From the NCBI GenBank assembly GCA_022819505.1, contig JAJEHD010000017.1, forward strand, positions 1,516-65,515: a DNA stretch of 64,000 nucleotides. The letters run 5' to 3'. The DNA is from Acidimicrobiia bacterium. Its GTDB lineage: Bacteria > Actinomycetota > Acidimicrobiia > Acidimicrobiales > Aldehydirespiratoraceae. This document shows positions 1 through 64,000 of the stretch, piece after piece; position 1 is the first letter of the stretch, and each line of letters begins with the position of its first letter. The position numbers were made by a program, and so were the translations under genes. The notes under the pieces were generated by a model, which ran no database searches, was not told the DNA's origin, and saw only the letters and a program-made list of their open reading frames with translations.

Positions 1-2588
1 TCCTCGAAGCTCTGCAGGAGCGCCGGTTCCACGCCGCCACCAATGCGTTGAGGCCGCGCCACACCTACGGGACTTCGGGTCGGGTGCTGATCGGGGATGC
101 TGCCGGGCACTACCACCCGCTGACGGCGGTGGGGATGACCCTCGGCTTCGGTGATGCGTTCACGCTGGCTGACAGTGGCGACTTTCGCGACTTCGCCAGG
201 AAGCGGACCCAGCAGACCCGCGCGCCGGAGCTCCTCGCCATGGGGCTGTACGAGGTGTTCGCCGACCACAGGGCGGAGGCCGTCGCGCTCAGGCGCACGA
301 TCTACCGGCAGTGGCGCGAGAAGCCCGCAGTCCGCGACCGCACCATCCGGCTGCTCGCCTGTGAGGACACCTCGGTTGCCAGCCTGAGTTGGTCTCTCGG
401 GACGGTAGCGACACGGGCGGTCGCGCCGGAGATCACGCAGTCCTACAGGCTCTCGGCCTGGCGCCGCACACACCGCCTGGCGCACGCGCTGGCGGTTCGC
501 ATCTTCTCTCTCGGTCGTGGGATGCGACAGCTCCGTAAGGCGGGCGCCGTCGTTGCGAAGCAGGAACGGGCGCGGGAAGCCCTGTCCGGCGCGTTTCCGG
601 TCTCCATGCCGCGGCCCGGCACCGACGCGGGGCCCGGCCGCGTCGAGGAGCCCGACCCGCCCGATGCCTCCCCGGCGCTCAGGAGCGCGACCGCGCACCT
701 GTTGAGCCTTCAGCAAGGTGACGGCTCCTGGGAGGGCGAGGTGGTGTGGTGCCCCATGCTCACCGCGCAGTACGTGCTGCTGCACCACATCACACAGCAG
801 CCGCTCGCCCCGGACCGGCGCCAGCTCGTGCTGCGCTCCTTCGAGCACACCCGCCTCGAATCAGGCGCCTGGGGTCTGCACGAGCACTCGCCACCGCACC
901 TGTTCGTCACGACGCTGGTGTACGTCGCGGCGAGACTGCTGGGCGTCGGACGCAACGATCCGTTGATCGAGCCAGCCGGGCGGTTTCTTCGGGCAGAGGG
1001 GGTGCTCAACATCCCGACCTGGGGCAAGTTCTGGCTTGCTCTGGTCAATCTCCACGACTGGCGAGGCGTCAACCCCGTTCTGCCGGAGTTGTGGCGGCTG
1101 CCGCGCCGGGTTCCGCTGCATCCTTCGAACTGGTACTGCCACACCCGGCTCATCTACATGGCGATGGCGGCCATCTACCCGGTGCGGTTCCAAGCACCCG
1201 TCACGCCCGTGATCGCATCGTTGCGGGAGGAGTTGTTCGGCGAGGGTTTCGCCGACCTGGACTTCGCCGCGTCCCGCAACCGGCTGCGGGACGCCGACCT
1301 GTTCGCCCGCCCCGGCGTGTGCCTGCGCGCCGGGTACGGGCTGGCACGGTGGTACGAACAGTTCGGAAGCAAGCGCCTGCGGGCCCGCTGCACCGCCGAA
1401 CTCGTCGATCGCATCCGATGGGAGCTACGGACCACCGACCACACGAGCATCTCGCCGGTCAGCGGCCTTCTCAACATTCTCTGCCTATGGCTGCATGACC
1501 GCGACGACGCCGACTGCCGCAAAGCTCTGGCCCGGCTTGACGGCTGGATCTGGGAGGACGAGGAGGCCGGAACACGAGTCGCCGGGGCAAGGAGCGCTTC
1601 CTGGGACACCGGGTTCGCTCTGCAGGCGCTGGCGGCCGCGCCGGGGGTCGAGGGGGTCACGGGCGCGCGGCGGCGCGGTGCCGATTTCCTGCGCCGCCAG
1701 CAGATCGCTACCAGCTTCGAAGGGTTCCGCGAAGCCTTCCGGATGGACCCCGACGGCGGCTGGTGCTTCGCCGGGGCGTGGCACGGCTGGCCGGTGACGG
1801 ACTGCACCGCAGAGGCGGTGCGGGGCATGATCGCAGCCGATCCCGAGGCCGCGAGGTCGGAGACGCTCGGCGACGCCGTCCGCTTCATGCTGCGCGGCCA
1901 GAACCGCGACGGCGGCTTCGGCAGCTACGAGTCGCGCCGCTCGGCGGTCGGTCTCGAGTGGCTGAACCCCGCGGAGATGTTCGGCGAGTCGATGACCGAG
2001 CACTCCCATGTCGAGTGCACGGCGTCCTGCCTGGCCGCGTTCGCCGCTTGCCGGCGGCACTCGCCCGAGGTTCTGGGCGCGGAGGCCGCGAGCGCCGTCG
2101 GGCGGGCCGACTCGTGGCTGCGCCGGGCCCAGGAGCACGACGGGTCGTGGCGAGGCGTGTGGGGCGTTCAGTACATCTACGGCACCTTCTTCGGGATCAG
2201 GGGCCTGCTGGCCGCCGGGGCCGCTCCCGCCGATCCGGCGCTGAGGGCCGCCTGCCGTTGGCTGCTCGACCGCCAGCGGCCGGACGGCGGTTGGGGCGAG
2301 CACTACCGCGGCTGCCTGACCGGGCGCTACGTCGCCCACGACGCGAGTCAGGTCATCCACACCGCGTGGGCGCTGATCGCCCTCCTCGAGGCCGACGACC
2401 CGGACTGGGCCGCGATCGCCCGGGGTGCGCGGTTCCTGATCGACACCCAGGAGGCTGACGGGCAATGGCCCAAGCAGGACTCAGCCGGGGTGTTCTTCCG
2501 CACCGCGCTTCTCGACTACGTCCTGTACCGGCAGTACTTCCCGCTCCACGCCCTCGCCCTCTACGAGCAGCGCCGCCCGATCAGGTGA
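1..2588 (+). CDS. Squalene monooxygenase (C-terminal part) fused in frame to oxidosqualene cyclase; 5' end lies outside the window
   Basis: Frame 3 is open from nt 3 (LEALQERRFHAATNAL precedes the listed TTG at 48). The N-part has the squalene-epoxidase-type motif GDAAGHYHPLTAVGMTLGFGDA. The C-part has repeated QW-type motifs (DGSWEGE, DGGWCF, DGGFGSYE, DGSWRGVWG, DGGWGEH, DGQWP) and the OSC catalytic motif VTDCTAE. Confidence 0.8.
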   Translation, partial: LEALQERRFHAATNALRPRHTYGTSGRVLIGDAAGHYHPLTAVGMTLGFGDAFTLADSGDFRDFARKRTQQTRAPELLAMGLYEVFADHRAEAVALRRTIYRQWREKPAVRDRTIRLLACEDTSVASLSWSLGTVATRAVAPEITQSYRLSAWRRTHRLAHALAVRIFSLGRGMRQLRKAGAVVAKQERAREALSGAFPVSMPRPGTDAGPGRVEEPDPPDASPALRSATAHLLSLQQGDGSWEGEVVWCPMLTAQYVLLHHITQQPLAPDRRQLVLRSFEHTRLESGAWGLHEHSPPHLFVTTLVYVAARLLGVGRNDPLIEPAGRFLRAEGVLNIPTWGKFWLALVNLHDWRGVNPVLPELWRLPRRVPLHPSNWYCHTRLIYMAMAAIYPVRFQAPVTPVIASLREELFGEGFADLDFAASRNRLRDADLFARPGVCLRAGYGLARWYEQFGSKRLRARCTAELVDRIRWELRTTDHTSISPVSGLLNILCLWLHDRDDADCRKALARLDGWIWEDEEAGTRVAGARSASWDTGFALQALAAAPGVEGVTGARRRGADFLRRQQIATSFEGFREAFRMDPDGGWCFAGAWHGWPVTDCTAEAVRGMIAADPEAARSETLGDAVRFMLRGQNRDGGFGSYESRRSAVGLEWLNPAEMFGESMTEHSHVECTASCLAAFAACRRHSPEVLGAEAASAVGRADSWLRRAQEHDGSWRGVWGVQYIYGTFFGIRGLLAAGAAPADPALRAACRWLLDRQRPDGGWGEHYRGCLTGRYVAHDASQVIHTAWALIALLEADDPDWAAIARGARFLIDTQEADGQWPKQDSAGVFFRTALLDYVLYRQYFPLHALALYEQRRPIR

Positions 2589-3924
2589 GCGCGGTGGCCC
2601 GCCTGCGCGACACGAATGGAGGGTCGAGCACCGTGGCCCGCATGTCCATCGTCGGGAGTTCGCCGCCACCCCATTTGATGACGACTTCGGTTCCCGGCTC
2701 GGTCAAGTCCACGTTGATGCGGCCGAACGAGAACACTCGCCGCAGTGTCGGGCTGTAGCAGACGCTCGTCGCCCATCCGACCGGCTCACCGTCGTGGACG
2801 ATCGGGTGCGCTTCGGGGAACACGGGATGTGGCAGCTGTATTGGCGGCGGTGACAGCTCGTCCCTGAACTGCGCCGCGAACAGCTCGATCACGTCGTCGC
2901 TGTTCCATACCAGCCCCTTCATCCGCCGGGCCGGTCCCCCCGCGTCGATCTCCGCCTGCAGCGCGGCCTTGCCCATGAAGTCGTCGTCGCGGTCGAGTCC
3001 GATGAGATAGTCGAGGTTGAGTTCGAACGGTGAGCACAGGCTCATCTCCGGATCCATCTGGTTGCGGCGCAGGATGCCGGGATCACCCTCGAAAGCGCAC
3101 TGGTAGTCGAAGTGCAGCATCACCAGGCCGGCCTCGGCCCGGGTCAGCCTCGAGGTGTAGTTGCCGAGGAATCCGACCCCGTGCTGGCCGCCGACGTCGA
3201 CGAGGTGGGCGACCACGTCGTTGGTCCGGGCGGCCTCGACGTAGATCTCGTAGCCGACCTCACCGGTGAACCCCTGCCGCAGGATGTAGGACGGGATTCC
3301 GGCAATGTCGGTGGACTGCAGCCGTGAGAAACCGAGTTCCTCCATCGACCGCCCGACGGCGTCGTTCATCAGCGCGGTGGAGTTGGGCCCCTGGATCGAC
3401 AGGAGGCAGTAACGGGTGCGGATGTCCTCGATCAGCACGTCGAACTGGCCGAGCTCGACCACCTCCCGCAGCCAGCTCTCAATCTCGTCCGTCGTGATCA
3501 TGTACGAGTCCTCCGACACTCGCGTGATCAGTGGATCCTGGACGACCTTTCCGTCGTCACGCACCAGCACCGTGTACATCGACTGGCCGACTTCGATGTC
3601 GGCGAAGTCCTTCCTGGTCTGGATGAACCTCATGAACGGGTGTACATCCGGGCCCGACACGTTGAACTTGCAGATCGGGCTCCAGTCGCCGATCACCACA
3701 TTCTCACGGAGCTGGATCGCCTCCTGGTACCAGCCGACGTACTCGTCCACGATCAGGAAGGGGCCCCATTGCGTCCACCTCTGGGTCTTGCTGGCCAACT
3801 CCATCTGCCCGGCGCCGGGAACAAAGAACATGGGCCGCTCTGCCCCCAGGGGGAGGTCTGTCCTCAAGGACTGCCGGTACCGGTCCTGGTCGTAAGGCCC
3901 CTGGTAGCTGCCTGTCTCGAGCAT
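2581..3924 (-). CDS. GcvT/aminomethyltransferase-fold protein (tetrahydrofolate-dependent demethylase-like)
   Basis: 447-aa ORF with GcvT-like blocks (LLSIQGPNS, FTGEVGYEIYV). Size resembles DmdA/LigM-type enzymes. ATG at 3924 is preceded by AAGGTAGGGAAG. Substrate unknown. Confidence 0.55.
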   Translation of the reverse strand: MLETGSYQGPYDQDRYRQSLRTDLPLGAERPMFFVPGAGQMELASKTQRWTQWGPFLIVDEYVGWYQEAIQLRENVVIGDWSPICKFNVSGPDVHPFMRFIQTRKDFADIEVGQSMYTVLVRDDGKVVQDPLITRVSEDSYMITTDEIESWLREVVELGQFDVLIEDIRTRYCLLSIQGPNSTALMNDAVGRSMEELGFSRLQSTDIAGIPSYILRQGFTGEVGYEIYVEAARTNDVVAHLVDVGGQHGVGFLGNYTSRLTRAEAGLVMLHFDYQCAFEGDPGILRRNQMDPEMSLCSPFELNLDYLIGLDRDDDFMGKAALQAEIDAGGPARRMKGLVWNSDDVIELFAAQFRDELSPPPIQLPHPVFPEAHPIVHDGEPVGWATSVCYSPTLRRVFSFGRINVDLTEPGTEVVIKWGGGELPTMDMRATVLDPPFVSRRRATALT

Positions 3925-4035
3925 GGCTTCCCTACCTTGAGTAGCTGACTACTGAGAGTTCCGACGCTATACCGGTGGCGGCGCAGCAAGCCGATCGAGT
4001 CGAGTTCTTGGCTGCGGGGCTAGGAGGATCAGGGC

Positions 4036-5175
4036 ATGGACTTCGAGGTCGACCGTCGAGACTTTCGCCGCACGCGGATCGCTGCGGGCCGGAGGCCAGG
4101 GCTGAGCCCGGGCCAGATCCGGCTGGAGATCGAGCGGTTCGCGTTGACGACCAACAACGTGACCTACGCGGTGGTCGGCGACATGTTCGACTACTGGGGC
4201 TTCTTCCCCACCGAGGCGCCGTGGGGGCGGCTGCCGGTCATGGGGCTCGGCTCGGTGGTCGAGTCGGCCCACCCCGGCATCGCGGCCGAGGGCCGGCACT
4301 TCGGCTTCTACCCGATGTCGTCGGAGGTGGTGATCACCGCCGAGCCGCGCTCCGGAGCGGTCGGGGCCCGGCCCGACGGGGCCCGGTCAGGCGGCGAGGT
4401 CGCCTTCCGCGACGTCGGAGCGCATCGCGCACAGCACGCCGCGACCTACACCGACTTCCGCGACGTCGCCACCGACGCGACGTTCGACTTGGACAGGGTC
4501 GACGAGTACCTCCTTCTGTGGGGCATGTTCATGACCTCGTTCCTCGTCGACGACTACCTCGGCGACCCTGCCGCCCAGGGCGGGATGTTCCGCGGCGCCG
4601 GCCAGACGCTGGTCACCAGCGCATCCTCGAAGACGTCGATTTGCTTGGCCGCCTGCCTGGCCCTACGCGACGGCCATCACAGCATCGGTGTGACATCGCC
4701 GCGCAACCGGGCCTTCGTCGAGGGTCTCGGCCTGTACGACGAGGTGATCACCTACGGCGAGATCGACCGGACCGACGCCAGGGTCGCCTCGGGCCTGGTC
4801 GACATGGCCGGCAGCGGCCCGGTGCGGTCGGCGATCCACACGCACTTCGCCGACAACCTGAAGTTCTCCATCGCGGTCGGCGCCACCCACCGGGCGGACA
4901 TGGGCAGCGACGGCGACCTCCCAGGCACCCCGCCCGAGTTGTTCTTCGCGCCCGCACAGAGCGCCAAGCGTGCCAAGGACTGGGGACCCGACGAGTTGGC
5001 GAACCGGACCGCCCGGGCGTTCAACGACCTCCTGGACCAAACCGAGCGATGGCTGACCGTGGTGCACCGGACCGGCTCCGACGGCGTCGAGGCCACCTAC
5101 CGGGAACTGCTCGAGGGCCAAGCCGACCCGTCCATGGGCTACGTCTGCTCGATGAGCAAGGACGGCCTGTCCTGA
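4036..5175 (+). CDS. DUF2855 family protein (MDR-dehydrogenase-like)
   Basis: The N-terminus MDFEVDRRDF...FALTTNNVTYAVVGDMFDYWGFFP is the pattern I recognise for DUF2855. Strong SD (AGGAGG) lies 7 nt before the ATG. Confidence 0.65.
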   Translation: MDFEVDRRDFRRTRIAAGRRPGLSPGQIRLEIERFALTTNNVTYAVVGDMFDYWGFFPTEAPWGRLPVMGLGSVVESAHPGIAAEGRHFGFYPMSSEVVITAEPRSGAVGARPDGARSGGEVAFRDVGAHRAQHAATYTDFRDVATDATFDLDRVDEYLLLWGMFMTSFLVDDYLGDPAAQGGMFRGAGQTLVTSASSKTSICLAACLALRDGHHSIGVTSPRNRAFVEGLGLYDEVITYGEIDRTDARVASGLVDMAGSGPVRSAIHTHFADNLKFSIAVGATHRADMGSDGDLPGTPPELFFAPAQSAKRAKDWGPDELANRTARAFNDLLDQTERWLTVVHRTGSDGVEATYRELLEGQADPSMGYVCSMSKDGLS

Positions 5176-5241
5176 AGCCTGGACCGGCGCGCTCGCTGGG
5201 TAGCACCTAGGCATGGGAAGGCCCTGACCTGGGGTTTCGTT

Positions 5242-5284
5242 AGTCGGGCTGAGGAGATTTGAACTCCCGACCTTCGGTCCCCCA
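5242..5284 (-). repeat. att-type direct repeat: copy of tRNA-Pro from anticodon loop to 3' end (1 mismatch)
   Basis: gtcgggctgAggagatttgaactcccgaccttcggtcccccag matches 9701-9743 with one mismatch. No matching 5' acceptor, D arm or 5' strand of the anticodon stem follows. Confidence 0.85.
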
Positions 5285-5432
5285 GTTGCGCAAAGGCCGT
5301 TCCAGCCGGTACCAACGAGTACCGAAAATCCCATCTGACATGGGGTTTTGCAGATTCGGCTTCACAACCCGTACCTGCGAATAACCCCTAAAAACGGATC
5401 GTCCGTTAGAAGTTCCGTTAGAAGATTCGCCT
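5285..5432. repeat. Conserved element-end sequence (copy A), homologous to 8533-8667
   Basis: Shared blocks with copy B: ccggtacc.acgagtacc.aaaat, ccatctgac, gttttgcagattcggcttcaca, cgtccgttagaagattcg. Confidence 0.7.
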
Positions 5433-5476
5433 GCGGATGACGCTCCCGTCGTGGCCCGCACGCCGTTTGTCCGAGA

Positions 5477-5869
5477 CTAGGGCAACCGCGTCACGCGAAG
5501 TCGGATCCAGTCCGTGAGGTCATCCACTGAGAGGTCCCCGGAGGCAACCTGGACGACCGTCTTGAAGGCCTCCTCGACCGGTAACAGGTCCAGATCGTAC
5601 CCGTTCGCGTTCAAGAACTGAAGTGTGGCCAACACGGCGACGCGCTTGTTGCCGTCGATGAATGCGTGGTTGCGCGCAAGCCCGAACAGCAACGAAGCAG
5701 CCTTGGCCTCCACAGTTGGGTAGAACTCCTCACCGGCGAAGCCGGCACCCGGCCGTGCGACAGCCGAGTCTGCAAGTCCAAGATCTGTCACATGCATGAG
5801 CGCGTCCACCTCGAGCCCGAGAACCTCGCACGCGATGGCGAGCACGTCGTCGAGTTCAAGGTAGATCAC
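5477..5869 (-). CDS. doc: Doc (death-on-curing) Fic-fold toxin
   Basis: 130 aa with the Fic/Doc motif HAFIDGNKRVA. It starts 2 nt after the stop of the upstream RHH gene. Confidence 0.85.
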   Translation of the reverse strand: MIYLELDDVLAIACEVLGLEVDALMHVTDLGLADSAVARPGAGFAGEEFYPTVEAKAASLLFGLARNHAFIDGNKRVAVLATLQFLNANGYDLDLLPVEEAFKTVVQVASGDLSVDDLTDWIRLRVTRLP

Positions 5870-5870
5870 T

Positions 5871-6098
5871 TCAGCCGTCTGCGAGAATGCTCAGCAGCTC
5901 CTCATGGCGCCGAAGGTTGCGCTTCAGCATCGCTTGAAACTCCGGATCGCGGCGCCGGCGCTCGACATGCTCGGCCAGCGCATCTCGAATGACATCGCTC
6001 ACGGTGGTGTCCTCGACCTCCGCAATCGTCCGCACCCTCTCTGCGAGGTTCTCGTCAATACGCAATGTCATGCTCTTGGTATCTCCCTGCGGTGCCAT
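5871..6098 (-). CDS. Ribbon-helix-helix (CopG/Phd-like) antitoxin
   Basis: Start chosen at MAPQGDTKSMTLRIDENLAERVR (ATG 6098 preceded by AGGAGGG). The MTLRIDENL beta-strand start is typical of RHH. It is adjacent to doc. Confidence 0.75.
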   Translation of the reverse strand: MAPQGDTKSMTLRIDENLAERVRTIAEVEDTTVSDVIRDALAEHVERRRRDPEFQAMLKRNLRRHEELLSILADG

Positions 6099-6403
6099 CT
6101 GGCCCTCCTGTGGCGGTGTCCTGATCACAAGAATACACCTTGGTGGTGAGAATGCAAGATACCTAGATATCTGGCTCCCAGGCGCCAGCGGGCCAACGGG
6201 GGACGCGGGACGCGCTGCCTGCCACCTCGGTACGCCGATGCGGTCGAACACGGTGGTGCGGCAACCGCACGGTGGTGCATCTGCCCAGAGCCAGAAGAAT
6301 GAGCAAGATGCACAGAGCGAGGGCGCTCACGAGATCTTCCTCAAGTCTTCTGGAGGGACTTTGGTCATCCGAAGGCGCACGCGGAGGCGTCCGGGACGCC
6401 CCC

Positions 6404-6581
6404 CTCGAGGACTTCGACCTGCGGGACGTCACGCTGTTCCTGAGCGATTGGAGCGGTCCGATGGGTCTCGACTTCGCTCGTCGGAATCCGGGTCGAGTCA
6501 AGAGGCTCGTCATCGCCACCTGGTGCTGGCCGGTGAACCGCGACTCTCGCCTCTGGTTCGTCAGTCGGATGATGGCGAACC
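6404..6581 (+). pseudogene. Alpha/beta-hydrolase (haloalkane-dehalogenase-like) gene fragment
   Basis: Only an internal block is recognisable: LEDFDLRDVTLFLSDWSGPMGLDFARRNPGRVKRLVIATW (nucleophile-elbow region). No credible N- or C-terminal parts. Confidence 0.45.
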
Positions 6582-6691
6582 CGCCAAGGCAGTTTCGAAT
6601 CAGGCGGCGTCGCGGAACGAGGTTAACCCCGGTCGGTGGCGCCACAGACGCCGTTAGATCCGCCGATCCTCCGGGAACTCTTACATAAATC

Positions 6692-7723
6692 TCAGGTCCG
6701 AGGCGAGAACCGATCAGCTCTCCTCGTCTCCGGGCTGTGATCATCGTCAAAGAAACGGCCTTCAACAAAGTCCAAGAAATCAGGAACGTCACTCTGCTTC
6801 AGTTGTAGTTCGCCATCTACTACAAGGTGACCTAGTTTTCTTTGTTCAAGTGCCTTCAGAAACGCTGAACTATCTAAGTCAAGATCCGCCAACCGCCCGT
6901 AGACTAGATTGTGCAGTCTCCTTGCGTTCCTGGGACCACTGTTGCAAGCAATCCTGAGCGCATCAAGACTACCTGCTGTAAGGGGAATACACTCATTGAG
7001 TGCCGCGTCAACCGCGTCGACATTAGGGTCAACATGCTGCATCACGAGATCTACATCTCGGAATAGAACCTGGACCGAGCCATCCGAGATAATTGCGACA
7101 TCTTCGGGTCCAACTACAATATCAACCCTCTCATCTATGACAATGTCAGGCTGCTCCATGCGTTTCAGGGTGTCTCCGTATTGAAGATACCGCAGCCCCG
7201 GCTTCAAGGACCGCCTCGGATTGGCCTGGCGGATGAACCCCACGAAGGAGTTGCTTATGTGAAATGAAATAGCGTAAAGATTGAATCTTGAGACTTGACG
7301 AAGATCTGCAGCTGACAATACTGGGTGCTGATCGGTCTCGTCAATGATCCTTAGGGCTTCAGCCACGCCGAACAACTCATCTGGACCGTTTGCATCCGCC
7401 GAGAGCGAATCGTCACGCGTCAGCCCTCGCCTATTCTTCATCTTCATCGAGCGTGGTATCTCACCTCTCTCAAGCATGAAGTGCTCATCCTCTTCGAGTG
7501 CTCCGAACGGAGCGTAAGGACGTCCAGTAGATCGGCCCAAGAAATCTAGAGCGGAGAGCCCAATTTGCCGAAGATCTGCAAACAGGTCCTGATGGATCTC
7601 GATGTTGTAGCAGTCCATTAGCCCGGATGCCTTGCGATATCCGACGATAAACCTAGGATCACCCTCTAGGCTCGTTGCCGCCCACGTGTTGTTCATGGGT
7701 AATCTGTTCCTCCTTTCGAACAA
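6692..7723 (-). CDS. DUF4868-like protein, candidate KwaB of a Kiwa-type defence pair
   Basis: About 340-aa soluble protein directly downstream of, and overlapping, a 4-TM protein gene. The locus is AT-richer than its surroundings. The C-terminal pattern (DFLDFVEGRFFDD...) resembles what I recall of DUF4868. The start may be MNNTW at 7696. Confidence 0.5.
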   Translation of the reverse strand: MFERRNRLPMNNTWAATSLEGDPRFIVGYRKASGLMDCYNIEIHQDLFADLRQIGLSALDFLGRSTGRPYAPFGALEEDEHFMLERGEIPRSMKMKNRRGLTRDDSLSADANGPDELFGVAEALRIIDETDQHPVLSAADLRQVSRFNLYAISFHISNSFVGFIRQANPRRSLKPGLRYLQYGDTLKRMEQPDIVIDERVDIVVGPEDVAIISDGSVQVLFRDVDLVMQHVDPNVDAVDAALNECIPLTAGSLDALRIACNSGPRNARRLHNLVYGRLADLDLDSSAFLKALEQRKLGHLVVDGELQLKQSDVPDFLDFVEGRFFDDDHSPETRRADRFSPRT

Positions 7724-8354
7724 AGAACCTTCCGAACCTGACGACCGAAACCGATTGATCGGTTGCTAAGCGTGCCGTCCGTGGAACCAAGACTACAGCG
7801 ATTGGATCAATCTTGGTACTCGTTCTCGTGCGAGCGCGCACAACGCGGTATCCAAATGCGTAGAGAGTCGGATTGATCGCAGCGAGGTCGGACTGAACAA
7901 ATATCGCCCAAACCACGACGAAGAACACCAGTATTCCGAGAACTTCCTGGATCGTAGAGAGTTCGAAGCCAACAAACGGTAACAGAAAGGTCGCCAAGTA
8001 GGCCGCTATTGCTCCTGACTGATCTTGAATGTCATAGAATTCCATTTGGATACTGCCCTTGCGGAGAGCGCTGCGAGGGAGGCGCCAGGCATCGACCAGA
8101 CCCCAGGCCGCCCATGCAGCCGCCAACCAGAAGACGTACATTCTGATCTGGCACGACCGCCAGTCGCATGAGGTTTGGATTGCCAAGATCAGGGCTAGCG
8201 GTGCGAAGGCTACCAAGAACAGCCGGAACAACCGCAATAGTGCTGTCGCGTCCTGCCCGTTCATGCCGTCAAACGTACTCCCGCCGTGTGACAAGGTCCT
8301 CGTCCGCGCGAGATCAGAGTTCGTAGAGGTCGAGCGAACCGTCGTGGAGCCCAA
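7659..8354 (-). CDS. Four-TM membrane protein, candidate KwaA
   Basis: Four hydrophobic helices (LFRLFLVAFAPLALILAI, YVFWLAAAWAAWGLV, AIAAYLATFLLPFVGF, VLGILVFFVVVWAIFV). It precedes the DUF4868-like gene. The start is more likely MNGQD at 8264. Confidence 0.5.
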   Translation of the reverse strand: MGSTTVRSTSTNSDLARTRTLSHGGSTFDGMNGQDATALLRLFRLFLVAFAPLALILAIQTSCDWRSCQIRMYVFWLAAAWAAWGLVDAWRLPRSALRKGSIQMEFYDIQDQSGAIAAYLATFLLPFVGFELSTIQEVLGILVFFVVVWAIFVQSDLAAINPTLYAFGYRVVRARTRTSTKIDPIAVVLVPRTARLATDQSVSVVRFGRFFVRKEEQITHEQHVGGNEPRG

Positions 8355-8490
8355 GACGACGTTGGCCGCCGGGCCAGCGCCTCCCGGGCGACGGTCCTTA
8401 CGTGCTCACCGACAAGAGATGGGAGTTCTGGTGCCAACCGTTCTCAAGGAGATGTTCGTGCCACATGGCGACGTAGAGCCTACGCCTCTT

Positions 8491-8532
8491 GTCGTGGGTG
8501 GGAGGCTTCAACTCTCGACCTTCGGTCTCCAG
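8491..8532 (-). repeat. Degraded copy of the tRNA-Pro 3'-half att repeat
   Basis: gtcgtgggtgggaggcttcaactctcgaccttcggtctccag aligns to 9701-9743 with roughly three quarters identity. It is followed by the same conserved flank as copy A. Confidence 0.6.
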
Positions 8533-8667
8533 TTGCTGAAGGGCTATTGCACCCGGTACCGACGAGTACCAAAATGTCCATCTGACGTAGTGTTTTGCAG
8601 ATTCGGCTTCACATCTCGTAACTGTGGATACCCCCCATAACGAACCGTCCGTTAGAAGATTCGACCT
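8533..8667. repeat. Conserved element-end sequence (copy B)
   Basis: Homologous to 5285-5432. Contains tgtggata (8623-8630) and cgtccgttagaagattcg (8646-8663). Confidence 0.7.
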
Positions 8668-8755
8668 GTGGGTCGCACCGGGAGTCCGGTCGGTTGATGG
8701 CGGTCAACGACACTATTCTGGATGTGGCAAGGCGCTACCGGGAGGATCAACGGCC

Positions 8756-8935
8756 ATGACCACTGTGCCTATCGCCGACACCGGCCACGATCCGCTTGAG
8801 GAGCCGGTGACACTCGCCGAGCTGGACGCGAGCGTCGGGACCGGGCCCGATGTGCCCGAGCACGAGGTCGCCGTGCGCTACTACACGGATGAAGCGTTCC
8901 TGACGGCGATCCAACTGCGCCGCAACGGCCTCACC
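8756..8935 (+). pseudogene. Orphan 5' gene fragment (hypothetical), truncated at the junction with the IS fragment
   Basis: ATG at 8756 is preceded by GGGAGGA. MTTVPIADTGHDPLEEPVTLAELD... runs into the antisense of the truncated transposase gene. Confidence 0.2.
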
Positions 8936-9417
8936 ACCGACGCCTTGGAGCCGTCAGTGAGCATCACCCCGCCCATCACGTCCATCTGCCACAGCTCCAT
9001 CGCCCGGCTGCGCTCCCAGCGCTTGTAGTCAGACCTCTTGCGGCGCCTCGCCACAGGCTGGATCAGCCCGTGACGCACCAAACACCGATACACCGACGAC
9101 CTCCCCGGCAACGGCACCACCCCGCGGGCCTCGAGACCGAACAACAACGTGCGCGGACCCCACCCCGGATTCTCCCGCCGCAGCCCCACCACCAAAGCCT
9201 CCACCTCCGCCGGCATCTGATGCGGGCACGAACCAGGCCGCGGCGACTGATCCGCCAGCCCCGCCAAACCCCTCGACGCATAACGGCGCAGCCACCGATG
9301 CACCGTCTGGCGGGTCACCCCGAACCGAAGGGCCACATCCTTCACCGCAGCGCCGTCGCGCAACACCTCCAACACCGCCGCATGCCGCTGCTCCACCACA
9401 CCGAGCTCCACCAACAC
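8881..9417 (-). mobile_element. IS481-family transposase gene, N-terminal fragment only (truncated)
   Basis: HTH region (VALRFGVTRQTVHRWLRRY) and the start of the DDE domain (ELWQMDVMGG) are present. IS481-like similarity then ends and a stop follows about 28 codons later. No terminal inverted repeats identified. Confidence 0.7.
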
Positions 9418-9605
9418 GACGACCCCCTCCCATGTGACGACCAGGCCGCCACAAGTGAAGAAGGCTCAGCACCACCAGACGTGGACCGCCCCCGTGTAAC
9501 ACAGCTACCGGAACCAGTGTCGCCCAGCTACCGGAACCGCGTCCGAGAAGTGTCACACACCTACCGGAGCCAACGCGTCAAGCATGTACCGGGACAGGAC
9601 AAGAT

Positions 9606-9630
9606 CGTCCGTTAGAATTTTCGTTAGAAA
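9606..9630. repeat. CGTCCGTTAGAA motif pair next to tRNA-Pro (third locus of this motif)
   Basis: cgtccgttagaa (9606-9617) plus tcgttagaaa (9621-9630). The same motif occurs at 5399-5428 and 8646-8663. Confidence 0.6.
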
Positions 9631-9701
9631 TTTGGGCGATCCCAGAGTTATCCACAGGTGAGCCTGGATCAGAAATGTACTCTTACCTTGGATTTTATCT
9701 G

Positions 9702-9776
9702 TCGGGCTGGGGAGATTTGAACTCCCGACCTTCGGTCCCCCAGACCGACGCGCTAACCAAGCTGCGCCACAGCCCG
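9702..9776 (-). tRNA. tRNA-Pro (anticodon GGG)
   Basis: Hand-folded 75-nt cloverleaf: acceptor CGGGCTG/CAGCCCG, D stem GCGC/GCGC, anticodon stem TCGGT/ACCGA with loop CTGGGGG, T arm GGGAG-TTCAAAT-CTCCC, discriminator A. CCA is not encoded. Confidence 0.9.
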
Positions 9777-9795
9777 AATGGGCTGAGGCTAGCGG

Positions 9796-10008
9796 CTACA
9801 GCAGGAGGGCGACACCCTGCACGGCCCGCCAGGCTAGGTAGACCGTGGCCGCTCCCAGCAGCAGCCAGAAGTGCCACGGGATGCGCTCCGCCACCGGTGC
9901 GGAGGGCTCGGGCGGATGCTGGACCTCGGCGCCGCAGCCGGGGCAGGCGCCCTCAGATGTGAGGGTGGACGGCGTCAGGTATCGCTCGCAGGACTGGCAC
10001 CATGCCAT
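9796..10008 (-). CDS. Small zinc-ribbon membrane protein
   Basis: 70 aa with CxxC...CxxC (CQSCERY...CPGCG) followed by one TM helix (WHFWLLLGAATVYLAW). Confidence 0.45.
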   Translation of the reverse strand: MAWCQSCERYLTPSTLTSEGACPGCGAEVQHPPEPSAPVAERIPWHFWLLLGAATVYLAWRAVQGVALLL

Positions 10009-10012
10009 GGGC

Positions 10013-11110
10013 TCAGTCGCGGCGGATGGCCATGATGGCGGTGTCGTCGCCTATCGACCCGCCTGCGAAGTCCTTGGCCGCGTCGAGCAGCGACTTGCAC
10101 AGCACGTCGGGGGCGGCGTTGAGGTCGCGCTCCACCGACTTGATGATGCGGGCCTCGCCGAACATCTGCCGGCCGGCTCGGGCCTCGGCCAGGCCGTCGG
10201 TGTACATCACCACCAGATCCCCCGACACCATCGGGATCTCCCGGGAGAAGTACGTCGAACCCGGGTCGAGCATCAGCAGCGGGCCTGTCGAGCGCAGCGG
10301 CATCACCCCGTCCGCCTGGAACAGGAACGCAGCCGGGTGACCGGCCGACGAGTAACGCAGCGTCCCGGCCTCGGTGTCGAACACCACCACGCACGCCGAG
10401 ATGAACTCCTCGTTGCGGTCCCCGGCCGAGAGCTGGGCGTTGATCTCTTCGAAGGCCTGGGCCGGGTCGCGGAACTGCCTAAGGAACACCCGCAGCAGGT
10501 ACTTGGCCTGGAACGCGGTGATGGACGACTCGATGCCGTGGCCGGCCACATCGCCGATCACCGCGGCCACCCGGTGGCGCCCCACCCGGTGCACGTCGAA
10601 GAAGTCGCCGGCCATCAAACCCGAGCCGGCCTGGTAGACCCGGCCGATCTCGAAGCCGCTGAAGTCCGGGACCTCCTCGGGCGCCAATCGGGCCGCCCAC
10701 GCCTTCGGGGCGAGCTGCTCCTGCTCAAGCGCCTGCTCGGCCCGACGCTCCAGCCCGATGCGGTTGCGGGCCATGCGGGCCTCCTCCACCGAGGTGCGGG
10801 CCCACCACACCGACAGCAACGCAGGCAGAGCCAGAAGCCCGAGCACCACTGCGACGTTGGCGGCGTCCACCCGGCCAATCAGCAGAGCCACCGGCACCAG
10901 CAGCGCGTAGACGATCACGCCGTGGATCTCCTTGCGCAGCGAGGTCATGGCCAGGATCCGCGCTTCGGGATGCGCGCCGGCGTCGGCCTCGACCAGGCGC
11001 AGGACCCGCAGCCGGTGACGAGCCGAGCGGATGTAGAAGATCATGGCCAGCGCGCAGGACAGGGCCAAGAGATCGAGAACGATCGTTCTCACACGCACCC
11101 CTCCCCGCAC
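10013..11110 (-). CDS. Membrane-anchored PP2C/SpoIIE-family serine phosphatase
   Basis: N-terminal TM helices, then GDFFDV...VIGDVAGHGIESS...VVMYTDGLAEA, typical of SpoIIE/PP2C. Confidence 0.8.
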   Translation of the reverse strand: MRGGVRVRTIVLDLLALSCALAMIFYIRSARHRLRVLRLVEADAGAHPEARILAMTSLRKEIHGVIVYALLVPVALLIGRVDAANVAVVLGLLALPALLSVWWARTSVEEARMARNRIGLERRAEQALEQEQLAPKAWAARLAPEEVPDFSGFEIGRVYQAGSGLMAGDFFDVHRVGRHRVAAVIGDVAGHGIESSITAFQAKYLLRVFLRQFRDPAQAFEEINAQLSAGDRNEEFISACVVVFDTEAGTLRYSSAGHPAAFLFQADGVMPLRSTGPLLMLDPGSTYFSREIPMVSGDLVVMYTDGLAEARAGRQMFGEARIIKSVERDLNAAPDVLCKSLLDAAKDFAGGSIGDDTAIMAIRRD

Positions 11111-11261
11111 TCGGCCGGCCGCTGCACTTCATCGTACCGCCATCGGCCGTGTGCGAGCCGACACGCATCCCCAGCACCCCTCACGGGACAGCTCCCCGAG
11201 CACGCCTCGACGACACATCGGTGTGCTCGCTGCCGCCGGAGGGGGCGGCGCCGGCCGGCGG

Positions 11262-12623
11262 CTACTGGTCGCGGCGGCGAACCCTGAGCTTCATGGCGGT
11301 GGTGCCCAGATCGAAGCTCTCCCGCAGCTTCCGCTCGATGTAGCGCAGGTAAGTGCGGGGCAGGGTCCGGTTGGCGAACAGCGTGAAGGTGGGCGGGTCG
11401 GTGGCCACCTGGGTGGCGTACAGGATGCGAGCACCGGCGGGCGCGGGCTGGGCGGCCTGGGCCGCCCGGACCACCTCGTTCACCCGGCGGGTGGGAATAC
11501 GGGTCCGGTACTCGGCCACCGCCACGCTCAGCGACGGCCACAGCCTCCCCACCCCCTTGCCGCTCAACGCGCTGATCCGCATCACCGGCGGGTCCCCCAG
11601 AAAGCCCAGCCGATCGCCGACGGCCGCGGCGAGGTCGAGCCTGGCCTCGGTGCCGACCAGGTCCCACTTGTTGAGCAGCACCACGATCGGGCAGCCCGCC
11701 GCGTCCACCCGCTCCGCGAGCCGCTGGTCCTGGTGGGTGACCCCCACCGTGGAGTCGACCACCAGCAGCGCCACATCGGCGGCGTCCACCGCCCGCAGCG
11801 CCCGCACCAGCGAGTAGTACTCGGTGCCCGAGTCGATGCGGGCCCGGCGGCGCATCCCGGCGGTGTCGATGAAACGCACCGGGCCCTCCTCGGTCTCGAT
11901 GAGGGTGTCGATGGCGTCGCGGGTGGTGCCGGGAAGGTCGTGCACGATGGCACGCTCCTCCCCTATCAGCCGGTTGAACAGCGTCGACTTGCCCGCGTTG
12001 GGCCGGCCCACCAGCACCACCGAGAACGCCTCAGCGGCCGCCGCGGCCAGCGAGCTGTCGGGTTGGTCGGGCGCCGCTGCTCCGGGACCGTCCCCGCCGC
12101 CCGAACCCGACCGGCTCGCCCCGGCGGAGGCCTCGTCCAGGCGGGCGACAACCTCCTCGAGCAGGTCACCGGTGCCGCGGCCGTGCAGCGCGCTCACCTG
12201 GTGGGGGGTGCCCAGCCCGAGCCCGAGCAGCTCCCAGACGGCGTCCGCCTGGTTGGGGTGGTCGACCTTGTTGGCCACCACCAGCACAGGCACATCGGCC
12301 GAGTACAGCACGCGGGCGACCTGCTCGTCGTCGGAGGTCACCCCCACCGACGCGTCCACCACGAACAGCACCGCGTCGGCCTCGCGCACGGCCCGCTCCG
12401 CCTGGGCGCTGACCTTGGCGTCTAGCTCGTCGCCGCCGGCGCTCCAGCCGCCGGTGTCGAGCACCGTGAAGCGCCGGCCCTGCCACTCGGCCTCCACCGC
12501 CTTGCGGTCGCGGGTGACGCCCGGGCGCTCCTCGACGATGGCCTCGCGGCGGCCGAGGATGCGGTTCACCAGCGTCGACTTGCCGACATTGGGGCGGCCC
12601 ACCACGGCCACTACCGGGTTCAT
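11262..12623 (-). CDS. der: Ribosome-associated GTPase Der (EngA)
   Basis: Two GTPase domains (VGRPNVGKSTLVN, VGRPNAGKSTLFN; DTGG and DTAG) plus a KH-like C-terminus. Confidence 0.95.
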   Translation of the reverse strand: MNPVVAVVGRPNVGKSTLVNRILGRREAIVEERPGVTRDRKAVEAEWQGRRFTVLDTGGWSAGGDELDAKVSAQAERAVREADAVLFVVDASVGVTSDDEQVARVLYSADVPVLVVANKVDHPNQADAVWELLGLGLGTPHQVSALHGRGTGDLLEEVVARLDEASAGASRSGSGGGDGPGAAAPDQPDSSLAAAAAEAFSVVLVGRPNAGKSTLFNRLIGEERAIVHDLPGTTRDAIDTLIETEEGPVRFIDTAGMRRRARIDSGTEYYSLVRALRAVDAADVALLVVDSTVGVTHQDQRLAERVDAAGCPIVVLLNKWDLVGTEARLDLAAAVGDRLGFLGDPPVMRISALSGKGVGRLWPSLSVAVAEYRTRIPTRRVNEVVRAAQAAQPAPAGARILYATQVATDPPTFTLFANRTLPRTYLRYIERKLRESFDLGTTAMKLRVRRRDQ

Positions 12624-14029
12624 GACGGCTCCAGCGCCAGCCTCAGCGCCCGGCCGTGGGTGGCTACCACCTCCACCGGGCGGGGAAGGTCACCGACGTC
12701 CATCCCGTCGAGGAAGCGGCCCCGGCTGAGGCACACGTCGGGCAGCAGGTACCGGTCACCCTCAGGCTGGCCGTCGAGGACGCGGGCCACGTCCTCGCCC
12801 ACCATCAGCCCGGTCACCCCGATGTTCCCGCCGAAGAAGCGGTTCTCGACGGGCACGACCCGGGCGTCCTGGCGCCCCAGCGACGCCACCAGAGGCGACA
12901 CCACGGCCGCTCCCAGGGTTCCGGTGAGCACCGCGACGGCAGCATCACGAGCGGGGCGGCGCCGCCCAAGCGCTACCGCCACCGGCGAGGCACCGGGCCC
13001 GGCCGCCACCGCCTCGGCCGCGGAGCCCTGGCGGGGGGCGCGGTAGCCGTCGGCGGGCGCGCCGTCCACCCAGGCGAAGAAGCCCGACCGGGGCGGCGTG
13101 GGCTGGTGGCCGTCGGAGCCGAACTCGGTCTCGAACGCCCGGGCCATGCCGATGCCGTCCTCGTGCATCTCGAAGCCCTCGTAGTGCTCGGCCGGCGGGA
13201 ACCCGCGCCCGCACATCAGGTAGTACTCGTCTGCGACGAAGGCCAGACGGCGTCCCAGCACCCGAAGGAACACCGACTGCCAGCTCTCCACCACGTCGAC
13301 GACCGCGGCCGCTTCGGCGGTGGTGTGCATCCGCATCCGAGCCTGGCGGTTGAACCTGGACAGCCCGAGGGGGACCACGCACAGCGAGCGGAGCTCACAG
13401 AAGCGGTCAAGCACGCCGGCGAGAGTGTCGGCCAGCACCTCGCCGTCGTTGACGCCGGGGCACACCACGACCTGGCCGTGCACCTCGATCCCGGCGTCGA
13501 GCAGCAGCCTCAGCCAGCGCAGCGAAACGGCGCCCCGCCGGTTCTGGAGGATCGCGGCCCGCACGTCGGGGTCGGTGGAGTGGATCGACACGTACAGCGG
13601 CGACAGCCGCTCGGTGACCACCCGCTCGAAGTCGAGCTCGGTGAAGCGGGTCAGGGTGGTGAAGTTCCCGTACAGGAACGACAGCCGGTAGTCGTCGTCC
13701 TTGAGGTACAGCGATCGGCGCATGCCCCTCGGCAGCTGGTGCACGAAGCAGAACTCGCAGTGGTTGTCGCAGGTCTGCACGCCGTCGAACACGGCTGCGT
13801 CGACCTCGGCGCCCAAGGGTTCGCCGTCGCGCTTGTGGACCACCAGCTCGAACCGGTCTCCGGCCCGCTGCACGTCGAGGGGGACCTCGGCCCCGTCGCT
13901 GAGCAGCTGCCAGCGGATCACGTCGCGGGGCGCCTCCCCGGCGATTGCCGCGATCTCGTCGCCGGGCCGCAGCCCGGCCCGCTCGGCCGGCGACCCGGAC
14001 GCGACCGCCACGATCTGCGGACCGGCCAT
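12620..14029 (-). CDS. DUF512 protein (PDZ domain plus radical-SAM-like Cys cluster)
   Basis: GSPAERAGLRPGDEI (PDZ), CDNHCEFCFVHQLP, LSFLYGNFTTLT. Its stop overlaps the der start (ATGA). Confidence 0.75.
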   Translation of the reverse strand: MAGPQIVAVASGSPAERAGLRPGDEIAAIAGEAPRDVIRWQLLSDGAEVPLDVQRAGDRFELVVHKRDGEPLGAEVDAAVFDGVQTCDNHCEFCFVHQLPRGMRRSLYLKDDDYRLSFLYGNFTTLTRFTELDFERVVTERLSPLYVSIHSTDPDVRAAILQNRRGAVSLRWLRLLLDAGIEVHGQVVVCPGVNDGEVLADTLAGVLDRFCELRSLCVVPLGLSRFNRQARMRMHTTAEAAAVVDVVESWQSVFLRVLGRRLAFVADEYYLMCGRGFPPAEHYEGFEMHEDGIGMARAFETEFGSDGHQPTPPRSGFFAWVDGAPADGYRAPRQGSAAEAVAAGPGASPVAVALGRRRPARDAAVAVLTGTLGAAVVSPLVASLGRQDARVVPVENRFFGGNIGVTGLMVGEDVARVLDGQPEGDRYLLPDVCLSRGRFLDGMDVGDLPRPVEVVATHGRALRLALEPS

Positions 14030-14192
14030 CGCCCAAGGCTACCGGCAGGCCGTCTCGGGAACGGCCGGTGAGCGGCACTACCAGGCCTAGAATTGCAGAT
14101 TCAGTCTTTTTCATGTATTTTACTGCTATGTTCATTATGTCAGTGCTACAAGGGCCGTGTGACAGCGGCGGTCGAGACGGGGAGGGCCGACC

Positions 14193-15677
14193 GTGGCGGT
14201 CGTGACTGTCAGCCGCGCAGGGGACCGCCTGATCGCGGTCAAGCAGGTTCCGGCGGAGCACGTCCACGACATCGAGCAGGAGGCCGAGAGCCTTCAGCGG
14301 ATCGCCCATCCCGGCGTGGTGAGATTCGTCGATCTCGTGGAGACGCCCGACCACGGCCGAGCCATGCACACCGAGTTCGTGAGCTCTGACACATGGGCCA
14401 CCCGGCCGACCACCGACCCAACCGAGCGAGCCGCTGGCGTGGCCGCGCTGGCGGGAGTGGTCGCCGACCTTCACAACATGGGTCTCGCTCACTGCCAGAT
14501 CCACCCGTCCCATGTGCTCCACGGCGATGGCGACCGGCCGGTGCTCTGCGGGTTCCGGCTCGCCTCTGAGGCCAGCCCCGAGAACCGCCGCGCCGACCTG
14601 GCCGCCCTTGCGGACCTGTGCCACGACCCCGCCCTCGGGCAAGGTCCGCTCGTTGACAAGCTGTCGGCGCTCGCCGATGCGGCGCGAGCGGGGCGGCTGG
14701 ACGTCCGGGAGCTGGCCAGAAGGCTCGCCATGGTCCACGACAAGCGCTCAACCGCGGCTGAGCCGGACCGGCCGGCCGCCGACGGAGCGAGCCGCCGTCG
14801 CAGGGTGCGGTCCAGGACCAGGCTGATGGTGGCCGCAGCCGTGCTCGCCGTGTTGGCGGCGGTACTGGCCGCAGGCATCTGGAGTCGCGGCCAAAGAACG
14901 AGCGCACCGGCCACCATCACCGACGCGGCCGGCTTACCTGCAACCGAGACCGGCGGCCCGGCAGGTGCCTCGGACCCGTTCGGCGCGATCGTGGCGGCGC
15001 CCGGGAATGCCGCCGCACCGAACCCGGCCAGCGCGCAGGCCGAAGCCAAACCAACGAGCGCGGCCGCCGCCACGGACCCGACTAGCGCACCGCACGCCGG
15101 TACGGCCCTAACCGGCACCGCAACCGCGAGGACGGACCCGACCGACACCGACATCACAGGCGCCGACCCAACCGGCGCAACCGTCGCAAACCACACGGCA
15201 TCTGCCTCGCCGATGGTGCCCGGTGCGGTTGCCCTCGGTGCGGAGGCCAGACCGAGCGGCCTCGCCGGCAGCCCCGGCCCGGACGACGGCGACCCGTTGC
15301 TGGCCCCGACTCTGATCCCCCCGATCCAGATCCGACCCGACGACACATCCGCGCACCAGCCGGGCGCGGTTCTGGAGCACGGCGGCAGCCGTTACCGCGT
15401 CGGCACCGCCGGGGACTTCATCGCGACGGGAGACTGGGACTGTGACGGGGAGCCCACGCCGGCGATCGTCCGTCCTGGCACCGGCCACGTGGTGCTGTTC
15501 GACACCTGGCCCGCTACGGGCCAGAGCCTCGCGATGCCGGTGCGCTGGGAGGTGGACGCCCCCACCGGCGCCGAGGCGGTGGCACACGGCGCCTGCCACC
15601 TGCTCAGGGTCTACACGTCAGCCGGCTCGAGGCTCTTCGACCCCATGGAGGGCCGCTGGGAGCCCGACCGAAATTAG
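14193..15677 (+). CDS. Ser/Thr-kinase-like (probable pseudokinase) single-pass membrane protein
   Basis: GTG start with GGAGGG 6 nt upstream. Kinase-like N-lobe (IAVKQV, EQEAESL), but HCQIHPSHV replaces HRDxKxxN and CGF replaces DFG. TM helix LMVAAAVLAVLAAVLAAGIW. The C-terminal domain is extracytoplasmic. Confidence 0.55.
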   Translation: MAVVTVSRAGDRLIAVKQVPAEHVHDIEQEAESLQRIAHPGVVRFVDLVETPDHGRAMHTEFVSSDTWATRPTTDPTERAAGVAALAGVVADLHNMGLAHCQIHPSHVLHGDGDRPVLCGFRLASEASPENRRADLAALADLCHDPALGQGPLVDKLSALADAARAGRLDVRELARRLAMVHDKRSTAAEPDRPAADGASRRRRVRSRTRLMVAAAVLAVLAAVLAAGIWSRGQRTSAPATITDAAGLPATETGGPAGASDPFGAIVAAPGNAAAPNPASAQAEAKPTSAAAATDPTSAPHAGTALTGTATARTDPTDTDITGADPTGATVANHTASASPMVPGAVALGAEARPSGLAGSPGPDDGDPLLAPTLIPPIQIRPDDTSAHQPGAVLEHGGSRYRVGTAGDFIATGDWDCDGEPTPAIVRPGTGHVVLFDTWPATGQSLAMPVRWEVDAPTGAEAVAHGACHLLRVYTSAGSRLFDPMEGRWEPDRN

Positions 15678-15774
15678 TAGAGAAACCCGTCACATGTGAG
15701 GAGTATCCACACAGATTTCACGAGAGCCTGACCGCGAGCCTTGACCGGCGCTTCCCCGTACGCTCCCGCCAGGC

Positions 15775-16509
15775 TCAGGCCAGAGCCTCCCCCGCCGCCG
15801 GCAGGTGTCCGCTGCGTCTGGCTGCGAGCATCGCCGCGGCCGCCACCGCGGCCGTCTCGGCTCGCATGATGTGCGGCCCGAGTCCCACATGCACCGACAC
15901 GGCGGCCAACTCGGCGTCGGCCCATCCCCCTTCGGGACCGATCAGCACGAAGTTCTCGCCGCCGGTCATGGTCCGGCCCACCGAGGCGGCCAGCGCGGCG
16001 CCGGTCAGGTCGAGTTCGGCGAAGTCCCGCACCCGATCGATCCGCGGCAGCCACAGACGCCGGCATTGCATGACCGCCTCGCGGGCTACCCGTCTCCAGC
16101 GCTCGACCTGCCGACCGGCCCGAGGCTCGTCCCAGCGCACCACCGACCGCTCGGCCACGAACGGCGCGATCCGGTCGACGCCAAGCTCAGTGAGCTTCTG
16201 CACGACGCTCTCGGAACGTCCGCCCTTCAGCACTGCGAAGCCCACCGCAACCTCGAGCTCCGGTGCCGCCACCGCAACGGCATCACCGTCGGGCTCGATC
16301 ACCGCTCCGAACCGGCACGGCCTCCAGCGTCCGGCGCCGTCGCCAACCGTCAGCGGGTCGCCGGACCGCAGCCGCAGCACCCGCTCCAGATGGTGGCGGT
16401 CGTCGTCGGACAGTTCGGGCCTGTCGACGTCCTCGACGAGAACATGCGGCCCGGACCCGCCAGCCGACCCGCCCGCGCCGGCGCCCGCGACGGACGCCAC
16501 GCCGCTCAC
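15775..16509 (-). CDS. rsmE: 16S rRNA (uracil1498-N3)-methyltransferase RsmE
   Basis: 244 aa with LIGPEGGW near the C-terminus. Position downstream of dnaJ is typical. The GTG start overlaps the dnaJ stop (GTGA). Confidence 0.75.
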
Positions 16510-17624
16510 CGGAACGCGGTGCGGATCCGGCCCAGCAGGCCCTCACTCGGCTCGGCGACCTCCTCGCCCCGCAGCTCGGCCAGCCGGCGCACCAGCTCCT
16601 CCTGCTCGTCGCTGAGGTCGTCGGGAACGTCGACCACCAGACGGATCAGCAGATCGCCGCGGCCCCGGCCCCGCACATGGGGCACCCCTCGGCCCCTCAG
16701 CCGTAGCACCGCACCGGTCTCGGTCCCCCTGGGCACCGCGATGGCCTCGGTGCCGTCAAGCGTCTCGTACTCGAGCCGGGCCCCCAGCGCGGCCTGCGTG
16801 AACGGCACGTGCAGCTCGTGCACCAGGTCGCTGCCCTCCCGATGGAAACGAGGATGGGGCCGGACCCGGGTGTGGACATACAGGTCGCCGTGGGCACCGC
16901 CGCGGGGCCCGGCCGCCCCCCTGCCGCTGAGGCGCAGCGTGGTCCCGTCGTCGACCCCCACCGGGACCTGGACGCTGTAAGTGCGCCGCTCGAGCCTGCG
17001 CCCGTGGCCGTCGCACTCCCCGCACGGCTGCTCGATCATCTCGCCGAGGCCGCCGCAACGGTCGCACGCCCCGGCTGTGACCATCTGGCCCAGCATCGAC
17101 TGCCGAACCTTGCGAACCTGGCCGGAGCCGCCGCACTGCGAGCACCGCACCGGCGAGGTCCCAGCCTCGGCGCCGCTGCCGTCGCATGACTCACAACGCA
17201 CCGCGGTGCGCACGCTGACCTCCCGCTCGGCACCGAACACCACGTCGCTGAGCTCGAGGTCGACGTGGGTCTCCAGGTCCTCGCCGGGGGGCGGCCCGTG
17301 GTGCCTGGGCGAGGAGCCGAAGCCGCCGAAGGGAGAGTCGGAGCCGAAGAAGGCGTCGAAGATGCTGCCCAGCCCCCCGCCGAAGGGATCGGCGGCACGG
17401 GCCGCGTTGGGGTCGTCGGTGCCGAACCGGTCATACAGGGAGCGCCGCTCGGGATCCGACAGCACCTCGTAGGCCGCGCTCACCTCCTTGAAGCGGGCCT
17501 CGGCATCGGAGTCGTCCGGGTTGGCGTCGGGATGGTAGCGGCGGGCCATCTTGCGGTAGGCCCGCTTGAGCTCCTCGTCGGTGGCGTCGCGGTCAACGCC
17601 CAGAGTCTCGTAATGGTCCGCCAT
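16506..17624 (-). CDS. dnaJ: Chaperone DnaJ
   Basis: J domain (YETLGV...YHPD), G/F region, and four CxxCxGxG zinc motifs. Confidence 0.95.
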
Positions 17625-17671
17625 CTACAGATCGCCCATTGCTCGCATGGCCCGGCCGCGACCGACCATAC

Positions 17672-18664
17672 CTACGATTCGCTCAGAGCGGGTCCCAGCC
17701 GGCTGCTCACCGCGGCCACCGCCGAGAGCGCCTGCGGATAGTCCATCCTCGTCGGCCCGATCACGCCGATGGTCCCGCCGCCGCTGCCGTCCGTACTGTA
17801 CGGGGCCAGCACCAGCGAGCAGTCGGCCAGCGAGGGCACGCCGGTCTCCTCGCCGATGGCCACCCGCAGGCCCCTGTCGAGCACCCTGCGCATCACGGTG
17901 ACCACCACCAGCTGCTTCTCCAGCAGGCCGAGGACCTCGCTCAACTGCTCCACCGCGTCGAAGGCGGCCGCCAGCTTGGAGGTGCCCCCGACGAACACCT
18001 CGTGATGGGCCCGGGCTTCCCGCAGCGCGGTGAGAGCCGCGGCCAGGAGCCGGTCGTCGGGTTCGTCGCAGTCCCCGATGTCGGCCAGGGTCCGGCCCAC
18101 CACCCGCCGGGCCAGCCGCTGGGAGGCGTCGGCCACCACCTCTGCCGAAGTGTCGACCGGCACCTCGATCGTGCGCTTCTCGATGGCGCCGTTGGACATG
18201 ACCGCAACCACCATCACCGTGCCGGCCGCCAGTTCCACCAGCTGGGCCGAGCGGACGGTGGCCGCCGAGGGGCTGGGCGCCACCACGACCGCGGTCCAGT
18301 CGGTGAGATCCGACAGCAGCCCGGTGGTGTCGCTCAGAATCGACTCGAAACCTCCGTGGGAGACCGCGAAGAACTCGTTCACCTGCTGGCGGTCGACCGG
18401 GTCGAGGGTGGGCGCGGGCGAGTGCCTACGCCACTGGTCGACAAAGAAGCGGTAGCCCTTCACGGTGGGCACCCGGCCCGCGCTGGTGTGGGGCTGGACC
18501 AGGTACTGCTGGTCCGACAGCGCGGCCATCTCGCTGCGCACCGTGGCCGGCGACGCCTCGACGCCGGGCGAGCGCGCCACCCGGGCCGAGCCCACCGGCT
18601 GGGCGGTGCTGATGTACTCCTGCACGACGGCGTAGAGGATGGCGGCCTTGCGGTCGTCGAGCAT
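17672..18664 (-). CDS. hrcA: Heat-inducible transcription repressor HrcA
   Basis: MLDDRKAAILYAVVQEYISTAQPVGS is the canonical HrcA N-terminus. It lies upstream of dnaJ. Confidence 0.9.
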   Translation of the reverse strand: MLDDRKAAILYAVVQEYISTAQPVGSARVARSPGVEASPATVRSEMAALSDQQYLVQPHTSAGRVPTVKGYRFFVDQWRRHSPAPTLDPVDRQQVNEFFAVSHGGFESILSDTTGLLSDLTDWTAVVVAPSPSAATVRSAQLVELAAGTVMVVAVMSNGAIEKRTIEVPVDTSAEVVADASQRLARRVVGRTLADIGDCDEPDDRLLAAALTALREARAHHEVFVGGTSKLAAAFDAVEQLSEVLGLLEKQLVVVTVMRRVLDRGLRVAIGEETGVPSLADCSLVLAPYSTDGSGGGTIGVIGPTRMDYPQALSAVAAVSSRLGPALSES

Positions 18665-18674
18665 GGCGGAGATG

Positions 18675-20459
18675 CTACCCGTCCAGCGTGAGCGCCGAGA
18701 TGAAGGCCTCCTGGGGAATGTCGACCCGACCGATGCTCTTCATCCGCTTCTTGCCCTGCTTCTGCTTCTCGAGGAGCTTGCGCTTGCGGGTGACGTCGCC
18801 GCCGTAGAGCTTGGCGGTGACGTCCTTGCGGTACGCCTTGACGGTCTCGCGGGCGATTATGCGACCGCCGATGGCGGCCTGGATGGGCACCTCGAACTGC
18901 TGGCGGGGAATCAGCTCCCGCAGCCGGCCCACCATGGCCCGCCCGTAGGAGTAGGCCTTGTCGCGGTGCACGACGGTGGAGAAGGCGTCCACGGCCACGC
19001 CCTGAAGCAGGACGTCCACCTTCACCAGGTCGGACTCGTCGTAGCCGTCGGGCTCGTAGTCGAGGCTGGCGTAGCCCTGGGTGCGGCTCTTGAGCTGATC
19101 GAAGAAGTCGATGACCACCTCGGCCAGCGGCAGCCGGTAGCGCAGCTCGACCCGCTCCGGGGACAGGTACTCCATGCGGTCGAGGTCGCCCCGACGGGAC
19201 TGGCACAGCTCCATGAGCGTGCCCGTGTAGTCGGTGGGCGTGATCAGCGCCACCATCAGGTACGGTTCGGCCACCGCCTCGATCTGGCCGGCCGGGGGCA
19301 TGTCGGACGGGTTGGACACCGGCACGACCTCGCCGCCGGTCATCGTCACCCGGTACTCCACCGACGGCGCGGTGGAGATCAGCGCCAGGTCGAACTCGCG
19401 CTCGAGCCGCTCCCGGACTATCTCCATGTGCAGCAGCCCCAGGAACCCGCAACGGAAGCCGAACCCGAGCGCGCCGGAGGTCTCGGGCTCGTAGGTGAAC
19501 CCGGCGTCGTTGAGGCGCAGCTTCGACAGGGCGGCCCGCAGGTTGGTGAAGTCGTCGCCCTCGGTGGGGTAAAGGCCCGAGAAGACCATCGGCTTGGGCT
19601 CGGAGTACCCCTCCAGCGGCGCCCCCGCGGGCCGGGACTCGCCGGTGACGGTCTCACCAGAGCGAGCCTCGCCCACGTCCTTGATGCCCGCGATCAGGTA
19701 TCCGGTCTCGCCGGGGCCGAGCCGCTCCACCACCTCGTTGTCGGGGGTGCGCACCCCCACCTCGTCGGCGGTGTGAACGGTGCCGGCCTGCATGAAGCGC
19801 ACCCGGGCGTCGGCGGCGAGCACCCCGTTGACGACCCGCACCGACGACACCACCCCCCGGTACTGGTCGAAGTGCGAATCGAAGATCAACGCCTGCAGGG
19901 GCGCTTCGGCGGTTCCTCGGGGCGGCGGTGTGCGCTCCACGACGGCGTCAAGCAGTTCGGCCACGCCGTCGCCGGTCTTGGCCGAGATGTGCAGCACGTC
20001 GGCCGCGTCAATCCCGAGGACCCGCTCGATCTCCTCCGCGCAGCGCTCCGGCTCGGCCGCGGGCAGGTCGATCTTGTTGACCACGGCCACCACGTCGAGG
20101 TCGTTCTCCATGGCCTGATAGCAGTTGGCCAGGGTCTGGGCCTCGATGCCCTGGGCGGCGTCCACCACCAGGATCACCGACTCGCAGGCAGCCAGCGAGC
20201 GGCTGACCTCGTAGCTGAAGTCGACGTGGCCCGGCGTGTCGATCAGGTTGACGATGTGGTCGCGCCAGTTGAGCCTCACCGACTGGAGCTTGATGGTGAT
20301 GCCCCGCTCGCGCTCGAGGTCCATCGAGTCGAGGTACTGCTCGCGCATCTCCCTGGCGTCCACCGCGCCGGTCAGCTCCAGCATGCGGTCGGCCAGGGTG
20401 GACTTGCCGTGGTCGATGTGGGCGATGATCGACGTGTTGCGGATGCGGTTCAGGTCCAT
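18675..20459 (-). CDS. lepA: Translation elongation factor 4 (LepA)
   Basis: Start set at [27 protein letters not shown] (ATG 20459). DTPGHVDF is present. The longer ORF to 20624 is an unlikely extension. Confidence 0.9.
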
Positions 20460-20651
20460 GGGGCTCTCGATCGGGCTGCGCCGGCGCCTTCCGGGGCGTG
20501 TCCACAGGGCTCCGTTCGGCTCGGATCCGGCGCCAGAGGTGCGCTCCAAGGCTACCGACGCCTCCCGAAGGGCCACGCGGTGCGACCACCCGGCCGCGGC
20601 GGTAGCCTCGTCGGTCGGCCTCAAGGGCCTCTAGATGACCGGCAGGTGAGC

Positions 20652-20918
20652 GTGGCCAACATCAAGTCCCAGATCAAGCGCAACCGGCAGAACGAGAAGC
20701 GCCGCCTGCGCAACCGCAGCGTCCGTTCGGAGATGAACACCCGGACCAAGGCCGCGCTGGACGCCGCCGAGCACAACGACGAGGAGACCGCCGCCGAGGC
20801 GCTGCGGCTCGCGGCCAAGCGCATCGACAAGGCTGCGGTCAAGGGCGTCATCCACAAGAACACGGCCGCCCGGCGCAAGAGCCGCCTGGCCCGCGAGATC
20901 CAGCGCCTGGCCGACTGA
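20652..20918 (+). CDS. rpsT: 30S ribosomal protein S20
   Basis: GTG start. VANIKSQIKRNRQNEKRRLRNRS..., 88 aa. It sits in the tail of a long artefactual ORF (18639-20918). Confidence 0.9.
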   Translation: MANIKSQIKRNRQNEKRRLRNRSVRSEMNTRTKAALDAAEHNDEETAAEALRLAAKRIDKAAVKGVIHKNTAARRKSRLAREIQRLAD

Positions 20919-20924
20919 GCCGGC

Positions 20925-21941
20925 TCAGCGGGACGACAACTGGGCCAGGCGGGCCACCAGCACCTCCAGCACCAGCTCGTCGGGCCAGTCGACCGTTCCC
21001 CTCAGCGCGAGGTCGGCGTCGGCGAGGAGCCGGATGGCCCGGGCGATCTTCTCCGAGCCCAGCCTGCGGGTCTGACCGAGGATCTTGCGGGCCGGGTAGG
21101 TCGATCCCTTCATGCCCAGCATCGCTGCGGCCTGGTGCTCATCGGCCGCCCCGGCGCCGTCGAGGCGCAGCATGCGCTGGTACCGGCCGTGCAGCGCCGC
21201 CAGCACTTGGAGCGCATGGCGCGACGGCAGCAGGCGGTGCAGGACCTTGAGGGCGGCCGCGATGTCGCCCCGGTCGATGGCGTCGTCGAGCTCCCACGGC
21301 ACCACCGATCCGGCTTCGCCGCCGTAGACGGCCACATCGTCGGCGGTGACGGTGCTGCCCGCGCCCAGTGCCCCCTCCAGGGTCCTCAGCAGCCCGACGA
21401 CGTTCCCCCGGTCTGCGCCGACCAGGTCCTCCACCGCCGCCACCGCGGCCGGCTCGAACCTGAGGCTGGACTGGTTCAGCTGGTCGCGCAGCCACTTGCC
21501 GGCGTCGGACTTGCGGGTGGGCGGGTTGACGTCCAGCTTGGCGCCCCCGGCGGCCTTCACCGCGGCCGCGAGCTCCTTGGGGACGGCGGGCAGGCGGCCG
21601 CCCATGGTCGGGTCCACTCCCCTCTCCCACACCAGGACCAGGTCGGTGGTGGCCGGGAGGCTCTCCAGCAGGCGCACCAGTTCGTCGCACTGACCCTTAC
21701 GCGAGAACCGGGCCAGGTGGCGGCCCACCACCACCCGCCGCAGGGTCAGGAACGGCTCGGTCTGGGCCGCGTCCACCAGCGGGGCCAGGCTCCATCCCCC
21801 GTCGGGGTCCCGGAGGCTCGTCTCGTCGAGCTGCTCCAAGGCCAGGCTGCGGTCCTCGTCGCCAAGCGTCTCCTTGACGATCCTGGCCACCGCCTCAGCC
21901 AGCAGCACAGGGTCGTCTCCGGTGACGAGCTGGACGCTCAT
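20925..21941 (-). CDS. holA: DNA polymerase III delta subunit (HolA)
   Basis: 338 aa. The call rests on size, N-terminal pattern and the conserved rpsT/holA/comEC/comEA neighbourhood. Confidence 0.65.
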   Translation of the reverse strand: MSVQLVTGDDPVLLAEAVARIVKETLGDEDRSLALEQLDETSLRDPDGGWSLAPLVDAAQTEPFLTLRRVVVGRHLARFSRKGQCDELVRLLESLPATTDLVLVWERGVDPTMGGRLPAVPKELAAAVKAAGGAKLDVNPPTRKSDAGKWLRDQLNQSSLRFEPAAVAAVEDLVGADRGNVVGLLRTLEGALGAGSTVTADDVAVYGGEAGSVVPWELDDAIDRGDIAAALKVLHRLLPSRHALQVLAALHGRYQRMLRLDGAGAADEHQAAAMLGMKGSTYPARKILGQTRRLGSEKIARAIRLLADADLALRGTVDWPDELVLEVLVARLAQLSSR

Positions 21942-21959
21942 CCCGGTGCCCTCACCGGG
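21942..21959 (-). promoter_or_regulatory. GC-rich hairpin abutting the holA start codon
   Basis: On the minus strand, CCCGGTG-AGGG-CACCGGG lies immediately before the ATG. The SD-like AGGG is in the loop. Confidence 0.35.
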
Positions 21960-22050
21960 CGGTGTTCCGACAGATCGGGGACCAACGATGACATGGCGCC
22001 GCGGATACTACGGCCGCCCTGCGACCAGTGTGGCCGCGGCCCCATCACCT

Positions 22051-22102
22051 CGAAATCTGTGTCGGTTCTGCACCATAGTGACGCCTTTCTCTACAGATTT
22101 CG
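22051..22102 (-). other. Perfect 10-bp inverted repeat spanning the comEC stop codon
   Basis: CGAAATCTGT (22051-22060) and ACAGATTTCG (22093-22102) are separated by a 32-nt AT-richer loop. No U-tract follows. Confidence 0.35.
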
Positions 22103-23929
22103 CGCGGCGACCGCGACAACCAGAGCGGGACCGTCGTCGACGATCTCGACGGACACCCCGCCGACGTGCACGACCGAACCGGCACGCACCGTACGGGCGT
22201 GCGGGACCCGGTGCATCGGGGGCGCCACCACCGTCGCGCCCCGGTAACGGTCCTTCAGGGCCAGCACGGCATGGGCGTCTGACGCGCCCCCGCTGGAGGC
22301 CACCACCAGGTCGACCCGGCGCAAACCGGCCATCCGCAAGGACTCCAGCAGCGTATGCGGCCGTACCGAGCCGTCGAGCACGACCACCGTGGTCGACTGG
22401 TGGTGGAACACCCGCGCCCCCGCCAACTCGGACCAGCCCGACGGGGGCGACGCCGCCGTCAGGGCGCTGGCTGCGAAGGCGACCGCCACCAGCGCCGCGC
22501 CCACCGGCGCCAGCCCCCGGGTCCGCTCCAGCCTTCGAGAAGCCAACAACAGCACGACGCCCACCCCAACCGCGACGGCACCGCCCGCGCCCAACACGGC
22601 CGGCGGAGCAGCCGCGGCGGCCTTCGCCACCGCCCCGATCCACCACAGCAGCGCGGCGGTGGGCCGGTGGATCAGCCACGCCGGCCACCCGCCGGCCAGA
22701 CCCGCGCCCAGTCCCCCGGTGAGACCCCACATCATCACCGGAGCCGTCGCCGGACCGGCGGCCACATTGGCGGGCAGCGACGCCAGCGGGACGGTGCCGA
22801 AGACGGCCACCAGCAGCGGCATCACCGCCAGCTGGGCGCCGGCGGTGGTGGCGGCCGCCAGCCGCAGGGGGCGGGGTCCCGGAAGCATCTCGGCCAGCAC
22901 CGGCGTGATCCACAGCAGCCCGCAGGTGGCGCACACCGAGAGCTGGAAGGCCAGCACCCGCACCAGGAACGGATCGGCCAGCAGCACGCCGGCCACGGCC
23001 CAGGCCAGCGTCCGGCGCCCGGTCTCGGGCCGGCCGAGGGCGGCGCTGGTGACGGCGGTGCCGGCCATGGCCACGGCCCGCAGCACCGACGGCTCGAAGC
23101 GGGTCAGCAGCGCGAACACACCCAGCAGGGCCAGCAGCACCACCAGGCGGACCCCGGGACGGGCCCGGGTGACCAGAGGCGAGGCCAGAGCGAGCACGAA
23201 GGCGACGTTCTGGCCCGACACCACCAGCAGATGGCCGAGGCCCGCGGCCCGGAAGTCGTCGTACAGCCGGGGCGACTGGCTGCGGTCGTCGCCATAGACC
23301 ATCCCAGCGAACATGGCCCGGCTGTCGTGGGGCAGGCTTGCCGCCCCGGACTCCAGCAGCCGCCTGATGCGGTTGGCGAAAGCGGCCACCGGCGCAGCTC
23401 CCGCCCGTTCGCCGACCGTGTTCACGGTGAGGGTGGCCGCGACATGGCGCCACCGGTGCCAGTCGCTGGTAGCGGGCCGGGCCGACCCCGAGACTTGGAC
23501 CCGCTCGCCGGCCAGGGCGTCGTCGAGGCGCCCGGCGACCGCGCCGTAGGCGCGGGCCTCCAACCGGGTGTCGCCGTGGCGGACGGTGACCCTGACGCCG
23601 CCGGTGCCCAGCGGTCTGGGATCGTCGAGAAGGGTCACCCAGCCGTCGATGCGGCCCTGCGGCGGATCGGCCAACCCGTCAAGGGCCCGGGACCCGAAGA
23701 ACCCCGCGAAGGCTGCGAACACCACGAAGACGAGAAGCGGGCTCGGCCTCCAGGCACAAGCCGCGGCCAGCGCCAACGCCAGTGCGAGCGGGACGCCGAC
23801 CAGCAGCCACGATCCGAGCACCGCGCCGGCCGCGGCCGCGTACGGCATCGCCTCTGCGCTCTTGAACCAGCCGAGCCCGGCAGGCGCCACTCGCAACCCG
23901 GAAATCGACAGGTGCCGGTGACCCGTCAC
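22091..23929 (-). CDS. comEC: ComEC/Rec2-family DNA internalisation protein
   Basis: Polytopic membrane core. Start set at the GTG (VTGHRHLSISG) overlapping the comEA stop (GTGA). The ORF extension to 24229 would overlap comEA. Confidence 0.8.
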   Translation of the reverse strand: MTGHRHLSISGLRVAPAGLGWFKSAEAMPYAAAAGAVLGSWLLVGVPLALALALAAACAWRPSPLLVFVVFAAFAGFFGSRALDGLADPPQGRIDGWVTLLDDPRPLGTGGVRVTVRHGDTRLEARAYGAVAGRLDDALAGERVQVSGSARPATSDWHRWRHVAATLTVNTVGERAGAAPVAAFANRIRRLLESGAASLPHDSRAMFAGMVYGDDRSQSPRLYDDFRAAGLGHLLVVSGQNVAFVLALASPLVTRARPGVRLVVLLALLGVFALLTRFEPSVLRAVAMAGTAVTSAALGRPETGRRTLAWAVAGVLLADPFLVRVLAFQLSVCATCGLLWITPVLAEMLPGPRPLRLAAATTAGAQLAVMPLLVAVFGTVPLASLPANVAAGPATAPVMMWGLTGGLGAGLAGGWPAWLIHRPTAALLWWIGAVAKAAAAAPPAVLGAGGAVAVGVGVVLLLASRRLERTRGLAPVGAALVAVAFAASALTAASPPSGWSELAGARVFHHQSTTVVVLDGSVRPHTLLESLRMAGLRRVDLVVASSGGASDAHAVLALKDRYRGATVVAPPMHRVPHARTVRAGSVVHVGGVSVEIVDDGPALVVAVAARNL

Positions 23930-24654
23930 GGGCCGGCTGCGGTGGCCCGCGGGCGGATCTGCTCCAGCTTGACCGGGCCGATGCCGGAGACGTCGATCAG
24001 GTCGTCGACGGCGGCGAAGGGGCCGTGGCGTTGCCGGTGCTCGACAATGGCCGCAGCCAGCGACGGGCCGATACCGGGCAGAGACTCCAGCGAGGCCGCG
24101 CCGGCGGTGTTGATGTCGACCGTCCCCGATCCGGGCTCGCGGCCACCCTCGGCCACGCCGGCCCCGCCCGAGCCGCCGATGACGGGAACGAGATCCGGTC
24201 CCGTCAACTCGCCGATCGCCGGCACCCACACACGCGATCCATCGGCCACGGGCTGGGCCAGGTTGAGACGGATGCGATCGGCGCCGGCCGTGAAGCCACC
24301 GGCGGCGTCGATGGCGTCGGAGACCCGGCTGCCGGCGGGAAGCTCATGCACCCCGGGACGGACCACCGCCCCGACCACATCCACCACGATCCGGGCCGGT
24401 TCCGGCGCCGGCGTCGGGGGCGGGGCCGGAGTGGGGATCGGGACCGAGCCGGCCATAGGAAGGATCTCTGCGGGGTCCGGGCCGGCGGGAGGGCGCAGCG
24501 CCCACCAGCCCCCGACTGCGGCTGCCACCACCCCGAGCACGCCGAGGACCACTGCCGCGGCCGACACCCCGAGGCGGTCGGCCAGAGCCCCCGGTGACAG
24601 CGATGACAGGATCGGGGCTCTGCGCCCCTCATGGCGATCCGCCGGCGTGTGCAC
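23926..24654 (-). CDS. comEA: ComEA-family DNA-binding protein (helix-hairpin-helix)
   Basis: N-terminal TM helix. C-terminal INTAGAASLESLPGIGPSLAAAIVEHRQRHGPF...DLIDVSGIGPVKLE. Confidence 0.85.
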   Translation of the reverse strand: MHTPADRHEGRRAPILSSLSPGALADRLGVSAAAVVLGVLGVVAAAVGGWWALRPPAGPDPAEILPMAGSVPIPTPAPPPTPAPEPARIVVDVVGAVVRPGVHELPAGSRVSDAIDAAGGFTAGADRIRLNLAQPVADGSRVWVPAIGELTGPDLVPVIGGSGGAGVAEGGREPGSGTVDINTAGAASLESLPGIGPSLAAAIVEHRQRHGPFAAVDDLIDVSGIGPVKLEQIRPRATAAGP

Positions 24655-24743
24655 CCCATGTCTCCCGCGCCGCTTGCAATGAGACCGACACGGGAGGCGG
24701 CCGGCTAGCCGCCCGTGAGGCTAGCGGTGCACAGGCAAGATGT

Positions 24744-25463
24744 TCAGAACAGGGCGGCGGAGAGGCGCTTGCGCCAGGCGGAGGTGCGAGGGTCGTCGGG
24801 GCCGAGCACCTCCAGCAGGTCAACGAAGCGCTGGCGGGCCTCCTCGTCCGACTTCACCGTAGCCAGCAGCCCGGCCAGTTCGGCCTCGATGTCCTGGGCA
24901 CCGTCCCCAGAAGCGACATCGGAGTCCAGTACCCGGGCCAGGGCCATCAGGCGCCGTGTCTCGGGCGTGTCGGGGACCCGCTCCAGCAGGGTTACCGCCT
25001 CCACGCTGCGACCGTCGTCGATCAGCAGCGACGCCAGCGCGGCCACCGCGTCGGGGTTGTCCGACTCGATCTCGAGCGCGGCCCGCAGCGACGCCTCGTC
25101 GCCCGCCGCGATCAGCCTCTCCACCTCGGTCATCTCCGGCGTCGGCACGAACCGCTGCACGAACTCGCGCACGGTGGCCTCGCCCTGGGCGCCCAGGAAG
25201 CCGTCGGCGACCTGGCCGTCGACCATGGCGTAGACCGCGGGGATCGACTGCACCCGGAAGGCTTGGGCGACGCCGGGGTTCGCCTCGATGTCGACCTTGG
25301 CCAGCTCGATGGCGCCGTTGGTCTCGGCGATGACCTTCTCCAGGATGGGAGTGAGCTGCCGGCAGGGCTCGCACCACGAAGCCCACAGGTCCACGATCAC
25401 GGGGACGGTCCGAGACCGGTCCACCACCTGGGCCTGGAATGTCGCGTCGGTAACGTCGGCCAT
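24744..25463 (-). CDS. Thioredoxin-domain plus TPR-like co-chaperone (YbbN/CnoX-like)
   Basis: Start at MADVTDATF (ATG 25463). WASWCEPC thioredoxin motif, then a helical-repeat C-terminus. Confidence 0.75.
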   Translation of the reverse strand: MADVTDATFQAQVVDRSRTVPVIVDLWASWCEPCRQLTPILEKVIAETNGAIELAKVDIEANPGVAQAFRVQSIPAVYAMVDGQVADGFLGAQGEATVREFVQRFVPTPEMTEVERLIAAGDEASLRAALEIESDNPDAVAALASLLIDDGRSVEAVTLLERVPDTPETRRLMALARVLDSDVASGDGAQDIEAELAGLLATVKSDEEARQRFVDLLEVLGPDDPRTSAWRKRLSAALF

Positions 25464-25582
25464 CGGCACCGCAACGTAGCGGCGCCGGGCCTCGATCACC
25501 CCACCCGCCGCCCGAACGCCGGCAGGGCCGGGCATCATGTAGCACCCGCACGGCGCAGTCGGCATAGTCCAAGGAGAACCGC

Positions 25583-26611
25583 ATGAAGATCGACGCCTGG
25601 ATCGGACTGCCCGAGGCGTCCAGCAGCAGCGAGCTGGAGAGCATCGGCGACCGGGCCCGGCGAATGGAACAGGACGGCTACAGCGGGCTGCTGTCGGCCG
25701 AGACCAGCCACGACCCGTTCCTGCCCCTGGCGCTGGCCGCCCAGAAGACCGAGCGCATCGAGTTGATGACCGCAATCGCGGTGGGCTTCGCCCGCAACCC
25801 GATGGTGCTGGCCCACGTCGCCTGGGACCTGCAGGCCCTGTCAAGGGGCAGGTTCCTGCTGGGACTGGGCAGCCAGATCCAGGCCCACATCACCAAGCGC
25901 TTCTCGATGCCCTGGTCTCGGCCCGCGGCCCGCATGGAGGAGATGATCCACGCCATCCGGGCCATCTGGGACGCCTGGCAGACCGGGGAGCGCCTCAACT
26001 TCCGGGGCGACTTCTACCGCCACACCCTGATGACGCCCATGTTCAGCCCGGGACCCATCGACGTGCCGCCCCCGCAGATCCTGATCTCGGCGGTGGGGCC
26101 GCTGATGACCAGGGTGGCGGGCCGGGCCGCCGACGGGCTCGTCTGCCATGCCTTCCAGACCGCCGAATACCTGCGGGCGGTGACCCTGCCGAACGTGGAC
26201 GCCGGCCTGGCCGAGGCCGGACGGGACCGTTCCGAGTTCCAGATCTCGATGCCGGTGTTCGTGGTGTCGGGGTTCCGCGAGGACGAGGTCGCGACCAAGG
26301 CCGCCCGGACCCGCGAGCAGATCGCCTTCTACGGCTCGACACCGGCCTACCGGGCCGTACTGGAGCACCACGGCTGGGGGGACGCCCAGACCGAGCTCAA
26401 CCGGCTGTCGAAGCGTGGCATGTGGAAGGAGATGGGCGACGTGATCGACGACGAGATGCTGGACGCCTTCGCCATCGTGGCCGAGCCCCACGACGTGCCG
26501 GCCCGCATCGCCGAGCGCTTCGGCGGCTCGCTCGACCGGCTCCAGTTCTACGCCGGGGTCAGCGACGCCGACCGCTGGGAGCCGATCCTCGAGGAGATCA
26601 AGGCGGCCTGA
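25583..26611 (+). CDS. Luciferase-like (LLM-class) F420-dependent oxidoreductase
   Basis: 342 aa with LLM-family blocks (GRFLLGLGSQIQAHITKRFSMPW, FYGSTPAYRAVLE). Confidence 0.7.
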   Translation: MKIDAWIGLPEASSSSELESIGDRARRMEQDGYSGLLSAETSHDPFLPLALAAQKTERIELMTAIAVGFARNPMVLAHVAWDLQALSRGRFLLGLGSQIQAHITKRFSMPWSRPAARMEEMIHAIRAIWDAWQTGERLNFRGDFYRHTLMTPMFSPGPIDVPPPQILISAVGPLMTRVAGRAADGLVCHAFQTAEYLRAVTLPNVDAGLAEAGRDRSEFQISMPVFVVSGFREDEVATKAARTREQIAFYGSTPAYRAVLEHHGWGDAQTELNRLSKRGMWKEMGDVIDDEMLDAFAIVAEPHDVPARIAERFGGSLDRLQFYAGVSDADRWEPILEEIKAA

Positions 26612-26664
26612 GGTCCCACCGGTGCCGTTGGCCGGTACCCAGCCGGTAGCCTGTCGGGACCCTC

Positions 26665-26737
26665 GGGGCTATAGCTCAGTTGGTAGAGCGCTTCCATGGC
26701 ATGGAAGAGGTCAGGGGTTCAATTCCCCTTAGCTCCA
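26665..26737 (+). tRNA. tRNA-Ala (anticodon GGC)
   Basis: Hand-folded 73-nt cloverleaf: acceptor GGGGCTA/TAGCTCC with the G3:U70 pair, anticodon stem CTTCC/GGAAG with loop ATGGCAT, T arm AGGGG-TTCAATT-CCCCT. CCA is not encoded. Confidence 0.9.
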
Positions 26738-26905
26738 CCCCTCAAATCACATAAGCAGAGGTCAGAGGCTATAAATGGCGTAGTCACCGGCTCTGTATGT
26801 TGCTTTTGTTGTCACTATCGGGCCGCGAAGAGGCGGGCGGGAGCGCGTGCTGTCAGTCTCGGAACCAGGGCTGGGGCGGCTACGGCCCAGGCAGCGAGTG
26901 GTGGC

Positions 26906-27787
26906 TTACAGGAACAGGCCTGGGTCGCCGCGTCCGGCCTGAGGGTCCTGTCGGGTGCGTTGTTGTTGGATGATGTGTTGTTGGCGCAGCCGGTGCAGTT
27001 CGCCCGGTTCGAAGCAGTTGCTCCAGCGGTCGCGCTCTTCGGTGACGTAGCGGTCGACGCGCTCGAAGATCTCGTCGAAGTCGGCTTGTAGGGGGAGTTG
27101 GCCTTGTTGTTGGAGGTCGCGCCAGGCTCTGGCAATGCGGTCGCGGCGTCCGAGGTAGGTGCTGCGGATATCGGCGGGATGGTTGCGATGGCCGTACTCG
27201 CGGGCGGGGTCGTTGTAGCTGTCGGCGTACATGTCCCACGCCTTGGCGAAGTCCACTTCTGGTGATCGGGCGAGCTGGTCGAGGTCATAGATGTCGCGTG
27301 GCGCGCTTCTGCGGGACAGGCAGCGCAACTTGTCGGCGGTGACCGCGGTGGCGGTGTATCCCAGAATGGGCGCCGCGTCGGGACGTGTGCCCCAACGCGC
27401 GTTGATGGGCCACAGCTGGGTGGGAACCGATGAGGGCTCGGTCAGCAGGGTGGCTTCGGCGCGGATCGGTGCCGGTGTCGCCTCGGCGACGATGTTGACG
27501 TTCACCGCGCCGGCGGTTTGGGTTGTGAGTGGGGTACCGACGCTGGCTGCGGCTCGCGTCGCGGCGGCATCGACTAGCGCCCGGAACTGTTGGGGTGAAC
27601 CGGCCCAGTCGAAGTCGAGATCCTCGGACCAGCGGTAGTCCTCGAACACGCAGACCCGCAACAGGGTCCCACCCTTGAACACCAACCGGTCGTCGCCGGC
27701 CTCTGCGAGCGCCGCGACGACATGATGCAAGATCGCGTCGCGGCGGCTGTGGGCGTCGAAGCGCTGGATGCTCACAGCCGAGTTCAA
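26906..27787 (-). CDS. AbiEii/AbiGii nucleotidyltransferase toxin (type IV TA), copy 1
   Basis: FKGGTLLRVCVFEDYRWSEDLDFDW signature. Its start overlaps the stop of the upstream AbiEi-like gene. Confidence 0.8.
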   Translation of the reverse strand: MNSAVSIQRFDAHSRRDAILHHVVAALAEAGDDRLVFKGGTLLRVCVFEDYRWSEDLDFDWAGSPQQFRALVDAAATRAAASVGTPLTTQTAGAVNVNIVAEATPAPIRAEATLLTEPSSVPTQLWPINARWGTRPDAAPILGYTATAVTADKLRCLSRRSAPRDIYDLDQLARSPEVDFAKAWDMYADSYNDPAREYGHRNHPADIRSTYLGRRDRIARAWRDLQQQGQLPLQADFDEIFERVDRYVTEERDRWSNCFEPGELHRLRQQHIIQQQRTRQDPQAGRGDPGLFL

Positions 27788-28554
27788 TACAGCAGGTGCT
27801 CGGCAAGCTCAGCGGGTGTGGTGTGCCACCAGACCCGCCGACGGCGATCCAACATCACCGCGGTGTCCTGGGGCTCCCGGGGGTCAAGTCCCAGCCACCG
27901 CTCCCCTGACCCGGCCCGCTCACACAACGCTGCGTGGGCGCGGTCAACCGCCACCAACGGCCGCGCGTACGCCGGTATCGGACCTTCACTCGCCGCGACC
28001 GCGGCCAGAGCTTCCGCCACCGACGCGACCCGTCGCAGCCCCGCGCGCCAACCAAGCTGCGCCGCCACCGCGGCCAACTCCTCAGGATCAAACAACTGCG
28101 GCGACTTCGACAGCGCCTGCGCAATGATCTCATCGGCACCAACAACCCACCACGCGTGCTGAGCGCACTCCAACAACGCTCGCGCCGGCGTCGACATCCA
28201 CGTGTCGGCACCAACCTCCACAGCAGCCACCGACAGCGTCGCCGAACCCTCAGCCACATGACGCCACCCACCGCGGCGGGCCTGCCCATACCACGCTCCC
28301 GGCGCGCTAACCGTCACACCAGCCATCAACGCCATCCCCCCCAAAGACAACGCGCTGCGATGCGAGATACGCCTAGGCACACGCCCATACACCTCCCTCA
28401 GCCGCCGCTCAAGAGACTCAGACAGAACCGAACCGCCGACCCTGGCCAAAGCAGGCAACCCTGGAGCTCCCCCAAACCCCGAACCAGAACACACCATCAC
28501 ATCAGACACACCACACCCCCCTTCTGCCGCTACACGCCCCAACCCTACCCGCAA
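27784..28554 (-). CDS. AbiEi-like antitoxin, copy 1 (appears to lack the N-terminal wHTH)
   Basis: Shares TWMSTPARALLECAQH and QLGWRAGLRRVASVAEAL with copy 2 (31318-32169). TTG start. 256 aa. Confidence 0.6.
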   Translation of the reverse strand: MRVGLGRVAAEGGCGVSDVMVCSGSGFGGAPGLPALARVGGSVLSESLERRLREVYGRVPRRISHRSALSLGGMALMAGVTVSAPGAWYGQARRGGWRHVAEGSATLSVAAVEVGADTWMSTPARALLECAQHAWWVVGADEIIAQALSKSPQLFDPEELAAVAAQLGWRAGLRRVASVAEALAAVAASEGPIPAYARPLVAVDRAHAALCERAGSGERWLGLDPREPQDTAVMLDRRRRVWWHTTPAELAEHLLY

Positions 28555-28826
28555 GCCACAGATACCTCATCGCCTCGGCGCGCCACAAGCAGCCAATAGC
28601 CGTTGATCGCTCACACCAAGGCTGCCGACAGAAGCGACACGACATGCTGGCAGGCCTTCAGAACCTCACCACGAAACAAACCCACAACGGCCGCCTGTGG
28701 ACCAACCAAGTGGTCGTCATCTAAGTGCCGTTTGCAAACCGCGGTGGCAACGGGCCTATCATCAAAGCGGCCTGACGGCTCCGGTTAGTAGGCTCCGGCT
28801 GAACAAGACCGTACGCCCCAGGTGAC

Positions 28827-28859
28827 GGGACCCCGGACCGCACGGGGTCCCTTTCTTTT
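28827..28859 (+). terminator. Intrinsic terminator with no annotated upstream gene
   Basis: GGGACCCCG-GACCGCA-CGGGGTCCC followed by TTTCTTTT. Confidence 0.65.
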
Positions 28860-29005
28860 GTGCTGCCTACCGCTGTCTATGAGGTGGCGACGGTCCTGAC
28901 ATGTCTCTCGGTGTGGACGTCCGGACCTGTGCGCGCAGCAAACAAGAGCGGGAGCACCTGCCGCCTCGGCCGGCCAGGGGCCGACTGGACGCACGTCGGA
29001 CCTAC

Positions 29006-29011
29006 TAGGGT
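29006..29011 (+). promoter_or_regulatory. Candidate -10 element (TAGGGT) for a leaderless transcript starting at GTG 29019
   Basis: Fits TANNNT and lies 7 nt upstream of the GTG. No SD is present. Confidence 0.3.
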
Positions 29012-29018
29012 CGTATCA

Positions 29019-29468
29019 GTGAATGACGTGAACTTTCCCCCACAGGCGCCTGGAGGTGGCGAGCGGCGGGTGGGGCCGCTGCTGGCACGGCGGTATGTGG
29101 TGGTGGGCGAGCTGCCCGCGTTGATGGCGATCCCCGGGCGCGGCGCCGGCTACTTGCCGGTGGTGCAGTTCATCAAGGACTGGAACAATCAGCCCGAGTC
29201 AAGAGAGCTCATGCTCGCTGGTGGTCTTCGCGCAGGCACCGACCCAACGGCTGCGGTGAAGGTGGCGGCGGTGGTCCATGCTTTGTGCCAGCGCGACGCC
29301 CACCCGTTGCCGGAGTGGGTGCCTGCGGCGCGCTCGCCGGTTGATATGACGTTGGTGCCCGATGTGGACTTGGAGTCTTCCTATGGGCAGCGGCTGCGCC
29401 GTGACGCCCCTGGGGTGTGCCATTACCACGGGGTCTACTTCTCGGTTGTGGACCTCCGCTCGACGTGA
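29019..29468 (+). CDS. Hypothetical protein, putative antitoxin partner of the downstream nucleotidyltransferase
   Basis: Its stop overlaps the downstream GTG (GTGA at 29465-29468). No family recognised. The start is uncertain because the ORF is open from 28860. Confidence 0.4.
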   Translation: MNDVNFPPQAPGGGERRVGPLLARRYVVVGELPALMAIPGRGAGYLPVVQFIKDWNNQPESRELMLAGGLRAGTDPTAAVKVAAVVHALCQRDAHPLPEWVPAARSPVDMTLVPDVDLESSYGQRLRRDAPGVCHYHGVYFSVVDLRST

Positions 29469-30139
29469 CCGACTTCGGGTCGCCTATCCCGCCCGATCCG
29501 CTGCTGGGCGCGGCGGACATCCGGCGCATGTTCGACAAGCTGTCGTCGCATCTGAACGACGCTGGCTCCACGGGTCACCACCTGATGATCGCCGGCGGTG
29601 CGGCGTTGGCGCTGATGTGGGAGAACCGGCTCACCCACGACATCGACGTTCCCGAGCATCGCTTCCGCGCCCCGACCGACACCGACGCTGAGCGGCTCAC
29701 CACCGCGGTGGACTTCATCTCGATGCGGTTCCCCGCCGAGCTGGCCCGCGCCGCCCGTATGGTCGCCGACGCCGAGGGCCTACCACGCAACTGGCTCAAC
29801 GGCGCCGTTGCGATCTTCACCCCCGCCGGCGACCTCCACCCCCAGATCCTGCACCAAAGCGACTGCCTCACAGTCGAGGCACCCTCCCCCACGGTGCTGT
29901 TGGCCATGAAGCTGCACGCGGCGCGCCCGTTGGACCTCCAAGACGCCGCCCGGCTGACCCGAGACACCGCGATCACAGACCCCGACCAGCTGCTCGGGCT
30001 GGTCGCGGACGCGTACGGCGCCGACGTCGCCACCGCAGAAACCGCCGACTTCGCCCACCGCGCCCTGGAGCTCGCCCTGGACCAGAACCACGGCAGAAGC
30101 CGGCGGCTGCCGGGCCACGGATTCGGCGTCGGACTCTGA
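29465..30139 (+). CDS. Minimal nucleotidyltransferase-fold protein (DUF6036/AbiEii-related), putative toxin
   Basis: LMIAGGAALALMWENRLTHDIDV (hG[GS]...DxD NTase core) and TVLLAMKLHAARPLDLQDAARL. Confidence 0.55.
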   Translation: MTDFGSPIPPDPLLGAADIRRMFDKLSSHLNDAGSTGHHLMIAGGAALALMWENRLTHDIDVPEHRFRAPTDTDAERLTTAVDFISMRFPAELARAARMVADAEGLPRNWLNGAVAIFTPAGDLHPQILHQSDCLTVEAPSPTVLLAMKLHAARPLDLQDAARLTRDTAITDPDQLLGLVADAYGADVATAETADFAHRALELALDQNHGRSRRLPGHGFGVGL

Positions 30140-30148
30140 CCACGCTAC

Positions 30149-30168
30149 GGGACCGTTACCGCGGTCCT
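30149..30168 (+). terminator. Weak hairpin after the NTase gene
   Basis: GGGACCG-TTACCG-CGGTCCT, 10 nt after the stop. Only TT follows. Confidence 0.3.
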
Positions 30169-30607
30169 TGAGAGGCTGTCGCCGTCGGCCAACCCGGGAG
30201 TCACCCGCATCCTGCTTGAGGCCGGTCCCAAAGAGAGTACAGACTACTATAAGGTGCGGCATCGGTTGGTACTCGCTTACACGCACAGAGTGGCACCTAT
30301 CGCAGGTGGGAGCGCATCACCGACGGCTTCCCGGTGTGACGTCGCGGCCGCGTCATCACGTCGAGCTTTCGCACAACTCCACAGCGGTGCCCCGGCGCGA
30401 TCCGCGAACCCGCCCTGACCCGATGAGCCACCAACCCCGCCCCAACCGCCAGGCCCGGCGCACCGGCAATCCCGGCCGACACAACACGGCCCGCCCCCGA
30501 GCCGAACTCGAACTGACCAAGTACCCAGAACCACAGGTCCCGTTCCCGAGACGGACCGAAGGACCACACATCGAAACAGACCTCGTTTCAACAACAAGGA
30601 GGAAGCA

Positions 30608-30811
30608 ATGTCTCTAGACACCGGCGACGAGATGCCCGCAGAGGTGCTGCGGCCCCGCGAGGCAGCCCGATACGTGGGCATGAGCCGACCCACGATTGAT
30701 CGCTGGCGCAAAGCCGGCAAGTTCCCCAAGGCGCTACAACTCGGCGCTCAGGCCATCGGCTGGCGCCGCTCCGACCTTGATGACTGGCTCAACAGCAGGC
30801 CATCGGTGTGA
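30608..30811 (+). CDS. AlpA/excisionase-type HTH protein
   Basis: LRPREAARYVGMSRPTIDRWRKAGKFPKALQLGAQAIGWRRSDLDDWL. SD AAGGAGGAAG. Confidence 0.8.
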   Translation: MSLDTGDEMPAEVLRPREAARYVGMSRPTIDRWRKAGKFPKALQLGAQAIGWRRSDLDDWLNSRPSV

Positions 30812-30911
30812 TGACCGACCGTGCCGTCTGCCCGTGCCCGCCGCCGGATAGGCCAGGGTTGGGCCGCCAGGTGTCGCAGCGCGATTGACGGCGACGGTGC
30901 GGGGAGCTGAG

Positions 30912-31133
30912 ATGTCATCGCGGGTCTCTGCTGAGTCAATGTTGCGAGTGCCAGAGGTGCTTGACCTCGTCGGCGTCAGTCGCCGAACGTTGTGTCGATG
31001 GCGCGCAGATGGCACGTTCCCCCAGGCGCTGAGGCTGGGCGCGAACTCCATCGGCTGGCCCCGTCACGTCGTCGATGAGTGGCTCGCCAACCGGCCCCTC
31101 GCTTGCTCTGACGCCCCTGCATCACCTGCCTGA
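30912..31133 (+). CDS. AlpA/excisionase-type HTH protein
   Basis: LRVPEVLDLVGVSRRTLCRWRADGTFPQALRLGANSIGWPRHVVDEWL. ATG 30912 has GGGGAG upstream. Confidence 0.75.
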   Translation: MSSRVSAESMLRVPEVLDLVGVSRRTLCRWRADGTFPQALRLGANSIGWPRHVVDEWLANRPLACSDAPASPA

Positions 31134-31282
31134 GAGCACTCTGGCCCACGCATCGACCAAGCCCCTGTGGGAACGTCCGCGACGATTCGGGGGGGATTGC
31201 GTGACGGCGAATGCGAGCGCAGCTTGTGGCTATCGGGCAGCGGTGGGCTGCGGTGGCAGCGGGGGATCGAGCGACCGTGATG

Positions 31283-31319
31283 TATGTTTCTCATATCGGC
31301 TCTGGTATATTTCTCGTAT
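31283..31319 (+). promoter_or_regulatory. AT-rich promoter/operator candidate of AbiE copy 2
   Basis: Direct 14-mers TATGTTTCTCATAT (31283-31296) and TATATTTCTCGTAT (31306-31319) match at 12/14. TATATT lies 6 nt before the ATG, suggesting a leaderless transcript. Confidence 0.4.
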
Positions 31320-32169
31320 GGGCTCTGTCGAGGTATTGGAGCGTCTGGCGCCGGTGTTTTTGACGCGGGAGTTCGAGCGGGCGGCTGGGGTGCGGCCGTC
31401 TTCGGCGTCGCGGGCGCTGGGCGAGTTGGCAGCTGTGGGCCGGGTGGAGAAGATCCGCCGGGGGACGTGGCGCAACTTCGTTGTCTCATGGCCGTCCGCG
31501 GCCGAGCTGTTGGTCGGCGCGGGCTCTGTTTCTCATCACTGGACCGCGCAGTGGGAAGCGGAGCTGGAGGCGGCCTACGGCAGCGCTGTTCGACGGATCT
31601 CAGGTCTGACCGCTTTGGGGATGGCGGGGGTGGCGTTGATCTGCCGGCCAGAGGTCAGCGTGGCCGGCGGCGTCGCGTTCGACACCGGCGCGTTCGGGTT
31701 CGTGTCTTGGCGCGAGCGCCCGGAGTCGCTGCTGGTGGCAGCGGTGCAGCTGACCGAGCACACATGGGTGTCGACTCCGGGGCGGGCGGTGTTGGAATGC
31801 GCCCACTGGCCGCACCGCTCGCACCGCTGGGAGGAGTATCTGGGCCGCATGCTGGCCTACCGCTTCGAGGTGTGCCCGCCAAGCGAGGTCGCCGCCGCAG
31901 CCGACGCCTTGGGATGGCGCGCCGGCCTGCGGCGGATCTCGTCGTTGGCGCAAGGCCTGGCCGAGTCCCCCACAGGGCAAAGTCTGGGGTTCGACATCGA
32001 CCGCCGGTGGGCCGAACTGGGCTCCGCGGCGGTTCGCGGCGACGACTGGATACACCTCACGCCGCTGCGCCGCACCGCCAGCCCGCCCCGCGTCGCGCAC
32101 CGAGACACGGCCCGCAAAGTCAACTGGGCGGCTGCCCCCGACGCTGTCGCGGCTGTGGTCTCGACATGA
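31318..32169 (+). CDS. AbiEi antitoxin (type IV TA), copy 2
   Basis: N-terminal wHTH pattern (ALGELAAVGRVEKIRRGTWRNF) and TWVSTPGRAVLECAHW. The stop overlaps the AbiEii start (ATGA). Confidence 0.7.
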   Translation: MGSVEVLERLAPVFLTREFERAAGVRPSSASRALGELAAVGRVEKIRRGTWRNFVVSWPSAAELLVGAGSVSHHWTAQWEAELEAAYGSAVRRISGLTALGMAGVALICRPEVSVAGGVAFDTGAFGFVSWRERPESLLVAAVQLTEHTWVSTPGRAVLECAHWPHRSHRWEEYLGRMLAYRFEVCPPSEVAAAADALGWRAGLRRISSLAQGLAESPTGQSLGFDIDRRWAELGSAAVRGDDWIHLTPLRRTASPPRVAHRDTARKVNWAAAPDAVAAVVST

Positions 32170-32978
32170 GCGGGCCGACCAGCCGGCACAGCAGATGGGA
32201 GCCGGTCGACCTGGTCCAGCACCAGATAGTCTCCGCGGTCGCGGCGCGCCAACAAGGCGTCCCGCGGGTGATGTTCAAGGGCGGGACTCTGCTTCGGGTC
32301 TGCTACCGGCGCGACTGGCGGTTCTCAGAAGACCTGGATTTCGACTGGATCCACGCCGACGACACCAAGCCAGCCATACAGGACTTCTTTGACCGAGTCC
32401 TCAACACAGCGTCGAGGACTTACCGGACCGCGTTCGACACGAAATGGGGCGCCAACAAACTCAACATCTACTGGGAGCTGCCCAACGCCACGACCGGCGT
32501 CATCTACACCGACGTGAAACCCCGCCAGCACCCCGGTGCCGGGCCCACCGCCGCGCACTGGACCATCCTGGACAGATACCCACAAGTCGACACCACCAAC
32601 CCCATCTTGGGATACTCGCCAGCTTCGATGCTGGCAGCAAAACTCGACTGCATCGCGAACCCCTACCGGCTCGCACCACGCGACTACTACGACCTGAACC
32701 GCCTGCTCCAAGACCCCTCGATAGACACCAACGCGGCCCTCGACGAGTTCACCGCACGCCACCAAGCCGCACACCCCGCCACAGCAGGCCGCGACTGGTT
32801 CGACATCCTGTTCGACAACGCATACCAACACGAAGCAGAACTCGCCGAAAGATGGACCGAGATCACCCGAACAGGCATGATCCAAGACCCACACCAGAAC
32901 TTCGCCGCCATACTCGACACCGTCACCGACGCCACACAACACGCCCTCGACGACTACACAGCCACAACCACAAACTGA
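32166..32978 (+). CDS. AbiEii/AbiGii nucleotidyltransferase toxin, copy 2
   Basis: FKGGTLLRVCYRRDWRFSEDLDFDW. This is the C-terminal part of the listed 564-aa ORF, whose N-terminal part is out-of-frame overlap with AbiEi. Confidence 0.8.
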   Translation: MSGPTSRHSRWEPVDLVQHQIVSAVAARQQGVPRVMFKGGTLLRVCYRRDWRFSEDLDFDWIHADDTKPAIQDFFDRVLNTASRTYRTAFDTKWGANKLNIYWELPNATTGVIYTDVKPRQHPGAGPTAAHWTILDRYPQVDTTNPILGYSPASMLAAKLDCIANPYRLAPRDYYDLNRLLQDPSIDTNAALDEFTARHQAAHPATAGRDWFDILFDNAYQHEAELAERWTEITRTGMIQDPHQNFAAILDTVTDATQHALDDYTATTTN

Positions 32979-32979
32979 A

Positions 32980-32997
32980 AACCGCCAGTCGGCGGTT
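32980..32997 (+). terminator. Hairpin just after the AbiEii copy 2 stop
   Basis: AACCGCC-AGTC-GGCGGTT with a weak T tract. Confidence 0.35.
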
Positions 32998-33150
32998 CAA
33001 TGTGCTCTATCTCGTATCCCAGGCTTGTGATCACCAACGGACACGCATTCGCGCCAACTGAAGCGTGCCAGCGATAGCCAGGCCGCGGATGTAGTCAGTC
33101 AGCGCCCTCACGGCGCTGACCCCTATCCCGGTTCGCATGGTGGTGGACGC

Positions 33151-34335
33151 TCAGTGCAGGTACCTGCACCAGTCCTCCATCAGTGGGCGGCGGCGTTCCA
33201 GCATGTCGGACCGGGCGTAGGCCCGTTCGGCGGAATCTCGCACGACGTGGCCGAGCGCCATCTCGGCGAGGTCTCGCGCAACGGCCGTGTCTGAGCACCA
33301 GGATCGGAAGCAGCTTCTGAATCCGTGGGCGGTGGCGTCGATGTCGTGGTCGCGCAGCAGCTTGTTGAAGGTGGAGTCTGACACTGCTCGACCGGTTGTC
33401 GTGCTGGGGAGCACGAGACCTTGGCCGTGGTTGAGGCTTCGGGCTTCGGCGAGGACCTCCAGCGCTCGGCTGCTCAACGGCACCCGGTGTGAGACGCCGG
33501 TCTTGGTCCGCGTGGCTGGGATCTCCCACACCCGGTTGTCGATGTCGAACTCTGACCAGTCGGCGAAGCGGACTTCGCCGGAGCGGGTCGCGGTCAGCGC
33601 GAGCAGCTCCAGCCCGAGCCGACACGCCGGGGTCGCGTTCGACTTCCTCACCCGGTCAAGGGCGTCGGCTACTTCGCTGTGGTGGAGGGCGCGGCGGTGC
33701 TCGACCTTGTGGCGGTGCTTGGGCATTGATGCCTTGGCCGCGGCGGTGGGGTCGCTGTCGCGCAGGTCGCGACCCATCGCCCACTGCATCGTGGTCGAGA
33801 TTCTGCGGACAGTGCGGCGGGCCAGTTCGGGGCGGTCCCACACCCGGTCGAGCACCGACACAACGTCGGCGGCGGCCACGTCGGCTACCGGCATCGGGCC
33901 GATGGTGGGGTCGATGTGGTTCTCTAGCAGCGCCCACCACTGGCGCTCGGTGTTGCTGGTGGCCTTCCAGTTCGGGCGGTGCAACAGGATCACCTCGCGC
34001 ATGGCGTCCGCGAAGGTGACTGCATGGCGACGGCGGGGATCGCGGCCTTCCTCTACGGCCTGCCGGTTCGACAAAGCCCGTTCACGGGCCAGCGCCAACG
34101 ACACGGCGGGGTAGGAGCCGAGGCCGAGGCTGACCGTCTTGCCGCCGATGCGGAGGCGCTGCGCCCAGGTCTTGGACCATCTGCCGTTGGCGGTGGTCTT
34201 GACCAGTAGGCTCAGCCCGTGGGAGCCGCGGCCGTCGCCGTAGCGTCCGGGCCGGTTGATCGTGCGCACGAAGGCGGCGGTCAGCACCTTCGGCCGAGAG
34301 GGACTTGAACTCGTGGATACCTTTTTCATTACCAC
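33151..34335 (-). CDS. int: Tyrosine recombinase/integrase (P4-like, DUF4102-type N-terminus), int1
   Basis: GRYGDGRGSHGLSLLV...LGSYPAVSLALARERA arm-binding domain. Catalytic blocks ATRSGEVR, HGFRSCFRSW, LGHVV...AYARSD. Confidence 0.9.
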   Translation of the reverse strand: MVMKKVSTSSSPSRPKVLTAAFVRTINRPGRYGDGRGSHGLSLLVKTTANGRWSKTWAQRLRIGGKTVSLGLGSYPAVSLALARERALSNRQAVEEGRDPRRRHAVTFADAMREVILLHRPNWKATSNTERQWWALLENHIDPTIGPMPVADVAAADVVSVLDRVWDRPELARRTVRRISTTMQWAMGRDLRDSDPTAAAKASMPKHRHKVEHRRALHHSEVADALDRVRKSNATPACRLGLELLALTATRSGEVRFADWSEFDIDNRVWEIPATRTKTGVSHRVPLSSRALEVLAEARSLNHGQGLVLPSTTTGRAVSDSTFNKLLRDHDIDATAHGFRSCFRSWCSDTAVARDLAEMALGHVVRDSAERAYARSDMLERRRPLMEDWCRYLH

Positions 34336-34442
34336 TTCACGTCTGACAAAGGACGCTATATGGGAGCCCGGCGGGGTACAACCAGTCGCCCGGAATAGTG
34401 CTCTTAACAGGGCATTTTGACGTTGGATTATGGCATTACACG

Positions 34443-34499
34443 GCGTCCGGCGGCGCTACTTCCCACAGGTAGGGTTCGATGCTCACCCCGGACGCACCA
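34443..34499 (+). other. tRNA-like relic ending in ACCA (possible vestigial attachment site of int1)
   Basis: GCGTCCG (34443-34449) pairs perfectly with CGGACGC (34489-34495), which is followed by ACCA. The internal GGTTCGAT is T-loop-like. No D arm and no canonical anticodon arm. Confidence 0.4.
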
Positions 34500-35445
34500 G
34501 CGCTACAACGATCCGGTCGAGGGGTCTTGCCCCCCTTCCGAAGGCGGCGCTGTAATTTCGCTTGGCGGGTCGCACCTGGCCGCGTCGGCCAGCTCCCCCA
34601 CCCCACAACCCAACGCCTCACGAGCTGCGCGCAACAGAACCCCGGCGAGGTCTGCCGCTCGCTGAGAACGCAGAAGTCACGAAATACACCGTTGTCGCTG
34701 TAGCGTTCGCGAGCGTTCCTCAGCGTTCCTCGGGCCCTCGGACGGCTCCGGCGGCGGCGTGTCGGCCCGCCATTATTGGCGGACGCGCACCCTTTGTGAC
34801 CTCGGCGGGCTCTTTAGTGCAAGCGTGTGGTGGCCAGACTGACCCAGAAACGCCGTCGCGAACGGTCCCCACCAACAACGGAGCCCGAACGACCTCCGAC
34901 ACCACCGGACACAGCCCCAACACCGAACTCCGAGCCCCGCCGCTCAACAGCCAGGAACGCAACCCGAATGACGAGGAATACAACCCTCAACGACCCACCG
35001 TTCCCCTTGCAGAGCACCCCACCGGGCAGGGCGGGTCGACCGCCGCCCTGGGCCTGGGCTGCCTTGCAGCGGTCGAACCGCCAAGGCTCTCTCGGGGAGT
35101 TCGTCGCTTGCAGCGGTCGACACCGTCCCGAGGCGGGATCACCCGACTCGGGCGGCCCCGCTGGGCCGTTCGACCTCGCCGGTCTTGACAAGACGAGCCG
35201 CCGAGACGACAGCGAACTGTGCATCACGCGCCCCGGCAGGCGCCACCACCGGCCTCTCCTACCCGATCCCTTCCCGCTGCCAACACCAAGTGTTGGGTCG
35301 CGTTCGAGCAGGTCAGCACAGGTGCGTTCGCGAGCGTTCGCGTCTCGTCTCTAGGTTGCGGGCATGGCTCAGCACTGCCTGACCCACACGACAGGCGGCT
35401 CACAGCTGGTATCAAGGCACCCAACGCTCCCACCGGAGGAAGTCC

Positions 35446-35643
35446 ATGCTCGCGACCTCACGACCCGAACACCAGATTCTGCGGGTCGCCGACCTCCAAG
35501 CCCAGCTAGGGCTGTCAAGAACAACCATCTGGCGCCTCCGCCGAGCGGGCGAGTTCCCCCAGCCCATCCGACTCAGCGCCAACGCCGTCGGCTGGCCCAC
35601 CCACCTCATCGACGAATGGCTCACAGCACGTCCCGAGGCATGA
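35446..35643 (+). CDS. AlpA/excisionase-type HTH protein
   Basis: LRVADLQAQLGLSRTTIWRLRRAGEFPQPIRLSANAVGWPTHLIDEWL. SD GGAGGAAG. Confidence 0.8.
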   Translation: MLATSRPEHQILRVADLQAQLGLSRTTIWRLRRAGEFPQPIRLSANAVGWPTHLIDEWLTARPEA

Positions 35644-35877
35644 CTACAAGCACAACCTCGCTCAAGGGCCCACCAACGGGCCTCGATCCGATAGCGAGAT
35701 CTACTCAATGTCGAGGGTCCTGCCCTCGTCACGCAGAACCACCGCCCCATTGAAGTCGCACACGGTGGTCAAGGACCATCTCAGGCACTCCGAGCCCGAT
35801 GAGCGCAGGATCCCCGAGTGCTACCGCCGCCGTCGCCCGCTGCAACTACTCTCGACGCTGTGTCAAGCCCCGCCACC

Positions 35878-36078
35878 ATGACGGCCATCACCGCCCCCGC
35901 GGCCTCTGCGGCAGAGGCCCTGGAGCCCTGCGAGAGAGCGATCCTGTCGGTGCTGCGCTTGTGGCCACGCGGCGCCGCCGAAGCCGCGGTCGCTGACCGC
36001 GCCGGCCTCGGCACCACCACTGCAGCGCCTTCTTGGCGGAGTCGTCGTCCTCAGGGAATCGGCAGAGTTGATGCCTGA
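35878..36078 (+). CDS. Small winged-helix-like protein (hypothetical)
   Basis: 66 aa. EPCERAILSVLRLWPRGAAEAAVADRAGLGTTTAA resembles the small wHTH proteins of actinobacterial mobile elements. No SD. It ends 30 nt before the 718-aa ORF. Confidence 0.3.
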   Translation: MTAITAPAASAAEALEPCERAILSVLRLWPRGAAEAAVADRAGLGTTTAAPSWRSRRPQGIGRVDA

Positions 36079-36108
36079 ACAGGGCCGTTGGGCCCGAGCT
36101 AGTAGTCG

Positions 36109-38265
36109 ATGTCAATTGCACGCACCGATGTAAGAGTGGGGCTTGGCCCGGCCCGCGGCGCCTACCTCGTTAGGGCCGGCGATCGACGGGGATTTGTCGC
36201 GGCGATTCAGACGGCGTCGACACGCTGGGGAGGCGTGACGGAGCCCATCATTCCTGTAAGGGCCTCTGGACGAATCGACGACATGTGGGTGCAAGTCGTC
36301 AAATGCAGTGGCGTCCACGGGCTGATCAATGTGAGCGTTGCGCCCAGCGCAGCAGCGACAGCGCAGCGGCGACTTGGCCTACGACTCATCGACGTGAGAG
36401 ATCTTGACCTCGATGCGCTACTTGGACGCACCCTGTATCCGACCGCTGTGTCCCCAAACGACGAGGAGTGGAAGCGCAGGGCTGTGCTGCTTGCCGACGA
36501 ACACGCCCCGCTGTGGCTGAAGGTTGCGCTAGGCACGTTCCCGCCAGGACATCAGCAGTTCCGGCATCCCCTACCGGAAGCCATGATCTTAACGACGGAC
36601 ACTCAGGGCGATCTCGACCGCGCCATAGGTGCGCAGGTTGACCACAATACTTGGCTCGATTTTGGGGCGAACTCACTGGGAGCCTTCTTAACCGGCGGCC
36701 AGCTGGGCTTCACGCCGGTAATGGTGTGGATGACTCGTAGAGACAATCTGCGTGATTGTGTCTTCTTCTGGAATCTGCGTGCGCTCCGGTCTCTGAGGTT
36801 CTTTGTACTGACACCGATGTTGCTGTTGCCGCAGGGTCTACAGGTCGATTGGCAACGACTAGGGCGTGTGATTGCTCGGAACATTCCGTCGTGGAGCGAT
36901 CATGAGCCGAGTGTCCTAATGGGTTCACTCGCTGTCGAGGAGAACATTCTTAAGGAAGTCGCTGGCCTGCTCGATTTGGTTCCGACATCAAGTACGCCTG
37001 TTCCTGGTCAGATTTCAGGTCCGCGAGGCGTACCGGGCCCTCCTTATTCGTTCTGGATAGGACGGACGCCGCAAGACTACTTTCGGTTCACACGCTTCTA
37101 TGGGGTCGCCGCTGGAACGGTCGCACAGATGCACGGGCAGGACGGCCGCATCGAGTTTCCGTCACCTGTCGGTTTTCGTGCACCAGGACGATTGATCGCT
37201 CGTGTCGAAACGCAGCTTCTTGACGGGTTGCCGCGGCGACCTGTCATTGCGTCGATGGTCCACTCGGGTGCTCAGTGGCATCAGGACAGCTTGCAGGTCG
37301 ATGTGAACACACAGGAGCGTTATCGCATCCCCATTCAGGTACCGACCCTCGAACAAGCTGCTCGAGCACTGCTGGAGAACGCCTGTGATCGAGCAGAGGT
37401 CTCAGACAAGGGCAGATTAGGTCGGAGGCTCCTTGAGATGGGCGGCCATCGTCTACTCCTAGACGAACAGGTTCGCAATACAGCTGCGGAGCTGGTGACT
37501 CGCCGATCGAATCAGTTGCTCAAGGAGCTGTCACGCCTGCGCGATGAAGACCGACCTGATGAGGATCTAGTGCAACTGGCTCAGCGATGGGGAGGCACGC
37601 AGCAGCGTCGCTATCGCTCAGCCTCAGACCTTCGTAGCGTAATCGGCAAGACGGCGGGCGCAAGCGCGGAAAAGTTATGCACAGCAGGCTGGGCCGAGCG
37701 CGGTCTCGGTATCGACTGCGCACATTGTGGAATCCGCAGTTTCGTAGCCCTAGAGCAAGCGTTCGCTGCGCCGACGTGTCCGGCGTGTGGTGCTAGCCAG
37801 CCATACAAGGTCAACGCCAGCACTGGGGTGCCTGAGATGCACTATCGCTTGGGCGCCCTGATCGACCGTGCCGCAGATCAGGGCGTCGTGTCGCACCTGC
37901 TCGCTATTGCCGTACTCGAGGAAGCCTATGAGCGCTCCTTCCTGATTCCGGGCGCCAGTATCTGGTTCTCAGACGGTACTGAGCGCGAGGTCGATCTATA
38001 CGGTGTGTGCGACAGCATGGTCGTAGCTGGCGAGGCTAAAACGAGCCCTAGGTCCTTCAGCGACGATGACACCGCAAGGCAGGTTGAACTGTCAGCAACG
38101 CTCGGGGCGGATACCCACCTGATGGCTGCAACCGGCAAGATTGCTGGGGCAGCCATCAATGCCGCGAAGCTCAGCGCCATGTGTCACGGCATCGGCCTGA
38201 TCGTGATCGAAGGAGAGAGCATGCGCACACTCGCGCTGCCGCAACAGCAGGACAAAGACGCCTAA
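36109..38265 (+). CDS. Large uncharacterised island protein with C-terminal zinc ribbon and PD-(D/E)xK-like motif
   Basis: 718 aa with no family recognised. C537-x2-C540-x16-C557-x2-C560, then EVD629LYGVCDSMVVAGE642AK644. Clean single long ORF, less GC-rich than its neighbours. Confidence 0.6.
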   Translation: MSIARTDVRVGLGPARGAYLVRAGDRRGFVAAIQTASTRWGGVTEPIIPVRASGRIDDMWVQVVKCSGVHGLINVSVAPSAAATAQRRLGLRLIDVRDLDLDALLGRTLYPTAVSPNDEEWKRRAVLLADEHAPLWLKVALGTFPPGHQQFRHPLPEAMILTTDTQGDLDRAIGAQVDHNTWLDFGANSLGAFLTGGQLGFTPVMVWMTRRDNLRDCVFFWNLRALRSLRFFVLTPMLLLPQGLQVDWQRLGRVIARNIPSWSDHEPSVLMGSLAVEENILKEVAGLLDLVPTSSTPVPGQISGPRGVPGPPYSFWIGRTPQDYFRFTRFYGVAAGTVAQMHGQDGRIEFPSPVGFRAPGRLIARVETQLLDGLPRRPVIASMVHSGAQWHQDSLQVDVNTQERYRIPIQVPTLEQAARALLENACDRAEVSDKGRLGRRLLEMGGHRLLLDEQVRNTAAELVTRRSNQLLKELSRLRDEDRPDEDLVQLAQRWGGTQQRRYRSASDLRSVIGKTAGASAEKLCTAGWAERGLGIDCAHCGIRSFVALEQAFAAPTCPACGASQPYKVNASTGVPEMHYRLGALIDRAADQGVVSHLLAIAVLEEAYERSFLIPGASIWFSDGTEREVDLYGVCDSMVVAGEAKTSPRSFSDDDTARQVELSATLGADTHLMAATGKIAGAAINAAKLSAMCHGIGLIVIEGESMRTLALPQQQDKDA

Positions 38266-38385
38266 CTGGTGGCCCGTGCTTCGCGTAGTCGGTGGTGCGC
38301 CCCGTGTTCCGCGCGGCCGGGTTGTTTGATCTCCGACGGTGTGTTGGCGTGGCGCAACTCGTAGCCGAGGAGAGCGAGCATGTAG

Positions 38386-39558
38386 CTAGGTGATGTACTG
38401 GCCCCAGGCGTTCATGACCTCGCGGCGTTGCTCTAGCAGGTCGGAGCGCCGGTAGGCGGCTTCTACGGTGTTCTTGACGACGTGGGCTAGGCACGACTCG
38501 GCCAGCTCGCGGCTGACGGCCGACTCGGCGCACCAGTCGCGGAATGATGAGCGGAGGCCGTGTGGGGTCATGCCCAGGTCGAGGTCGTGGCAGAGTTTGG
38601 AGAGGGCTTCGGGAGTGATCTGCCGGCGCCGTGCCGAGGGAAAGACCAATGAGTCGGGAGCGCCGTCGCTGTATGGGCGTGCCTCGTCGAGCACGGTGAG
38701 CGCCTCGGGGCTTAGCGGGACCCGGAAGTCGCGGCCGACCTTGGTGCGCTGGCCTGGGATCGTCCAGGTGTCGGCCTCGATCTCGTTCCAGCGCATGCCG
38801 CGGACCTCTCCGGAGCGGGTCGCGGTCAACGCCAGCATCCACATGGCGAGCTTCGTGGTTGGGTAGGCGGCTGAGGCATCGATGGCCGCTAGCGCGGCAG
38901 GCACCTGGTCCGGCGGCAGTGCGGCGATGTGGCGGCGGGCGACGCCGTTGCGGGGCAGCGCCGCCAGCAACGCCTCGCCGGCGGGATCGTCGACACGGTG
39001 TCCGGCGGCCATCGCCCATCGGAACGCCAAAGAGAGCCGCTGGCGAACCTTCTTGGCAGTGTCGTGACGGTCGGTCCACAAAGGCCCGATGACTCGCAGC
39101 ACGTCTGCGGTATCGATCTGGTCAACTGGGCGGTGAATTAGGTTGTCGGCGTGGTTGCGGACGCTGTTGCGCCAGATCTCAGCCGAGCGGCCGCCGTTCT
39201 TCCACGACCCCGAGCGTGCCTCGATCACGGCTTCAAGCGCGTCGGCGAGGGTCGGGGTCGGGTTCTCGGTGATGCGCGGGTCGATGCCTTGGTCGATTTT
39301 GCGGCGGTTGTCCAGCGCCCGCTCGCGTGCGGTGGCCAGTCCCACCACCGGGAACGATCCCAGCCCCAAGTTGGTGGCGCGGCCGTTGATGCGGAGTCGC
39401 TGAACCCAGATCTTCGACAGCCGGCCGTTGGTTGTGCGCCGCACCCGCAGGGTGAGTCCGTAGCCGCCGCGGCCGTCGCCGTAGACACCGGGCCGGTTGA
39501 CCTGCCGCACGAAGGTCGCGGACAGTGGCAGACCGGCCCGCGAGTTCGATTCTCTCAC
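38386..39558 (-). CDS. int: Tyrosine recombinase/integrase, int2 (paralogue of int1)
   Basis: GVYGDGRGGYGLTLRV...LGSFPVVGLATARERA. Catalytic blocks ATRSGEVR, HGLRSSFRDW, LAHVV...AYRRSD. It lies about 145 nt from the att repeat. Confidence 0.9.
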   Translation of the reverse strand: MRESNSRAGLPLSATFVRQVNRPGVYGDGRGGYGLTLRVRRTTNGRLSKIWVQRLRINGRATNLGLGSFPVVGLATARERALDNRRKIDQGIDPRITENPTPTLADALEAVIEARSGSWKNGGRSAEIWRNSVRNHADNLIHRPVDQIDTADVLRVIGPLWTDRHDTAKKVRQRLSLAFRWAMAAGHRVDDPAGEALLAALPRNGVARRHIAALPPDQVPAALAAIDASAAYPTTKLAMWMLALTATRSGEVRGMRWNEIEADTWTIPGQRTKVGRDFRVPLSPEALTVLDEARPYSDGAPDSLVFPSARRRQITPEALSKLCHDLDLGMTPHGLRSSFRDWCAESAVSRELAESCLAHVVKNTVEAAYRRSDLLEQRREVMNAWGQYIT

Positions 39559-39564
39559 TTCTGG

Positions 39565-39692
39565 GTGTCACTTTCTCTGTCGCGAATGTCACTTGATGGG
39601 ATGCTACGCCCTGCAACCGGCTGAAACGGGGATACGCCCTCTCACCTGCGAATATAGGTGACACAAAGCGACAAACTGCAACCCGCTGAAAC
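39565..39692. promoter_or_regulatory. Candidate arm-type recombinase binding sites between int2 and the att repeat
   Basis: 17-nt direct repeat CTGCAACC(G/C)GCTGAAAC at 39611-39627 and 39676-39692. TGTCACT at 39566-39572 and 39587-39593. Inverted GTGACAC at 39658-39664. Confidence 0.45.
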
Positions 39693-39700
39693 CCCGAATA

Positions 39701-39718
39701 AATTCTCCTTAGCTCCAC
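39701..39718 (+). repeat. att repeat: copy of the tRNA-Ala 3' end (right island boundary)
   Basis: aattcTccttagctccac matches the tRNA at 26719-26736 (aattcCccttagctccac) with one mismatch. Confidence 0.8.
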
Positions 39719-39756
39719 TCGGAGGAACTCGCCAGGGACTATCAGGAGTTCCCGGC

Positions 39757-40530
39757 TCAGCCGGCCGTGAGCTGGCGAGTGAAGATCCGCCCCAGCCCAT
39801 CGATTCCATCGGCAATCCCGGCCAAGCGCAGCATGTGCCAGAACAGGGCCATGTTGCTCGACAGGACCGGCACACCGACTTCTGATTCCAGATCCGCGAC
39901 GGAGGCCAGGAGCCGGAGGCTGGTGCACGACACGAACACCGCGTCGCAGGGCGCGCTGCGGGCGATCGTCCGCACGCCATCGGCGACCGACTGCGGCGAG
40001 ATGCGCGCCACGGTGAAATCGTTCGACTCAAGGAAGGACCCCAGCGCGGTCACGGAGAGGCCTTCGTCAGCGAAACTCCGAGCGATCGGTTCGGTGACCT
40101 CAGCGGTGTAGGGGGTGACAACCGCGACCCGGCAGGCGTCGAGCGCACGGAGCGCGGCGACGGCGGCCGTGATCGGGTTGGTGCAGGCCACCCCAGGGTG
40201 CTCGCTCTGGATGGCGGCGGTCACGCGGTCGGCGCTGATCAGTGTCGCCGCCGAGGTGCAGCCAAAGCCGACCACGTCAAAATCGAACTCTCTGGGCAAC
40301 AGGGCGGCCGCCGCGGGAAGCCGCTGCTCCATATCGGTCAGGGTCTCTGACGTGACCTCCATCGAATTGGGGATACGTGAGTGGTAGAAGTCCACATCGG
40401 GGAGGTTCAGCATGCGGGCCTCGGCCTCGATCGTCTGATCGCTCTCAAGCACGATCAGACCGATGCGGGCTCGGGAACCAAAGCCATCGTCGGTGGCGAA
40501 CGGCAACTGCACCAGGTCGGGAACGGTCAT
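39757..40530 (-). CDS. Asp/Glu/hydantoin-racemase-superfamily protein (EutA / maleate-isomerase-like)
   Basis: Start at MTVPDLVQL (ATG 40530, a TGATG overlap with the upstream stop). Blocks RIGLIVLESDQT, GFGCTSA, VFVSCTSLR contain the paired catalytic Cys contexts. Confidence 0.6.
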   Translation of the reverse strand: MTVPDLVQLPFATDDGFGSRARIGLIVLESDQTIEAEARMLNLPDVDFYHSRIPNSMEVTSETLTDMEQRLPAAAALLPREFDFDVVGFGCTSAATLISADRVTAAIQSEHPGVACTNPITAAVAALRALDACRVAVVTPYTAEVTEPIARSFADEGLSVTALGSFLESNDFTVARISPQSVADGVRTIARSAPCDAVFVSCTSLRLLASVADLESEVGVPVLSSNMALFWHMLRLAGIADGIDGLGRIFTRQLTAG

Positions 40531-41681
40531 CAGATGATGGGAAGGTCGGGAGCGGCCCGTCGGCAGAGCAACTCGGCACCGCCTGCCCGCACGACGATGT
40601 TCTCCTCGTGGACCATCACCTTGCCGGCCGCCCACAGCAGACCCGGCTCGATCGTGAGCACCATCTGTTCCACGAGCGGAGTCTCGTCTGACGCAGTGTG
40701 CGAGGGCCATTCGGTGATCTGCATACCCAAGCCATGGCCCATCCGACCGACATCGTTCCCCAGAGACCCGGCCACCTTCAGCACCTCGTTCATGGCGGTG
40801 AAGACGTCGGTTGTGGTCGCCCCGGGCCGGGCTGCGGCGATGCCGGCCTCGGTCGCCTCCCACACCGCCCGGTACGCGTCCTTGGCGGCTTGTGTGGCGC
40901 TGGTGAAGGCGAAGTTGCGGTCGAAGTCGCTGAAGTACCCGTCATGGGTCGAGCCGGTGTCGAAGATCAGCATGTCGCCGTCGACGATCTCCCGATCAGT
41001 CGGCTGGCGGATGATGTCGTCGATCCCGCCCGGGCCGGTCGCCCCGACCAGATAGGGGACGTCGTCCGCGCCCTGCCTGAGGATCTCGGCACGGAACGCG
41101 GCGAACGCCTGCCGTTCGGTCATGCCGGTGGACAGCAGGTCCGGGAGCTCGTCGAAAGCGTCGGACACCACGCCACAGATGAAGCGATGCTTGTCGATCT
41201 CGAGCTCGCTCTTGACCATCCGCAGACCGCTCACGATGTCGGTGACATCGGTGAAACCACCGACCGCCGCCCGCACCCGGTCGAGATCACGGAGCGGCAT
41301 CCGCACGTGCGTCTCGGGACCCATCGGCATTCCGATCCGGCCGCCGGCGGAGAGTTCACGCAGGCAATCAACCAGCAGCGTCACGCCGTCGTCGTCCGGC
41401 CTGGGCGACGACCAGGTCCGGATGTCGTCGATCCATGTCGCGGCCATCGACGCCCGTCCGATGCTCGGGATGATGGCAACGGGCTTGCCGGTGGCCGGGA
41501 TGACGGTGAACCAGGGACGTGTCGGGCTCTGCCAGAACGGGGTGTGGAACCCGGTGAAGTACCGGACCTCCGGCTCGGTGGTGACGAGGATGGCTGCGAT
41601 CCCGCGCTCGTCCATCTCGGCCTGGCAGCGTCGCGTGCGCTCCGCGAACTCCTCGACGGGGAATCCTCGTTGAGGGACCAT
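40530..41681 (-). CDS. M24-family hydrolase (creatinase / ectoine-hydrolase DoeA-like)
   Basis: Start at MVPQRGFPVEEF (ATG 41681). Creatinase-type N-domain plus pita-bread core (IFDTGSTHDGYFSDFDRNF, GHGLGMQITEWP, LTIEPG). Confidence 0.7.
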   Translation of the reverse strand: MVPQRGFPVEEFAERTRRCQAEMDERGIAAILVTTEPEVRYFTGFHTPFWQSPTRPWFTVIPATGKPVAIIPSIGRASMAATWIDDIRTWSSPRPDDDGVTLLVDCLRELSAGGRIGMPMGPETHVRMPLRDLDRVRAAVGGFTDVTDIVSGLRMVKSELEIDKHRFICGVVSDAFDELPDLLSTGMTERQAFAAFRAEILRQGADDVPYLVGATGPGGIDDIIRQPTDREIVDGDMLIFDTGSTHDGYFSDFDRNFAFTSATQAAKDAYRAVWEATEAGIAAARPGATTTDVFTAMNEVLKVAGSLGNDVGRMGHGLGMQITEWPSHTASDETPLVEQMVLTIEPGLLWAAGKVMVHEENIVVRAGGAELLCRRAAPDLPII

Positions 41682-41682
41682 C

Positions 41683-42603
41683 TCATCCCTCCATGCCGGC
41701 CTTGGCCTGCTGCGAGAAGAACGAGGCGCCCGTCGGCACCTCGGGGAACTCCATCTCATAGGTCGAGCACCGCACGCGGTTGGTTCGCTCGCCCCGCACC
41801 ACCTCACCGTCGTAGATGCTGGGGAGATGGCTGACCTGTAACGGCTTGGAATCCTCGGCCCGGTACTCACTGATGAACAGAGTCCGTGGACGGTCCGACC
41901 CGTTCGGCGCCGATCCGTGCAACAGCCGGGTGTGCATCAAGCAGGCCGAACCGGCCGGGCCGTAGATCGGAACCGCGTCGGCGACATGGTCGGCCACGAC
42001 CTGCGGGCTGACCGCACCGGTGAACACCCCGTCGTGCCAATGATCGAACAGTTCTCCGCGGTGGGTTCCCGGCACCACGTTCAACGGACCGTTCTCGAGG
42101 GTCACGTCGTCGAGGAAGAACAGCACGGCGATGAGGTCCTCGTTGCTGTGAGGCTGGAACAAGAAGTCCTGGTGGTACTTGACCTCGGTGGACGCTCCGG
42201 GCTGCTTGGCGTTGATCTTCGAGTTGTTGAACTCGACGTTCGGCCCGATCAGCTGGGCGACGGCATCGAGGGCCCGATTGTCCCGCACCGCCGCCAGGTA
42301 ATGGTCCGAGACCTCCAGCGGCGAGGCAACCCGGCGGAGCCGTGGCGCCTCGGCGGTGTGCTCGGGCGCCAGGTCGAATCGCGGCCGACCGGCGAGCGTG
42401 TCGCCGTAGGGCTCGTTGTGCTCGCGGCTCTCCTCGACCCAGGCGTCGAAGTCGGCGACGAGGGCTTCGAGCTGCTCAGCGGTGATGGCGTGCTCGACGA
42501 ACAGGTAGCCGTCTGCCCAGTACGAGTCGATCTCCTCGGGCGACAAGGGACCGGCCGCTCGGGCCTCCACGGTTGGCCGGGCTGAAGGCTGCTCGACAAT
42601 CAC
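41683..42603 (-). CDS. PhyH-family Fe(II)/2-oxoglutarate dioxygenase
   Basis: YWADGYLFVEH, HxD motif in KYHQDFLF, and a distal His in LLHGSAPN. Confidence 0.7.
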   Translation of the reverse strand: MIVEQPSARPTVEARAAGPLSPEEIDSYWADGYLFVEHAITAEQLEALVADFDAWVEESREHNEPYGDTLAGRPRFDLAPEHTAEAPRLRRVASPLEVSDHYLAAVRDNRALDAVAQLIGPNVEFNNSKINAKQPGASTEVKYHQDFLFQPHSNEDLIAVLFFLDDVTLENGPLNVVPGTHRGELFDHWHDGVFTGAVSPQVVADHVADAVPIYGPAGSACLMHTRLLHGSAPNGSDRPRTLFISEYRAEDSKPLQVSHLPSIYDGEVVRGERTNRVRCSTYEMEFPEVPTGASFFSQQAKAGMEG

Positions 42604-42693
42604 GACGTGAACAGTACCCGGCAGCCGGATCCCGCCTCAGACGCGATAACTAGGCTCGCCGGGGTGCCGTGTGAAGCTGCCCGATGTCGCCTC

Positions 42694-42735
42694 TGAGCAC
42701 AAGTCCTCGCGGTCGAGTGATCGGGCTCGTGCTCA
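42694..42735. promoter_or_regulatory. Inverted repeat in the divergent intergenic region (candidate operator)
   Basis: TGAGCAC (42694-42700) and GTGCTCA (42729-42735), spaced by 28 nt, between the PhyH and cupin gene starts. Confidence 0.25.
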
Positions 42736-42940
42736 CAGCCACGTTCTTGTACGCGTCGGCGCCACCGCTACTCCACCTCACGGCCTCAGTCTTCCCAGAT
42801 TCGATCTGTTCCTTGTGGGCGCAATACTGATACTGACCGCGTCAATGTGATGATTCAATTGCGGCCCCAGGCGGGCATCCGGTCCCGGTAGCGGTTCCGG
42901 CCTCAGACCATCCCGACGATCCGAACACGAAGGAGCACCC

Positions 42941-43495
42941 ATGACCAAGTCACTCCAGCGCAACAGCACCACCCCGACCGAGTTCCGGGCCGTCGACCCG
43001 ACCGCGGCAGAGCTCCAGAGCCATCCCGAGTACTTCGCGGGGTCCATCCCGCCGGCGATCCGGCCCGCGTACTGGTCGATGCGGGAGATCCGGTCCCGCC
43101 TCCAGGCGATGGCCGACGATCCCCAGTGGGACGGCAACACCCGCTACCTGTCGCTGCGATCGACCGACGGGCCCAACAACTCGACCATCCCCACCATGTG
43201 GGTGACCATCCACCTGCTCAAGCCCGGAGAGCGGATCGACATGCACCGGCACACACCCGGGTCGATGTACTACATCATCAGCGGATCGGGGTACTCCACC
43301 ATCGACGAGTACCGCATCGACTGGGAGGACGGCGACTCATTCTCGTGCCCTTCCTACTCGTACCACGAGCACTGGAACACCGGCGACCGCGACGTGTTGA
43401 TGTACACCGTGCAGGACGCACCCACCTACGCATACAACCGGATGATGGCGTTCCAGGCCGGCGACAGCGAGGCGATGGAGTCGCTCCACAAGTGA
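42941..43495 (+). CDS. Cupin-domain protein
   Basis: GERIDMHRHTPGSMYYIISGSG...SFSCPSYSYHEHWN contains the two cupin motifs. SD GAAGGAG. Confidence 0.7.
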   Translation: MTKSLQRNSTTPTEFRAVDPTAAELQSHPEYFAGSIPPAIRPAYWSMREIRSRLQAMADDPQWDGNTRYLSLRSTDGPNNSTIPTMWVTIHLLKPGERIDMHRHTPGSMYYIISGSGYSTIDEYRIDWEDGDSFSCPSYSYHEHWNTGDRDVLMYTVQDAPTYAYNRMMAFQAGDSEAMESLHK

Positions 43496-43508
43496 GCGCC
43501 GCTCCGTC

Positions 43509-44624
43509 ATGACCTCCCCGGCCGCTCGCCTGTACGCCGCCCTCCACGAGGTGGCCTGCGACAACGACGCCATCCGGATGCGGCCGGGTCTGGCTCACGG
43601 CGACTACACATCGGCCGCCGCGCTGGCGCTGGAGGACGAGCGGATCTTCCAGCGGAGCTGGGTGTGCCTCGGGCATGGGTCCGACATTCCCGATCCCGGC
43701 GACTACGCGGTCGAGGCCATCCTCGACCACGAGGTGCTGCTCATCCGGGGGGACGACGGCGCCGTGCGGGCCTTTCATAACGTGTGCCGGCACCGTGGCC
43801 ACCCGGTCGCGGCCGGCTGCGGCAACGCCCGCAAGCTCATGTGCCCGTACCACGCATGGACGTACGCGTCCGACGGCTCGCTGTTCCATGCGCCCCACAC
43901 CGCGGACGTCGCCGGGTTCGACCGGGCGGCGCTCGGGCTCCGGCCCATCCGGCTCGAGACCGTCGCCGGCGCCCTGTTCGTGAGCCTCGACGCCGACGGT
44001 CCACCCTTCGAGGACTGCTACCCGGGGCTGCGAGCCGAGATCGAGGTCTGGGCGCCGAGCCCGGAGGCGATGGAGTTGGTGTACGAGTCGCCGGCCCGCC
44101 ACGACGGCAACTGGAAGGCCTCGGTGGAGAACTTCTCGGAGTGCTACCACTGCGGCCCGGTCCACAAGTACCTGACGGACAACATCATCGACCCCGGCTC
44201 GTACCAGGTCTCGGGGGCGAGGCTCGTCCAGCGCCACATTGTCGGGGGACGGGACCCGTCGATGACCCAGCGGCTCTGGCACGTCTGGCCCAACACCGCG
44301 ATGGGTCTCTACCCGCTGCCGGGGGTGGGGCTGGTCTGGTGCATCCGCCACATGTATCCCCGCACGGTGGCCTCCTCGACGTACCACTACCGCTGGTACG
44401 CGACCGGTGAGCAGCCGGCCGACGCCATCCGCGAGTACGCGGCCCACCATGCGGCCACCACCGGCGCTGAGGACGCCGCGGTCGTCGCCGGCGCGCAGCG
44501 CGGTATGCGGGGCGATCCCGCGGCCGCCAACGTGCTGGTTTGCAACCCGGCCCGCGGGGTCGGCAGCGAGCATGTGATCGCCTACTTCCACGACCTCGTG
44601 CGGGTCGCGCTCCAGACCCCGTGA
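43509..44624 (+). CDS. Rieske [2Fe-2S] non-haem-iron oxygenase, alpha subunit type
   Basis: CRHRGHPV-x-CPYHAW Rieske motif. Mononuclear iron block NFSECYHCGPVH. Confidence 0.8.
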   Translation: MTSPAARLYAALHEVACDNDAIRMRPGLAHGDYTSAAALALEDERIFQRSWVCLGHGSDIPDPGDYAVEAILDHEVLLIRGDDGAVRAFHNVCRHRGHPVAAGCGNARKLMCPYHAWTYASDGSLFHAPHTADVAGFDRAALGLRPIRLETVAGALFVSLDADGPPFEDCYPGLRAEIEVWAPSPEAMELVYESPARHDGNWKASVENFSECYHCGPVHKYLTDNIIDPGSYQVSGARLVQRHIVGGRDPSMTQRLWHVWPNTAMGLYPLPGVGLVWCIRHMYPRTVASSTYHYRWYATGEQPADAIREYAAHHAATTGAEDAAVVAGAQRGMRGDPAAANVLVCNPARGVGSEHVIAYFHDLVRVALQTP

Positions 44625-44670
44625 CGACCGTCCGGAAGCACAGGCCGCCAACGGATCGGAGATACCGCTG

Positions 44671-46353
44671 ATGCCCGGTAAGGAGACCGTTTCAAGCGCC
44701 GACCTGACCGGCGACGACGTGTACCGCCTTTTGACGTCGATCATCGTTCCGCGTCCCATCGCGTGGGTGTCGACCGTCTCTGCCGGCGGGGTGCGCAACC
44801 TGGCGCCGCACTCGTACTTCAACGGCGTCAGCAGCTCGCCGCCGCTCGTCATGTTCAGCGCCGAACTCAGCGGCGACACCGCTGCGAACATCCGCTCCAC
44901 CGGCGAGTTCGTGGTGAACACGGTGAGCGTCGCCCTGGCCGTGCCGATGGAGACGACCGCATCCCGGGTCGACACGTCGGTCGACGAGTTCGCGCTCGCC
45001 GGTCTGACCCCGGTGCCGGCGGTGGACGTCGAGCCACCGCTGATCGACGAGTCGCCGGCCTCGCTCGAGTGTGTCGTGCGCGACGCCCGGCCGTTCGGCG
45101 ACAGCCTGATGGTGGTCGGGGAGGTCGTGCGGATCCACTACGCGCCCGGGCTGATGGGCGACACCGGGAGGCTCGAGCCCGAACGCCTAGACCCGCTCTG
45201 CCGGCTCGGCAAGGCCTACGCCCCGATCGGGAGTGTCTTCCGCCAGGACCGCCCTACGCCCGGGGCGCTGGGTGTGCCCGGGCGCCCTGAACACGCCGCC
45301 CCCCGGGCGATCGGCCGGGCCCACCTCGTCGGCAGCGTTCCCCGCGACACTGCGGCCGAGGTGATGGAGCTCTGTGCCGGGCACCTGGGCGCTCATCTGG
45401 CCGCCATCCCCGACGGCGAGACCGGAGACCGCCTCGACTGGACGACGTTCCAGGCCGTCCACGTCTTCCACCCCAATCCCGGGCTCGAGACCGTCTCGCA
45501 GCCGGCGTCGTTCGCGGACGACCCAGACGGGTGGCGGCCGGGTGACCTCGAGGAGGACGCCTGGCTGTTCCGGGTGCGTGACGGCGTCGGGATGCCCCAC
45601 TTCGACCGGCTCGGCTACGTCGAGGCGGCCGTGGAGTCCTACGAGATCTTCCGTGAGCTGCGCTCAGCCGGCCGGATCACGGCGGGGGTCCGCTTCCAGG
45701 TCTCGCTGCCGGCGCCGCAGAGCGCGGTGTCTTGGTGGTTCCACGACCCCGGCGACGCCGACCGGGTTAACACGGCCTACACGCTGGCGATGGCCGAGGA
45801 GGTCCGGCGGCTGTGCCAGGCGATCCCGCACGACGACCTCACCATCCAATGGGACGCCTGCTGGGAGACCGTCGTCTTCAACGACCTGTTCGACTGGGCG
45901 CCCGCCGGCGATCCGATGGCCCGGATCGCGCTTCAGACGCCGGTCATCAGCATGGGGATCCCCGACGCCGTCATGGTCGGCTACCACTTCTGCTACGGGA
46001 GCATGCACGACGAGCACTTCATCGAACCGGCCGACCTCGCCCGGTGCGTGGCCCTCGCCAACTTCGTGGTCCACAACTCGGGGCGCCGCATCGACTTCGT
46101 CCACATGCCGGTCCCGATCGACCGTGACGACGACGCCTACTTCGCGCCGCTGCGCGGCCTTCGCATCGGCGGCTGCCACGTTTACCTCGGGCTGGTGCAC
46201 TATGAGGACGGCGGCGCCGGCGCCAAACGGCGGATGGCGGCCGCCCGCCGCCATCTCCCCCATTTCGGCATCGCCGCCGAGTGCGGCATGGGACGCATGC
46301 ACCCCGACCTGGTCGTCCCGCTGCTACAAGCCCACGCCGACGCGCTCGCCTGA
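44671..46353 (+). CDS. Fusion protein: flavin-reductase (split-barrel) domain plus MetE-like/UROD-fold C-terminal domain
   Basis: N-part: IVPRPIAWVSTVSAGGVRNLAPHSYFNGVSSSPPLVMFS. The C-part (about 45313-46353) has a HxC (GYHFCYG) and a distal ECG (AAECGMG), reminiscent of the MetE zinc ligands. Confidence 0.6.
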   Translation: MPGKETVSSADLTGDDVYRLLTSIIVPRPIAWVSTVSAGGVRNLAPHSYFNGVSSSPPLVMFSAELSGDTAANIRSTGEFVVNTVSVALAVPMETTASRVDTSVDEFALAGLTPVPAVDVEPPLIDESPASLECVVRDARPFGDSLMVVGEVVRIHYAPGLMGDTGRLEPERLDPLCRLGKAYAPIGSVFRQDRPTPGALGVPGRPEHAAPRAIGRAHLVGSVPRDTAAEVMELCAGHLGAHLAAIPDGETGDRLDWTTFQAVHVFHPNPGLETVSQPASFADDPDGWRPGDLEEDAWLFRVRDGVGMPHFDRLGYVEAAVESYEIFRELRSAGRITAGVRFQVSLPAPQSAVSWWFHDPGDADRVNTAYTLAMAEEVRRLCQAIPHDDLTIQWDACWETVVFNDLFDWAPAGDPMARIALQTPVISMGIPDAVMVGYHFCYGSMHDEHFIEPADLARCVALANFVVHNSGRRIDFVHMPVPIDRDDDAYFAPLRGLRIGGCHVYLGLVHYEDGGAGAKRRMAAARRHLPHFGIAAECGMGRMHPDLVVPLLQAHADALA

Positions 46354-46389
46354 GCAGTCACGAGCCAGCGAGAAGGCAGACGGCAGCGG

Positions 46390-47127
46390 CTATGTCGTCC
46401 CCAGGGGCCGACCTCCGTCGACCGCCACGATCGAACCGGTGGTGAACGGAAGGTCACCGACCACGGCGCTGACCGCGGCGGCCACGTCGTCGGCGGTGGC
46501 GAGGCGGCCCAGCGGAGTGGCATCGCGCTGGGTGTCGAGCACCTCGGGCGGCATGCGTTCGGCGTACTTGCCGAGCACCCATCCGGGCGAGACCGACACC
46601 ACGCGGATCGACGGCGCCAGCGCGCGGCCCAGCGAGCGTGTCATCGAGTCGAGGGCTGCCTTGGACGCGCAGTAGGCCACGTTCGAGCCCTGCCCGGTGA
46701 TGCCGGACACCGAGGAGATGTTGACCACGACGCCGGCTTCGGCCGCGTCGAGGAGCGGGCGCAGGGCCCGGATCGTGGCGAACGGGCCACGCCAGTTCGT
46801 GGCGAAGATCTCGTCGACGAGTTCGTCGTCGAGGCCGTCGAGGTCGTCGTGGGGCACCGCCCGGGTGATCCCGGCGCAGTTGACCAGTACGTCCAGCGCA
46901 CCGGACCCGGCGCTCAGGGACGCCGCGAACTCCTCCAGCGATGCCGGCTCCAGGACCGAGATCCGGGCGGTCCGGTGGCCTGAGCCGGGCAGGTCCGCAA
47001 GCAACTCTTGGGCCCGCTCGGCGGCCGCGTGGTAACCGACGACCACAGCGAAGCCGTCGGTGGCCAGCCTGCGGGCGATCGCCGACCCGATCCCGCCGGT
47101 GGCGCCGGTCACGACGGCTGTCCTCAC
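46390..47127 (-). CDS. Short-chain dehydrogenase/reductase (SDR)
   Basis: GTG start overlapping the upstream stop (GTGA). TGATGGIG cofactor motif. SxnYxxxK (NISSVSG...YCASKAAL). Confidence 0.8.
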
Positions 47128-48407
47128 GAGCCGGCCTTGCTGTAGCGGCGGACCCGGATGTCGGCCTGAGCCTGGTGGGCGGCGAAGTTCTCGATGGCGC
47201 ACAGGCGGCTGCAGTACTCACCGATCAGTACGCTCGAAGCGGGGTCGGTGACTCGCTGGTAGGTGACAGTCTTGATGAACTTGCCCACCCACAGGCCGCC
47301 CGTGTAGCGGGCTGCGCTCTGCGTGGGCAGCGTGTGGTTGGTGCCGATGACCTTGTCGCCGTAGGCGACGTTGGTCATCGGCCCGAGGAACAGGGCTCCG
47401 TAGTTGGTCAGGTTGGCGAGGAAGAAGTCGTCGTCACCGGTCATGACCTGGACGTGCTCGAAGGCCAGATCGTTGGCCAGCGCCAGCATCTCGGCGTTGT
47501 CATCGCACACGATCACCCGGCCGTAGTCGGCCCACGCCTTCGAGGCGATGTCGGCGGTGGCCAGGGTCTCGAGCTGGGACTCCACCTCGGTGAGGGTGTC
47601 GAGGCCCAGCTGACGCGACGTGGTGAGCAGGACCGCCGGCGACGTGGGACCGTGCTCGGCCTGACCGAGCAGATCGGTTGCACAGACCTCGCCGTCGACG
47701 GTGTCGTCGGCCAGCAGCAGCGTCTCGGTGGGACCCGCCATCAGGTCGATGCCGACCCGTCCGTACAGCTGACGCTTGGCCTCGGCGACGTACGCGTTGC
47801 CGGGCCCCACCAGCACGTCGACGGGCTCGACGAACTCCGTGCCGAGCGCTAGCGACGCGACCGCCTGCACCCCGCCCAGCAGGTAGATCTCGTCGGCGCC
47901 GGCGAGGTGCATGGCCGTGATCGTCTCGGCCGGGACGGCGCCATTGATGGGCGGAGTGCATGCGGCGACTCTCGGCACTCCGGCGACCTTCGCGGTCAGC
48001 ACGCTCATGTGGGCCGACGCCACCATCGGGTACCGGCCGCCGGGCACGTAGGCCCCGACCGCCGACACCGGGATGTTCCGGTGCCCCAGCGTGACGCCGG
48101 GGAGGGTCTCGACCTCGAGGTCGGTGAGCGTCTCGAGCTGGGCCTGGGCGAAGTTCCGTATCTGGGTCTGGGCGAACCGGATGTCGTCGATCGTCGACGG
48201 ATCCACCCCGGCGACGATCTCGGAGATCTGATCCTGCGTCAGCTCGAACTCGTCGGGTTCCCAACCGTCGAAGTCCGACGACATCTGCCGGACGGCGGCC
48301 TCGCCACGGGCCTCGATGTCGGCGATCAGCCCGCGAACCCGTTCCGTCAGCTCGGTGTCGGATCCGTGGGCGTGCTTGGCGGTCGCGTCCTTGAGGATCT
48401 CAGCCAT
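47124..48407 (-). CDS. Histidinol-dehydrogenase-family oxidoreductase (HisD-like, catabolic context)
   Basis: Start at MAEILKD (ATG 48407, SD GGAGAGG). Blocks [28 protein letters not shown]. Confidence 0.7.
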
Positions 48408-48594
48408 GGCCTCTCCGCATCGTCTCTTCCCTGGCGAGACGCACTGTATTGACTGCCTGCGGGCGGGCACACCATCGGCTCGTCACGAACGACATCGACC
48501 CGGTCCGACCCGAGCATTGAGTCCCGCCAAGTAACTCCGGCTACGGTGCTCGGGCCGACGCTCGGCCTCACGGGCAGGACGCGACGCCGGAGGA

Positions 48595-50202
48595 GTGCCA
48601 TTGGCTGACCGCAAGTCGTTCTGGGCCTGGTGCCTGGAGTCGGAGGAGCCCTCCGACGCGGACCGGGCCGCGCTGGCGGCCAAGCTGTCGAAACGCTACG
48701 GCGTCGAGGTCACCGCCAAGCCGGTGCCGTCGCTGGACGACGCCGAGTTGCGGGCACCCCGGATCGCGGTGCCGGACTCGGTGGCCCGATGGTGCTCCAC
48801 CACCGTCTACGACCGGGCCCGCTACGCCTACGGCGCCCACTTCACCGAGCGGGTGCGGGCCTTCAACCTCGACTTCGGCAACCCGCCGGATGTGGTGGCC
48901 CATCCCCGCAGCGACGCCGAGGTGGAGGCCACCCTCGACTGGTGCGACGCCAACGGCTACGTGGCCGTCCCCTACGGGGGAGGATCGTCGGTGGTGTGGG
49001 GCGTGACCCCTCACGACGACCTAGGCCCGACGGTGGTGATATCCCTCGACCGGCTCGACCGGGTGCTGGAGATCGACGACGTGTCACGGGCGGCCCGCAT
49101 ACAGGCGGGAGTGTTCGGGCCACACCTCGAAGACCAGTTGCGGCCCAGCGGCCACACCCTGCGGCACTTCCCGCAGTCGTTCCGGTTCTCCACCCTCGGC
49201 GGCTGGATCGCCACCCGCTCCGGAGGCCACTACGCCACCAACCACACCCACATCGACGACTTCGTGGAGTCGGTGCGGATGATCACCCCAGCCGGCTGGT
49301 TCCAGTCCCGCCGGCTGCCGGGCTCGGGCGCCGGCCCCAGCCCCGACCGGATGATGATCGGCTCGGAGGGCATATACGGGATCATCACCGAGGCCTGGAT
49401 GCGGATCCAGCGCCGGCCGGTTTTCCGGGCCACAGCGGGCGTGACATTCGACTCGTGGCAGGAGGGCTGCGAGGCCGTCCGCCGCGTCGTGCAGGCCAAG
49501 CTGTGGCCGGCCAACCTGCGCATCCTCGATCCGGCCGAGGCCCGACGGGCCGCCGGACTCGACGGCGAGCAGGCTCTGGTGATCGTGTCGTTCGAGTCGG
49601 CCGAGCTGACGCAGCGCCACAACATCGCGGCCGCGGTCGAGATCGCCCGCGACAGCGGCGGGGTTGTGGACGACAACGACATCCGCGTCAACGACGGCAC
49701 CGGCGCTCCGACGGGACGGGGCGGAGCGGTGGGCGCCTGGCGCAACGCCTTCATCGGTGTCGGCAACGGTGTGGAGACCTCGCTGGGCCTGGTCAACGAC
49801 ACGTTCGAGACGGCCATCACCTGGGACCGCTGGCCCGACTTCGACGCCGAGATCCGCAGCCGGGTGGGTGCTGCGCTCACCGACACGTTCGGACCGCACC
49901 ATTCGCTGTCGTGCCGGTTCACCCACGTCTACACCGACGGCCCCGCCCCCTACTACACCTGGTCGGGCATGGGCGTTCAAGGCAGCGAGATCGCACAGTG
50001 GCAGGCGGTCAAGGACGAGGCCAACCGGGCGGTGGTGGACGCGGGCGGCACGGTCACCCATCACCACGCGGTGGGGCGGATGCACCGGCCCGACGGCTAC
50101 GACCGCCAGCGCCCGGAACTGTTCGCCGAGTCCGTGCGGGCCGTCAAGAAGCGTCTCGACCCCAACGGCATCCTCAATCCCGGAGTCCTCATCGACCCCT
50201 GA
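48595..50202 (+). CDS. FAD-linked oxidase (alkyl-DHAP-synthase / GlcD-like)
   Basis: 535 aa with PCMH-type FAD-binding blocks (VPYGGGSSVVWG, RIQAGV) and an oxidase C-domain (HHHAVG). Confidence 0.7.
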   Translation: MPLADRKSFWAWCLESEEPSDADRAALAAKLSKRYGVEVTAKPVPSLDDAELRAPRIAVPDSVARWCSTTVYDRARYAYGAHFTERVRAFNLDFGNPPDVVAHPRSDAEVEATLDWCDANGYVAVPYGGGSSVVWGVTPHDDLGPTVVISLDRLDRVLEIDDVSRAARIQAGVFGPHLEDQLRPSGHTLRHFPQSFRFSTLGGWIATRSGGHYATNHTHIDDFVESVRMITPAGWFQSRRLPGSGAGPSPDRMMIGSEGIYGIITEAWMRIQRRPVFRATAGVTFDSWQEGCEAVRRVVQAKLWPANLRILDPAEARRAAGLDGEQALVIVSFESAELTQRHNIAAAVEIARDSGGVVDDNDIRVNDGTGAPTGRGGAVGAWRNAFIGVGNGVETSLGLVNDTFETAITWDRWPDFDAEIRSRVGAALTDTFGPHHSLSCRFTHVYTDGPAPYYTWSGMGVQGSEIAQWQAVKDEANRAVVDAGGTVTHHHAVGRMHRPDGYDRQRPELFAESVRAVKKRLDPNGILNPGVLIDP

Positions 50203-50273
50203 GCCGCGTCGGCGCGACGAATCACCAGTGCAGCTCTCACGGCCCGGCCCGAACCCGTCCTTACACTGACGCC

Positions 50274-51515
50274 GTGACTGACGGGAACGTTCCGGGCCTG
50301 CTGGCCGGGGTGCGGGTGATCGAGTCCAGCCTGCTGGGGCCGGGCCACGCCGGCACCTTCCTGGCCGACCTGGGCGCCGACGTGATCAAGGTCGAGTCGC
50401 CGGCGGGCGACTACATCCGCCAGATGACCTGGCCCATCGTGGAGGGCGTGTCGCTGCTGCACCTGCACACCCACCGGGGCAAGCGCAGCGTCACCCTCGA
50501 CCTCAAGAACCCGGCCGGCCGCCAGCTGTATATCGACCTCGTCACCGGTGCCGACGTGGTGATCGAGGCCATGCGCCCGGGCACCCTGGCCCGCCTCGGC
50601 CTCGGCTTCGAGGTGCTGAGCGCGGCCAACCCCCGCATCGTGGTGGCCACCCTGTCGGGCTACGGCGCCACCGGCCCCTACAAGGACATGCCCAGCCACG
50701 GAATCGCCTACGACACCTGGTCGGGAATCGTGCAGCCGGTCGTCGACGACGAGGGCTTCACCCGCATCCCTCCCGACATGCCCAACGTCGGCATCAACGT
50801 GGGGCCGATGCTGGCCGCCATGGCGGTGCTGGCCGCGGTGATCAAGGCCCGCGACACCGGCCAGGGATGCCAGATCGAGGTGGCCCAGTCCGACGCGTCG
50901 GCCTACATGGACTGGTACCGCATCGAGTCCGAGCGGGCCTACCTGCGGCCGGAAGACGAGGTGACCGGCAACCCGTCCGACGACTACGTGCGCCGCCCCG
51001 CGGGGCTGGCCGGAATGTGGGAGGGCGTGCGCTACCAGGCCTACGCGGCCTCCGACGGCCACGTGCTGTTCATGGCCTCCGAGCAGGCCTTCTGGCGGAA
51101 CTTCTGCGAGGGGGTCGGCCGCATGGACCTGTTCGAGCGCTGGCCGGGGTCCACCTACGCCGACCATGCCCGGGGCAACACCGAGCTCCAGCGGGAGCTG
51201 ACCGCCATCTTCGCCACCAAGACCTGCAGCGAGTGGCTCGACTTCAGCAACGAGGCCAACACGCCGATCGCCCCGTTCAACACGCCGGCCAACATCGGCG
51301 ACGACCCCCAGTTCCAGGCCCGCATCGGCTTCCTGCCCACCGAGGATGTGGGCTGCGAACAGCTGCCCCTGCCGGTATTCGTCGACGGCGACAAGCCCCC
51401 CACCCCAACGAGGGCCCCCACAGTAGGCCAGCACACCGACGAAGTAATGGAAGAGGTCCTAGGCCTGGACGCGGAACGAGTCGCGAGCCTCAGAGCTAAC
51501 GGCGCCTTCGGCTAG
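50274..51515 (+). CDS. Family III CoA-transferase (CaiB/BaiF)
   Basis: GTG start. LAGVRVIESSLLGPGHAGTFLADLGADVIKVESP. It is embedded in a 961-aa artefactual ORF. Confidence 0.8.
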   Translation: MTDGNVPGLLAGVRVIESSLLGPGHAGTFLADLGADVIKVESPAGDYIRQMTWPIVEGVSLLHLHTHRGKRSVTLDLKNPAGRQLYIDLVTGADVVIEAMRPGTLARLGLGFEVLSAANPRIVVATLSGYGATGPYKDMPSHGIAYDTWSGIVQPVVDDEGFTRIPPDMPNVGINVGPMLAAMAVLAAVIKARDTGQGCQIEVAQSDASAYMDWYRIESERAYLRPEDEVTGNPSDDYVRRPAGLAGMWEGVRYQAYAASDGHVLFMASEQAFWRNFCEGVGRMDLFERWPGSTYADHARGNTELQRELTAIFATKTCSEWLDFSNEANTPIAPFNTPANIGDDPQFQARIGFLPTEDVGCEQLPLPVFVDGDKPPTPTRAPTVGQHTDEVMEEVLGLDAERVASLRANGAFG

Positions 51516-51556
51516 CTCGCGGCCCGTCCCGCCAGGCCGGGGGGTGGCGACGAGTC

Positions 51557-51596
51557 AGATGACCGACGAATAGGGCGAAGCCCGTGTCGGTCATCT
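51557..51596. terminator. Bidirectional-type hairpin between convergent genes
   Basis: 11-bp perfect stem AGATGACCGAC/GTCGGTCATCT with an 18-nt loop that itself contains GGGC-GAA-GCCC. Confidence 0.45.
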
Positions 51597-51634
51597 CGGC
51601 TCGGCGACAGGACCCGCCGGCCGGGACAGACCTG

Positions 51635-52618
51635 CTACCGGCGCGTGACGACTACCTCGCGCCCGGGAACCTCAGGCTCGTCGTCGACCATCTCGGCCGG
51701 GAACCCAGGGGCCAGCACCGACACCCCGGTGGCCTCCTCCAGACGCCGGACCACGTTCGGCGACCACTCCCGGGGCCCGTAGCGGGCGGCGGCGTCGTCG
51801 AAAATGTCGATCAGCACCGGCGACAGCTCCAGCGGCACCCCGGCCCGCTCGGCCACCGCCGCGAACAGCGACAGGTCCTTCTGCACCAGGTCCATGGTGA
51901 AGTTGATGTCGCGGCTGCCGTTGAGCATCACCTGGCTCTCGGTCTCATGCACGAACGAGTTTCCCGACGAGATGCGGATGGCCTCGTAGGCGGTGTTGAG
52001 GTCGATGCCGGCCAGCTTGGAGGTGACCAGCGCCTCGCACAGCGACACCAGGTTGGCGGTGGCCAGGTAGTTGGTGACCACCTTGAGGATCGACGCCGAC
52101 CCGACCCCGCCGGTGTGCAGGATGTTGCGGCCCATGGCGGTGAGCACGGGCAGGGCCCGCTCGAACGTCGCACGGTCGCAGCCCGCGAAGATGGAGATGT
52201 TGCCGGTGGCGGCCCGGTGGCAGCCGCCCGACACCGGGCAGTCCACCGCGGCTCCACCGGCGGCTCGTACGAGTCCGGCCAGGCGACGCACCTCGACCTC
52301 GTCGGTGGTGCTCATCTCGGCCCAGATGGGGGCCTCGGCACCGGCACGCTCGCCGCCCCTTGCCCCGAAGCCGGCAAGGATGCCGTCGCTGGCCTCCATC
52401 ACTGCGGCGCTGGCTGCCGGGCTGGGAAGGCACGTGATCACCATGTCGACGCCGGCCGCCATCTCCGCAGGACTTCCGGCCCAACCGGCGCCCGCGGCCT
52501 CCAGTTCGGCCGCGGCCGAGCGGTCGAGGTCCCGCACCTCCAGATCGAAGCCATTACGCAGCAAGCTGCCGGCCAGCTTCGACCCTACATTGCCCAATCC
52601 GATGAAGCCGACCCTCAT
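51635..52618 (-). CDS. NAD(P)-dependent 3-hydroxyisobutyrate/6-phosphogluconate-dehydrogenase-family oxidoreductase
   Basis: Start at MRVGFIGLGNVGSKLA (ATG 52618), which carries the Rossmann GxGxxG. Confidence 0.75.
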   Translation of the reverse strand: MRVGFIGLGNVGSKLAGSLLRNGFDLEVRDLDRSAAAELEAAGAGWAGSPAEMAAGVDMVITCLPSPAASAAVMEASDGILAGFGARGGERAGAEAPIWAEMSTTDEVEVRRLAGLVRAAGGAAVDCPVSGGCHRAATGNISIFAGCDRATFERALPVLTAMGRNILHTGGVGSASILKVVTNYLATANLVSLCEALVTSKLAGIDLNTAYEAIRISSGNSFVHETESQVMLNGSRDINFTMDLVQKDLSLFAAVAERAGVPLELSPVLIDIFDDAAARYGPREWSPNVVRRLEEATGVSVLAPGFPAEMVDDEPEVPGREVVVTRR

Positions 52619-53735
52619 AGGTGATCTCCTCCCCCCGAGTGCCTTACGGGCGCCGCTCGATCCGCTGCCGTTTGCAATCAGGGAGCGGCCCGGCGACGCT
52701 AGCGCCGTGGCCCGGGCGCCGAAGGGAATCGATCCGGAGCCGGTCACGGCGTGGCTGGCAGCCGAGGTGGGAGTGGCCCCGCCGCTCGACTTCGACCCCA
52801 TCGCGGGAGGGGCGTCCAACCTCACCTTCGTAGTGACCGACGCGGACGGGCGCCGGGTGGTGTTACGGCGCCCCCCGACGGGGCATGTTCTGGCCAGCGC
52901 TCACGACATGGGCCGCGAGCACCGGGTGATCTCGGCACTTGCGCCCACACCGGTGCCGGTGCCGCCCGCGCTGGGCCTGTGCACCGACCCGGCCGTCAAC
53001 AGCGCTGACTTCTACGTCATGGACCATGTCGAGGGCTCAGTCGTGTTCGACCGGGACGACGCCATGAGAGTGGACGAGACTGTCCGCCCTGCGATGGCCC
53101 GGTCGATCATCGACACCCTCGCCGACCTGCACTCGCTCGATCCTGACGCGGTAGGACTGGGCGACCTGGGCCGCCGAGAGGGCTACTGCTCCCGGCAGCT
53201 GCGACGCTGGCAGCGGCAGGTGGACGAGGGATCAGACCGCGACCTGCCCCTCGTGCGGGCGTTGCACGACCGGCTGATCGCGTCGATCCCCGAGCAGCAG
53301 GGGGTTGGGATCGTGCACGGCGACTACCGCCTCGACAACTGCATCATGTCCGCCGACGGCACGGTGGCCGCGGTGCTCGACTGGGAGCTGTGCACCCTCG
53401 GCGACGTGCTGATGGACGTGGCCGGGCTGGTGACCTGGTGGGGCGACTCGAAGGCGTCGGGTCGCCTGGGCGACATGCCGACCACCGTCGAGGGTTTCGG
53501 CAACCCCACAGACGTGTTGGAGCGCTACGGCCAGCGCTCCGAGCGGGACCTGTCGTCGCTCGATTGGTATGTGGCCCTGCAGTTCTGGCGGGTGGCCTGC
53601 ATCATCGAAGGAGTGAGGGTGCGCCACACCGCGGGCGCCATGGGCGACAAGCAGCACTACGACGACACCGGCGCCCGCCAGTTCATCGACTACTCACTGG
53701 CCCGCTGCGCCGAAGCCCTCGACGCAGCCTCCTGA
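52602..53735 (+). CDS. Phosphotransferase (APH/choline-kinase fold, acyl-CoA-dehydrogenase-associated type)
   Basis: GGASNLTFVV, and IVHGDYRLDNCIM (HGDxxxxN). The start is uncertain: ATG 52602 overlaps the divergent gene start by 17 nt. Confidence 0.7.
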   Translation: MKPTLIGDLLPPSALRAPLDPLPFAIRERPGDASAVARAPKGIDPEPVTAWLAAEVGVAPPLDFDPIAGGASNLTFVVTDADGRRVVLRRPPTGHVLASAHDMGREHRVISALAPTPVPVPPALGLCTDPAVNSADFYVMDHVEGSVVFDRDDAMRVDETVRPAMARSIIDTLADLHSLDPDAVGLGDLGRREGYCSRQLRRWQRQVDEGSDRDLPLVRALHDRLIASIPEQQGVGIVHGDYRLDNCIMSADGTVAAVLDWELCTLGDVLMDVAGLVTWWGDSKASGRLGDMPTTVEGFGNPTDVLERYGQRSERDLSSLDWYVALQFWRVACIIEGVRVRHTAGAMGDKQHYDDTGARQFIDYSLARCAEALDAAS

Positions 53736-53743
53736 CTCCGGAT

Positions 53744-54244
53744 CTAGCCCAGGGCGGAGATGGCCGCGTCGTAGTCGGGCTCGTCGGCGATCTCTCCAAC
53801 CAGCTGCGAGTGCAGCACGGTGCCGTCGGAGCCGATCACCACAACCGCCCGGGCGCACAGGCCGGCCAGCGGTCCCCCGCCGATGCCGACTCCGTAGTCG
53901 TCGAGGAACTCGGGGTTGCGGAAGGTAGAGCCGATGGAGACGTTCTCGATGCCCTCGGCGCCGCAGAATCGTCCCGCCGCGAAGGGAAGGTCGGCCGACA
54001 CGCACACCACAGTCGTATCCGCGAGGCCGGCGGCACGCTCGTTGAATGTGCGCACGCTCTGGGCACAGGTCGGAGTGTCGATCGACGGAAAGATGTTCAG
54101 CACCACCCGGCCGCCCGCCAGGCCCTCTGACGTCACCGCGCCGAGGTCGCCTCCGGTGAGGGTGAATGCCGGGGCCGCAGTGCCCACAGCCGGCAAGTCG
54201 CCACTGGTGTTGATGGGATTGCCCCGGAACGTGATCTCGGCCAT
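53744..54244 (-). CDS. tpx: Thiol peroxidase
   Basis: Start at MAEITFRGNP (ATG 54244), 166 aa. FPSIDTPTCAQS peroxidatic-Cys motif. Confidence 0.85.
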   Translation of the reverse strand: MAEITFRGNPINTSGDLPAVGTAAPAFTLTGGDLGAVTSEGLAGGRVVLNIFPSIDTPTCAQSVRTFNERAAGLADTTVVCVSADLPFAAGRFCGAEGIENVSIGSTFRNPEFLDDYGVGIGGGPLAGLCARAVVVIGSDGTVLHSQLVGEIADEPDYDAAISALG

Positions 54245-54331
54245 GTTGTACTCCTCGCAAGTCTGCTTGTGCCGCGTGGTGACGCTCCCCGAGGCCGCGA
54301 AGACCCGGCTGAGCGTCATGCCCACCGGAGG

Positions 54332-55096
54332 CTAGCGACCGAGCGACTCCAGATAGCGCCTGGCCGCCTCGCGTGACTCCGGGTCGCGGCGAGCCGCGGC
54401 CAGCGAGTCGGCGTCGTTCCAGGCTCCGCCGGTGGGCACCAGCGCCTCAGCGGCTGCGTCCACCGCCTGCAGGGTGGCCCGCAGCGTGTACGCCGACTTG
54501 GCGGCCAGCCGGTGAGCGAGCTCCTGCACGGTGCCGTCGAGCTCTGCGGCCGGCACCACCCGGTTGACGAAGCCCAGTGCCTGGGCCTCGGCCGCACCGA
54601 ACGGGCGGCAGGTCATCACCAGGTCGCGGGTCGCGGCCGGACCGATCTCCCGCACCAGCCTCGGGATGCCTCCCCACGCCAGCGGGATGCCCAGGTCCAC
54701 CTCCGGGATCACGAAGCGCACATCGTCGGCGGCAACCCGCAGGTCGCAGGCCGACGCCAGCACCACTCCCCCGCCGACGCAGTGCCCGTGGATGGCCGCC
54801 ACCGTCACCGCCTGCATGGCGGTGAGCGCCTCGGCCATCACCCGCCCGGCGTCCGTTCCGGCCCGGTCGAATCCTCCCCCGCCGGTGAAGGCGGCCAGAT
54901 CCGCTCCCGCGGTAAAGGCCCGGCCGTTGCCCTTCACGATCACCACCTTGACGTCTTCGTGGCCGTCGAACCACCGGGCCGCGTCGGTCAGCTCCTGCAG
55001 GCACGCCACCGACAGCGGGTTGAGCTTGGCAGGCACATCCAGCGCCAGCGTGCCCACCGGCCCATCGATGCCGACTGTGATCGTCTCGTAGTCCAT
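54332..55096 (-). CDS. Enoyl-CoA hydratase/isomerase (crotonase) family
   Basis: GNGRAFTAGADLAAF, plus the HGHCVGGG oxyanion-hole region. Confidence 0.8.
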   Translation of the reverse strand: MDYETITVGIDGPVGTLALDVPAKLNPLSVACLQELTDAARWFDGHEDVKVVIVKGNGRAFTAGADLAAFTGGGGFDRAGTDAGRVMAEALTAMQAVTVAAIHGHCVGGGVVLASACDLRVAADDVRFVIPEVDLGIPLAWGGIPRLVREIGPAATRDLVMTCRPFGAAEAQALGFVNRVVPAAELDGTVQELAHRLAAKSAYTLRATLQAVDAAAEALVPTGGAWNDADSLAAARRDPESREAARRYLESLGR

Positions 55097-55182
55097 CGGG
55101 TCTTCCTGTTCGGGTCCGGGTTCAGCGACAAGGATGCAGCTATTGCCCGCCCCGCGGCAAACACCTGATAGAAGTCATCGGT

Positions 55183-55971
55183 GTGCGAAGCAATCCCATG
55201 AGAGAGCGCTGGGCCGCGGGTGAGGCCGCCCTGGGCGGCTGGCTGGCCATCCCGAGTTCCTTCTCGGCTGAGATAGTGGCCCGCTGCGATCTCGACTACG
55301 TATGCGTCGACACCCAGCACGGGCTCGTCGACTACAGCGACTCGTGGCCGATGCTGCAGGCCGTCAACCTGGGCTCGGCCACGCCGCTGGTGCGGGTGCC
55401 CTGGAACGAGCCGGGCATCATCGGCAAGAGCCTCGACGCCGGCGCCCGCGGGATCATCGTGCCCATGGTCAACACCCGGGCCCAGGCCGAGGCGGCCGTG
55501 GCGGCCTGCCGGTACGCGCCGGAGGGCGGGCGCAGCTACGGCCCGGCCAGGGTGGTGCGCCAGGAGGGCTCCGACTACTACGCCCACGCCAACGCCGACG
55601 TGGCCGTGATCCCGATGATCGAGACCGTCGAGGCGCTGACCAACCTCGACGACATTCTGTCGGTGCCGGGTGTGGACGCCGCCTACGTGGGACCGTCGGA
55701 CCTGTCGGTGAGCCTGGGCCTGCCCCCCGGCAACAACGACGGCGAGGCCGCCTTCGACGAGGCTCTGGCCGCCATCGCGGCCGGCTGCGTGCGCCACGGC
55801 GTGATCGCGGGCTGCCACACCGTGTCGGAACTGTGCCCGCGCCGCATCGAGCAGGGCTTCCGCATGATCACCATCACCTCGGACACCACCGCGCTGGCAC
55901 GGGCCCTGGAGGACGAGCTGCGCCGGGCCCGGGGGCAGGAGCCGGTCGTGCGGTCCGGCTCCATGTACTAG
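55183..55971 (+). CDS. HpcH/HpaI-family aldolase
   Basis: DYVCVDTQHG, VRVPWNEPGIIGKSLDAGARGIIVPMV, VIPMIET. The start may be MRERW at 55198. Confidence 0.75.
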   Translation: MRSNPMRERWAAGEAALGGWLAIPSSFSAEIVARCDLDYVCVDTQHGLVDYSDSWPMLQAVNLGSATPLVRVPWNEPGIIGKSLDAGARGIIVPMVNTRAQAEAAVAACRYAPEGGRSYGPARVVRQEGSDYYAHANADVAVIPMIETVEALTNLDDILSVPGVDAAYVGPSDLSVSLGLPPGNNDGEAAFDEALAAIAAGCVRHGVIAGCHTVSELCPRRIEQGFRMITITSDTTALARALEDELRRARGQEPVVRSGSMY

Positions 55972-55999
55972 CGGCGACTCCGCACCAGTCGGTGCCGGG

Positions 56000-57253
56000 A
56001 TGAAGCTCGGAGACATCGCCAACGAGGCCTTCGCCGGCGGACCCCGACCGCTGGAGGGGGTCCGGGTGCTCGCCGCCGAGCAGATGGCCGCACTGCCCTT
56101 CGCCACGCAGCTCATGGCCCGGCTCGGCGCCGAGGTGGTGAAAGTGGAGAGGCCCGGCGACGGTGAGACGGGTCGCCAGTCGCAGCCCGCCATCACCGAC
56201 CCCGAGGGGCGCTCGGTGGGCGCCACCTTCCTGCGCAACAACCTCAACAAGCGCAGCGTCACGCTGAACCTCAAGGACCCTCGGGGCGTGGAGATCTTCC
56301 TTCGGCTCGCACCCCATTTCGACGTGATATGCGAGAACTTCAAGGCCGGCGGGGCCGACGCACTCGGGATCGGCTACGAGGCGGTCCGGGCCGTGCATCC
56401 CGGCGCGGTGTACCTGTCGGTGTCGGGCTTCGGCAGCGGGCCGGAGTCGCCCTACCGCGACCGGGCTGCCTACGCGTCGATCGTGGAGGCCATGTCGGGG
56501 ATCCTCGAGTACAAGCGGAGACCGGACCATCCCCCTACCGCCAACCCGGTCGGCGCCCTCGGGGACATCTCCGCGGCCCTGTTCGGGGTGATCGGCGTGC
56601 TGGCCGCGCTGCGCCAGCGGGATCGTCCGGGACCCGAATTCGGACTGGGCCAGCACATCGATGTGGCCATGCTCGACGCCACCATCGCCATGACCGACAT
56701 CGTCACGAACTTCTTCTCGATGGGCATTGCCGACGAGGCGGCCGCCGACGTGGGCATCGTCGAGACCTTCGCCGCCGGGCAGGGTCATTTCGTGCTGCAG
56801 GTGGTGCGCGAGCACCACTTCGAGCGCCTGGCCGAGGTCACCGGCAATCCTCAATGGCTCCGTGACAGCCGGCTCGCCTCCCGCGGCGGCTGGGTGATGC
56901 ACCTCGAGGATGTGCTGCGTCCCGGCGTGGAGGGATGGGCCGCCGGCAAGACCAGCACGGAAGCGGTGGCCGCTCTGACCGCGCAGGGACTCGCGGCCGG
57001 CCCGTCCATGACCAGCGCAGAGGTTTGCGCCGACCCGCACGTGGCCGGGCGCAACATGATCGTGGAGATGCCCAGGCCCTACGGCGGGGACCCCGTCTTC
57101 ATCCCGGGGAACCCGATCAAGATGAGCCGCACCGCCGAGGGTCCCGAGACCAGGGTCCCCTGGCTCGGGGAGCACACCGACACCGTGTTGGCGGCGGAGC
57201 TCGGGCTGGGCCCCGACGAGCTGGAGCGGCTCCGGGCCGGCGGTGTGATCTGA
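56000..57253 (+). CDS. Family III CoA-transferase (CaiB/BaiF)
   Basis: LEGVRVLAAEQMAALPFATQLMARLGAEVVKVERP. Confidence 0.8.
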   Translation: MKLGDIANEAFAGGPRPLEGVRVLAAEQMAALPFATQLMARLGAEVVKVERPGDGETGRQSQPAITDPEGRSVGATFLRNNLNKRSVTLNLKDPRGVEIFLRLAPHFDVICENFKAGGADALGIGYEAVRAVHPGAVYLSVSGFGSGPESPYRDRAAYASIVEAMSGILEYKRRPDHPPTANPVGALGDISAALFGVIGVLAALRQRDRPGPEFGLGQHIDVAMLDATIAMTDIVTNFFSMGIADEAAADVGIVETFAAGQGHFVLQVVREHHFERLAEVTGNPQWLRDSRLASRGGWVMHLEDVLRPGVEGWAAGKTSTEAVAALTAQGLAAGPSMTSAEVCADPHVAGRNMIVEMPRPYGGDPVFIPGNPIKMSRTAEGPETRVPWLGEHTDTVLAAELGLGPDELERLRAGGVI

Positions 57254-57314
57254 TCCGCCGGTCGGCGGCCCCCCGGTACGCTGCCTTCTGTCGCAGCCAG
57301 CCGAGGGACCGCCC

Positions 57315-58538
57315 GTGGATTTCGAGTTCTCCGATGAGCACAGGGCATTCGCAGCCGAGGTCGAGGCCTTCCTCAACGCCCACGACGACCCGGACGTGTT
57401 CGACCTGACCAGGGAGAACATGGCTCAGCTGGTGGACACCCCCAAGCGCCGGGCCTTCATGAAGGAGATGGGCCGCAAGGGATGGCTGGGCATCACCTGG
57501 CCCGCGGAGTACGGCGGCAGCGAGGGCGAGGGCGTCTACGAGTACCTGCTCAACGAGGCGCTGGCCGCCCGGGGCGGTCCCCAGATCGGCAAGGGTGTCG
57601 GGATCGTCGGCAAGACCATCATCGCCCACGGCTCCGAGACGCTGAAAGCCGAGTTCCTGCCGATGATCCTCGAGAACGACGTCGAGTTCGCGGTGGGCTA
57701 CTCCGAGCCCGACGCCGGCTCCGACGCGGCCTCCATGCGCTTGAAGGCCGAGCGTCACACCGCCACCGACGGCACCGAGGGTTGGATGCTCAACGGCCAG
57801 AAGATCTGGACGACCTCCGCCCACTTCGCGGAGTGGTACTGGCTGGGCACCCGCACCGACCCCGACAACAAGCACATGGGCATCACCCTCATGCTGGTGC
57901 CGCTGGACCAGCCCGGCATCACCATTGACGCCATCTGGACCATGGGCGACGAGCGCACCAACTCGGTGTTCCTCGACGACGTGTTCGTGCCCGACGACTA
58001 CGTGGTGGGCGAGGTCAACCACGGGTTCCGCTACATCAGCCAGGCCCTCGACCTCGAGCGATTCACGATGTTCACGTTCTCGCCCATCAAGCAGCGCCTC
58101 GACCTGCTCACCGACTGGGTGCAGACCGCAGAGCGCGACGGCGAGCCGGTGCGGGACGATCCCAGGGTGCGGGCCCGGCTGGCCAACCTCCACACCGAGG
58201 CCGAGGTGGCCCGGGTGCTGGGGCTCAAGTTCGTGGCCGAGGCGGTCAAGGTCGAGCAGGCGGTGCGGGAGGGCAAGGAGGGGTTCCAGCCGCCCACGGT
58301 GGCCGCCTCGGAGTACAAGCTCTACGCGACCGAGCTGTCCAAGCGCCTGGCCGACGCGTCGATGGACATCGCCGGTCCTGGGTCGCAGCTGAGGGTGCAC
58401 ACCGAGGACGCCCCAATGAAGGGGCGGGCCGACTCCACGTACCGCTTCACTGTGATCGACACGATCGGCGGGGGCGCATCGGAGATCCAGAAGAACATCA
58501 TCGCCCGCCGGGGACTCGGACTCCCCAAGAACTTCTGA
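57315..58538 (+). CDS. Acyl-CoA dehydrogenase
   Basis: MDFEFSDEHRAF... N-terminus. GWMLNGQKIWTT. C-terminal GGGASEIQKNIIARR. Confidence 0.85.
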   Translation: MDFEFSDEHRAFAAEVEAFLNAHDDPDVFDLTRENMAQLVDTPKRRAFMKEMGRKGWLGITWPAEYGGSEGEGVYEYLLNEALAARGGPQIGKGVGIVGKTIIAHGSETLKAEFLPMILENDVEFAVGYSEPDAGSDAASMRLKAERHTATDGTEGWMLNGQKIWTTSAHFAEWYWLGTRTDPDNKHMGITLMLVPLDQPGITIDAIWTMGDERTNSVFLDDVFVPDDYVVGEVNHGFRYISQALDLERFTMFTFSPIKQRLDLLTDWVQTAERDGEPVRDDPRVRARLANLHTEAEVARVLGLKFVAEAVKVEQAVREGKEGFQPPTVAASEYKLYATELSKRLADASMDIAGPGSQLRVHTEDAPMKGRADSTYRFTVIDTIGGGASEIQKNIIARRGLGLPKNF

Positions 58539-58542
58539 TGGC

Positions 58543-59739
58543 ATGCCGGTGACAGCCGAGGGGTCGCTCACCGCCCGCCCGTGGGCCCTGGAGGGCACAA
58601 CGGTGCTCGACCTGTCCTCGGTCGGGCCCGCGGCCCGGGCCACCCGCCTGCTGGCCGACTACGGCGCTCTGGTAGTAAAGGTGGGTCCCGTGCCCCGTCG
58701 GGCCGGCGTCGCCACTGCTCCCCCTGCCTACGCCTATAGCGGCCACCGGAGCATGAGGCGGGTGTTGCTCGATCTGAAGGCCGGCGGCGGTCGCGACGCC
58801 TTCCTGGACTTGGCCCGCGGCTCCGACGTAGTGGTCGAGAGCTTCCGCCCCGGGGTCGTCGACCGCCTGGGCATCGGTTACCAGGCGGTCCGCGCCGTGA
58901 ACGGGCGCATCGTCTACTGCTCCACCAGCGGCTACGGCCAGACCGGCCCGAGGCGGGACTGGGCCGGGCATGATCTCAACTATCTGGCAGTGTCGGGCTA
59001 CCTGCACTGCAGCGGCCGCGACGCCGACGGCGCTCCCGCTCTGCCCGGTGCCACAGTGGCCGACATCGCCGCGGGCGGTATGCACGCCGCGCTGGCGATC
59101 ATGGCCGCGCTGTTGCGCCGGGAACGCACCGGCTGCGGCGAGCAACTCGACGTCTCGGTGGCGGACGGCGCGCTGGGAATGATGGCGCTGTACGCCGACG
59201 AGCATCTGGCCACCGGAGTCGATCCCGGTCCGGGCCACTACATCCTCACCGGCCGGTACGCCTGCTACGGCGTCTATGCCTGCGCCGACGGCGAGTACTT
59301 GTCGGTGGCCGCAATCGAGCCCGCCTTCTGGGCCAATCTGTGCCGCGCTCTCGGCCTCGACGATTACATCGACGCCCAGACCGACGACGAACGCCAGGAC
59401 GAGGTCAGGGCTGCGCTGACCCGGCGGTTCCTGTCCGCCACCCGCGACAAATGGGTGAACCTTCTCGGCCCAGCCGACTGTTGCGTAGCCCCGGTCAACT
59501 CTGTCGCCGAAACTGTTCAGGACGAGCAGTACCGGTCCCGGAACGCCATCGTGAAGGCTGACCACCCGACGGAGGGTGTGATGGAGCAGGTCGGGCCGGT
59601 GTGGGCCGGAGCCGCACCACCCGAGGACCCGTACTCGCTGCCGGACCTGGCCGCCACCGACACGGCCGAGCTGCTGGCCGAGGCCGGATACGACGAGAGC
59701 CGCCTAGCCGAGCTGACCGCCGCAGGAGTCATCGCATGA
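58543..59739 (+). CDS. Family III CoA-transferase / alpha-methylacyl-CoA-racemase-like
   Basis: LEGTTVLDLSSVGPAARATRLLADYGALVVKV, GHDLNYLA. Confidence 0.75.
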   Translation: MPVTAEGSLTARPWALEGTTVLDLSSVGPAARATRLLADYGALVVKVGPVPRRAGVATAPPAYAYSGHRSMRRVLLDLKAGGGRDAFLDLARGSDVVVESFRPGVVDRLGIGYQAVRAVNGRIVYCSTSGYGQTGPRRDWAGHDLNYLAVSGYLHCSGRDADGAPALPGATVADIAAGGMHAALAIMAALLRRERTGCGEQLDVSVADGALGMMALYADEHLATGVDPGPGHYILTGRYACYGVYACADGEYLSVAAIEPAFWANLCRALGLDDYIDAQTDDERQDEVRAALTRRFLSATRDKWVNLLGPADCCVAPVNSVAETVQDEQYRSRNAIVKADHPTEGVMEQVGPVWAGAAPPEDPYSLPDLAATDTAELLAEAGYDESRLAELTAAGVIA

Positions 59740-60797
59740 CCGGCGAACTGCCTGCCGACGTCGCCGAGCTGATCGGGCGCCCGATGTACCCCGAGGCCGC
59801 GGATTTCCCGGTCGAGATGGGCTACGGCTGGAACACGCTGGCCGCTACCGAGAACGGCAACCCGCTGTACTGGGAGCCGGCCGTGGCCGAGATGCTCGCC
59901 GGCGGGACGATCCTGCCCCTCAGCACGCTGTCGCTGTGGATGCGGCCCCACCGCTGGGCGCCCGGCGCCACCACCGAGCAGGTGGCTCTCCAGGTCCACT
60001 TCGACCTCAAGGACCGGCTGGAGCTGCCCGAGGCCATCATGAGCGACAACACGATCGCGTTCCACGAACCCGTGCGCCCCGGCGACGTGATCAGCCACCA
60101 CCAGGTTCTGCGGTCGGTGAGCGGACCCAAGACGACCCGGCTCGGCTCCGGACGGTTCTGGGCGATCGACGTCGAGTACCACAACCAGGACGGGACGCTG
60201 GTGGGCGTGGAGTCCTACACCGGTTTCGGCTACCGCCGCGACGGAGCCGCCCCGACCGAGCAGCCTCGGGAACCCCGTCCGGCGGAGTCCCCGTCGCCGG
60301 CCGAGGCTTCCGGACCGCGGGCCAAGCCGGACCCCGCCCACGACCAGGTTCGGGTGGGCGACGCCCTGCCCGAGCTAACCCACGACGTGACCGCGACCAC
60401 CGTCGTGCTCGGCGCCCTGGCCAGCCGCGACTGGAGGCCGATGCACCACGACTACCGCTTCGCCACCGAGCGCAACGGCACCCGTGACATCTTCCTCAAC
60501 ACACCCAACCAGCTCGCCTGGATCGAGCGGGCCATCACCGACTGGACCGGCCCAAAGGGCCGCCCGGGCCGGATCTCGTTCCGCATGCACGACCCGGTCT
60601 TCCCCGGCGACAGGATGACCATCGCGGCACGGGTGACCGCAACCCCGATCGACGAGACCGGATGCGGCTGGGCCGAACTCGACCTGGCCGTCCGGGGTGG
60701 GGACCGCACCTGCACCACCGGCACCGCCCGCGTCGCCTTGCCCATTTCATCGGCGGACAACCCGTGGCTTCGTCGCGGCGAGGACTGGCGACCGTGA
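59736..60797 (+). CDS. Double hot-dog (FAS1-like dehydratase N-domain plus MaoC-like C-domain) enoyl-CoA hydratase
   Basis: ATG overlaps the upstream stop (ATGA). The two halves are separated by a P/A/E-rich linker. The C-half has HHDYRFA...IFLNTPNQLAW. Confidence 0.65.
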   Translation: MTGELPADVAELIGRPMYPEAADFPVEMGYGWNTLAATENGNPLYWEPAVAEMLAGGTILPLSTLSLWMRPHRWAPGATTEQVALQVHFDLKDRLELPEAIMSDNTIAFHEPVRPGDVISHHQVLRSVSGPKTTRLGSGRFWAIDVEYHNQDGTLVGVESYTGFGYRRDGAAPTEQPREPRPAESPSPAEASGPRAKPDPAHDQVRVGDALPELTHDVTATTVVLGALASRDWRPMHHDYRFATERNGTRDIFLNTPNQLAWIERAITDWTGPKGRPGRISFRMHDPVFPGDRMTIAARVTATPIDETGCGWAELDLAVRGGDRTCTTGTARVALPISSADNPWLRRGEDWRP

Positions 60798-60840
60798 CGC
60801 CCCCGGATGACCCGATGCCACCGGCTGGACCCGGGAGCGC

Positions 60841-61989
60841 GTGATGCTGGACCTGGACTTCACCCCGGAGCAGGACATGCTGCGCGAGATGGTGAGCGGC
60901 CTGTGCGGCGAGCTCTCGCCTCTGGAGCGGGTGCGCGAGCTCGAGGACGACCCTGACGGCATCGCCCGAGACCTATGGGCCCGTTTCGGGGATCTGGGGA
61001 TGTGCGGACTGATGGTCCCGGAGAGCGCCGGAGGATCAGGGATGAGCCTCCTCGACGGGGTGGTGCTGTATGAGGAGCTGGGCCGCTCGCTGGCGCCGCT
61101 CCCCCACTTCGTGAGTTGCGTGATGGCCGCCGGCGCTATCACCCAGGCCGGTTCGCCGGAGCAACGGGCCGGGCTGCTTGACGGGATCGCTTCGGGCGAC
61201 ACCATCGCCACCGTGGGATGGCTGGAACCGGGCGGGGGCTTCAAGCCCCGCGGCGTGCAGCTAACCGCTCGGCCCAGCGGCGACGGCTTCGTGCTCGACG
61301 GAGCCAAGAACCACGTGCAGTTCGCCGCCGCAGCCGACCTGCTCGTCGTGCTGGCCCGCACCGGGAATGGCGACGCCGACATCGACCTGTTCGTGGTGCC
61401 CGCCAACGCGGGCGGCCTGACGATCGAGCAGCGTATGTCGATCTCCTCGGACACCCAGTACCTGGCCACCTTCGACGGTGTGACCGTCCCGGCCGATACT
61501 TGCCTCGGCGGGCTGGACACCGCACCGGGAGCTGGCTGGGCCGCGTGGGACCGAGCCATGCATGCGGGCGCAATCCTGGCCGCGGCCCAAGCCGTCGGCG
61601 GCGCCTCCTACGCGCTGGAGATCACCGTCGATTACGCCAAGGCCCGGCACCAGTTCGGCAAGGCCCTGGCCGAGTTCCAAGCCATCTCGCACTACCTGGC
61701 CGACGCCCGCACCACCCTCGACGGCGCCCGGCTGCTGGTGTGCGAGGCAGCCTGGGCCCACAGCACCGGCCGTCCCGTGGATCGCCTGGCCCCGATGGCC
61801 AAGCTGTTCGCCTGCCGCACCTACCGGGACATCACCGCCATGTGCCAGCAGGTGTTCGGGGGGATCGGCTTCACTCTGGAGTACGACATCCAGCTCTACT
61901 TCCGGCGGGCCAAGCAGCTCCAGCTCTCCTGGTGGGACACGGCCGCCTGCGAGGACCGCATCGCCGATGCCGTCCTGGGAGCGGCCTAA
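60841..61989 (+). CDS. Acyl-CoA dehydrogenase
   Basis: 382 aa. MLDLDFTPEQDMLREM, and the C-terminal GGIGFTLEYDIQLYFRRAK. Confidence 0.85.
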   Translation: MMLDLDFTPEQDMLREMVSGLCGELSPLERVRELEDDPDGIARDLWARFGDLGMCGLMVPESAGGSGMSLLDGVVLYEELGRSLAPLPHFVSCVMAAGAITQAGSPEQRAGLLDGIASGDTIATVGWLEPGGGFKPRGVQLTARPSGDGFVLDGAKNHVQFAAAADLLVVLARTGNGDADIDLFVVPANAGGLTIEQRMSISSDTQYLATFDGVTVPADTCLGGLDTAPGAGWAAWDRAMHAGAILAAAQAVGGASYALEITVDYAKARHQFGKALAEFQAISHYLADARTTLDGARLLVCEAAWAHSTGRPVDRLAPMAKLFACRTYRDITAMCQQVFGGIGFTLEYDIQLYFRRAKQLQLSWWDTAACEDRIADAVLGAA

Positions 61990-62007
61990 CCGGCCCCGGG
62001 AAACAGC

Positions 62008-63003
62008 GTGATATTCAGCAAATGGCTCACTTCCCGGCGGGTGGACCTGCTGCTGGGGGTGGCGGTGACGGTGGCCGCGGTGACCGGACTGGTGTCCTGG
62101 GGCGTCGGTAGCGGCTGGGCCCGCTGGGTGACGGTCATACACGCCCTGGCCGGACTGAGCCTGCTAGCGCTGGCCCCGGCCAAGCTCAGGGGATCGGTAC
62201 GGACCGGGTTGAAGCGCCGCCGGGTCACCCGGTGGCTGTCGATGCTGCTGGGAGCGCTGGTGGCAGCCACTGTCGTCCTCGGCATCCTGCACGCCACCGG
62301 GCTGTGGCACGGGGTGGGCTACTGGTCTGCGCTGTGGACCCACGTCCTGCTGGCGGCGCTGCTGGCGCCGCTGGTGATCTGGCACATCGCCAGCCGGCCG
62401 GGCCGCCCACGCGTCACCGATCTGGATCGCAGGACCCTGGTCGGCGGAGGGGTCGCGGTGGCGGCCGCGGGCATCGCCTACGGGATCCAGCAACTGGCGG
62501 TGGGCGACAACCGGCGCTTCACCGGCTCCCACGAGATCGCCTCGTTCAACCCGTTGGAGATGCCCACCACGATGTGGCTCAACGACCGGTCCCCCCGGGT
62601 ACCCGCCTCCGAATGGGAGCTGACCGTCGCAGGCAAACCGGTGGCACTGGAGGCTCTGCACGAGAAGACCAGACCGTTGGAGGCTGACCTCGACTGCACC
62701 GGGGGATGGTGGAGCCGCCAGTCCTGGGATGCGGTGCCGCTCGCCGAGTTGATGCCGGAACTGGACCGACCCACCCTGGAGGTCACCTCGCTGACCGGCT
62801 ACAGCCGACTGTTCCCGGCCCGCGACGCGGCCAACCTGTACCTCGCCGTCGGCTACAACGGCGAGCCGTTGCGCCGGGGCCACGGCGCGCCGGTGAGGCT
62901 GGTGGCCCCGGGTCGCCGTGGCTTCTGGTGGGTGAAGTGGGTCAGCCAGGTCAAGGCGATCGACCGTCCGTGGTGGCTCCAGTTGCCGTTCCCGCTGGAG
63001 TAG
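62008..63003 (+). CDS. Membrane-anchored molybdopterin-dependent oxidoreductase (sulfite-oxidase/YedY fold)
   Basis: About 4 N-terminal TM helices, then GYNGEPLRRGHGAPVRLVAPGRRGFWWVKWVSQV. Confidence 0.75.
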   Translation: MIFSKWLTSRRVDLLLGVAVTVAAVTGLVSWGVGSGWARWVTVIHALAGLSLLALAPAKLRGSVRTGLKRRRVTRWLSMLLGALVAATVVLGILHATGLWHGVGYWSALWTHVLLAALLAPLVIWHIASRPGRPRVTDLDRRTLVGGGVAVAAAGIAYGIQQLAVGDNRRFTGSHEIASFNPLEMPTTMWLNDRSPRVPASEWELTVAGKPVALEALHEKTRPLEADLDCTGGWWSRQSWDAVPLAELMPELDRPTLEVTSLTGYSRLFPARDAANLYLAVGYNGEPLRRGHGAPVRLVAPGRRGFWWVKWVSQVKAIDRPWWLQLPFPLE

Positions 63004-64000
63004 GCGCCACCGAGGCGGCTGCGGCCTTCGCGGCCCGCCGGTAGGCGCTCCGCATCGCGGCCACGTCCGCTCCGGAAGCAGGCTCGACATCGTCGCCGGC
63101 GCCCAGGCCCCAGGCTCCGGCGATCTCATCCAAGCGAAGCCCGCAGTGCTGCGCGGCCTGCACGCAGGCTCCGGTGGCCACCGCCTCCTCGGCGTCGGGC
63201 ACCCGTACCGGCGCACCCCAGCAGTCGGCGGCAACCTGGCGGTAAGCGGAGCTGCGCGCCCCTCCCCCGACCAGATGCAGCCGGCCCGCCACCGACGCCC
63301 CCGCGGCCGCCAGCGCCTCGATGCCGTCCAGCAGGGCGCACACCACGCCCTCGTGGGCGGCTCGGGCCAGATCGGCCCGCGCGGTGGAGAAGTCGAGCCC
63401 GTACAACGAACCGGTGGCCTCGGGCAGGTTCGGCGTGCGCTCGCCGTCGAGGTACGGCACCATCACCGCTCCGCCGGCGCCGGGAGGAGATGAGAGCGCG
63501 GCGGCTGCCAGCTCGTCGCGGTCGAGCCCTATCCATCGGGCCACGGCGTCGGTGACCCGGGTGGCGTTGAGCGTGCAGACCAGCGGCAGGAAGCCCCCGG
63601 CTGCGTCGCAGAACCCGGCCACCGCCCCGGTGGGGTCGTGGGTCGGCTCGGAGGACACCGCATAGGCGGTGCCGGAGGTGCCGAGCGACACCGCGATGTC
63701 GCCCGGCCGCAGGCCCATGCCCAGGGCCGCCGCCATATTGTCGCCCGTTCCCGCGCCCACCGGTATGCCCTCCTGCAGCCCGGTGGCGCCCGCCGCGGCC
63801 GGGGTCACGCGGCCGGCGAGAGCGTCAAAGGCGAGCACTTCGGGCAACGCCTCGAACCATTCCAGCCCCGGGCGTCCTCCGACGAGATCGAGCAGATCGG
63901 ACCGGTACCTGCCGACCGCGGTGTCGTACCAACCGGTGCCGGAAGCGTCGCCGCGATCGGTGACGTGGCGGCCGGTCAGCCGCATCGTTAAGTAGTCGTG
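62951..64000 (-). CDS. xylB: FGGY-family carbohydrate kinase (xylulokinase-like), N-terminus outside the window
   Basis: The frame is open to the right edge (HDYLTMRLTG...TDRGDASGTGWYD). C-terminal FGGY blocks (VGGGARS). Confidence 0.7.
   Translation of the reverse strand, partial: HDYLTMRLTGRHVTDRGDASGTGWYDTAVGRYRSDLLDLVGGRPGLEWFEALPEVLAFDALAGRVTPAAAGATGLQEGIPVGAGTGDNMAAALGMGLRPGDIAVSLGTSGTAYAVSSEPTHDPTGAVAGFCDAAGGFLPLVCTLNATRVTDAVARWIGLDRDELAAAALSSPPGAGGAVMVPYLDGERTPNLPEATGSLYGLDFSTARADLARAAHEGVVCALLDGIEALAAAGASVAGRLHLVGGGARSSAYRQVAADCWGAPVRVPDAEEAVATGACVQAAQHCGLRLDEIAGAWGLGAGDDVEPASGADVAAMRSAYRRAAKAAAASVAPTPAGTATGATTDGRSP

Follow-up and report, generated by a model that had tools for sequence, protein, structure and literature searches.

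The left edge of the window, the 64,000-nucleotide stretch of DNA analysed here, is occupied by a single gene that joins a squalene monooxygenase (SQMO) to an oxidosqualene cyclase (OSC). Its reading frame (frame 3, plus strand) is open from nucleotide 3 to a TGA stop codon at 2586–2588, and translation of 3–2588 gives 861 codons without a stop. The stop codon overlaps the 3′ end of a convergent GCV_T-family gene (2581–3924, minus strand), and the GC3 of the frame, 0.88, is in keeping with the real genes of the window, at 68.5% GC. Translation and Pfam agree with the first-pass annotation, which had described a stop-free frame running from the left edge through an SQMO C-terminal region into a full triterpene cyclase; the domain coordinates of SE, SQHop_cyclase_N and SQHop_cyclase_C all fall in this one frame.

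The 5′ end of the gene lies beyond the window. An overlapping contig (L001), 99.98% identical to the window, adds 856 nt leftwards in the same frame, up to RRYDVAIVGAGPVGS. The FAD-binding half of the SQMO, absent from the window and anticipated to its left by the first-pass annotation, is present in frame on this extension (L001/P0001), with the GxGxxG motif (VGAGPVGS) and the DG/GADG motif (VGADGRSS). The whole gene comprises about 1,122 codons if the TTG at nucleotide 76 of L001 is the start; the known DNA 5′ of this probable start in the organism itself amounts to 75 nt, the end of L001. Several assemblies break off 160–830 nt upstream. The gene comes from an Acidimicrobiia bacterium that lives with sponges, and the name of the L001 sample, KELL22-1, would fit the Ircinia study of Kelly et al. 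2022.

The SQMO catalytic domain is represented in the window by its C-terminal part (residues 1–142; nucleotides 3–428, plus strand). Pfam SE (PF08491) matches residues 2–142 with 37.4 bits (cut-off of 20.1) at profile positions 107–261 of 276, a fragment within the window, and the full-length relatives of the fusion match both PF08491 and PF01494. The GD motif GDAAGHYHPLTAVGMTLGFGDA (residues 31–52; nucleotides 93–158, plus strand), which makes the FAD ribityl/pyrophosphate contact and has the SQMO-type form HPLTxxGM, was read directly. It aligns with GDAYNMRHPLTGGGMT of human squalene epoxidase (SQLE), and nearly every position is invariant among 32 fusions. SQLE is the top sequence match of this half in the Protein Data Bank (PDB entry 6C6N, E-value of 1.6e-29; the next family, PqsL, follows at 8.6e-11) and also its top fold match (Foldseek TM-score of 0.79–0.81 with PDB entries 6C6N and 6C6R, covering the whole SQLE construct). 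Sequence identity to SQLE is approximately 23%, and the position of the conserved active-site tyrosine Y195 of the human enzyme is occupied by an invariant Phe in the 32 fusions (F77 of the homologue P0003).

The region between the two catalytic domains, described in the first-pass annotation as a linker of roughly 100 residues, turns out to be mostly the C-terminal helical tail of the SQMO itself (residues 125–194; nucleotides 375–584, plus strand). In an AF2 model of P0003, a 90% identical homologue, tail helices are found at residues 374–394, 399–429 and 433–443, and the stand-alone SQMO homologue P0147 aligns across the tail at 56% identity. The tail contains a cationic amphipathic helix (residues ~150–190, hydrophobic moment of 0.5–0.6 and net charge of +4 to +5) and no transmembrane-grade hydrophobic segment; on these sequence properties it is likely to be a membrane-surface anchor. 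The true connector comprises about 22–28 Pro/Gly-rich residues. In the window it spans residues 195–222 (nucleotides 585–668, plus strand), is rich in Pro, Gly, Asp and Glu (7 Pro per 28 residues) and is predicted to be disordered, residues 444–471 of the P0003 model having no secondary structure and a pLDDT below 50 at 454–466. The connector is 22 residues long in 70 of the 82 fusions; its sequence varies, and its dN/dS of 0.3–0.66 is the highest in the gene. The P0003 model (pLDDT of 67.7 and pTM of 0.47) is too uncertain for domain packing or an inter-domain tunnel to be read from it.

The OSC domain is complete (residues 223–861; nucleotides 669–2585, plus strand). Pfam SQHop_cyclase_N matches residues 227–520 (160.8 bits) and SQHop_cyclase_C residues 531–855 (182.9 bits). 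The best NCBIfam model is TIGR03463 osq_cycl, which covers positions 2–634 of 634 but, with 714.7 bits, falls short of the trusted cut-off of 851. TIGR01787, the general model for squalene/oxidosqualene cyclases, scores above its cut-off (496.9 versus 322.7 bits), and the hopene cyclase model fails (261.5 versus 431.1 bits). The top PDB match is human lanosterol synthase (PDB entry 1W6K, residues 77–722; E-value of 4e-130, 439 bits), with squalene-hopene cyclase (SHC) at 190 bits. In both comparisons the cyclase scores higher as an OSC than as an SHC, so that the SHC-like grouping named as a refuting condition in the first-pass annotation is not borne out by these scores, and the OSC-type xxDCTAE motif noted in the first-pass annotation, in place of the DxDDTA of SHCs, is read directly as VTDCTAE (residues 598–604; nucleotides 1794–1814, plus strand). 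In the alignment with 1W6K, its Asp, Cys and Val correspond to human D455, C456 and V453, the Cys of HVECTAS to C533, the His of WYCH to H232 and the Tyr of GGFGSYE to Y503. Four canonical QW motifs (QxxDGxW) and one QNRDGGF variant are present.

Human positions 381, 449 and 453 are Ala, His and Val in the cyclase, compared with the lanosterol-synthase triad of T381, C or Q449 and V453. The Val is invariant among the 32 aligned fusions (V847 of P0003). In Wei et al. 2016 (PMC4919349), V453 went with lanosterol and I453 with cycloartenol in the bacteria tested, and V453 alone of the triad was predictive. Because Val occupies this position, the predicted product is most likely lanosterol.

In cultured sterol bacteria (Methylococcus capsulatus MCA2872/MCA2873, Gemmata obscuriglobus, Stigmatella and other myxobacteria), both enzyme families also occur, with the same two-step chemistry predicted, but are encoded by separate, adjacent sqmo and osc genes; these yield two polypeptides, whereas here the SQMO tail leads through the connector into the OSC N terminus. 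Stand-alone bacterial homologues are 42–56% identical to the SQMO half and 44–52% to the OSC half. The closest solved structures, human 6C6N and 1W6K, share with the fusion the GxGxxG, DG and GD motifs of SQLE and the Asp/Cys/Cys/His/Tyr set of the OSC. However, the human and other eukaryotic enzymes are separate endoplasmic reticulum proteins, and the bacterial fusion lacks their N-terminal extensions and differs from them at SQLE Y195 (Phe) and at OSC 381 and 449 (Ala and His). The double α/α-barrel fold and QW repeats are common to the cyclase and SHCs, from which it is set apart by its motif and its far lower score as an SHC.

The first-pass annotation had known the two genes as neighbours and not as a fusion, but the fusion is widespread in metagenome-assembled genomes (MAGs) of sponge symbionts. 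The best 80 of 532 matches among GTDB species representatives are all full-length, uninterrupted SQMO–OSC ORFs with 64–96% identity; they span many phyla and come nearly all from sponge-symbiont MAGs, including several complete chromosomes. Clustering of the proteins at 90% identity gives more than 120 clusters of full-length fusions. The family is characterized by a single ORF of ~1,100–1,170 residues, with the SQMO N-terminal and the OSC C-terminal, and by members at least 64% identical, a description that the window gene fits; a bootstrap value of 99% supports its place within the Acidimicrobiia clade of the family. Across phyla the fusion is spread at 64–74% identity. Its GC content follows that of the host flanks (r = 0.75) and therefore shows no sign of very recent transfer. 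Purifying selection acts on both halves, with dN/dS of ~0.2 (0.13–0.35 for the SQMO and 0.14–0.25 for the OSC), the clade to which the window gene belongs included. In sponge microbiomes, the pathway appears to take this fused form as a rule, in at least ten lineages at the level of phyla.

Most lineages carry the fusion as the last gene of an sdmB–sdmA–erg24–cyp51 operon, with an SMT gene adjoining, and this SdmB/SdmA/ERG24/CYP51/SMT context was found in ~59 of the 81 related loci. In the window, tblastn and Pfam searches of the whole 64 kb detected no homologue of ERG24, CYP51, SdmA/B, SMT or squalene synthase. The sole match in the sterol-gene search, a Rieske ring-hydroxylating oxygenase at 43446–44621, is unrelated. 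ERG24 and CYP51 are likewise absent upstream of the fusion in those of the closest relatives for which 10 kb of preceding DNA is available (L003, L006, L007, L009 and L039), and no CYP51 relic was detected in nucleotides 1–200 of L001 or upstream in the closest relatives; a 31-residue CYP51 relic does precede the fusion in sister, more distant Acidimicrobiia loci. On this gene content, the fusion in the Acidimicrobiia clade of the window is taken to be an orphan whose lineage lost the sterol-tailoring operon. Orphan fusions are also carried by the complete Acidimicrobiales chromosomes OZ220747.1, OZ220687.1 and OZ242194.1. A cluster obtained in the neighbourhood clustering (c22) proved to be an over-extended ORF across the 3′ end of the fusion and not a gene.

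The locus is best read as one gene encoding an SQMO with its helical tail, a connector and a complete OSC, which would convert squalene to a protosterol and belongs to a family spread among sponge symbionts; we put the probability of this reading at roughly 85%. The window gene is a genuine new and ordinary member of that known, uncharacterized fused family. Given the GC-rich, low-complexity DNA of the junction, which is prone to indel errors, and the separate neighbouring genes of cultured sterol-producing bacteria (PMC7306690), a missed stop or a frameshift might be suspected of having merged two adjacent genes, sqmo and osc, but such an artefact is effectively refuted. An independent ENA assembly (L001) is identical over the junction and throughout nucleotides 300–700, where the first-pass annotation had flagged a possible frameshift or stop; all 81 related loci, from various assemblers and including long-read complete chromosomes, have a single uninterrupted ORF; and the connector lengths differ by whole codons. 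It is also very improbable that the FAD monooxygenase at the N terminus acts on a substrate other than squalene (being UbiH-, PqsL- or geranylgeranyl-reductase-like) and that the protein is therefore not a two-step squalene-to-sterol enzyme. The NCBIfam matches of the in-window fragment, which are weak and of the UbiH family, would agree with such a substrate, as would the Phe at human Y195 and the low identity to SQLE. However, Pfam SE passes its gathering score, SQLE, whose E-value is 19 orders of magnitude ahead of the other PDB matches, is also the best fold match, the domain is joined to an OSC that requires exactly its product, and sterol-tailoring genes share an operon with the fusion in other genomes. 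The same matches speak against the concern raised in the first-pass annotation, that the N-terminal part might be an unrelated FAD monooxygenase, and for an SQMO-like domain.

Two further alternatives accept the fusion as real. The gene could be a decaying, functionless leftover, as the missing tailoring operon and the CYP51 relic of the sister loci might suggest, but this is improbable: overall dN/dS against other orphan copies is 0.18–0.29 and each of the two domains is constrained, the FAD motifs and the catalytic residues are preserved, and no stop occurs among ~20 orphan loci. Some bacteria, such as Gemmata, make protosterols only. The enzyme could also act as proposed and yield cycloartenol, parkeol or an arborane- or other-type triterpenol, a minority possibility to be taken more seriously. 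Ala381 and His449 depart from the lanosterol-synthase residues, His449 being that of cycloartenol synthase, and bacterial OSCs that make parkeol and arborinol are known (PMC7306690). Lanosterol as the product is favoured by the association of V453 with lanosterol, seen in all of the bacteria that Wei et al. tested, by the invariance of this Val among the aligned fusions, and by the CYP51, ERG24 and SdmAB encoded in the same operon elsewhere, which act on lanosterol-type protosterols.

In the proposed mechanism, the fusion protein would be monotopic on the cytoplasmic membrane. Its FAD domain would convert squalene to (3S)-2,3-oxidosqualene with O2 and a reductant, and the Asp of VTDCTAE in the tethered cyclase would protonate the epoxide, which would fold to a protosterol, most likely lanosterol. 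The fused genes would have spread across the phyla of sponge symbionts, in most cases at the end of the tailoring operon, from which the lineage of the window would have retained the fusion alone. Substrate channelling by the fusion, as proposed in the first-pass annotation, is plausible. A stronger version, in which the amphipathic tail and 22-residue connector hold the epoxidase exit at the cyclase entrance on the membrane surface, so that oxidosqualene never equilibrates with the bilayer, and in which the Acidimicrobiia orphan is a portable one-gene ‘minimal sterol pathway’, is doubtful; if it held, the protosterol of the orphan would be used as such by the bacterium or the sponge host. At slightly less than even odds, there is no channelling gain, and the fusion persists because one gene transfers and is co-expressed more easily than two (‘selfish’ co-inheritance or stoichiometry). 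The spread of the family across phyla (see also PMC9531527) and the predicted disorder of the connector are consistent with such co-inheritance. Further fused permutations of early sterol enzymes exist (SQS–OSC, SQMO–SQS and SQMO–OSC–SMT) and thus argue for a general tendency and not for a specific tunnel. Against it, the tightly kept connector length hints at a geometric constraint. Channelling and co-inheritance are compatible with each other.

The fusion has been noted before: Brown et al. 2023 (PMC10070321) mention ‘fused SMO/OSC homologs’. Kelly et al. 2022 (PMC9531527) described horizontal transfer and purifying selection of steroid gene clusters in Ircinia symbionts, giving the cluster CSG as ERG24–CYP51–LSS and the cyclase gene as LSS (‘LSS/ERG7’). 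The main texts of Hoshino & Gaucher 2021, Santana-Molina 2020, Wei 2016 and a 2025 triterpenoid-cyclase preprint do not mention the fusion, and no biochemical study, enzyme activity or lipid data for any fusion member were found in the literature. Since many bacteria associated with sponges carry the fused gene, which was noted earlier, the finding is sound but not new; the value of the window gene is mainly confirmatory, with the loss of the sterol-tailoring operon in its lineage as the one twist. Bacterial sterol synthesis bears on the origin of eukaryotic sterols and on the reading of sterane fossils, including ‘sponge’ biomarkers, and the fused gene places both oxygen-dependent committing steps in one transferable unit. 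Reading MAG genes annotated as ‘LSS/ERG7’ or ‘FAD-dependent monooxygenase’ as bifunctional mends pathway reconstructions that list SQMO as missing. As a compact natural enzyme, the fusion is also of use for the engineering of triterpenoid production; two matches to ‘fused’ in engineering papers are solubility tags or GFP fusions rather than natural fusions.

The fusion gene lies at the left edge of the window, where frame 3 of the + strand runs for 861 codons without a stop, from nt 3 to a TGA at nt 2586–2588, with a GC3 of 0.88 that is usual for the real genes of the window (GC 68.5%). Translation and Pfam domains confirm that this single frame leads from squalene monooxygenase (SQMO) into oxidosqualene cyclase (OSC), and the GDAAGHYHPLTAVGMTLGFGDA (nt 93–158, + strand) and VTDCTAE (nt 1794–1814, + strand) motifs, read in the translation, are where the first-pass annotation had placed them. 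A database protein of 100% identity (P0001) is encoded on ENA contig L001 (sample KELL22-1), which is 99.98% identical to window 1–10535 and extends 856 nt farther left. In this extension, VGADGRSS (DG motif) and RRYDVAIVGAGPVGS (GxGxxG FAD motif) are present in the same frame, so the N-terminal FAD-binding half sought to the left does exist; the frame is closed upstream by a stop at L001 nt 34–36. The start given in the database, GTG160, truncates the Rossmann motif, and we infer that TTG76 is the sole canonical in-frame start preserving it, for a protein of approximately 1,122 aa. The possibility that the junction hides a frameshift or stop fails, as two independent assemblies agree there. 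The left ends of L001 and of the related contigs L004, L005 and L008 are placed only 160–830 nt upstream of the fusion gene, suggesting an assembly-breaking repeat or strain-variable region there in several independent Acidimicrobiaceae-clade assemblies.

The epoxidase half matches the Pfam SE domain (PF08491) at window aa 2–142 (+ strand; 37.4 bits, cut-off 20.1), bearing out its identification as a squalene epoxidase; the match spans only profile positions 107–261, which is to be expected where the window edge cuts the gene. Comparisons of the N-half were run on P0003, a complete homologue of 90% identity. Its top match among PDB sequences is human squalene epoxidase (SQLE; 6C6N, E = 1.6e-29), the next family being PqsL (E = 8.6e-11). 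For the AlphaFold model of P0003, which is of moderate confidence (pLDDT 67.7), the top folds are those of human OSC, at E = 3e-28, and of human SQLE, at E ~1e-21 and with a TM of 0.79–0.81 over the entire SQLE construct. A phenylalanine (P0003 F77, outside the window and on the L001 extension) aligns with human SQLE Tyr195 and is invariant among 32 aligned fusions.

The linker of about 100 residues proposed earlier proves to be mostly the C-terminal tail of the SQMO itself. The stand-alone SQMO homologue P0147 (477 aa) shares 56% identity with P0003 residues 7–460, further stand-alone SQMOs align as far as residues 423–433, and alignments of stand-alone OSCs start at residues 466–478; the P0003 model has helices at 374–394, 399–429 and 433–443 (window aa 125–194). 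These alignment limits and helices assign most of the 100 residues to the epoxidase tail. Residues 444–471 (window aa 195–222, nt 585–668) have no secondary structure in the model, and the OSC begins at 472. The true connector is short and conserved in length: the interval separating two conserved motifs, FxxSMP and SPDAGPALRS, is 22 aa in 70 of the 82 aligned fusions (range 18–28), with variable sequence. The middle helix of the tail combines cationic character (net charge +4 to +5) with amphipathicity (hydrophobic moment 0.5–0.6), and the tail is plausibly a membrane-surface anchor. No membrane-spanning hydrophobic segment was detected in the window-encoded C-terminal 861 aa, in which the highest Kyte–Doolittle 19-mer scores 1.35.

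The cyclase half comprises SQHop_cyclase_N (window aa 227–520) and SQHop_cyclase_C (aa 531–855) Pfam domains, both on the + strand. It is of the OSC type rather than a squalene–hopene cyclase (SHC), as first proposed from VTDCTAE: the NCBIfam OSC model TIGR03463 matches over its whole length with 714.7 bits, yet under its trusted cut-off of 851, while the general cyclase model passes (496.9 bits) and the hopene cyclase model fails (261.5 bits). Among PDB sequences, it aligns to residues 77–722 of human lanosterol synthase (1W6K, E = 4e-130), far more strongly than to SHC (E about 1e-54). In the 1W6K alignment, equivalents of human D455, C456, C533, H232 and Y503 are all present, and positions 453, 449 and 381 are Val, His and Ala. 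Of the QW motifs of the cyclase, four are canonical and one is a variant. Because position 453 is Val, and V453 accompanied lanosterol and I453 cycloartenol in all bacteria tested by Wei et al. 2016 (PMC4919349), lanosterol is the best guess for the product, with real uncertainty.

The fusion protein would be a monotopic enzyme at the membrane surface, in which the FAD domain would epoxidise squalene and 2,3-oxidosqualene would pass to the tethered cyclase, where the Asp of VTDCTAE would direct it to a protosterol, probably lanosterol. The conserved connector length hints at a geometric constraint on the tether, which may provide kinetic channelling, or else only 1:1 expression and co-transfer. 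Other fusion permutations of early sterol enzymes (SQS–OSC, SQMO–SQS and SQMO–OSC–SMT) hint at a general tendency to co-inheritance. Those in public data (P0210, P0214, P0224, P0265, P0243 and P0191 from one search, P0355 from a second) include SQMO with a weak cyclase-like remnant and squalene synthase (about 1,130–1,200 aa), SQMO with squalene synthase (854 aa), squalene synthase with OSC (1,022 aa) and SQMO–OSC–sterol methyltransferase (1,509 aa).

The SQMO–OSC fusion is real and both domains are correctly identified. Among proteins clustered at 90% identity, a search recovered more than 120 clusters; those listed are 1,090–1,170 aa long with FAD_binding_3, SE and both cyclase domains, save two of 738 and 739 aa with cyclase domains only. 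When one genome was scanned for each GTDB species, 532 stretches proved to encode a relative; the 80 best of these all have full query coverage and 64–96% identity. The gene is an uninterrupted single ORF in 81/81 related loci. By record title, carriers belong to Acidimicrobiia, Acidobacteriota (Bryobacterales, Vicinamibacterales), Binatia, Thermodesulfobacteriota, Nitrospirales, Nitrospinaceae, Alpha- and Gammaproteobacteria, Opitutales and Chloroflexota; a second search added Myxococcota and Deltaproteobacteria MAGs. Mis-binning cannot account for this cross-phylum spread, since many copies are located on complete chromosomes of 2–7 Mb. Isolate names (SB06xx, APA, RHO, Spongia_Bin9, Ca. Porisulfidus, Ca. 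Poriferihabitaceae) suggest an origin in sponge microbiomes. A 50%-identity library holds more divergent fusion clusters (P0121–P0126, P0133, P0136) beside unfused OSCs and SQMOs. In a coarse neighbour-joining (NJ) tree of OSC domains, computed without support values, most fusions gather in a single region among the bacterial OSCs, and the sponge-symbiont sequences make up a tight subclade.

The novelty first attributed to the fusion does not hold, as such genes are common in sponge-associated bacteria and fused SMO/OSC homologues are mentioned by Brown et al. 2023 (PMC10070321), the only explicit mention found in a search of the bacterial-sterol literature. The window gene is a further member of a known but biochemically uncharacterized kind, useful for annotation correction and as an experimental target, and unsurprising to bacterial-sterol specialists.

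In approximately 59 of the 81 loci, the fusion ends a co-directional set ordered NAD-epimerase/3-beta-HSD (SdmB-like), Rieske/VanA_C (SdmA-like), ERG4/ERG24, P450 (CYP51 position) and fusion, usually adjoined by a sterol methyltransferase. The same set of genes was described by Kelly et al. 2022 (PMC9531527) under the name 'cluster of steroid genes'; they found it in 115 of 537 Ircinia MAGs, representing 10 phyla, together with signs of HGT and purifying selection; the fusion is unmentioned there, and the 3,765-position LSS/ERG7 alignment fits a fused gene. A gene in which a GPP34/GOLPH3-like domain (PF05719) is joined with a cytochrome P450 also recurs near the operon, in at least 22 of these 81 loci (for example, L011 13433–15457, L021 15679–17688 and L023 15765–17798); it may encode an uncharacterized sterol-modifying enzyme.

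An NJ tree of 82 fusions groups them largely by class, with very short deep branches. All Acidimicrobiia fusions form one clade (99% bootstrap), in which the window fusion belongs to a 100%-supported subclade with L003–L009 and L039. The fusion stands alone in nearly all Acidimicrobiia loci, with L016, which has the operon, nested among these. Six orphan loci (L012, L013, L015, L018, L019 and L047) retain, directly upstream of the fusion, a CYP51 C-terminal relic of 29–33 aa (at ~9885–9993, syntenic) with a near-identical breakpoint and 58–90% identity to intact copies. The nesting of L016 and these relics show that the operon was lost within Acidimicrobiia, and the near-identical breakpoint points to one deletion in an ancestor.

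Pairwise Nei–Gojobori comparison of the window gene with 14 relatives gives an overall dN/dS of 0.18–0.31 (SQMO, 0.13–0.35; OSC, 0.14–0.25; tail and connector, 0.30–0.66). Both catalytic halves are constrained, orphan copies included. It is very probable that the window gene is functional.

No other sterol-related gene was found within the 64-kb window. Downstream of the fusion are a convergent GCV_T-family gene, a DUF2855 gene, small integrated islets at tRNA-Pro, housekeeping genes (SpoIIE-type phosphatase, Der, RsmE, DnaJ, HrcA, LepA, HolA, ComEC), an integrase island at tRNA-Ala and catabolic genes. Downstream synteny with Acidimicrobiaceae and Acidimicrobiales MAGs, at 82–96% nucleotide identity, supports the taxonomic placement. 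Partial direct copies (5224–5285; 8490–8530) of the 3′ part of tRNA-Pro(GGG) (9701–9776, minus strand) make 5224–9776 look like two tandem islets integrated at this tRNA gene, carrying a Fic/RHH toxin–antitoxin pair and an IS-type HTH ORF (8884–9465); the stretch varies among related Acidimicrobiia loci. A probable integrative island (26665–39567) comprises tRNA-Ala(GGC) (26665–26739), followed by an AbiEii toxin gene (26909–27808), and two tyrosine integrases (33154–34455; 38389–39567); this region also has ORFs without a Pfam match, and few ORFs passed the GC3-based gene filter. The cluster at 54335–61986 encodes an enoyl-CoA hydratase, an HpcH/HpaI-type aldolase/lyase, two family-III CoA-transferases, two acyl-CoA dehydrogenases and a MaoC-type hydratase, a gene content indicating a putative organic-acid or side-chain degradation module. 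In a 90%-identical relative (L002/L003 13335–21239 versus window 2581–5175), an insert of ~7 kb with a ROK regulator, sugar ABC transporter, MTHFR and non-CYP51 P450 separates the fusion from a DUF2855 remnant, so that even between closely related genomes the immediate surroundings of the fusion are fluid.

Follow-up and report, generated by a model that had tools for sequence, protein, structure and literature searches.

We report that two overlapping genes in an Acidimicrobiaceae MAG very probably form a functional-looking two-gene Kiwa operon, horizontally acquired as the cargo of a small, now-immobile tRNA-Pro island and preceded by a predicted PafBC-type promoter. The genes lie in a 64,000-nucleotide stretch of DNA that was analysed as a whole and is here called the window. 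Apart from its KwaB clade and its predicted regulation the pair is an ordinary mobile defence cassette, a very divergent copy of Kiwa, and it extends this system to the Acidimicrobiia. The KwaA assignment is secure as judged by sequence and modelled fold, and that of KwaB is supported by modelled fold and transitive profile homology, the sequence evidence for the latter being weak when taken alone. An earlier note on this DNA, made from its letters only, had suggested the arrangement of Kiwa in a divergent actinobacterial version, and on both counts its reading agrees with ours. The features that make up the operon are the following:

6692 to 7696, minus strand: kwaB, encoding 334 aa; the predicted soluble protein combines an N-terminal alpha/beta domain and a DUF4868-like domain.
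7659 to 8264, minus strand: kwaA, encoding 201 aa; the predicted membrane protein joins four TM helices to a cytoplasmic beta-barrel.
8272 to 8294, minus strand: predicted leaderless PafBC/RecA-NDp-type promoter of kwaAB, consisting of TTGTCACAC (-26 element), 8 nt and TACGTT (-10).

The two overlapping reading frames of 231 aa (7659..8354) and 343 aa (6692..7723) that the earlier note had described are present exactly as it gave them; they lie on the minus strand and both begin with TTG. The true starts are probably ATG codons further downstream. For kwaA this would be ATG 8264, giving 201 aa and leaving the frame up to TTG 8354 untranslated; for kwaB it would be ATG 7696, which has an AAGGAGG ribosome-binding site 8 nt ahead of it and gives the 334-aa form that public gene calls already contain. 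With the ATG starts the genes overlap by 38 nt, and with the TTG starts by 65 nt. This organization recurs elsewhere: in each of the 13 loci examined (the window and 12 others) kwaA immediately precedes kwaB in the same orientation. Loci of this Kiwa clade usually adjoin restriction or other defence genes, and their neighbours include type I and type III restriction-modification, Dnd, AbiEii, GmrSD, Abi_C and HerA-like genes.

Identification of the upstream gene follows from several searches. The PADLOC KwaA model PDLC00219 matched the window protein with an E-value of 1.5e-17, and the NCBIfam equivalog model NF041622 matched it over model positions 9-175 of 182 (E 1.1e-17), with a score of 64.4 bits that, at a curated cut-off of 100 bits, shows homology short of equivalog-level similarity. 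No KwaA model in the local copy of Pfam matched it; the Pfam family PF28043 (KwaA) is a precomputed match on all of its homologues. When the profile of the KwaA family was run against PDB sequences it retrieved the solved KwaA 9mrg (E 5.7e-14), with the hallmark strings LAT(F/Y)LLPFxGF and SDLAAINPTLYxxG in alignment, and all 30 invariant columns of the family are kept in the window protein. A four-TM protein had been expected from the sequence, and the AlphaFold model (pLDDT 72) has four long helices (residues 3-30, 40-67, 83-97 and 105-124) together with beta strands at 72-81, 139-146, 155-161, 171-177 and 180-183. Each of the seven Foldseek matches of this model with E <= 0.001 is a KwaA; on 9mrx_A it aligns over its full length with a TM-score of 0.70/0.72, an E-value of 4e-9 and 21% identity.

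Immediately ahead of kwaA, the minus strand at 8294-8272 reads TTGTCACAC-GGCGGGAG-TACGTT, with 7 nt between the end of the motif and ATG 8264. The same element occurs at the same distance in 10 of the 13 Kiwa-clade loci, the other three being without the motif at the called start. The box has a TGTCR-type -26 element at a fixed distance from TAnnnT, in the manner of the RecA-NDp consensus, which Gamulin et al. 2004 reportedly gave as tTGTCRgtg-N8-TAnnnT. In the host genome an identical box, TGTCACAC, stands ahead of recA, which also carries a LexA box; TGTCACA-N9-TAnnnT is further found ahead of rmuC, an AdnA-like PD-(D/E)XK nuclease gene and two DUF222-HNH genes, and a TGTCGC variant precedes an Lhr-like helicase gene. 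Genes of the recA, rmuC, AdnA-like, DUF222-HNH and Lhr-like kinds are reported by Muller et al. 2018 to be typical of the PafBC regulon. Two adjacent WYL-domain genes, a pafBC-like pair, are present in the host genome, and the kwaA box has the geometry that PMC11804915 gives for the -26 element specific to PafBC. Because the box is common to DNA-damage genes and a pafBC-like pair is at hand, we predict that kwaAB is transcribed as a leaderless message and that DNA damage or single-stranded DNA induces it.

From this we tentatively propose, with confidence a little short of even, that the actinobacterial Kiwa clade is connected to the PafBC ssDNA/DNA-damage regulon of its hosts by a conserved promoter of the leaderless -26/-10 type, as an inducible second line of defence whose promoter travels with the cassette. 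A rather unlikely alternative, though the most probable of those considered here, is that the kwaA box is unrelated to PafBC and serves as a common housekeeping or leaderless promoter or as an operator for some other factor, Kiwa then being expressed constitutively as in E. coli. It would fit the generic nature of TAnnnT as an actinobacterial -10 element, the fact that the box reads TGTCACAC and not the mycobacterial TGTCGGTG, and the presence behind the box of host genes that are not classical DNA-repair genes, namely an ilvB-like gene and clpC. It fits poorly with an upstream element that is held at fixed spacing, with 11 copies at N10, one at N9 and none at N11 in the host genome (shuffles, 3-6), with the identity of the kwaA box to that of recA and its recurrence ahead of the further DNA-damage genes named above, and with the presence of pafBC-like genes. 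If the PafBC reading is true, Kiwa here would not guard the membrane constitutively but would be turned on once single-stranded DNA arises from phage replication or from the action of another defence system, and its promoter would move between hosts by relying on a regulator present in every actinobacterial recipient. The predicted promoter thereby offers a testable hypothesis that couples membrane-sensing defence to DNA-damage signalling in Actinobacteria. In a literature search we found no paper linking Kiwa to PafBC; in other systems, WYL-domain factors have been linked to defence.

Another candidate PafBC box, TTGTCGGTG at 8407-8415 on the minus strand, was rejected, as it lacks a proper TAnnnT at a distance of 8 nt and is unconserved in the relatives. 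The string occurs at chance frequency, with two copies in the window as compared to 0.66 expected and at least two in 13 of 100 shuffles.

For the downstream gene the direct route by sequence is less straightforward. The expectation that Pfam PF16162 (DUF4868/KwaB) would recognise the protein failed on its own, the model scoring 11.8 bits (E 0.24) against a gathering cut-off of 26.3. Three PADLOC KwaB models do match it, with E-values of 4.2e-6 (PDLC00231), 7e-4 and 6e-3, though only some 30% of the model is covered. These weak KwaB-model matches uphold in part the DUF4868-like pattern that had been ascribed to its C-terminus; they fall on residues about 128-236, in the middle of the protein. 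The AlphaFold model (pLDDT 79, pTM 0.74) speaks more clearly. All six Foldseek matches with E <= 0.001 are KwaB structures (9nyu, 9mtn and 9mrx_D), aligned over the full length (about 349 columns) with E-values from 1e-8 to 8e-7 and a probability of 1.0; the best is 9nyu_A at 1e-8, and the first match outside KwaB has an E-value of 0.27. Set beside the published structures, as the earlier note had recommended for both proteins, the second model therefore resembles KwaB only, and no confident different fold emerged. Identity to solved KwaB is 8-11%, and a global TM-score of 0.38-0.49 with an rmsd of about 10 A implies that the orientation or arrangement of the domains, or their details, differ, so that the likeness holds at the level of fold and topology; at that level the two-domain architecture of KwaB, an N-terminal Rossmann-like domain followed by a C-terminal DUF4868 domain, is found in the model. 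At such low identity no residue-level alignment to E. coli KwaB was obtained, and the positions that matter in the E. coli proteins, those at which KwaB contacts DNA and those at which KwaA and KwaB meet, could not be located reliably in the window proteins.

The connection to recognised KwaB proteins is made through the family. A profile search collected 444 representative relatives (clusters at 50% identity), and among 72 sampled relatives 26 match PF16162 at E <= 0.01 (best 2e-11) and 44 match PADLOC KwaB (best 3e-13). Pfam finds nothing significant in the ten nearest representative clusters, its best match being PF16162 itself at an E-value of 0.048 on one of them; we read the E-value of 0.24 for the window protein as a sign that its clade is poorly covered by the Pfam model and not that it is a different protein. 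Against PDB sequences, the profile of the near clade found no KwaB and single distant members found nothing; a broader profile aligned collinearly with PDB KwaB (153-314 with 139-302, E 0.018), ranked behind coiled-coil false positives. The family alignment has an invariant C-terminal tail, EGR-F-DD-x5-RRADR-S-R, and all of its 45 invariant columns are kept in the window protein, in which a loop at residues 86-109, about 25 in number, is basic and disordered.

One could take the subthreshold PF16162 score, the failure of the near-clade profile to find PDB KwaB, the nearest clusters without a Pfam assignment, the global TM-scores below 0.5 and the clade-specific tail (RRADRFS in the window) with its long basic loop to mean that KwaA is paired here with a non-KwaB effector, the 334-aa protein being only superficially KwaB-like and the whole a new KwaA-based system. 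We consider this very improbable: the confident Foldseek matches are to KwaB exclusively and over the whole length, the best PADLOC match lies in the collinear region, an unbroken profile link leads from the clade to PF16162-positive proteins, and no catalytic domain of another family was detected in the protein with Pfam, PADLOC or NCBIfam. We thus retain KwaB, as a member of a clade that bears no functional name in any source holding its members, the sole named member being a 'hypothetical protein'. No close relatives were found among GTDB representative genomes, no relatives among viral contigs, and only four in JGI metagenomes. A sizeable KwaB clade escapes Pfam, and censuses of Kiwa that rest on DUF4868 therefore undercount the system.

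The genomic setting of the operon is a decayed island at a tRNA gene; the tRNA-Pro, the toxin-antitoxin pair and the IS debris that the earlier note had named are all present:

5242 to 8530, no strand: island module without integrase, comprising kwaAB, gene debris and Doc/RHH, bounded by displaced copies of the tRNA-Pro 3'-half.
5477 to 5869, minus strand: Doc/Fic toxin (Pfam Fic E 3.9e-12; TIGR01550 DOC_P1 E 1.1e-13).
5871 to 6251, minus strand: RHH (CopG-type) antitoxin (Pfam RHH_1 E 9e-7).
6272 to 6688: alpha/beta-hydrolase-like fragment, debris.
8881 to 9417: IS481 transposase N-terminal fragment, debris.
9701 to 9776, minus strand: tRNA-Pro(GGG), found with ARAGORN, the integration target of the island series.

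The 3'-half copies lie at 5242-5282 and 8490-8530 (direct-repeat families D1-D3), and divergence has left the att copies 73-87% identical. The Doc/RHH type II toxin-antitoxin pair is cargo of the island and lies outside Kiwa. The lower GC content that had been claimed for the Kiwa genes was confirmed at 0.527, as compared to 0.693 for the remainder of the window and 0.572 for the island module; values of 0.51-0.55 extend across 6500-8250, as against 0.68-0.75 in the surrounding core genes and about 70% in the genome. This low GC, the finding that the Kiwa pair is AT-richer than its flanks in all 13 loci and the absence of kwaB from 36 other species of the host genus together argue for a foreign origin of kwaAB. 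No clean empty site was found. The DNA beyond tRNA-Pro in four congeneric genomes is unrelated to window positions 1-5240, and this left flank is absent from six relatives; the locus beside tRNA-Pro is a variable hot spot.

That kwaAB is a decaying remnant on a dead island, no longer expressed or functional, accords with the missing integrase, the flanking debris and the diverged att copies but is most improbable, as both frames are intact and full length, the invariant columns of KwaB and KwaA are kept throughout, and neither the kwaB ribosome-binding site nor the kwaA promoter box is damaged, their layout being identical to that of the relatives. The decay of the island nevertheless suggests that the operon, intact as it is, might be heading for loss.

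Read as an intact Kiwa operon, kwaAB may be expected to act as described for the E. coli system (PMC11785009), and complex formation, DNA binding and anti-phage activity are inferred here by that analogy. The four-TM KwaA would assemble into tetramers that act as the membrane sensor, with KwaB dimers docked on the cytoplasmic beta-barrel. Membrane perturbation at the site of phage or plasmid entry would free or activate KwaB, whose DUF4868-like domain would clamp the incoming DNA and stall replication and late transcription without DNA cleavage. Single-stranded DNA or DNA damage may in addition activate PafBC and so raise the level of leaderless kwaAB mRNA; this PafBC-dependent induction we likewise infer.

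The closest known system is Kiwa of E. coli O55:H7 and ECOR strains (structures 9mrg, 9mrr, 9mrx, 9mtn and 9nyu; Doron et al. 2018; Zhang, Todeschini et al., PMC11785009). Shared with it are the two-gene operon with kwaA first, a KwaA predicted to have four TM helices and a cytoplasmic beta-barrel, and a two-domain soluble KwaB whose model finds its only structural matches in this family. As in about half of known Kiwa loci, the genes belong to a mobile island and are accompanied by other defence genes. Unlike its E. coli counterparts, the window KwaB falls below the Pfam threshold and has a basic loop and an invariant RRADR(F/Y)S tail, the window KwaA falls below the NCBIfam equivalog cut-off, and the host is a high-GC Acidimicrobiia bacterium; a leaderless PafBC-type promoter, predicted here, is not reported for E. 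coli Kiwa. With the PafBC/RecA-NDp regulon of Mycobacterium and other Actinobacteria (PMC6789036, PMC11804915) the locus and its host share the TGTCR -26-type element, its fixed spacing to the TAnnnT -10, the use of the same box at DNA-damage genes and an adjacent pair of WYL-domain genes. The local box is TGTCAC(A), in contrast to the mycobacterial TGTCGGTG, and the predicted set of genes behind it includes a defence operon. Coupling of anti-phage genes to a WYL factor that senses ssDNA or DNA damage, as predicted for kwaAB, has parallels in CapW-CBASS (PMC9122588), BrxR-BREX and the Moraxellaceae activator (PMC12392091). There, the usual arrangement is a regulator gene beside the defence genes or a regulator that works by repression, whereas kwaAB of the window appears to be tied to the global PafBC regulon of its host through its promoter alone.

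The AT-richer gene pair that the earlier note had read as a Kiwa (KwaA/KwaB) cassette lies, as it had described, in a tRNA-Pro island with a toxin-antitoxin pair and insertion-sequence debris, all of which were located in the window.

Features of the tRNA-Pro island (window positions; strand given for the Kiwa genes)
5242-5282, tRNA-Pro 3' half, first of three copies
5477-6251, Doc/RHH toxin-antitoxin pair
6692..7696 (-), kwaB, 334 aa
7659..8264 (-), kwaA, 201 aa
8490-8530, tRNA-Pro 3' half, second copy
8881-9417, IS481 transposase N-terminal fragment
9700-9740, tRNA-Pro 3' half, third copy
9701-9776, tRNA-Pro(GGG)

The pair has a GC content of 0.527 (0.51-0.55 along its length) against 0.693 in the rest of the window; neighbouring core genes reach 0.68-0.75. 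Both minus-strand frames are present as first described, 7659..8354 (231 aa) and 6692..7723 (343 aa), each from a TTG, and sequence features suggest shorter products for both. AAGGAGG lies 8 nt upstream of ATG 7696, giving a second product of 334 aa, the form found in public gene calls. ATG 8264 is equivalent to the start in the closest KwaA homologues and gives a first product of 201 aa; in the long form, the alignment of all family models starts near residue 39. The overlap between the two genes is then 38 nt, owing to a KwaA C-terminal tail of about 17 extra residues (KEEQITHEQHVGGNEPRG; window 7659-7715) that is shared with the closest relative (L020 94-699). Most relatives (L021 and L022 were compared) end at ...FFVRK with a short gap before kwaB, and the tail likely arose by loss of a stop codon.

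The first gene is kwaA. It was matched by the PADLOC KwaA models (E 1.5e-17, nearly the entire model covered) and by NCBIfam NF041622 (KwaA; E 1.1e-17, model positions 9-175 of 182), at 64 bits, below the equivalog cut-off of 100. A profile of 25 homologues found E. coli KwaA among the solved proteins (E 5.7e-14), with the strings LATxLLPFxGF and D...NPTL..xG aligned between the two, and precomputed Pfam tables place PF28043 (KwaA) on all homologues. The AlphaFold model (pLDDT 72) agrees with the four membrane helices that had been claimed: it has four long helices, then several beta strands, and one additional strand between helices 2 and 3, which is the architecture described for KwaA (PMC11785009). 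All seven Foldseek matches at E <= 0.001 were KwaA chains (9mrx_A: TM 0.70/0.72, 21% identity over 201 columns), the next lying at E 1.2.

The sequence abutting ATG 8264 reads TTGTCACAC-GGCGGGAG-TACGTT-TGACGGC-ATG. In 10 of 13 loci (this one and 12 others) YGTCAY-N10-TAnnnT ends 6-10 nt upstream of the called kwaA start; the proteins of these 10 loci are 40-87% identical, and their upstream DNA beyond the motif is unrelated. With a -10 element placed 7 nt from the start codon, the kwaAB mRNA would be leaderless, which also favours ATG 8264 over the longer form; by local spacing TGTCA falls at about -28 to -24. TTGTCGGTG, further upstream at 8407-8415, was considered as a promoter box and rejected as a chance match.

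The host genome contains 11 copies of TGTCAC-N10-TAnnnT, against 3-6 in shuffles, all reading TGTCACA(C/G), with a single N9 and no N11 variant. Upstream of recA (contig C8:139629-139830), one copy, TGTCACAC-N8-TAAGTT, stands beside a GAAC-N4-GTTC LexA-type box. Dual LexA-type and PafBC-type control of recA is known from mycobacteria, and the arrangement is seen here in an Acidimicrobiia genome. Further copies precede rmuC, a 1079-aa PD-(D/E)XK AdnA-like gene, two DUF222-HNH genes, clpC, a DUF4007 gene, a deaminase-domain gene, an ilvB-like gene and a small unknown gene, a TGTCGC variant precedes an Lhr-like helicase gene, and the genome has two adjoining WYL-domain genes of pafB/pafC size. 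The copies at the DUF4007 gene and at the gene for a 568-aa cytidine/dCMP deaminase-domain protein read TGTCACA-N9-TAnnnT, as do those at recA and kwaA (C15:301552 (+) and C16:188413 (+) for the two genes). DUF4007 is linked to phosphorothioation and defence loci, and with these two copies the organism's predicted PafBC regulon may include further defence-like genes.

PafBC, a WYL-domain DNA-damage activator, reportedly recognizes RecA-NDp promoters of consensus tTGTCRgtg-N8-TAnnnT, and its regulon is said to include recA, adnAB, lhr and 13E12/DUF222 genes. The upstream element of such promoters is described as a -26 motif specific to PafBC, and PafBC is activated by ssDNA (PMC11804915). WYL-regulator control is documented for other defence systems; a literature search for a link between Kiwa and PafBC found no paper. 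The conserved box, its copies at DNA-damage genes, the WYL pair and the known -26 motif together make membership of this clade's kwaAB in the PafBC regulon more likely than not, and the promoter is probably DNA-damage-responsive, so that the operon would be induced by such damage. That it is unrelated to PafBC is less probable, and nevertheless a real possibility.

For the second gene, sequence evidence by itself is thin. The resemblance to DUF4868 (PF16162) seen in its product gave no significant match in the Pfam check (E 0.24), an NCBIfam scan gave no match, and PADLOC KwaB models matched at E 4.2e-6, 7e-4 and 6e-3. A profile of the 28 closest KwaB relatives did not reach the solved KwaB sequences in the PDB; a broader KwaB profile matched them collinearly at E 0.018. 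Fold, transitive homology and genomic linkage settle the identity. For the AlphaFold model built on the 28-sequence alignment (pLDDT 79, pTM 0.74), every PDB match at E <= 0.001 was a KwaB structure, namely 9nyu, 9mtn (four chains) or 9mrx_D (E 1e-8 to 8e-7, probability 1.0, 8-11% identity over 342-362 columns, the whole protein), and the next match lay at E 0.27. Given a global TM of 0.38-0.49 and an rmsd of about 10 A, the two modelled domains are probably oriented or elaborated differently from those of solved KwaB. The 28-sequence profile retrieved 444 representative proteins at E <= 1e-3 (286 at E <= 1e-10); among 72 sampled relatives, 26 individually match Pfam KwaB (best 2.3e-11) and 44 PADLOC KwaB (best 2.9e-13). 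None of the ten nearest clusters has a significant Pfam match (best PF16162 E 0.048, on one cluster), so that Pfam fails to reach a sizeable KwaB subclade. In 12/12 other loci examined a PF28043 KwaA gene, in one case uncalled and located as an ORF, lies directly upstream on the same strand. Searches for domains and catalytic motifs found none other than KwaB, and as the fold matches are exclusively to KwaB, a KwaA paired with some other partner is very improbable. The Kiwa reading is thus upheld for both proteins, by sequence and fold for KwaA and by fold, transitive homology and linkage for KwaB, each model matching only its namesake among solved structures at E <= 0.001.

The KwaB clade has a specific disordered basic loop (residues 86-109, pLDDT < 50). 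Its C-terminal tail, EGR(L/F)(F/Y)xDDxxxxxRRADR(F/Y)SxR (residues ~312-334, window 6692-6760), is invariant or nearly so and still recognisable in the 72-sequence superfamily consensus; pLDDT falls there to 52-74, and the tail may be a docking peptide or regulatory tail.

Core proteins of the window group with clusters in which the named members come from MAGs labelled 'Acidimicrobiaceae bacterium'. At each of the 13 loci, GC is 3-17 points lower in the Kiwa genes than in the flanking DNA. Most of the surrounding genes serve defence (type I and type III restriction-modification, DndC/D/E, AbiEii, GmrSD, Abi_C, HerA-like ATPases). None of 36 other species of the genus encodes this KwaB, and just two have a distant relative (26-28% identical); this absence, the low GC and the neighbours make the usual picture of a horizontally moving defence cassette. 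GTDB species representatives and viral contigs yielded no close KwaB relatives.

Before each of the first two tRNA-Pro 3'-half copies stands an element end some 112 nt long, the two ends being related (5282-5393 and 8529-8640, 79% identical), and TCCGTTAGAAG recurs at 5402, 5414, 8648 and 9608; with the three half copies, this suggests tandem insertion of two related integrase-less islands. No integrase is present in the island, and the module carrying kwaAB (~5242-8530) is a decayed one. Between kwaB and the toxin-antitoxin pair, a 138-aa open frame (6272-6688 (+)) resembling an alpha/beta hydrolase core, with a haloalkane-dehalogenase-like string RNPGRVKRLVI and both ends missing, is probably gene debris. 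The relatives examined showed no empty tRNA-Pro site, the DNA beyond the tRNA differing in each. Window 1-5240, left of the island, with a 379-aa gene (4036-5175) and an aminomethyltransferase-like gene (2581-3924), is also missing from six congeneric genomes, so the variable region may reach the contig end. That kwaAB is itself a dead remnant is hardly credible, since its frames, ribosome-binding site and promoter are intact and every invariant family column is retained.

Going by homology to E. coli Kiwa, membrane KwaA tetramers would carry KwaB dimers on cytoplasmic beta-barrels, and membrane disturbance where phage attaches or conjugation occurs would activate KwaB. Through its DUF4868 domain KwaB would then bind the entering DNA and stall replication and late transcription, leaving the DNA undegraded and presumably protecting the host. 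Beyond routine annotation, the locus reveals a KwaB subclade missed by standard Pfam-based detection, and its conserved, probably damage-responsive leaderless promoter offers a directly testable regulatory hypothesis. The pair is a new divergent member of the known Kiwa system, not a new system.

Follow-up and report, generated by a model that had tools for sequence, protein, structure and literature searches.

The window, a stretch of 64,000 nucleotides from the genome of a sponge-associated member of the Acidimicrobiia, contains a 13-kb island that starts at the 3' end of a tRNA-Ala(GGC) gene and closes with an 18-nt copy of that end. Two tyrosine integrase genes (int1 and int2), three AlpA genes, AbiE-type gene pairs and a gene for a 718-aa protein lie between these limits, and Pfam confirmed the three AlpA genes, the AbiEii member of the AbiE pair and the two integrases that the initial annotation had listed. 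The features are as follows.

26665-26739, plus strand: tRNA-Ala(GGC), the integration target, with a 3' end that would have been rebuilt by the island (ARAGORN; Rfam tRNA, 69.9 bits)
26721-26738, plus strand: attL core, the final 18 nt of tRNA-Ala preceding the terminal C (exact pattern match)
26739-26820, plus strand: left (P') arm of an Int2-type element, including the arm-type site TTGTCACT at 26809-26816
26906-27787, minus strand: AbiEii nucleotidyltransferase toxin, pair 1 (Pfam PF08843, E 2e-24; PADLOC AbiEii, E 2e-26)
27784-28554, minus strand: AbiEi-like antitoxin, pair 1, overlapping the toxin gene by 4 nt (position upstream of AbiEii)
28827-28851, plus strand: G+C-rich hairpin followed by a T run, terminator-like
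28860-29468, plus strand: partner ORF upstream of the nucleotidyltransferase-like gene, without family match (start 29070 according to gene callers)
29417-30139, plus strand: nucleotidyltransferase-like protein, distant AbiEii relative (Pfam AbiEii, 22.7 bits against a cut-off of 22.5, E 1e-4)
30608-30811, plus strand: AlpA1, HTH_17/AlpA, of an excisionase or regulator family (Pfam PF05930, E 1.5e-12)
30885-31133, plus strand: AlpA2, first gene of an AlpA2-AbiEi_2-AbiEii_2 cassette (Pfam, E 1e-10)
31318-32169, plus strand: AbiEi_2, putative antitoxin (weak, sub-threshold AbiEi_4 match, E 3e-4; 86% aa identity to the L091 copy)
32166-32978, plus strand: AbiEii_2 toxin (Pfam, E 9e-24; 92% aa identity to L091)
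33151-34335, minus strand: Int1, intact tyrosine integrase of a tRNA-Leu(CAA)-targeting lineage (Pfam; relatives in L091 and L093)
34329-34337, plus strand: Int1-type arm site TTACCACTT, the sole copy in the island (motif search)
34472-34498, plus strand: tRNA-Leu-type att core GGGTTCGATGCTCACCCCGGACGCACC, an orphan attR-like site for Int1 (alignment)
34678-35018, no strand assigned: MITE-like remnant, both ends of a DDE_Tnp_1_4 IS without the transposase gene
35446-35643, plus strand: AlpA3, HTH_17/AlpA, likely excisionase partner of Int2 (Pfam, E 9e-13)
35818-36078, plus strand: truncated AbiEi, N-terminal part only (DNA match to L096)
36109-38265, plus strand: 718-aa protein whose family lacks annotation; it has a zinc ribbon, and its C terminus is PD-(D/E)xK nuclease-like
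38386-39558, minus strand: Int2, tyrosine integrase matching the outer ends of the island (Pfam; relatives 77-91% identical)
39559-39700, plus strand: right (P) arm, with TGTCACTT twice (39566 and 39587) and the inverted GGTGACA (39658)
39701-39718, plus strand: attR core, 17/18 identical to the tRNA-Ala end
39719-39756, plus strand: probable ancestral DNA, once 3' of the tRNA and displaced by the insertion (likeness to the flanks in L018, L009 and L003)

The attL and attR 18-mers (AATTCTCCTTAGCTCCAC and AATTCCCCTTAGCTCCAC) differ at one position, so that the copy of the tRNA-Ala 3' end with which the initial annotation had closed the island is present, though it is not exact. The T at 39706 in attR is contributed by the element, and the same AATTCT occurs in the related loci L086 and L096. 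Two matches to the 18-mer were obtained in none of 100 shuffles, and no further copy with up to three mismatches exists in the 64 kb; a repeat common elsewhere in the genome had been named as an outcome that would speak against the island, and within the window it is not common. The 38 nt after attR resemble the DNA found directly 3' of tRNA-Ala in island-free L018, L009 and L003, and they also resemble the DNA left of an Amdase (racemase-family) gene in L005. Homology with L096 breaks off exactly at 39718, while homology with the L005 Amdase cassette begins at 39725. The GC content is 0.58-0.69 in the island versus 0.70-0.75 upstream. The reading of 26739-39718 as an integrated island, with the tRNA-Ala 3' end and the 18-nt copy as its limits, is supported.

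A comparison that took in about 35 genomes of related Acidimicrobiia confirms the two boundaries; the relatives bear the names Ca. Aldehydirespirator or Acidimicrobiaceae, and their loci are labelled L0xx. The left arm (80 nt) is kept directly 3' of tRNA-Ala in seven to eight other species (L002, L007, L022, L023, L026, L028 and L030), and TTGTCACT is retained in every locus long enough to reach that site. The right arm, which also carries a 17-nt direct repeat (CTGCAACCSGCTGAAAC, at 39611-39627 and 39676-39692), is about 90% identical in L096 (BLAST) and closely similar in L086 (alignment). L087 holds an island of 10.6 kb whose cargo differs; its ends are the same, its 18-nt repeat is perfect and its integrase is Int2-like. 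The Int2 relatives of L087 and L096 (77-91% identity) have the same arm and core. The motif TGTCACT had been reported once near the tRNA and three times near int2; the copy at 26810 stands, whereas near int2 it occurs twice (39566 and 39587), the third instance being the inverted variant at 39658. These three TGTCACT copies are not above the chance count for the window, and their assignment as arm sites is supported by position and by conservation in relatives, not by number. With its ends conserved in relatives, and with L087 sharing them, the earlier idea of arm sites at both ends of one unit holds, and the attribution of these sites to one integrase system, that of Int2, is supported.

Int1 and Int2 each carry Arm-DNA-bind_3, Phage_int_M and Phage_integrase domains (Pfam), the last profile being covered in full by both, and the catalytic R, K, HxxR and Y, read from the translations, are kept in the two proteins. 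Both are intact and P4-type, and the alignment shows 45% identity, in agreement with their description as paralogues. The int2 gene occupies the island end distal to the intact tRNA, and its 5' end points to attR. The closest relatives of Int1 (82-85% identity) reside in capsid-encoding elements of about 10 kb at tRNA-Leu(CAA), which have the core GGGTTCGA...CTCTCCGGCACC together with GTTACCACTT arm sites, this arm motif being found in both arms of L091 and of L093. The core at 34472-34498 can be aligned to the attR cores of L089, L091 and L093, as well as to the tRNA-Leu(CAA) 3' end. Capsid, protease and terminase genes stand beside int-alpA in L091, L092 and L093 (capsid-forming satellites, cf-PICI-like), and a Pfam search detected none of these in the island of the window. 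The Leu-type core and TTACCACTT are each present once in the 64 kb, hence Int1 has no attL partner there, and the Int1 fragment could not excise alone. We propose that Int1, its arm site and the Leu-type core were captured, as a fragment, from another element family. Judging from its relatives, Int1 is probably foreign to the tRNA-Ala site, its family normally integrating at tRNA-Leu(CAA).

The cargo consists of two AbiE pairs, a third nucleotidyltransferase-like pair and the 718-aa protein, for which family and neighbourhood suggest an addiction or defence function. Two TA-like pairs had been assigned to the proximal segment; in AbiE pair 1 (26906-28554) the AbiEii gene is confirmed, preceded by an AbiEi-like gene, and the second pair (28860-30139) depends on a borderline AbiEii match. 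The AbiEi-like protein of pair 1 is 34-36% identical to AbiEi_2 and has no Pfam match, and both AbiEi-like genes overlap their AbiEii gene by 4 nt. Homologues of the ORF at 28860-29468 (30-46%) adjoin NTase240 homologues (30-32%) near the Int2-like integrases of L023 and L026. The hairpin at 28827-28851 was considered as an att remnant and rejected, since its G+C-rich stem and T run are terminator-like. AlpA2 has an 85% identical homologue in L007, some 700 nt past tRNA-Ala; another, 65% identical, precedes the AbiE cassette of L091, where the DNA of 31248-32966 is also matched at 91.4% identity, in the tRNA-Leu locus of a sister genome. AlpA3 shows 80% aa identity to an AlpA preceding an AbiE pair in L096. 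AlpA-AbiEi-AbiEii is a shuffled cassette recurring in L091 and L096, and from this comparison AlpA appears to travel with AbiEi-AbiEii rather than with the integrase. The short ORF at 35818-36078, labelled wHTH in the initial annotation, has no Pfam match and is not predicted by gene callers; it is a truncated AbiEi remnant, since 35827-36026 matches, at 89% DNA identity, the 5' portion of a gene for a 237-aa AbiEi-like protein in L096. The two halves of 34678-35018 match the DNA flanking a transposase gene in the L023/L087 genome (85% and 72% identity).

The most interesting cargo of the island is the 718-aa protein, whose ORF, listed in the initial annotation, is a real and conserved gene, and we propose that it has replaced most of a third AbiE cassette. 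Neither PDB nor Pfam gives a sequence-level match. The top Foldseek PDB matches are Can2/Card1/Cdn1-type PD-(D/E)xK nucleases (E 3e-4, probability 1.0), with an overall TM-score of only 0.22-0.36, and the C-terminal domain has the conserved residues D629, E642 and K644. In contrast to those nucleases, the protein has an extra CxxC...CxxC zinc ribbon, CRISPR or cyclase genes are not near its gene, and no CARF domain was recognised in it, the N-terminal domain model matching no CARF structure. Three alpha/beta subdomains make up the N-terminal 310 aa, and the best match, not a confident one, is the triple CWB2-like fold of SlpA (TM 0.40). The protein is a candidate defence effector of a family linked to defence islands.

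The island is part of a larger hypervariable region 3' of the tRNA, from 26740 to about 48540. Empty sites in L011, L013, L014 and L027 reveal presence/absence polymorphism at the same tRNA-Ala, and in truly empty sites the tRNA is joined to DNA homologous to the window from 48563 onwards. An excised circle was not observed, and an empty site of exactly this island was found in none of the approximately 35 genomes. The configuration that had been anticipated, tRNA-Ala directly followed by the racemase-family gene, was likewise seen in none of them, and in five species the Amdase cassette is placed upstream of tRNA-Ala.

We consider it probable that 26739-39718 is one mosaic Int2-type integrative island in the 3' end of tRNA-Ala(GGC), in which the Int1 unit is a captured foreign fragment. 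Signs of mosaicism are the AbiE_2 cassette resembling L091, the AlpA3 and AbiEi fragment resembling L096, and the IS remnant at 34678-35018. Int2, a P4-like tyrosine recombinase that carries its arm-binding domain at the N terminus, would bind the core CCTTAGCTCCAC and TGTCACT-type sites on both arms and would have recombined a circular element with tRNA-Ala. The element would thereby have supplied a new tRNA 3' end (attL), with the original end displaced to 39701-39718 (attR), and an AlpA-family protein, most likely AlpA3, may direct excision of a 12,980-bp circle.

The shared layout alpA(+), cargo(+), int(-), with two intact integrase paralogues and three AlpA genes, could also result from tandem accretion of two or three tRNA-Ala elements in succession (an integrase-less unit, an Int1 unit and an Int2 unit) with decay of the internal att sites. 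Accretion does occur at these loci, as indicated by island remnants beyond attR in L096 and L091. However, a third tRNA-Ala core (up to three mismatches), additional arm sequence and an integrase pseudogene are all absent from the interior of the island, the site upstream of int1 is of tRNA-Leu type, as is the locus of the Int1 relatives, and the paralogues diverged long ago (identities of 45% between the integrases and 34-49% for the cargo), which makes this history unlikely. The initial annotation had read the island as two equivalent AlpA-cargo-integrase modules at tRNA-Ala. That symmetry is lost with the Leu-type core, the missing internal tRNA-Ala att site and the tie of AlpA to the AbiE cassette; the int1 unit as a second copy of the same module was rejected because its lineage targets tRNA-Leu(CAA).

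Somewhat less probable still is a nested, still mobile Int1 island that sits in a secondary site of the Int2 island and can excise, as GI21 does inside CGI48. Int1 is intact, with a P arm, one arm site and an adjacent core, and as a precedent one composite island is documented in which the inner element has its native target elsewhere (PMC8978831); yet the single Leu-type core and TTACCACTT leave it with no attL partner, and the DNA beyond the core is unlike the P' arms of L091 or L093. Finally, the right end (int2 5' end, attR and Amdase side) might have been joined during assembly from another strain or locus with a 90%-identical integrase. A second assembly of this sample, ENA scaffold_623, shows no difference from the window as far as 39182, where it ends within int2, so the join of the int2 5' end, attR and flank rests on one assembly. 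The data are rich in Int2-like genes of 90% identity, with 213 members in one cluster, and the exact Int2 protein is not on record. Against such a chimera, the flank after attR is the DNA expected 3' of tRNA-Ala, the genes beyond attR show synteny with the surroundings of the LLM gene (luciferase-like monooxygenase, 25583-26611) in relatives, and the int2 reading frame is unbroken; we regard it as very improbable, and a cross-strain join would still link two same-type islands at one locus.

As a single mosaic Int2-type element, the island is fairly ordinary, a further example of a known tRNA-integrated type with P4-type integrase and AlpA, such as CP4-57 at ssrA and the P4-like defence hotspots. 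It shares with them the arm-binding N-terminal domain of the tyrosine integrase, 3'-end integration with a short direct repeat, an AlpA/HTH_17 gene, variable defence/TA cargo, GC below that of the flanks, and presence in some relatives with absence from others. In the E. coli examples the integrase adjoins the tRNA, as it does in L012 and L034, while Int2 is at the opposite end and oriented toward attR. The island further differs in its uncultured Acidimicrobiia host and in having no replication, capsid-redirection or transfer genes. AbiE is said, in work by Dy et al. from 2014, to be a type IV toxin-antitoxin/abortive-infection system. Its arrangement, AbiEii (PF08843) preceded by an overlapping AbiEi-like gene, is found twice here, but an AlpA gene repeatedly stands in front of the pair and the AbiEi genes are too divergent for the Pfam cut-off.

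Accretion of the ICESt1 type yields tandem arrays and cis-mobilisable elements in which at least three copies of the same att repeat are retained. Klebsiella asparagine tDNA islands also belong to this group (PMC4891358). Like these arrays, the locus has island-derived segments in series 3' of one tRNA, some of them integrase-less; it differs in having only two outer att copies and integrases of apparently different att specificity. In Shewanella putrefaciens CN-32, the tRNA-borne island CGI48 contains an inner integrase unit, GI21, which has att sites of its own on either side and excises (PMC8978831). The inner Int1 unit, in contrast, has no att pair of its own and looks like a relic, since only one Leu-type core remains. 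As in CGI48/GI21, the second integrase unit has relatives that natively target another locus, and TA genes plausibly stabilise the composite.

The boundaries of the island at tRNA-Ala are real, and we conclude that this is a genuine integrative island. The features that delimit it and its annotated genes are as follows.

26665-26739 (+): tRNA-Ala(GGC), predicted by ARAGORN and Rfam
26721-26738: attL core AATTCCCCTTAGCTCCAC, 18 nt, repeated once at 39701-39718
39701-39718: attR core AATTCTCC..., with one mismatch relative to AATTCCCCTTAGCTCCAC
directly 3' of tRNA-Ala: left end of the island, 80 nt, CAAATCAYATAAG...TATGTTGCTTCTGTTGTCACT
26906-27787 (-): AbiEii of pair 1 (Pfam, PADLOC)
30608, 30885 and 35446: three AlpA/HTH_17 genes, AlpA1 to AlpA3 (Pfam)
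32166-32978 (+): AbiEii_2 (Pfam, PADLOC)
33151-34335 (-): Int1, full-length integrase with Arm-DNA-bind_3, Phage_int_M and Phage_integrase domains (Pfam)
36109-38265: 718-aa protein
38386-39558 (-): Int2, full-length integrase with the same three domains (Pfam)

The copy of the tRNA-Ala 3' end reported in the initial annotation is present and single, although not perfect: the 64 kb contain no further AATTCCCCTTAGCTCCAC copy with up to three mismatches, and two core matches arose in 0 of 100 shuffled controls. The mismatch, a T at 39706, is shared with L086 and L096, two loci encoding Int2-like integrases, and is therefore element-borne, which places the crossover inside CCTTAGCTCCAC. GC content between the two core copies is 0.58-0.69, compared with 0.70-0.75 upstream. 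The existence of an integrative island at tRNA-Ala, as first proposed, is borne out by comparisons with related genomes. The 80-nt left end is kept directly after tRNA-Ala in seven of their loci (L002, L007, L022, L023, L026, L028 and L030). In the genome of L023, the locus L087 holds a sister island of 10.6 kb, bounded by a perfect 18-nt repeat; it shares the left end, encodes an Int2-like integrase of 77% identity and carries different cargo (a DUF4062-TPR protein, an IS and an SLH protein). Finally, DNA homology between the window and L096, whose integrase is 91% identical to Int2, begins at 38382 and ends exactly at 39718. Beyond the repeat, the window matches the Amdase-M24-PhyH cassette of L005 (Amdase being the racemase-family gene) from 39725 onwards, and the 38 nt past attR, GAACTCGCCAGG...AGGAGTTCCC, resemble the sequence directly following tRNA-Ala in L018, L009 and L003. 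L086 and L088 (Int2-like, 90%) display no recognisable tRNA-Ala core and were therefore uninformative. The right arm contains two copies of TGTCACTT, an inverted GGTGACA and a 17-nt direct repeat. TGTCACT, previously counted four times (at 26810 and three times near int2), is found at three positions in the window (26810, 39566 and 39587), a count not above chance. An Rfam scan of 26000-49000 returned nothing besides the tRNA, and an exact protein look-up of Int2 gave no record.

Int1 and Int2 are indeed paralogues, as had been noticed, and are 45% identical; the figures are 42-49% among the AlpA paralogues and 34-37% between the AbiE pairs, which marks all of them as old paralogues rather than recent duplicates. 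PADLOC recognised AbiEii only, and NCBIfam gave no match on the cargo without known family.

The Int1 unit has a different origin: it is the relic of a tRNA-Leu-type element and not a second integrant at tRNA-Ala. The closest Int1 relatives, the proteins P0166 and P0161, are 82-85% identical. Both are encoded by roughly 10-kb elements integrated at tRNA-Leu(CAA), with the gene order int, alpA, replication-like gene, TerL, HK97-type capsid gene and S78 protease; the 3' end of tRNA-Leu forms the attR core of these elements, which have GTTACCACTT as arm site. The corresponding sites were found next to int1 in the window.

34329-34337: Int1-type arm site TTACCACTT, one copy
34472-34498: tRNA-Leu-type core, upstream of int1

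Neither a second tRNA-Leu-type core nor a second TTACCACTT site is present in the window, and the island contains no internal tRNA-Ala core, extra arm copy or integrase pseudogene. A single Leu-type core with its arm site and no internal Ala core thus identify the Int1 unit as a relic. The repeated, equivalent modules of the initial annotation are not supported, given Int1 relatives residing at tRNA-Leu(CAA), a Leu-type core beside int1 and the lack of an internal Ala att site. We also considered that the Int1 site might be a complete attP, which would make this a dual-target island, and rejected it since there is no P'-type TTACCACTT site past the core. When the 3' half of the tRNA and the region upstream of int1 were aligned locally with every spacer, the scores were no better than those of shuffled controls. 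Two isolated candidates were discarded: a core-like match at 28830-28843 forms the loop of a hairpin resembling a terminator, and AGCTCCCCCACCCCACAA at 34590 weakly resembles the attL junction, without other support. A metagenome scan with Int1 returned two loci only. The tRNA-Leu(CAA) elements themselves (L091, 9790-20076; L093, 9765-20230; and L092), of about 10 kb, have no tail genes, and their layout resembles that of a capsid-forming phage satellite.

Exchange with tRNA-Leu loci is also visible in the cargo. The AbiEi_2 and AbiEii_2 genes (31248-32966) show 91.4% DNA identity to a cassette in L091, located just outside the tRNA-Leu attR of the satellite-like element and preceded by an AlpA2-like gene. 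In L096 the order is an AlpA3-like gene, a 237-aa AbiEi-like gene and AbiEii; the ORF upstream of the 718-aa gene, initially taken for a wHTH protein, rather matches the 5' part of this AbiEi-like gene (89% DNA identity), so that the 718-aa gene has taken the place of the remainder of an AlpA3-AbiE cassette. The three-gene cassette AlpA-AbiEi-AbiEii (window 30885-32978, L091 5955-7853, L096 5215-6936) recurs across different islands and different tRNA loci, and because of this recurrence the AlpA gene may functionally be part of the AbiE operon, instead of or besides acting in excision. In the int1-AlpA3 spacer, a perfect 16-nt direct repeat, GCGTTCGCGAGCGTTC, lies at 34703-34718 and 35324-35339, 621 nt apart, and a third copy, at 34713, is 81% identical. 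The segment 34678-35018 is a MITE-like remnant made up of both ends of an IS (DDE_Tnp_1_4 transposase); the L023/L087 genome has the complete IS, with its transposase gene, in its corresponding island.

The 718-aa protein has no Pfam, NCBIfam or PADLOC model and no sequence relatives in the PDB. A word-indexed search returned 38 homologues and a full profile search 424 cluster representatives at E <= 1e-30; the family to which it belongs is uncharacterised, with members of about 700 aa. Its AlphaFold model is confident (pLDDT 89.5). The protein comprises three alpha/beta subdomains at the N terminus, then a helical stretch, a zinc ribbon (CxxC...CxxC) and a putative PD-(D/E)xK nuclease domain resembling that of Can2. 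The best Foldseek matches in the PDB are Cdn1, VC1899 and Can2 (E 3e-4, with a low TM-score). Residues C537, C540, C557 and C560 are invariant among homologues, while D629, E642 and K644 are nearly so. Pfam searches over 36 family members gave weak zinc-ribbon matches only, a domain fold search found no confident structural match for the N-terminal 310 aa, longer homologues displayed no informative domain fusions, and a search of a viral fold library was uninformative. Homologues adjoin BREX, AIPR, AbiTii and methyltransferase genes (L082, L083 and L085). The L097 homologue lies convergent to an integrase gene plus HTH_17, at the edge of an integrative element carrying Prim-Pol, DpdA and DNA methylase genes. 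Both there and in the island of the window, the family takes up the cargo slot next to the integrase. It is possible, if on balance somewhat doubtful, that this family constitutes a new single-gene anti-phage defence system.

The variable region extends beyond the island. A genome scan with the luciferase-like monooxygenase gene upstream of the tRNA (LLM, 25583-26611) yielded about 35 MAG species of related Acidimicrobiia, which carry the label Acidimicrobiaceae or Ca. Aldehydirespirator and whose LLM is 81-98% identical to that of the window; the single paper naming the genus is a comparative genomics study of sponge-associated Actinobacteriota. Among these relatives, the expected empty site, in which the tRNA is followed directly by the racemase-family gene, was not found. 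Instead, in L011, L013, L014 and L027 tRNA-Ala abuts DNA homologous to the window from 48563 onwards, and the variable region therefore spans 26740 to about 48540. The Amdase-M24-PhyH cassette follows attR in the window (39719-42630) and lies between LLM and the tRNA in L004, L005, L007, L008 and L050; tRNA-Ala with 22 nt of upstream sequence thus stands on opposite sides of the cassette among sister species (L004 11275-11324 and 15452-15525; L005 11046-14054). Upstream of the cassette, where the window carries the whole tRNA, L004 retains 13 nt of the tRNA 3' end together with the flank. The simplest reading would be a past state with tRNA copies flanking the cassette on both sides, and the arrangement suggests an earlier tRNA duplication followed by differential loss. 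A conserved segment of about 160 nt (42631-42789, without Rfam match) comes directly after the tRNA in L004 and L016 and is located elsewhere in L005, L009, L010 and L050. In L012 (12187-13496) and L034 (923-2956), another integrase (38-42% identical) comes directly after tRNA-Ala on the strand of the tRNA, with AlpA next in L034; hence tRNA-Ala is used by two or more integrase lineages whose genes are placed in opposite ways.

The window from 23151 to 39182 is 100% identical to the ENA metagenome scaffold KELL22-1 scaffold_623. This independent assembly of the same sample terminates at 39182, within int2, and the sequence beyond is taken from a different assembly; the scaffold end suggests that the sample contains heterogeneous strains or repeated int2-like genes. 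The source sample is BioSample SAMN22237341, and the same int1 is present in run SRR16351692. A second low-GC stretch (5000-9776, GC 0.55-0.63) adjoins tRNA-Pro(GGG) at 9701-9776 (-). No integrase was found in it; besides several ORFs without family it holds two annotated features.

5477-5869: Fic/DOC gene
8881-9417: IS-type HTH fragment

Altogether, in a poorly studied sponge-symbiont lineage, a P4-like integrase family has integration hotspots at tRNA-Ala(GGC) and tRNA-Leu(CAA), between which ready-made AlpA-AbiEi-AbiEii cassettes and even integrase-att fragments are swapped. For island annotation, two integrases in a similar layout are not necessarily tandem copies of one element, and the att core beside each integrase distinguishes such elements; the unannotated 718-aa family, linked to defence islands, is flagged for experimental testing. 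Mobilisation of the island, if any, would be carried out by Int2 with an AlpA partner, and the cargo was assembled through cassette exchange; the island also contains an orphaned tRNA-Leu-type integrase-att fragment. Among documented composite islands, CGI48/GI21 of Shewanella is the closest analogue; its inner element retains both of its own att sites, whereas the Int1 fragment of the window does not.
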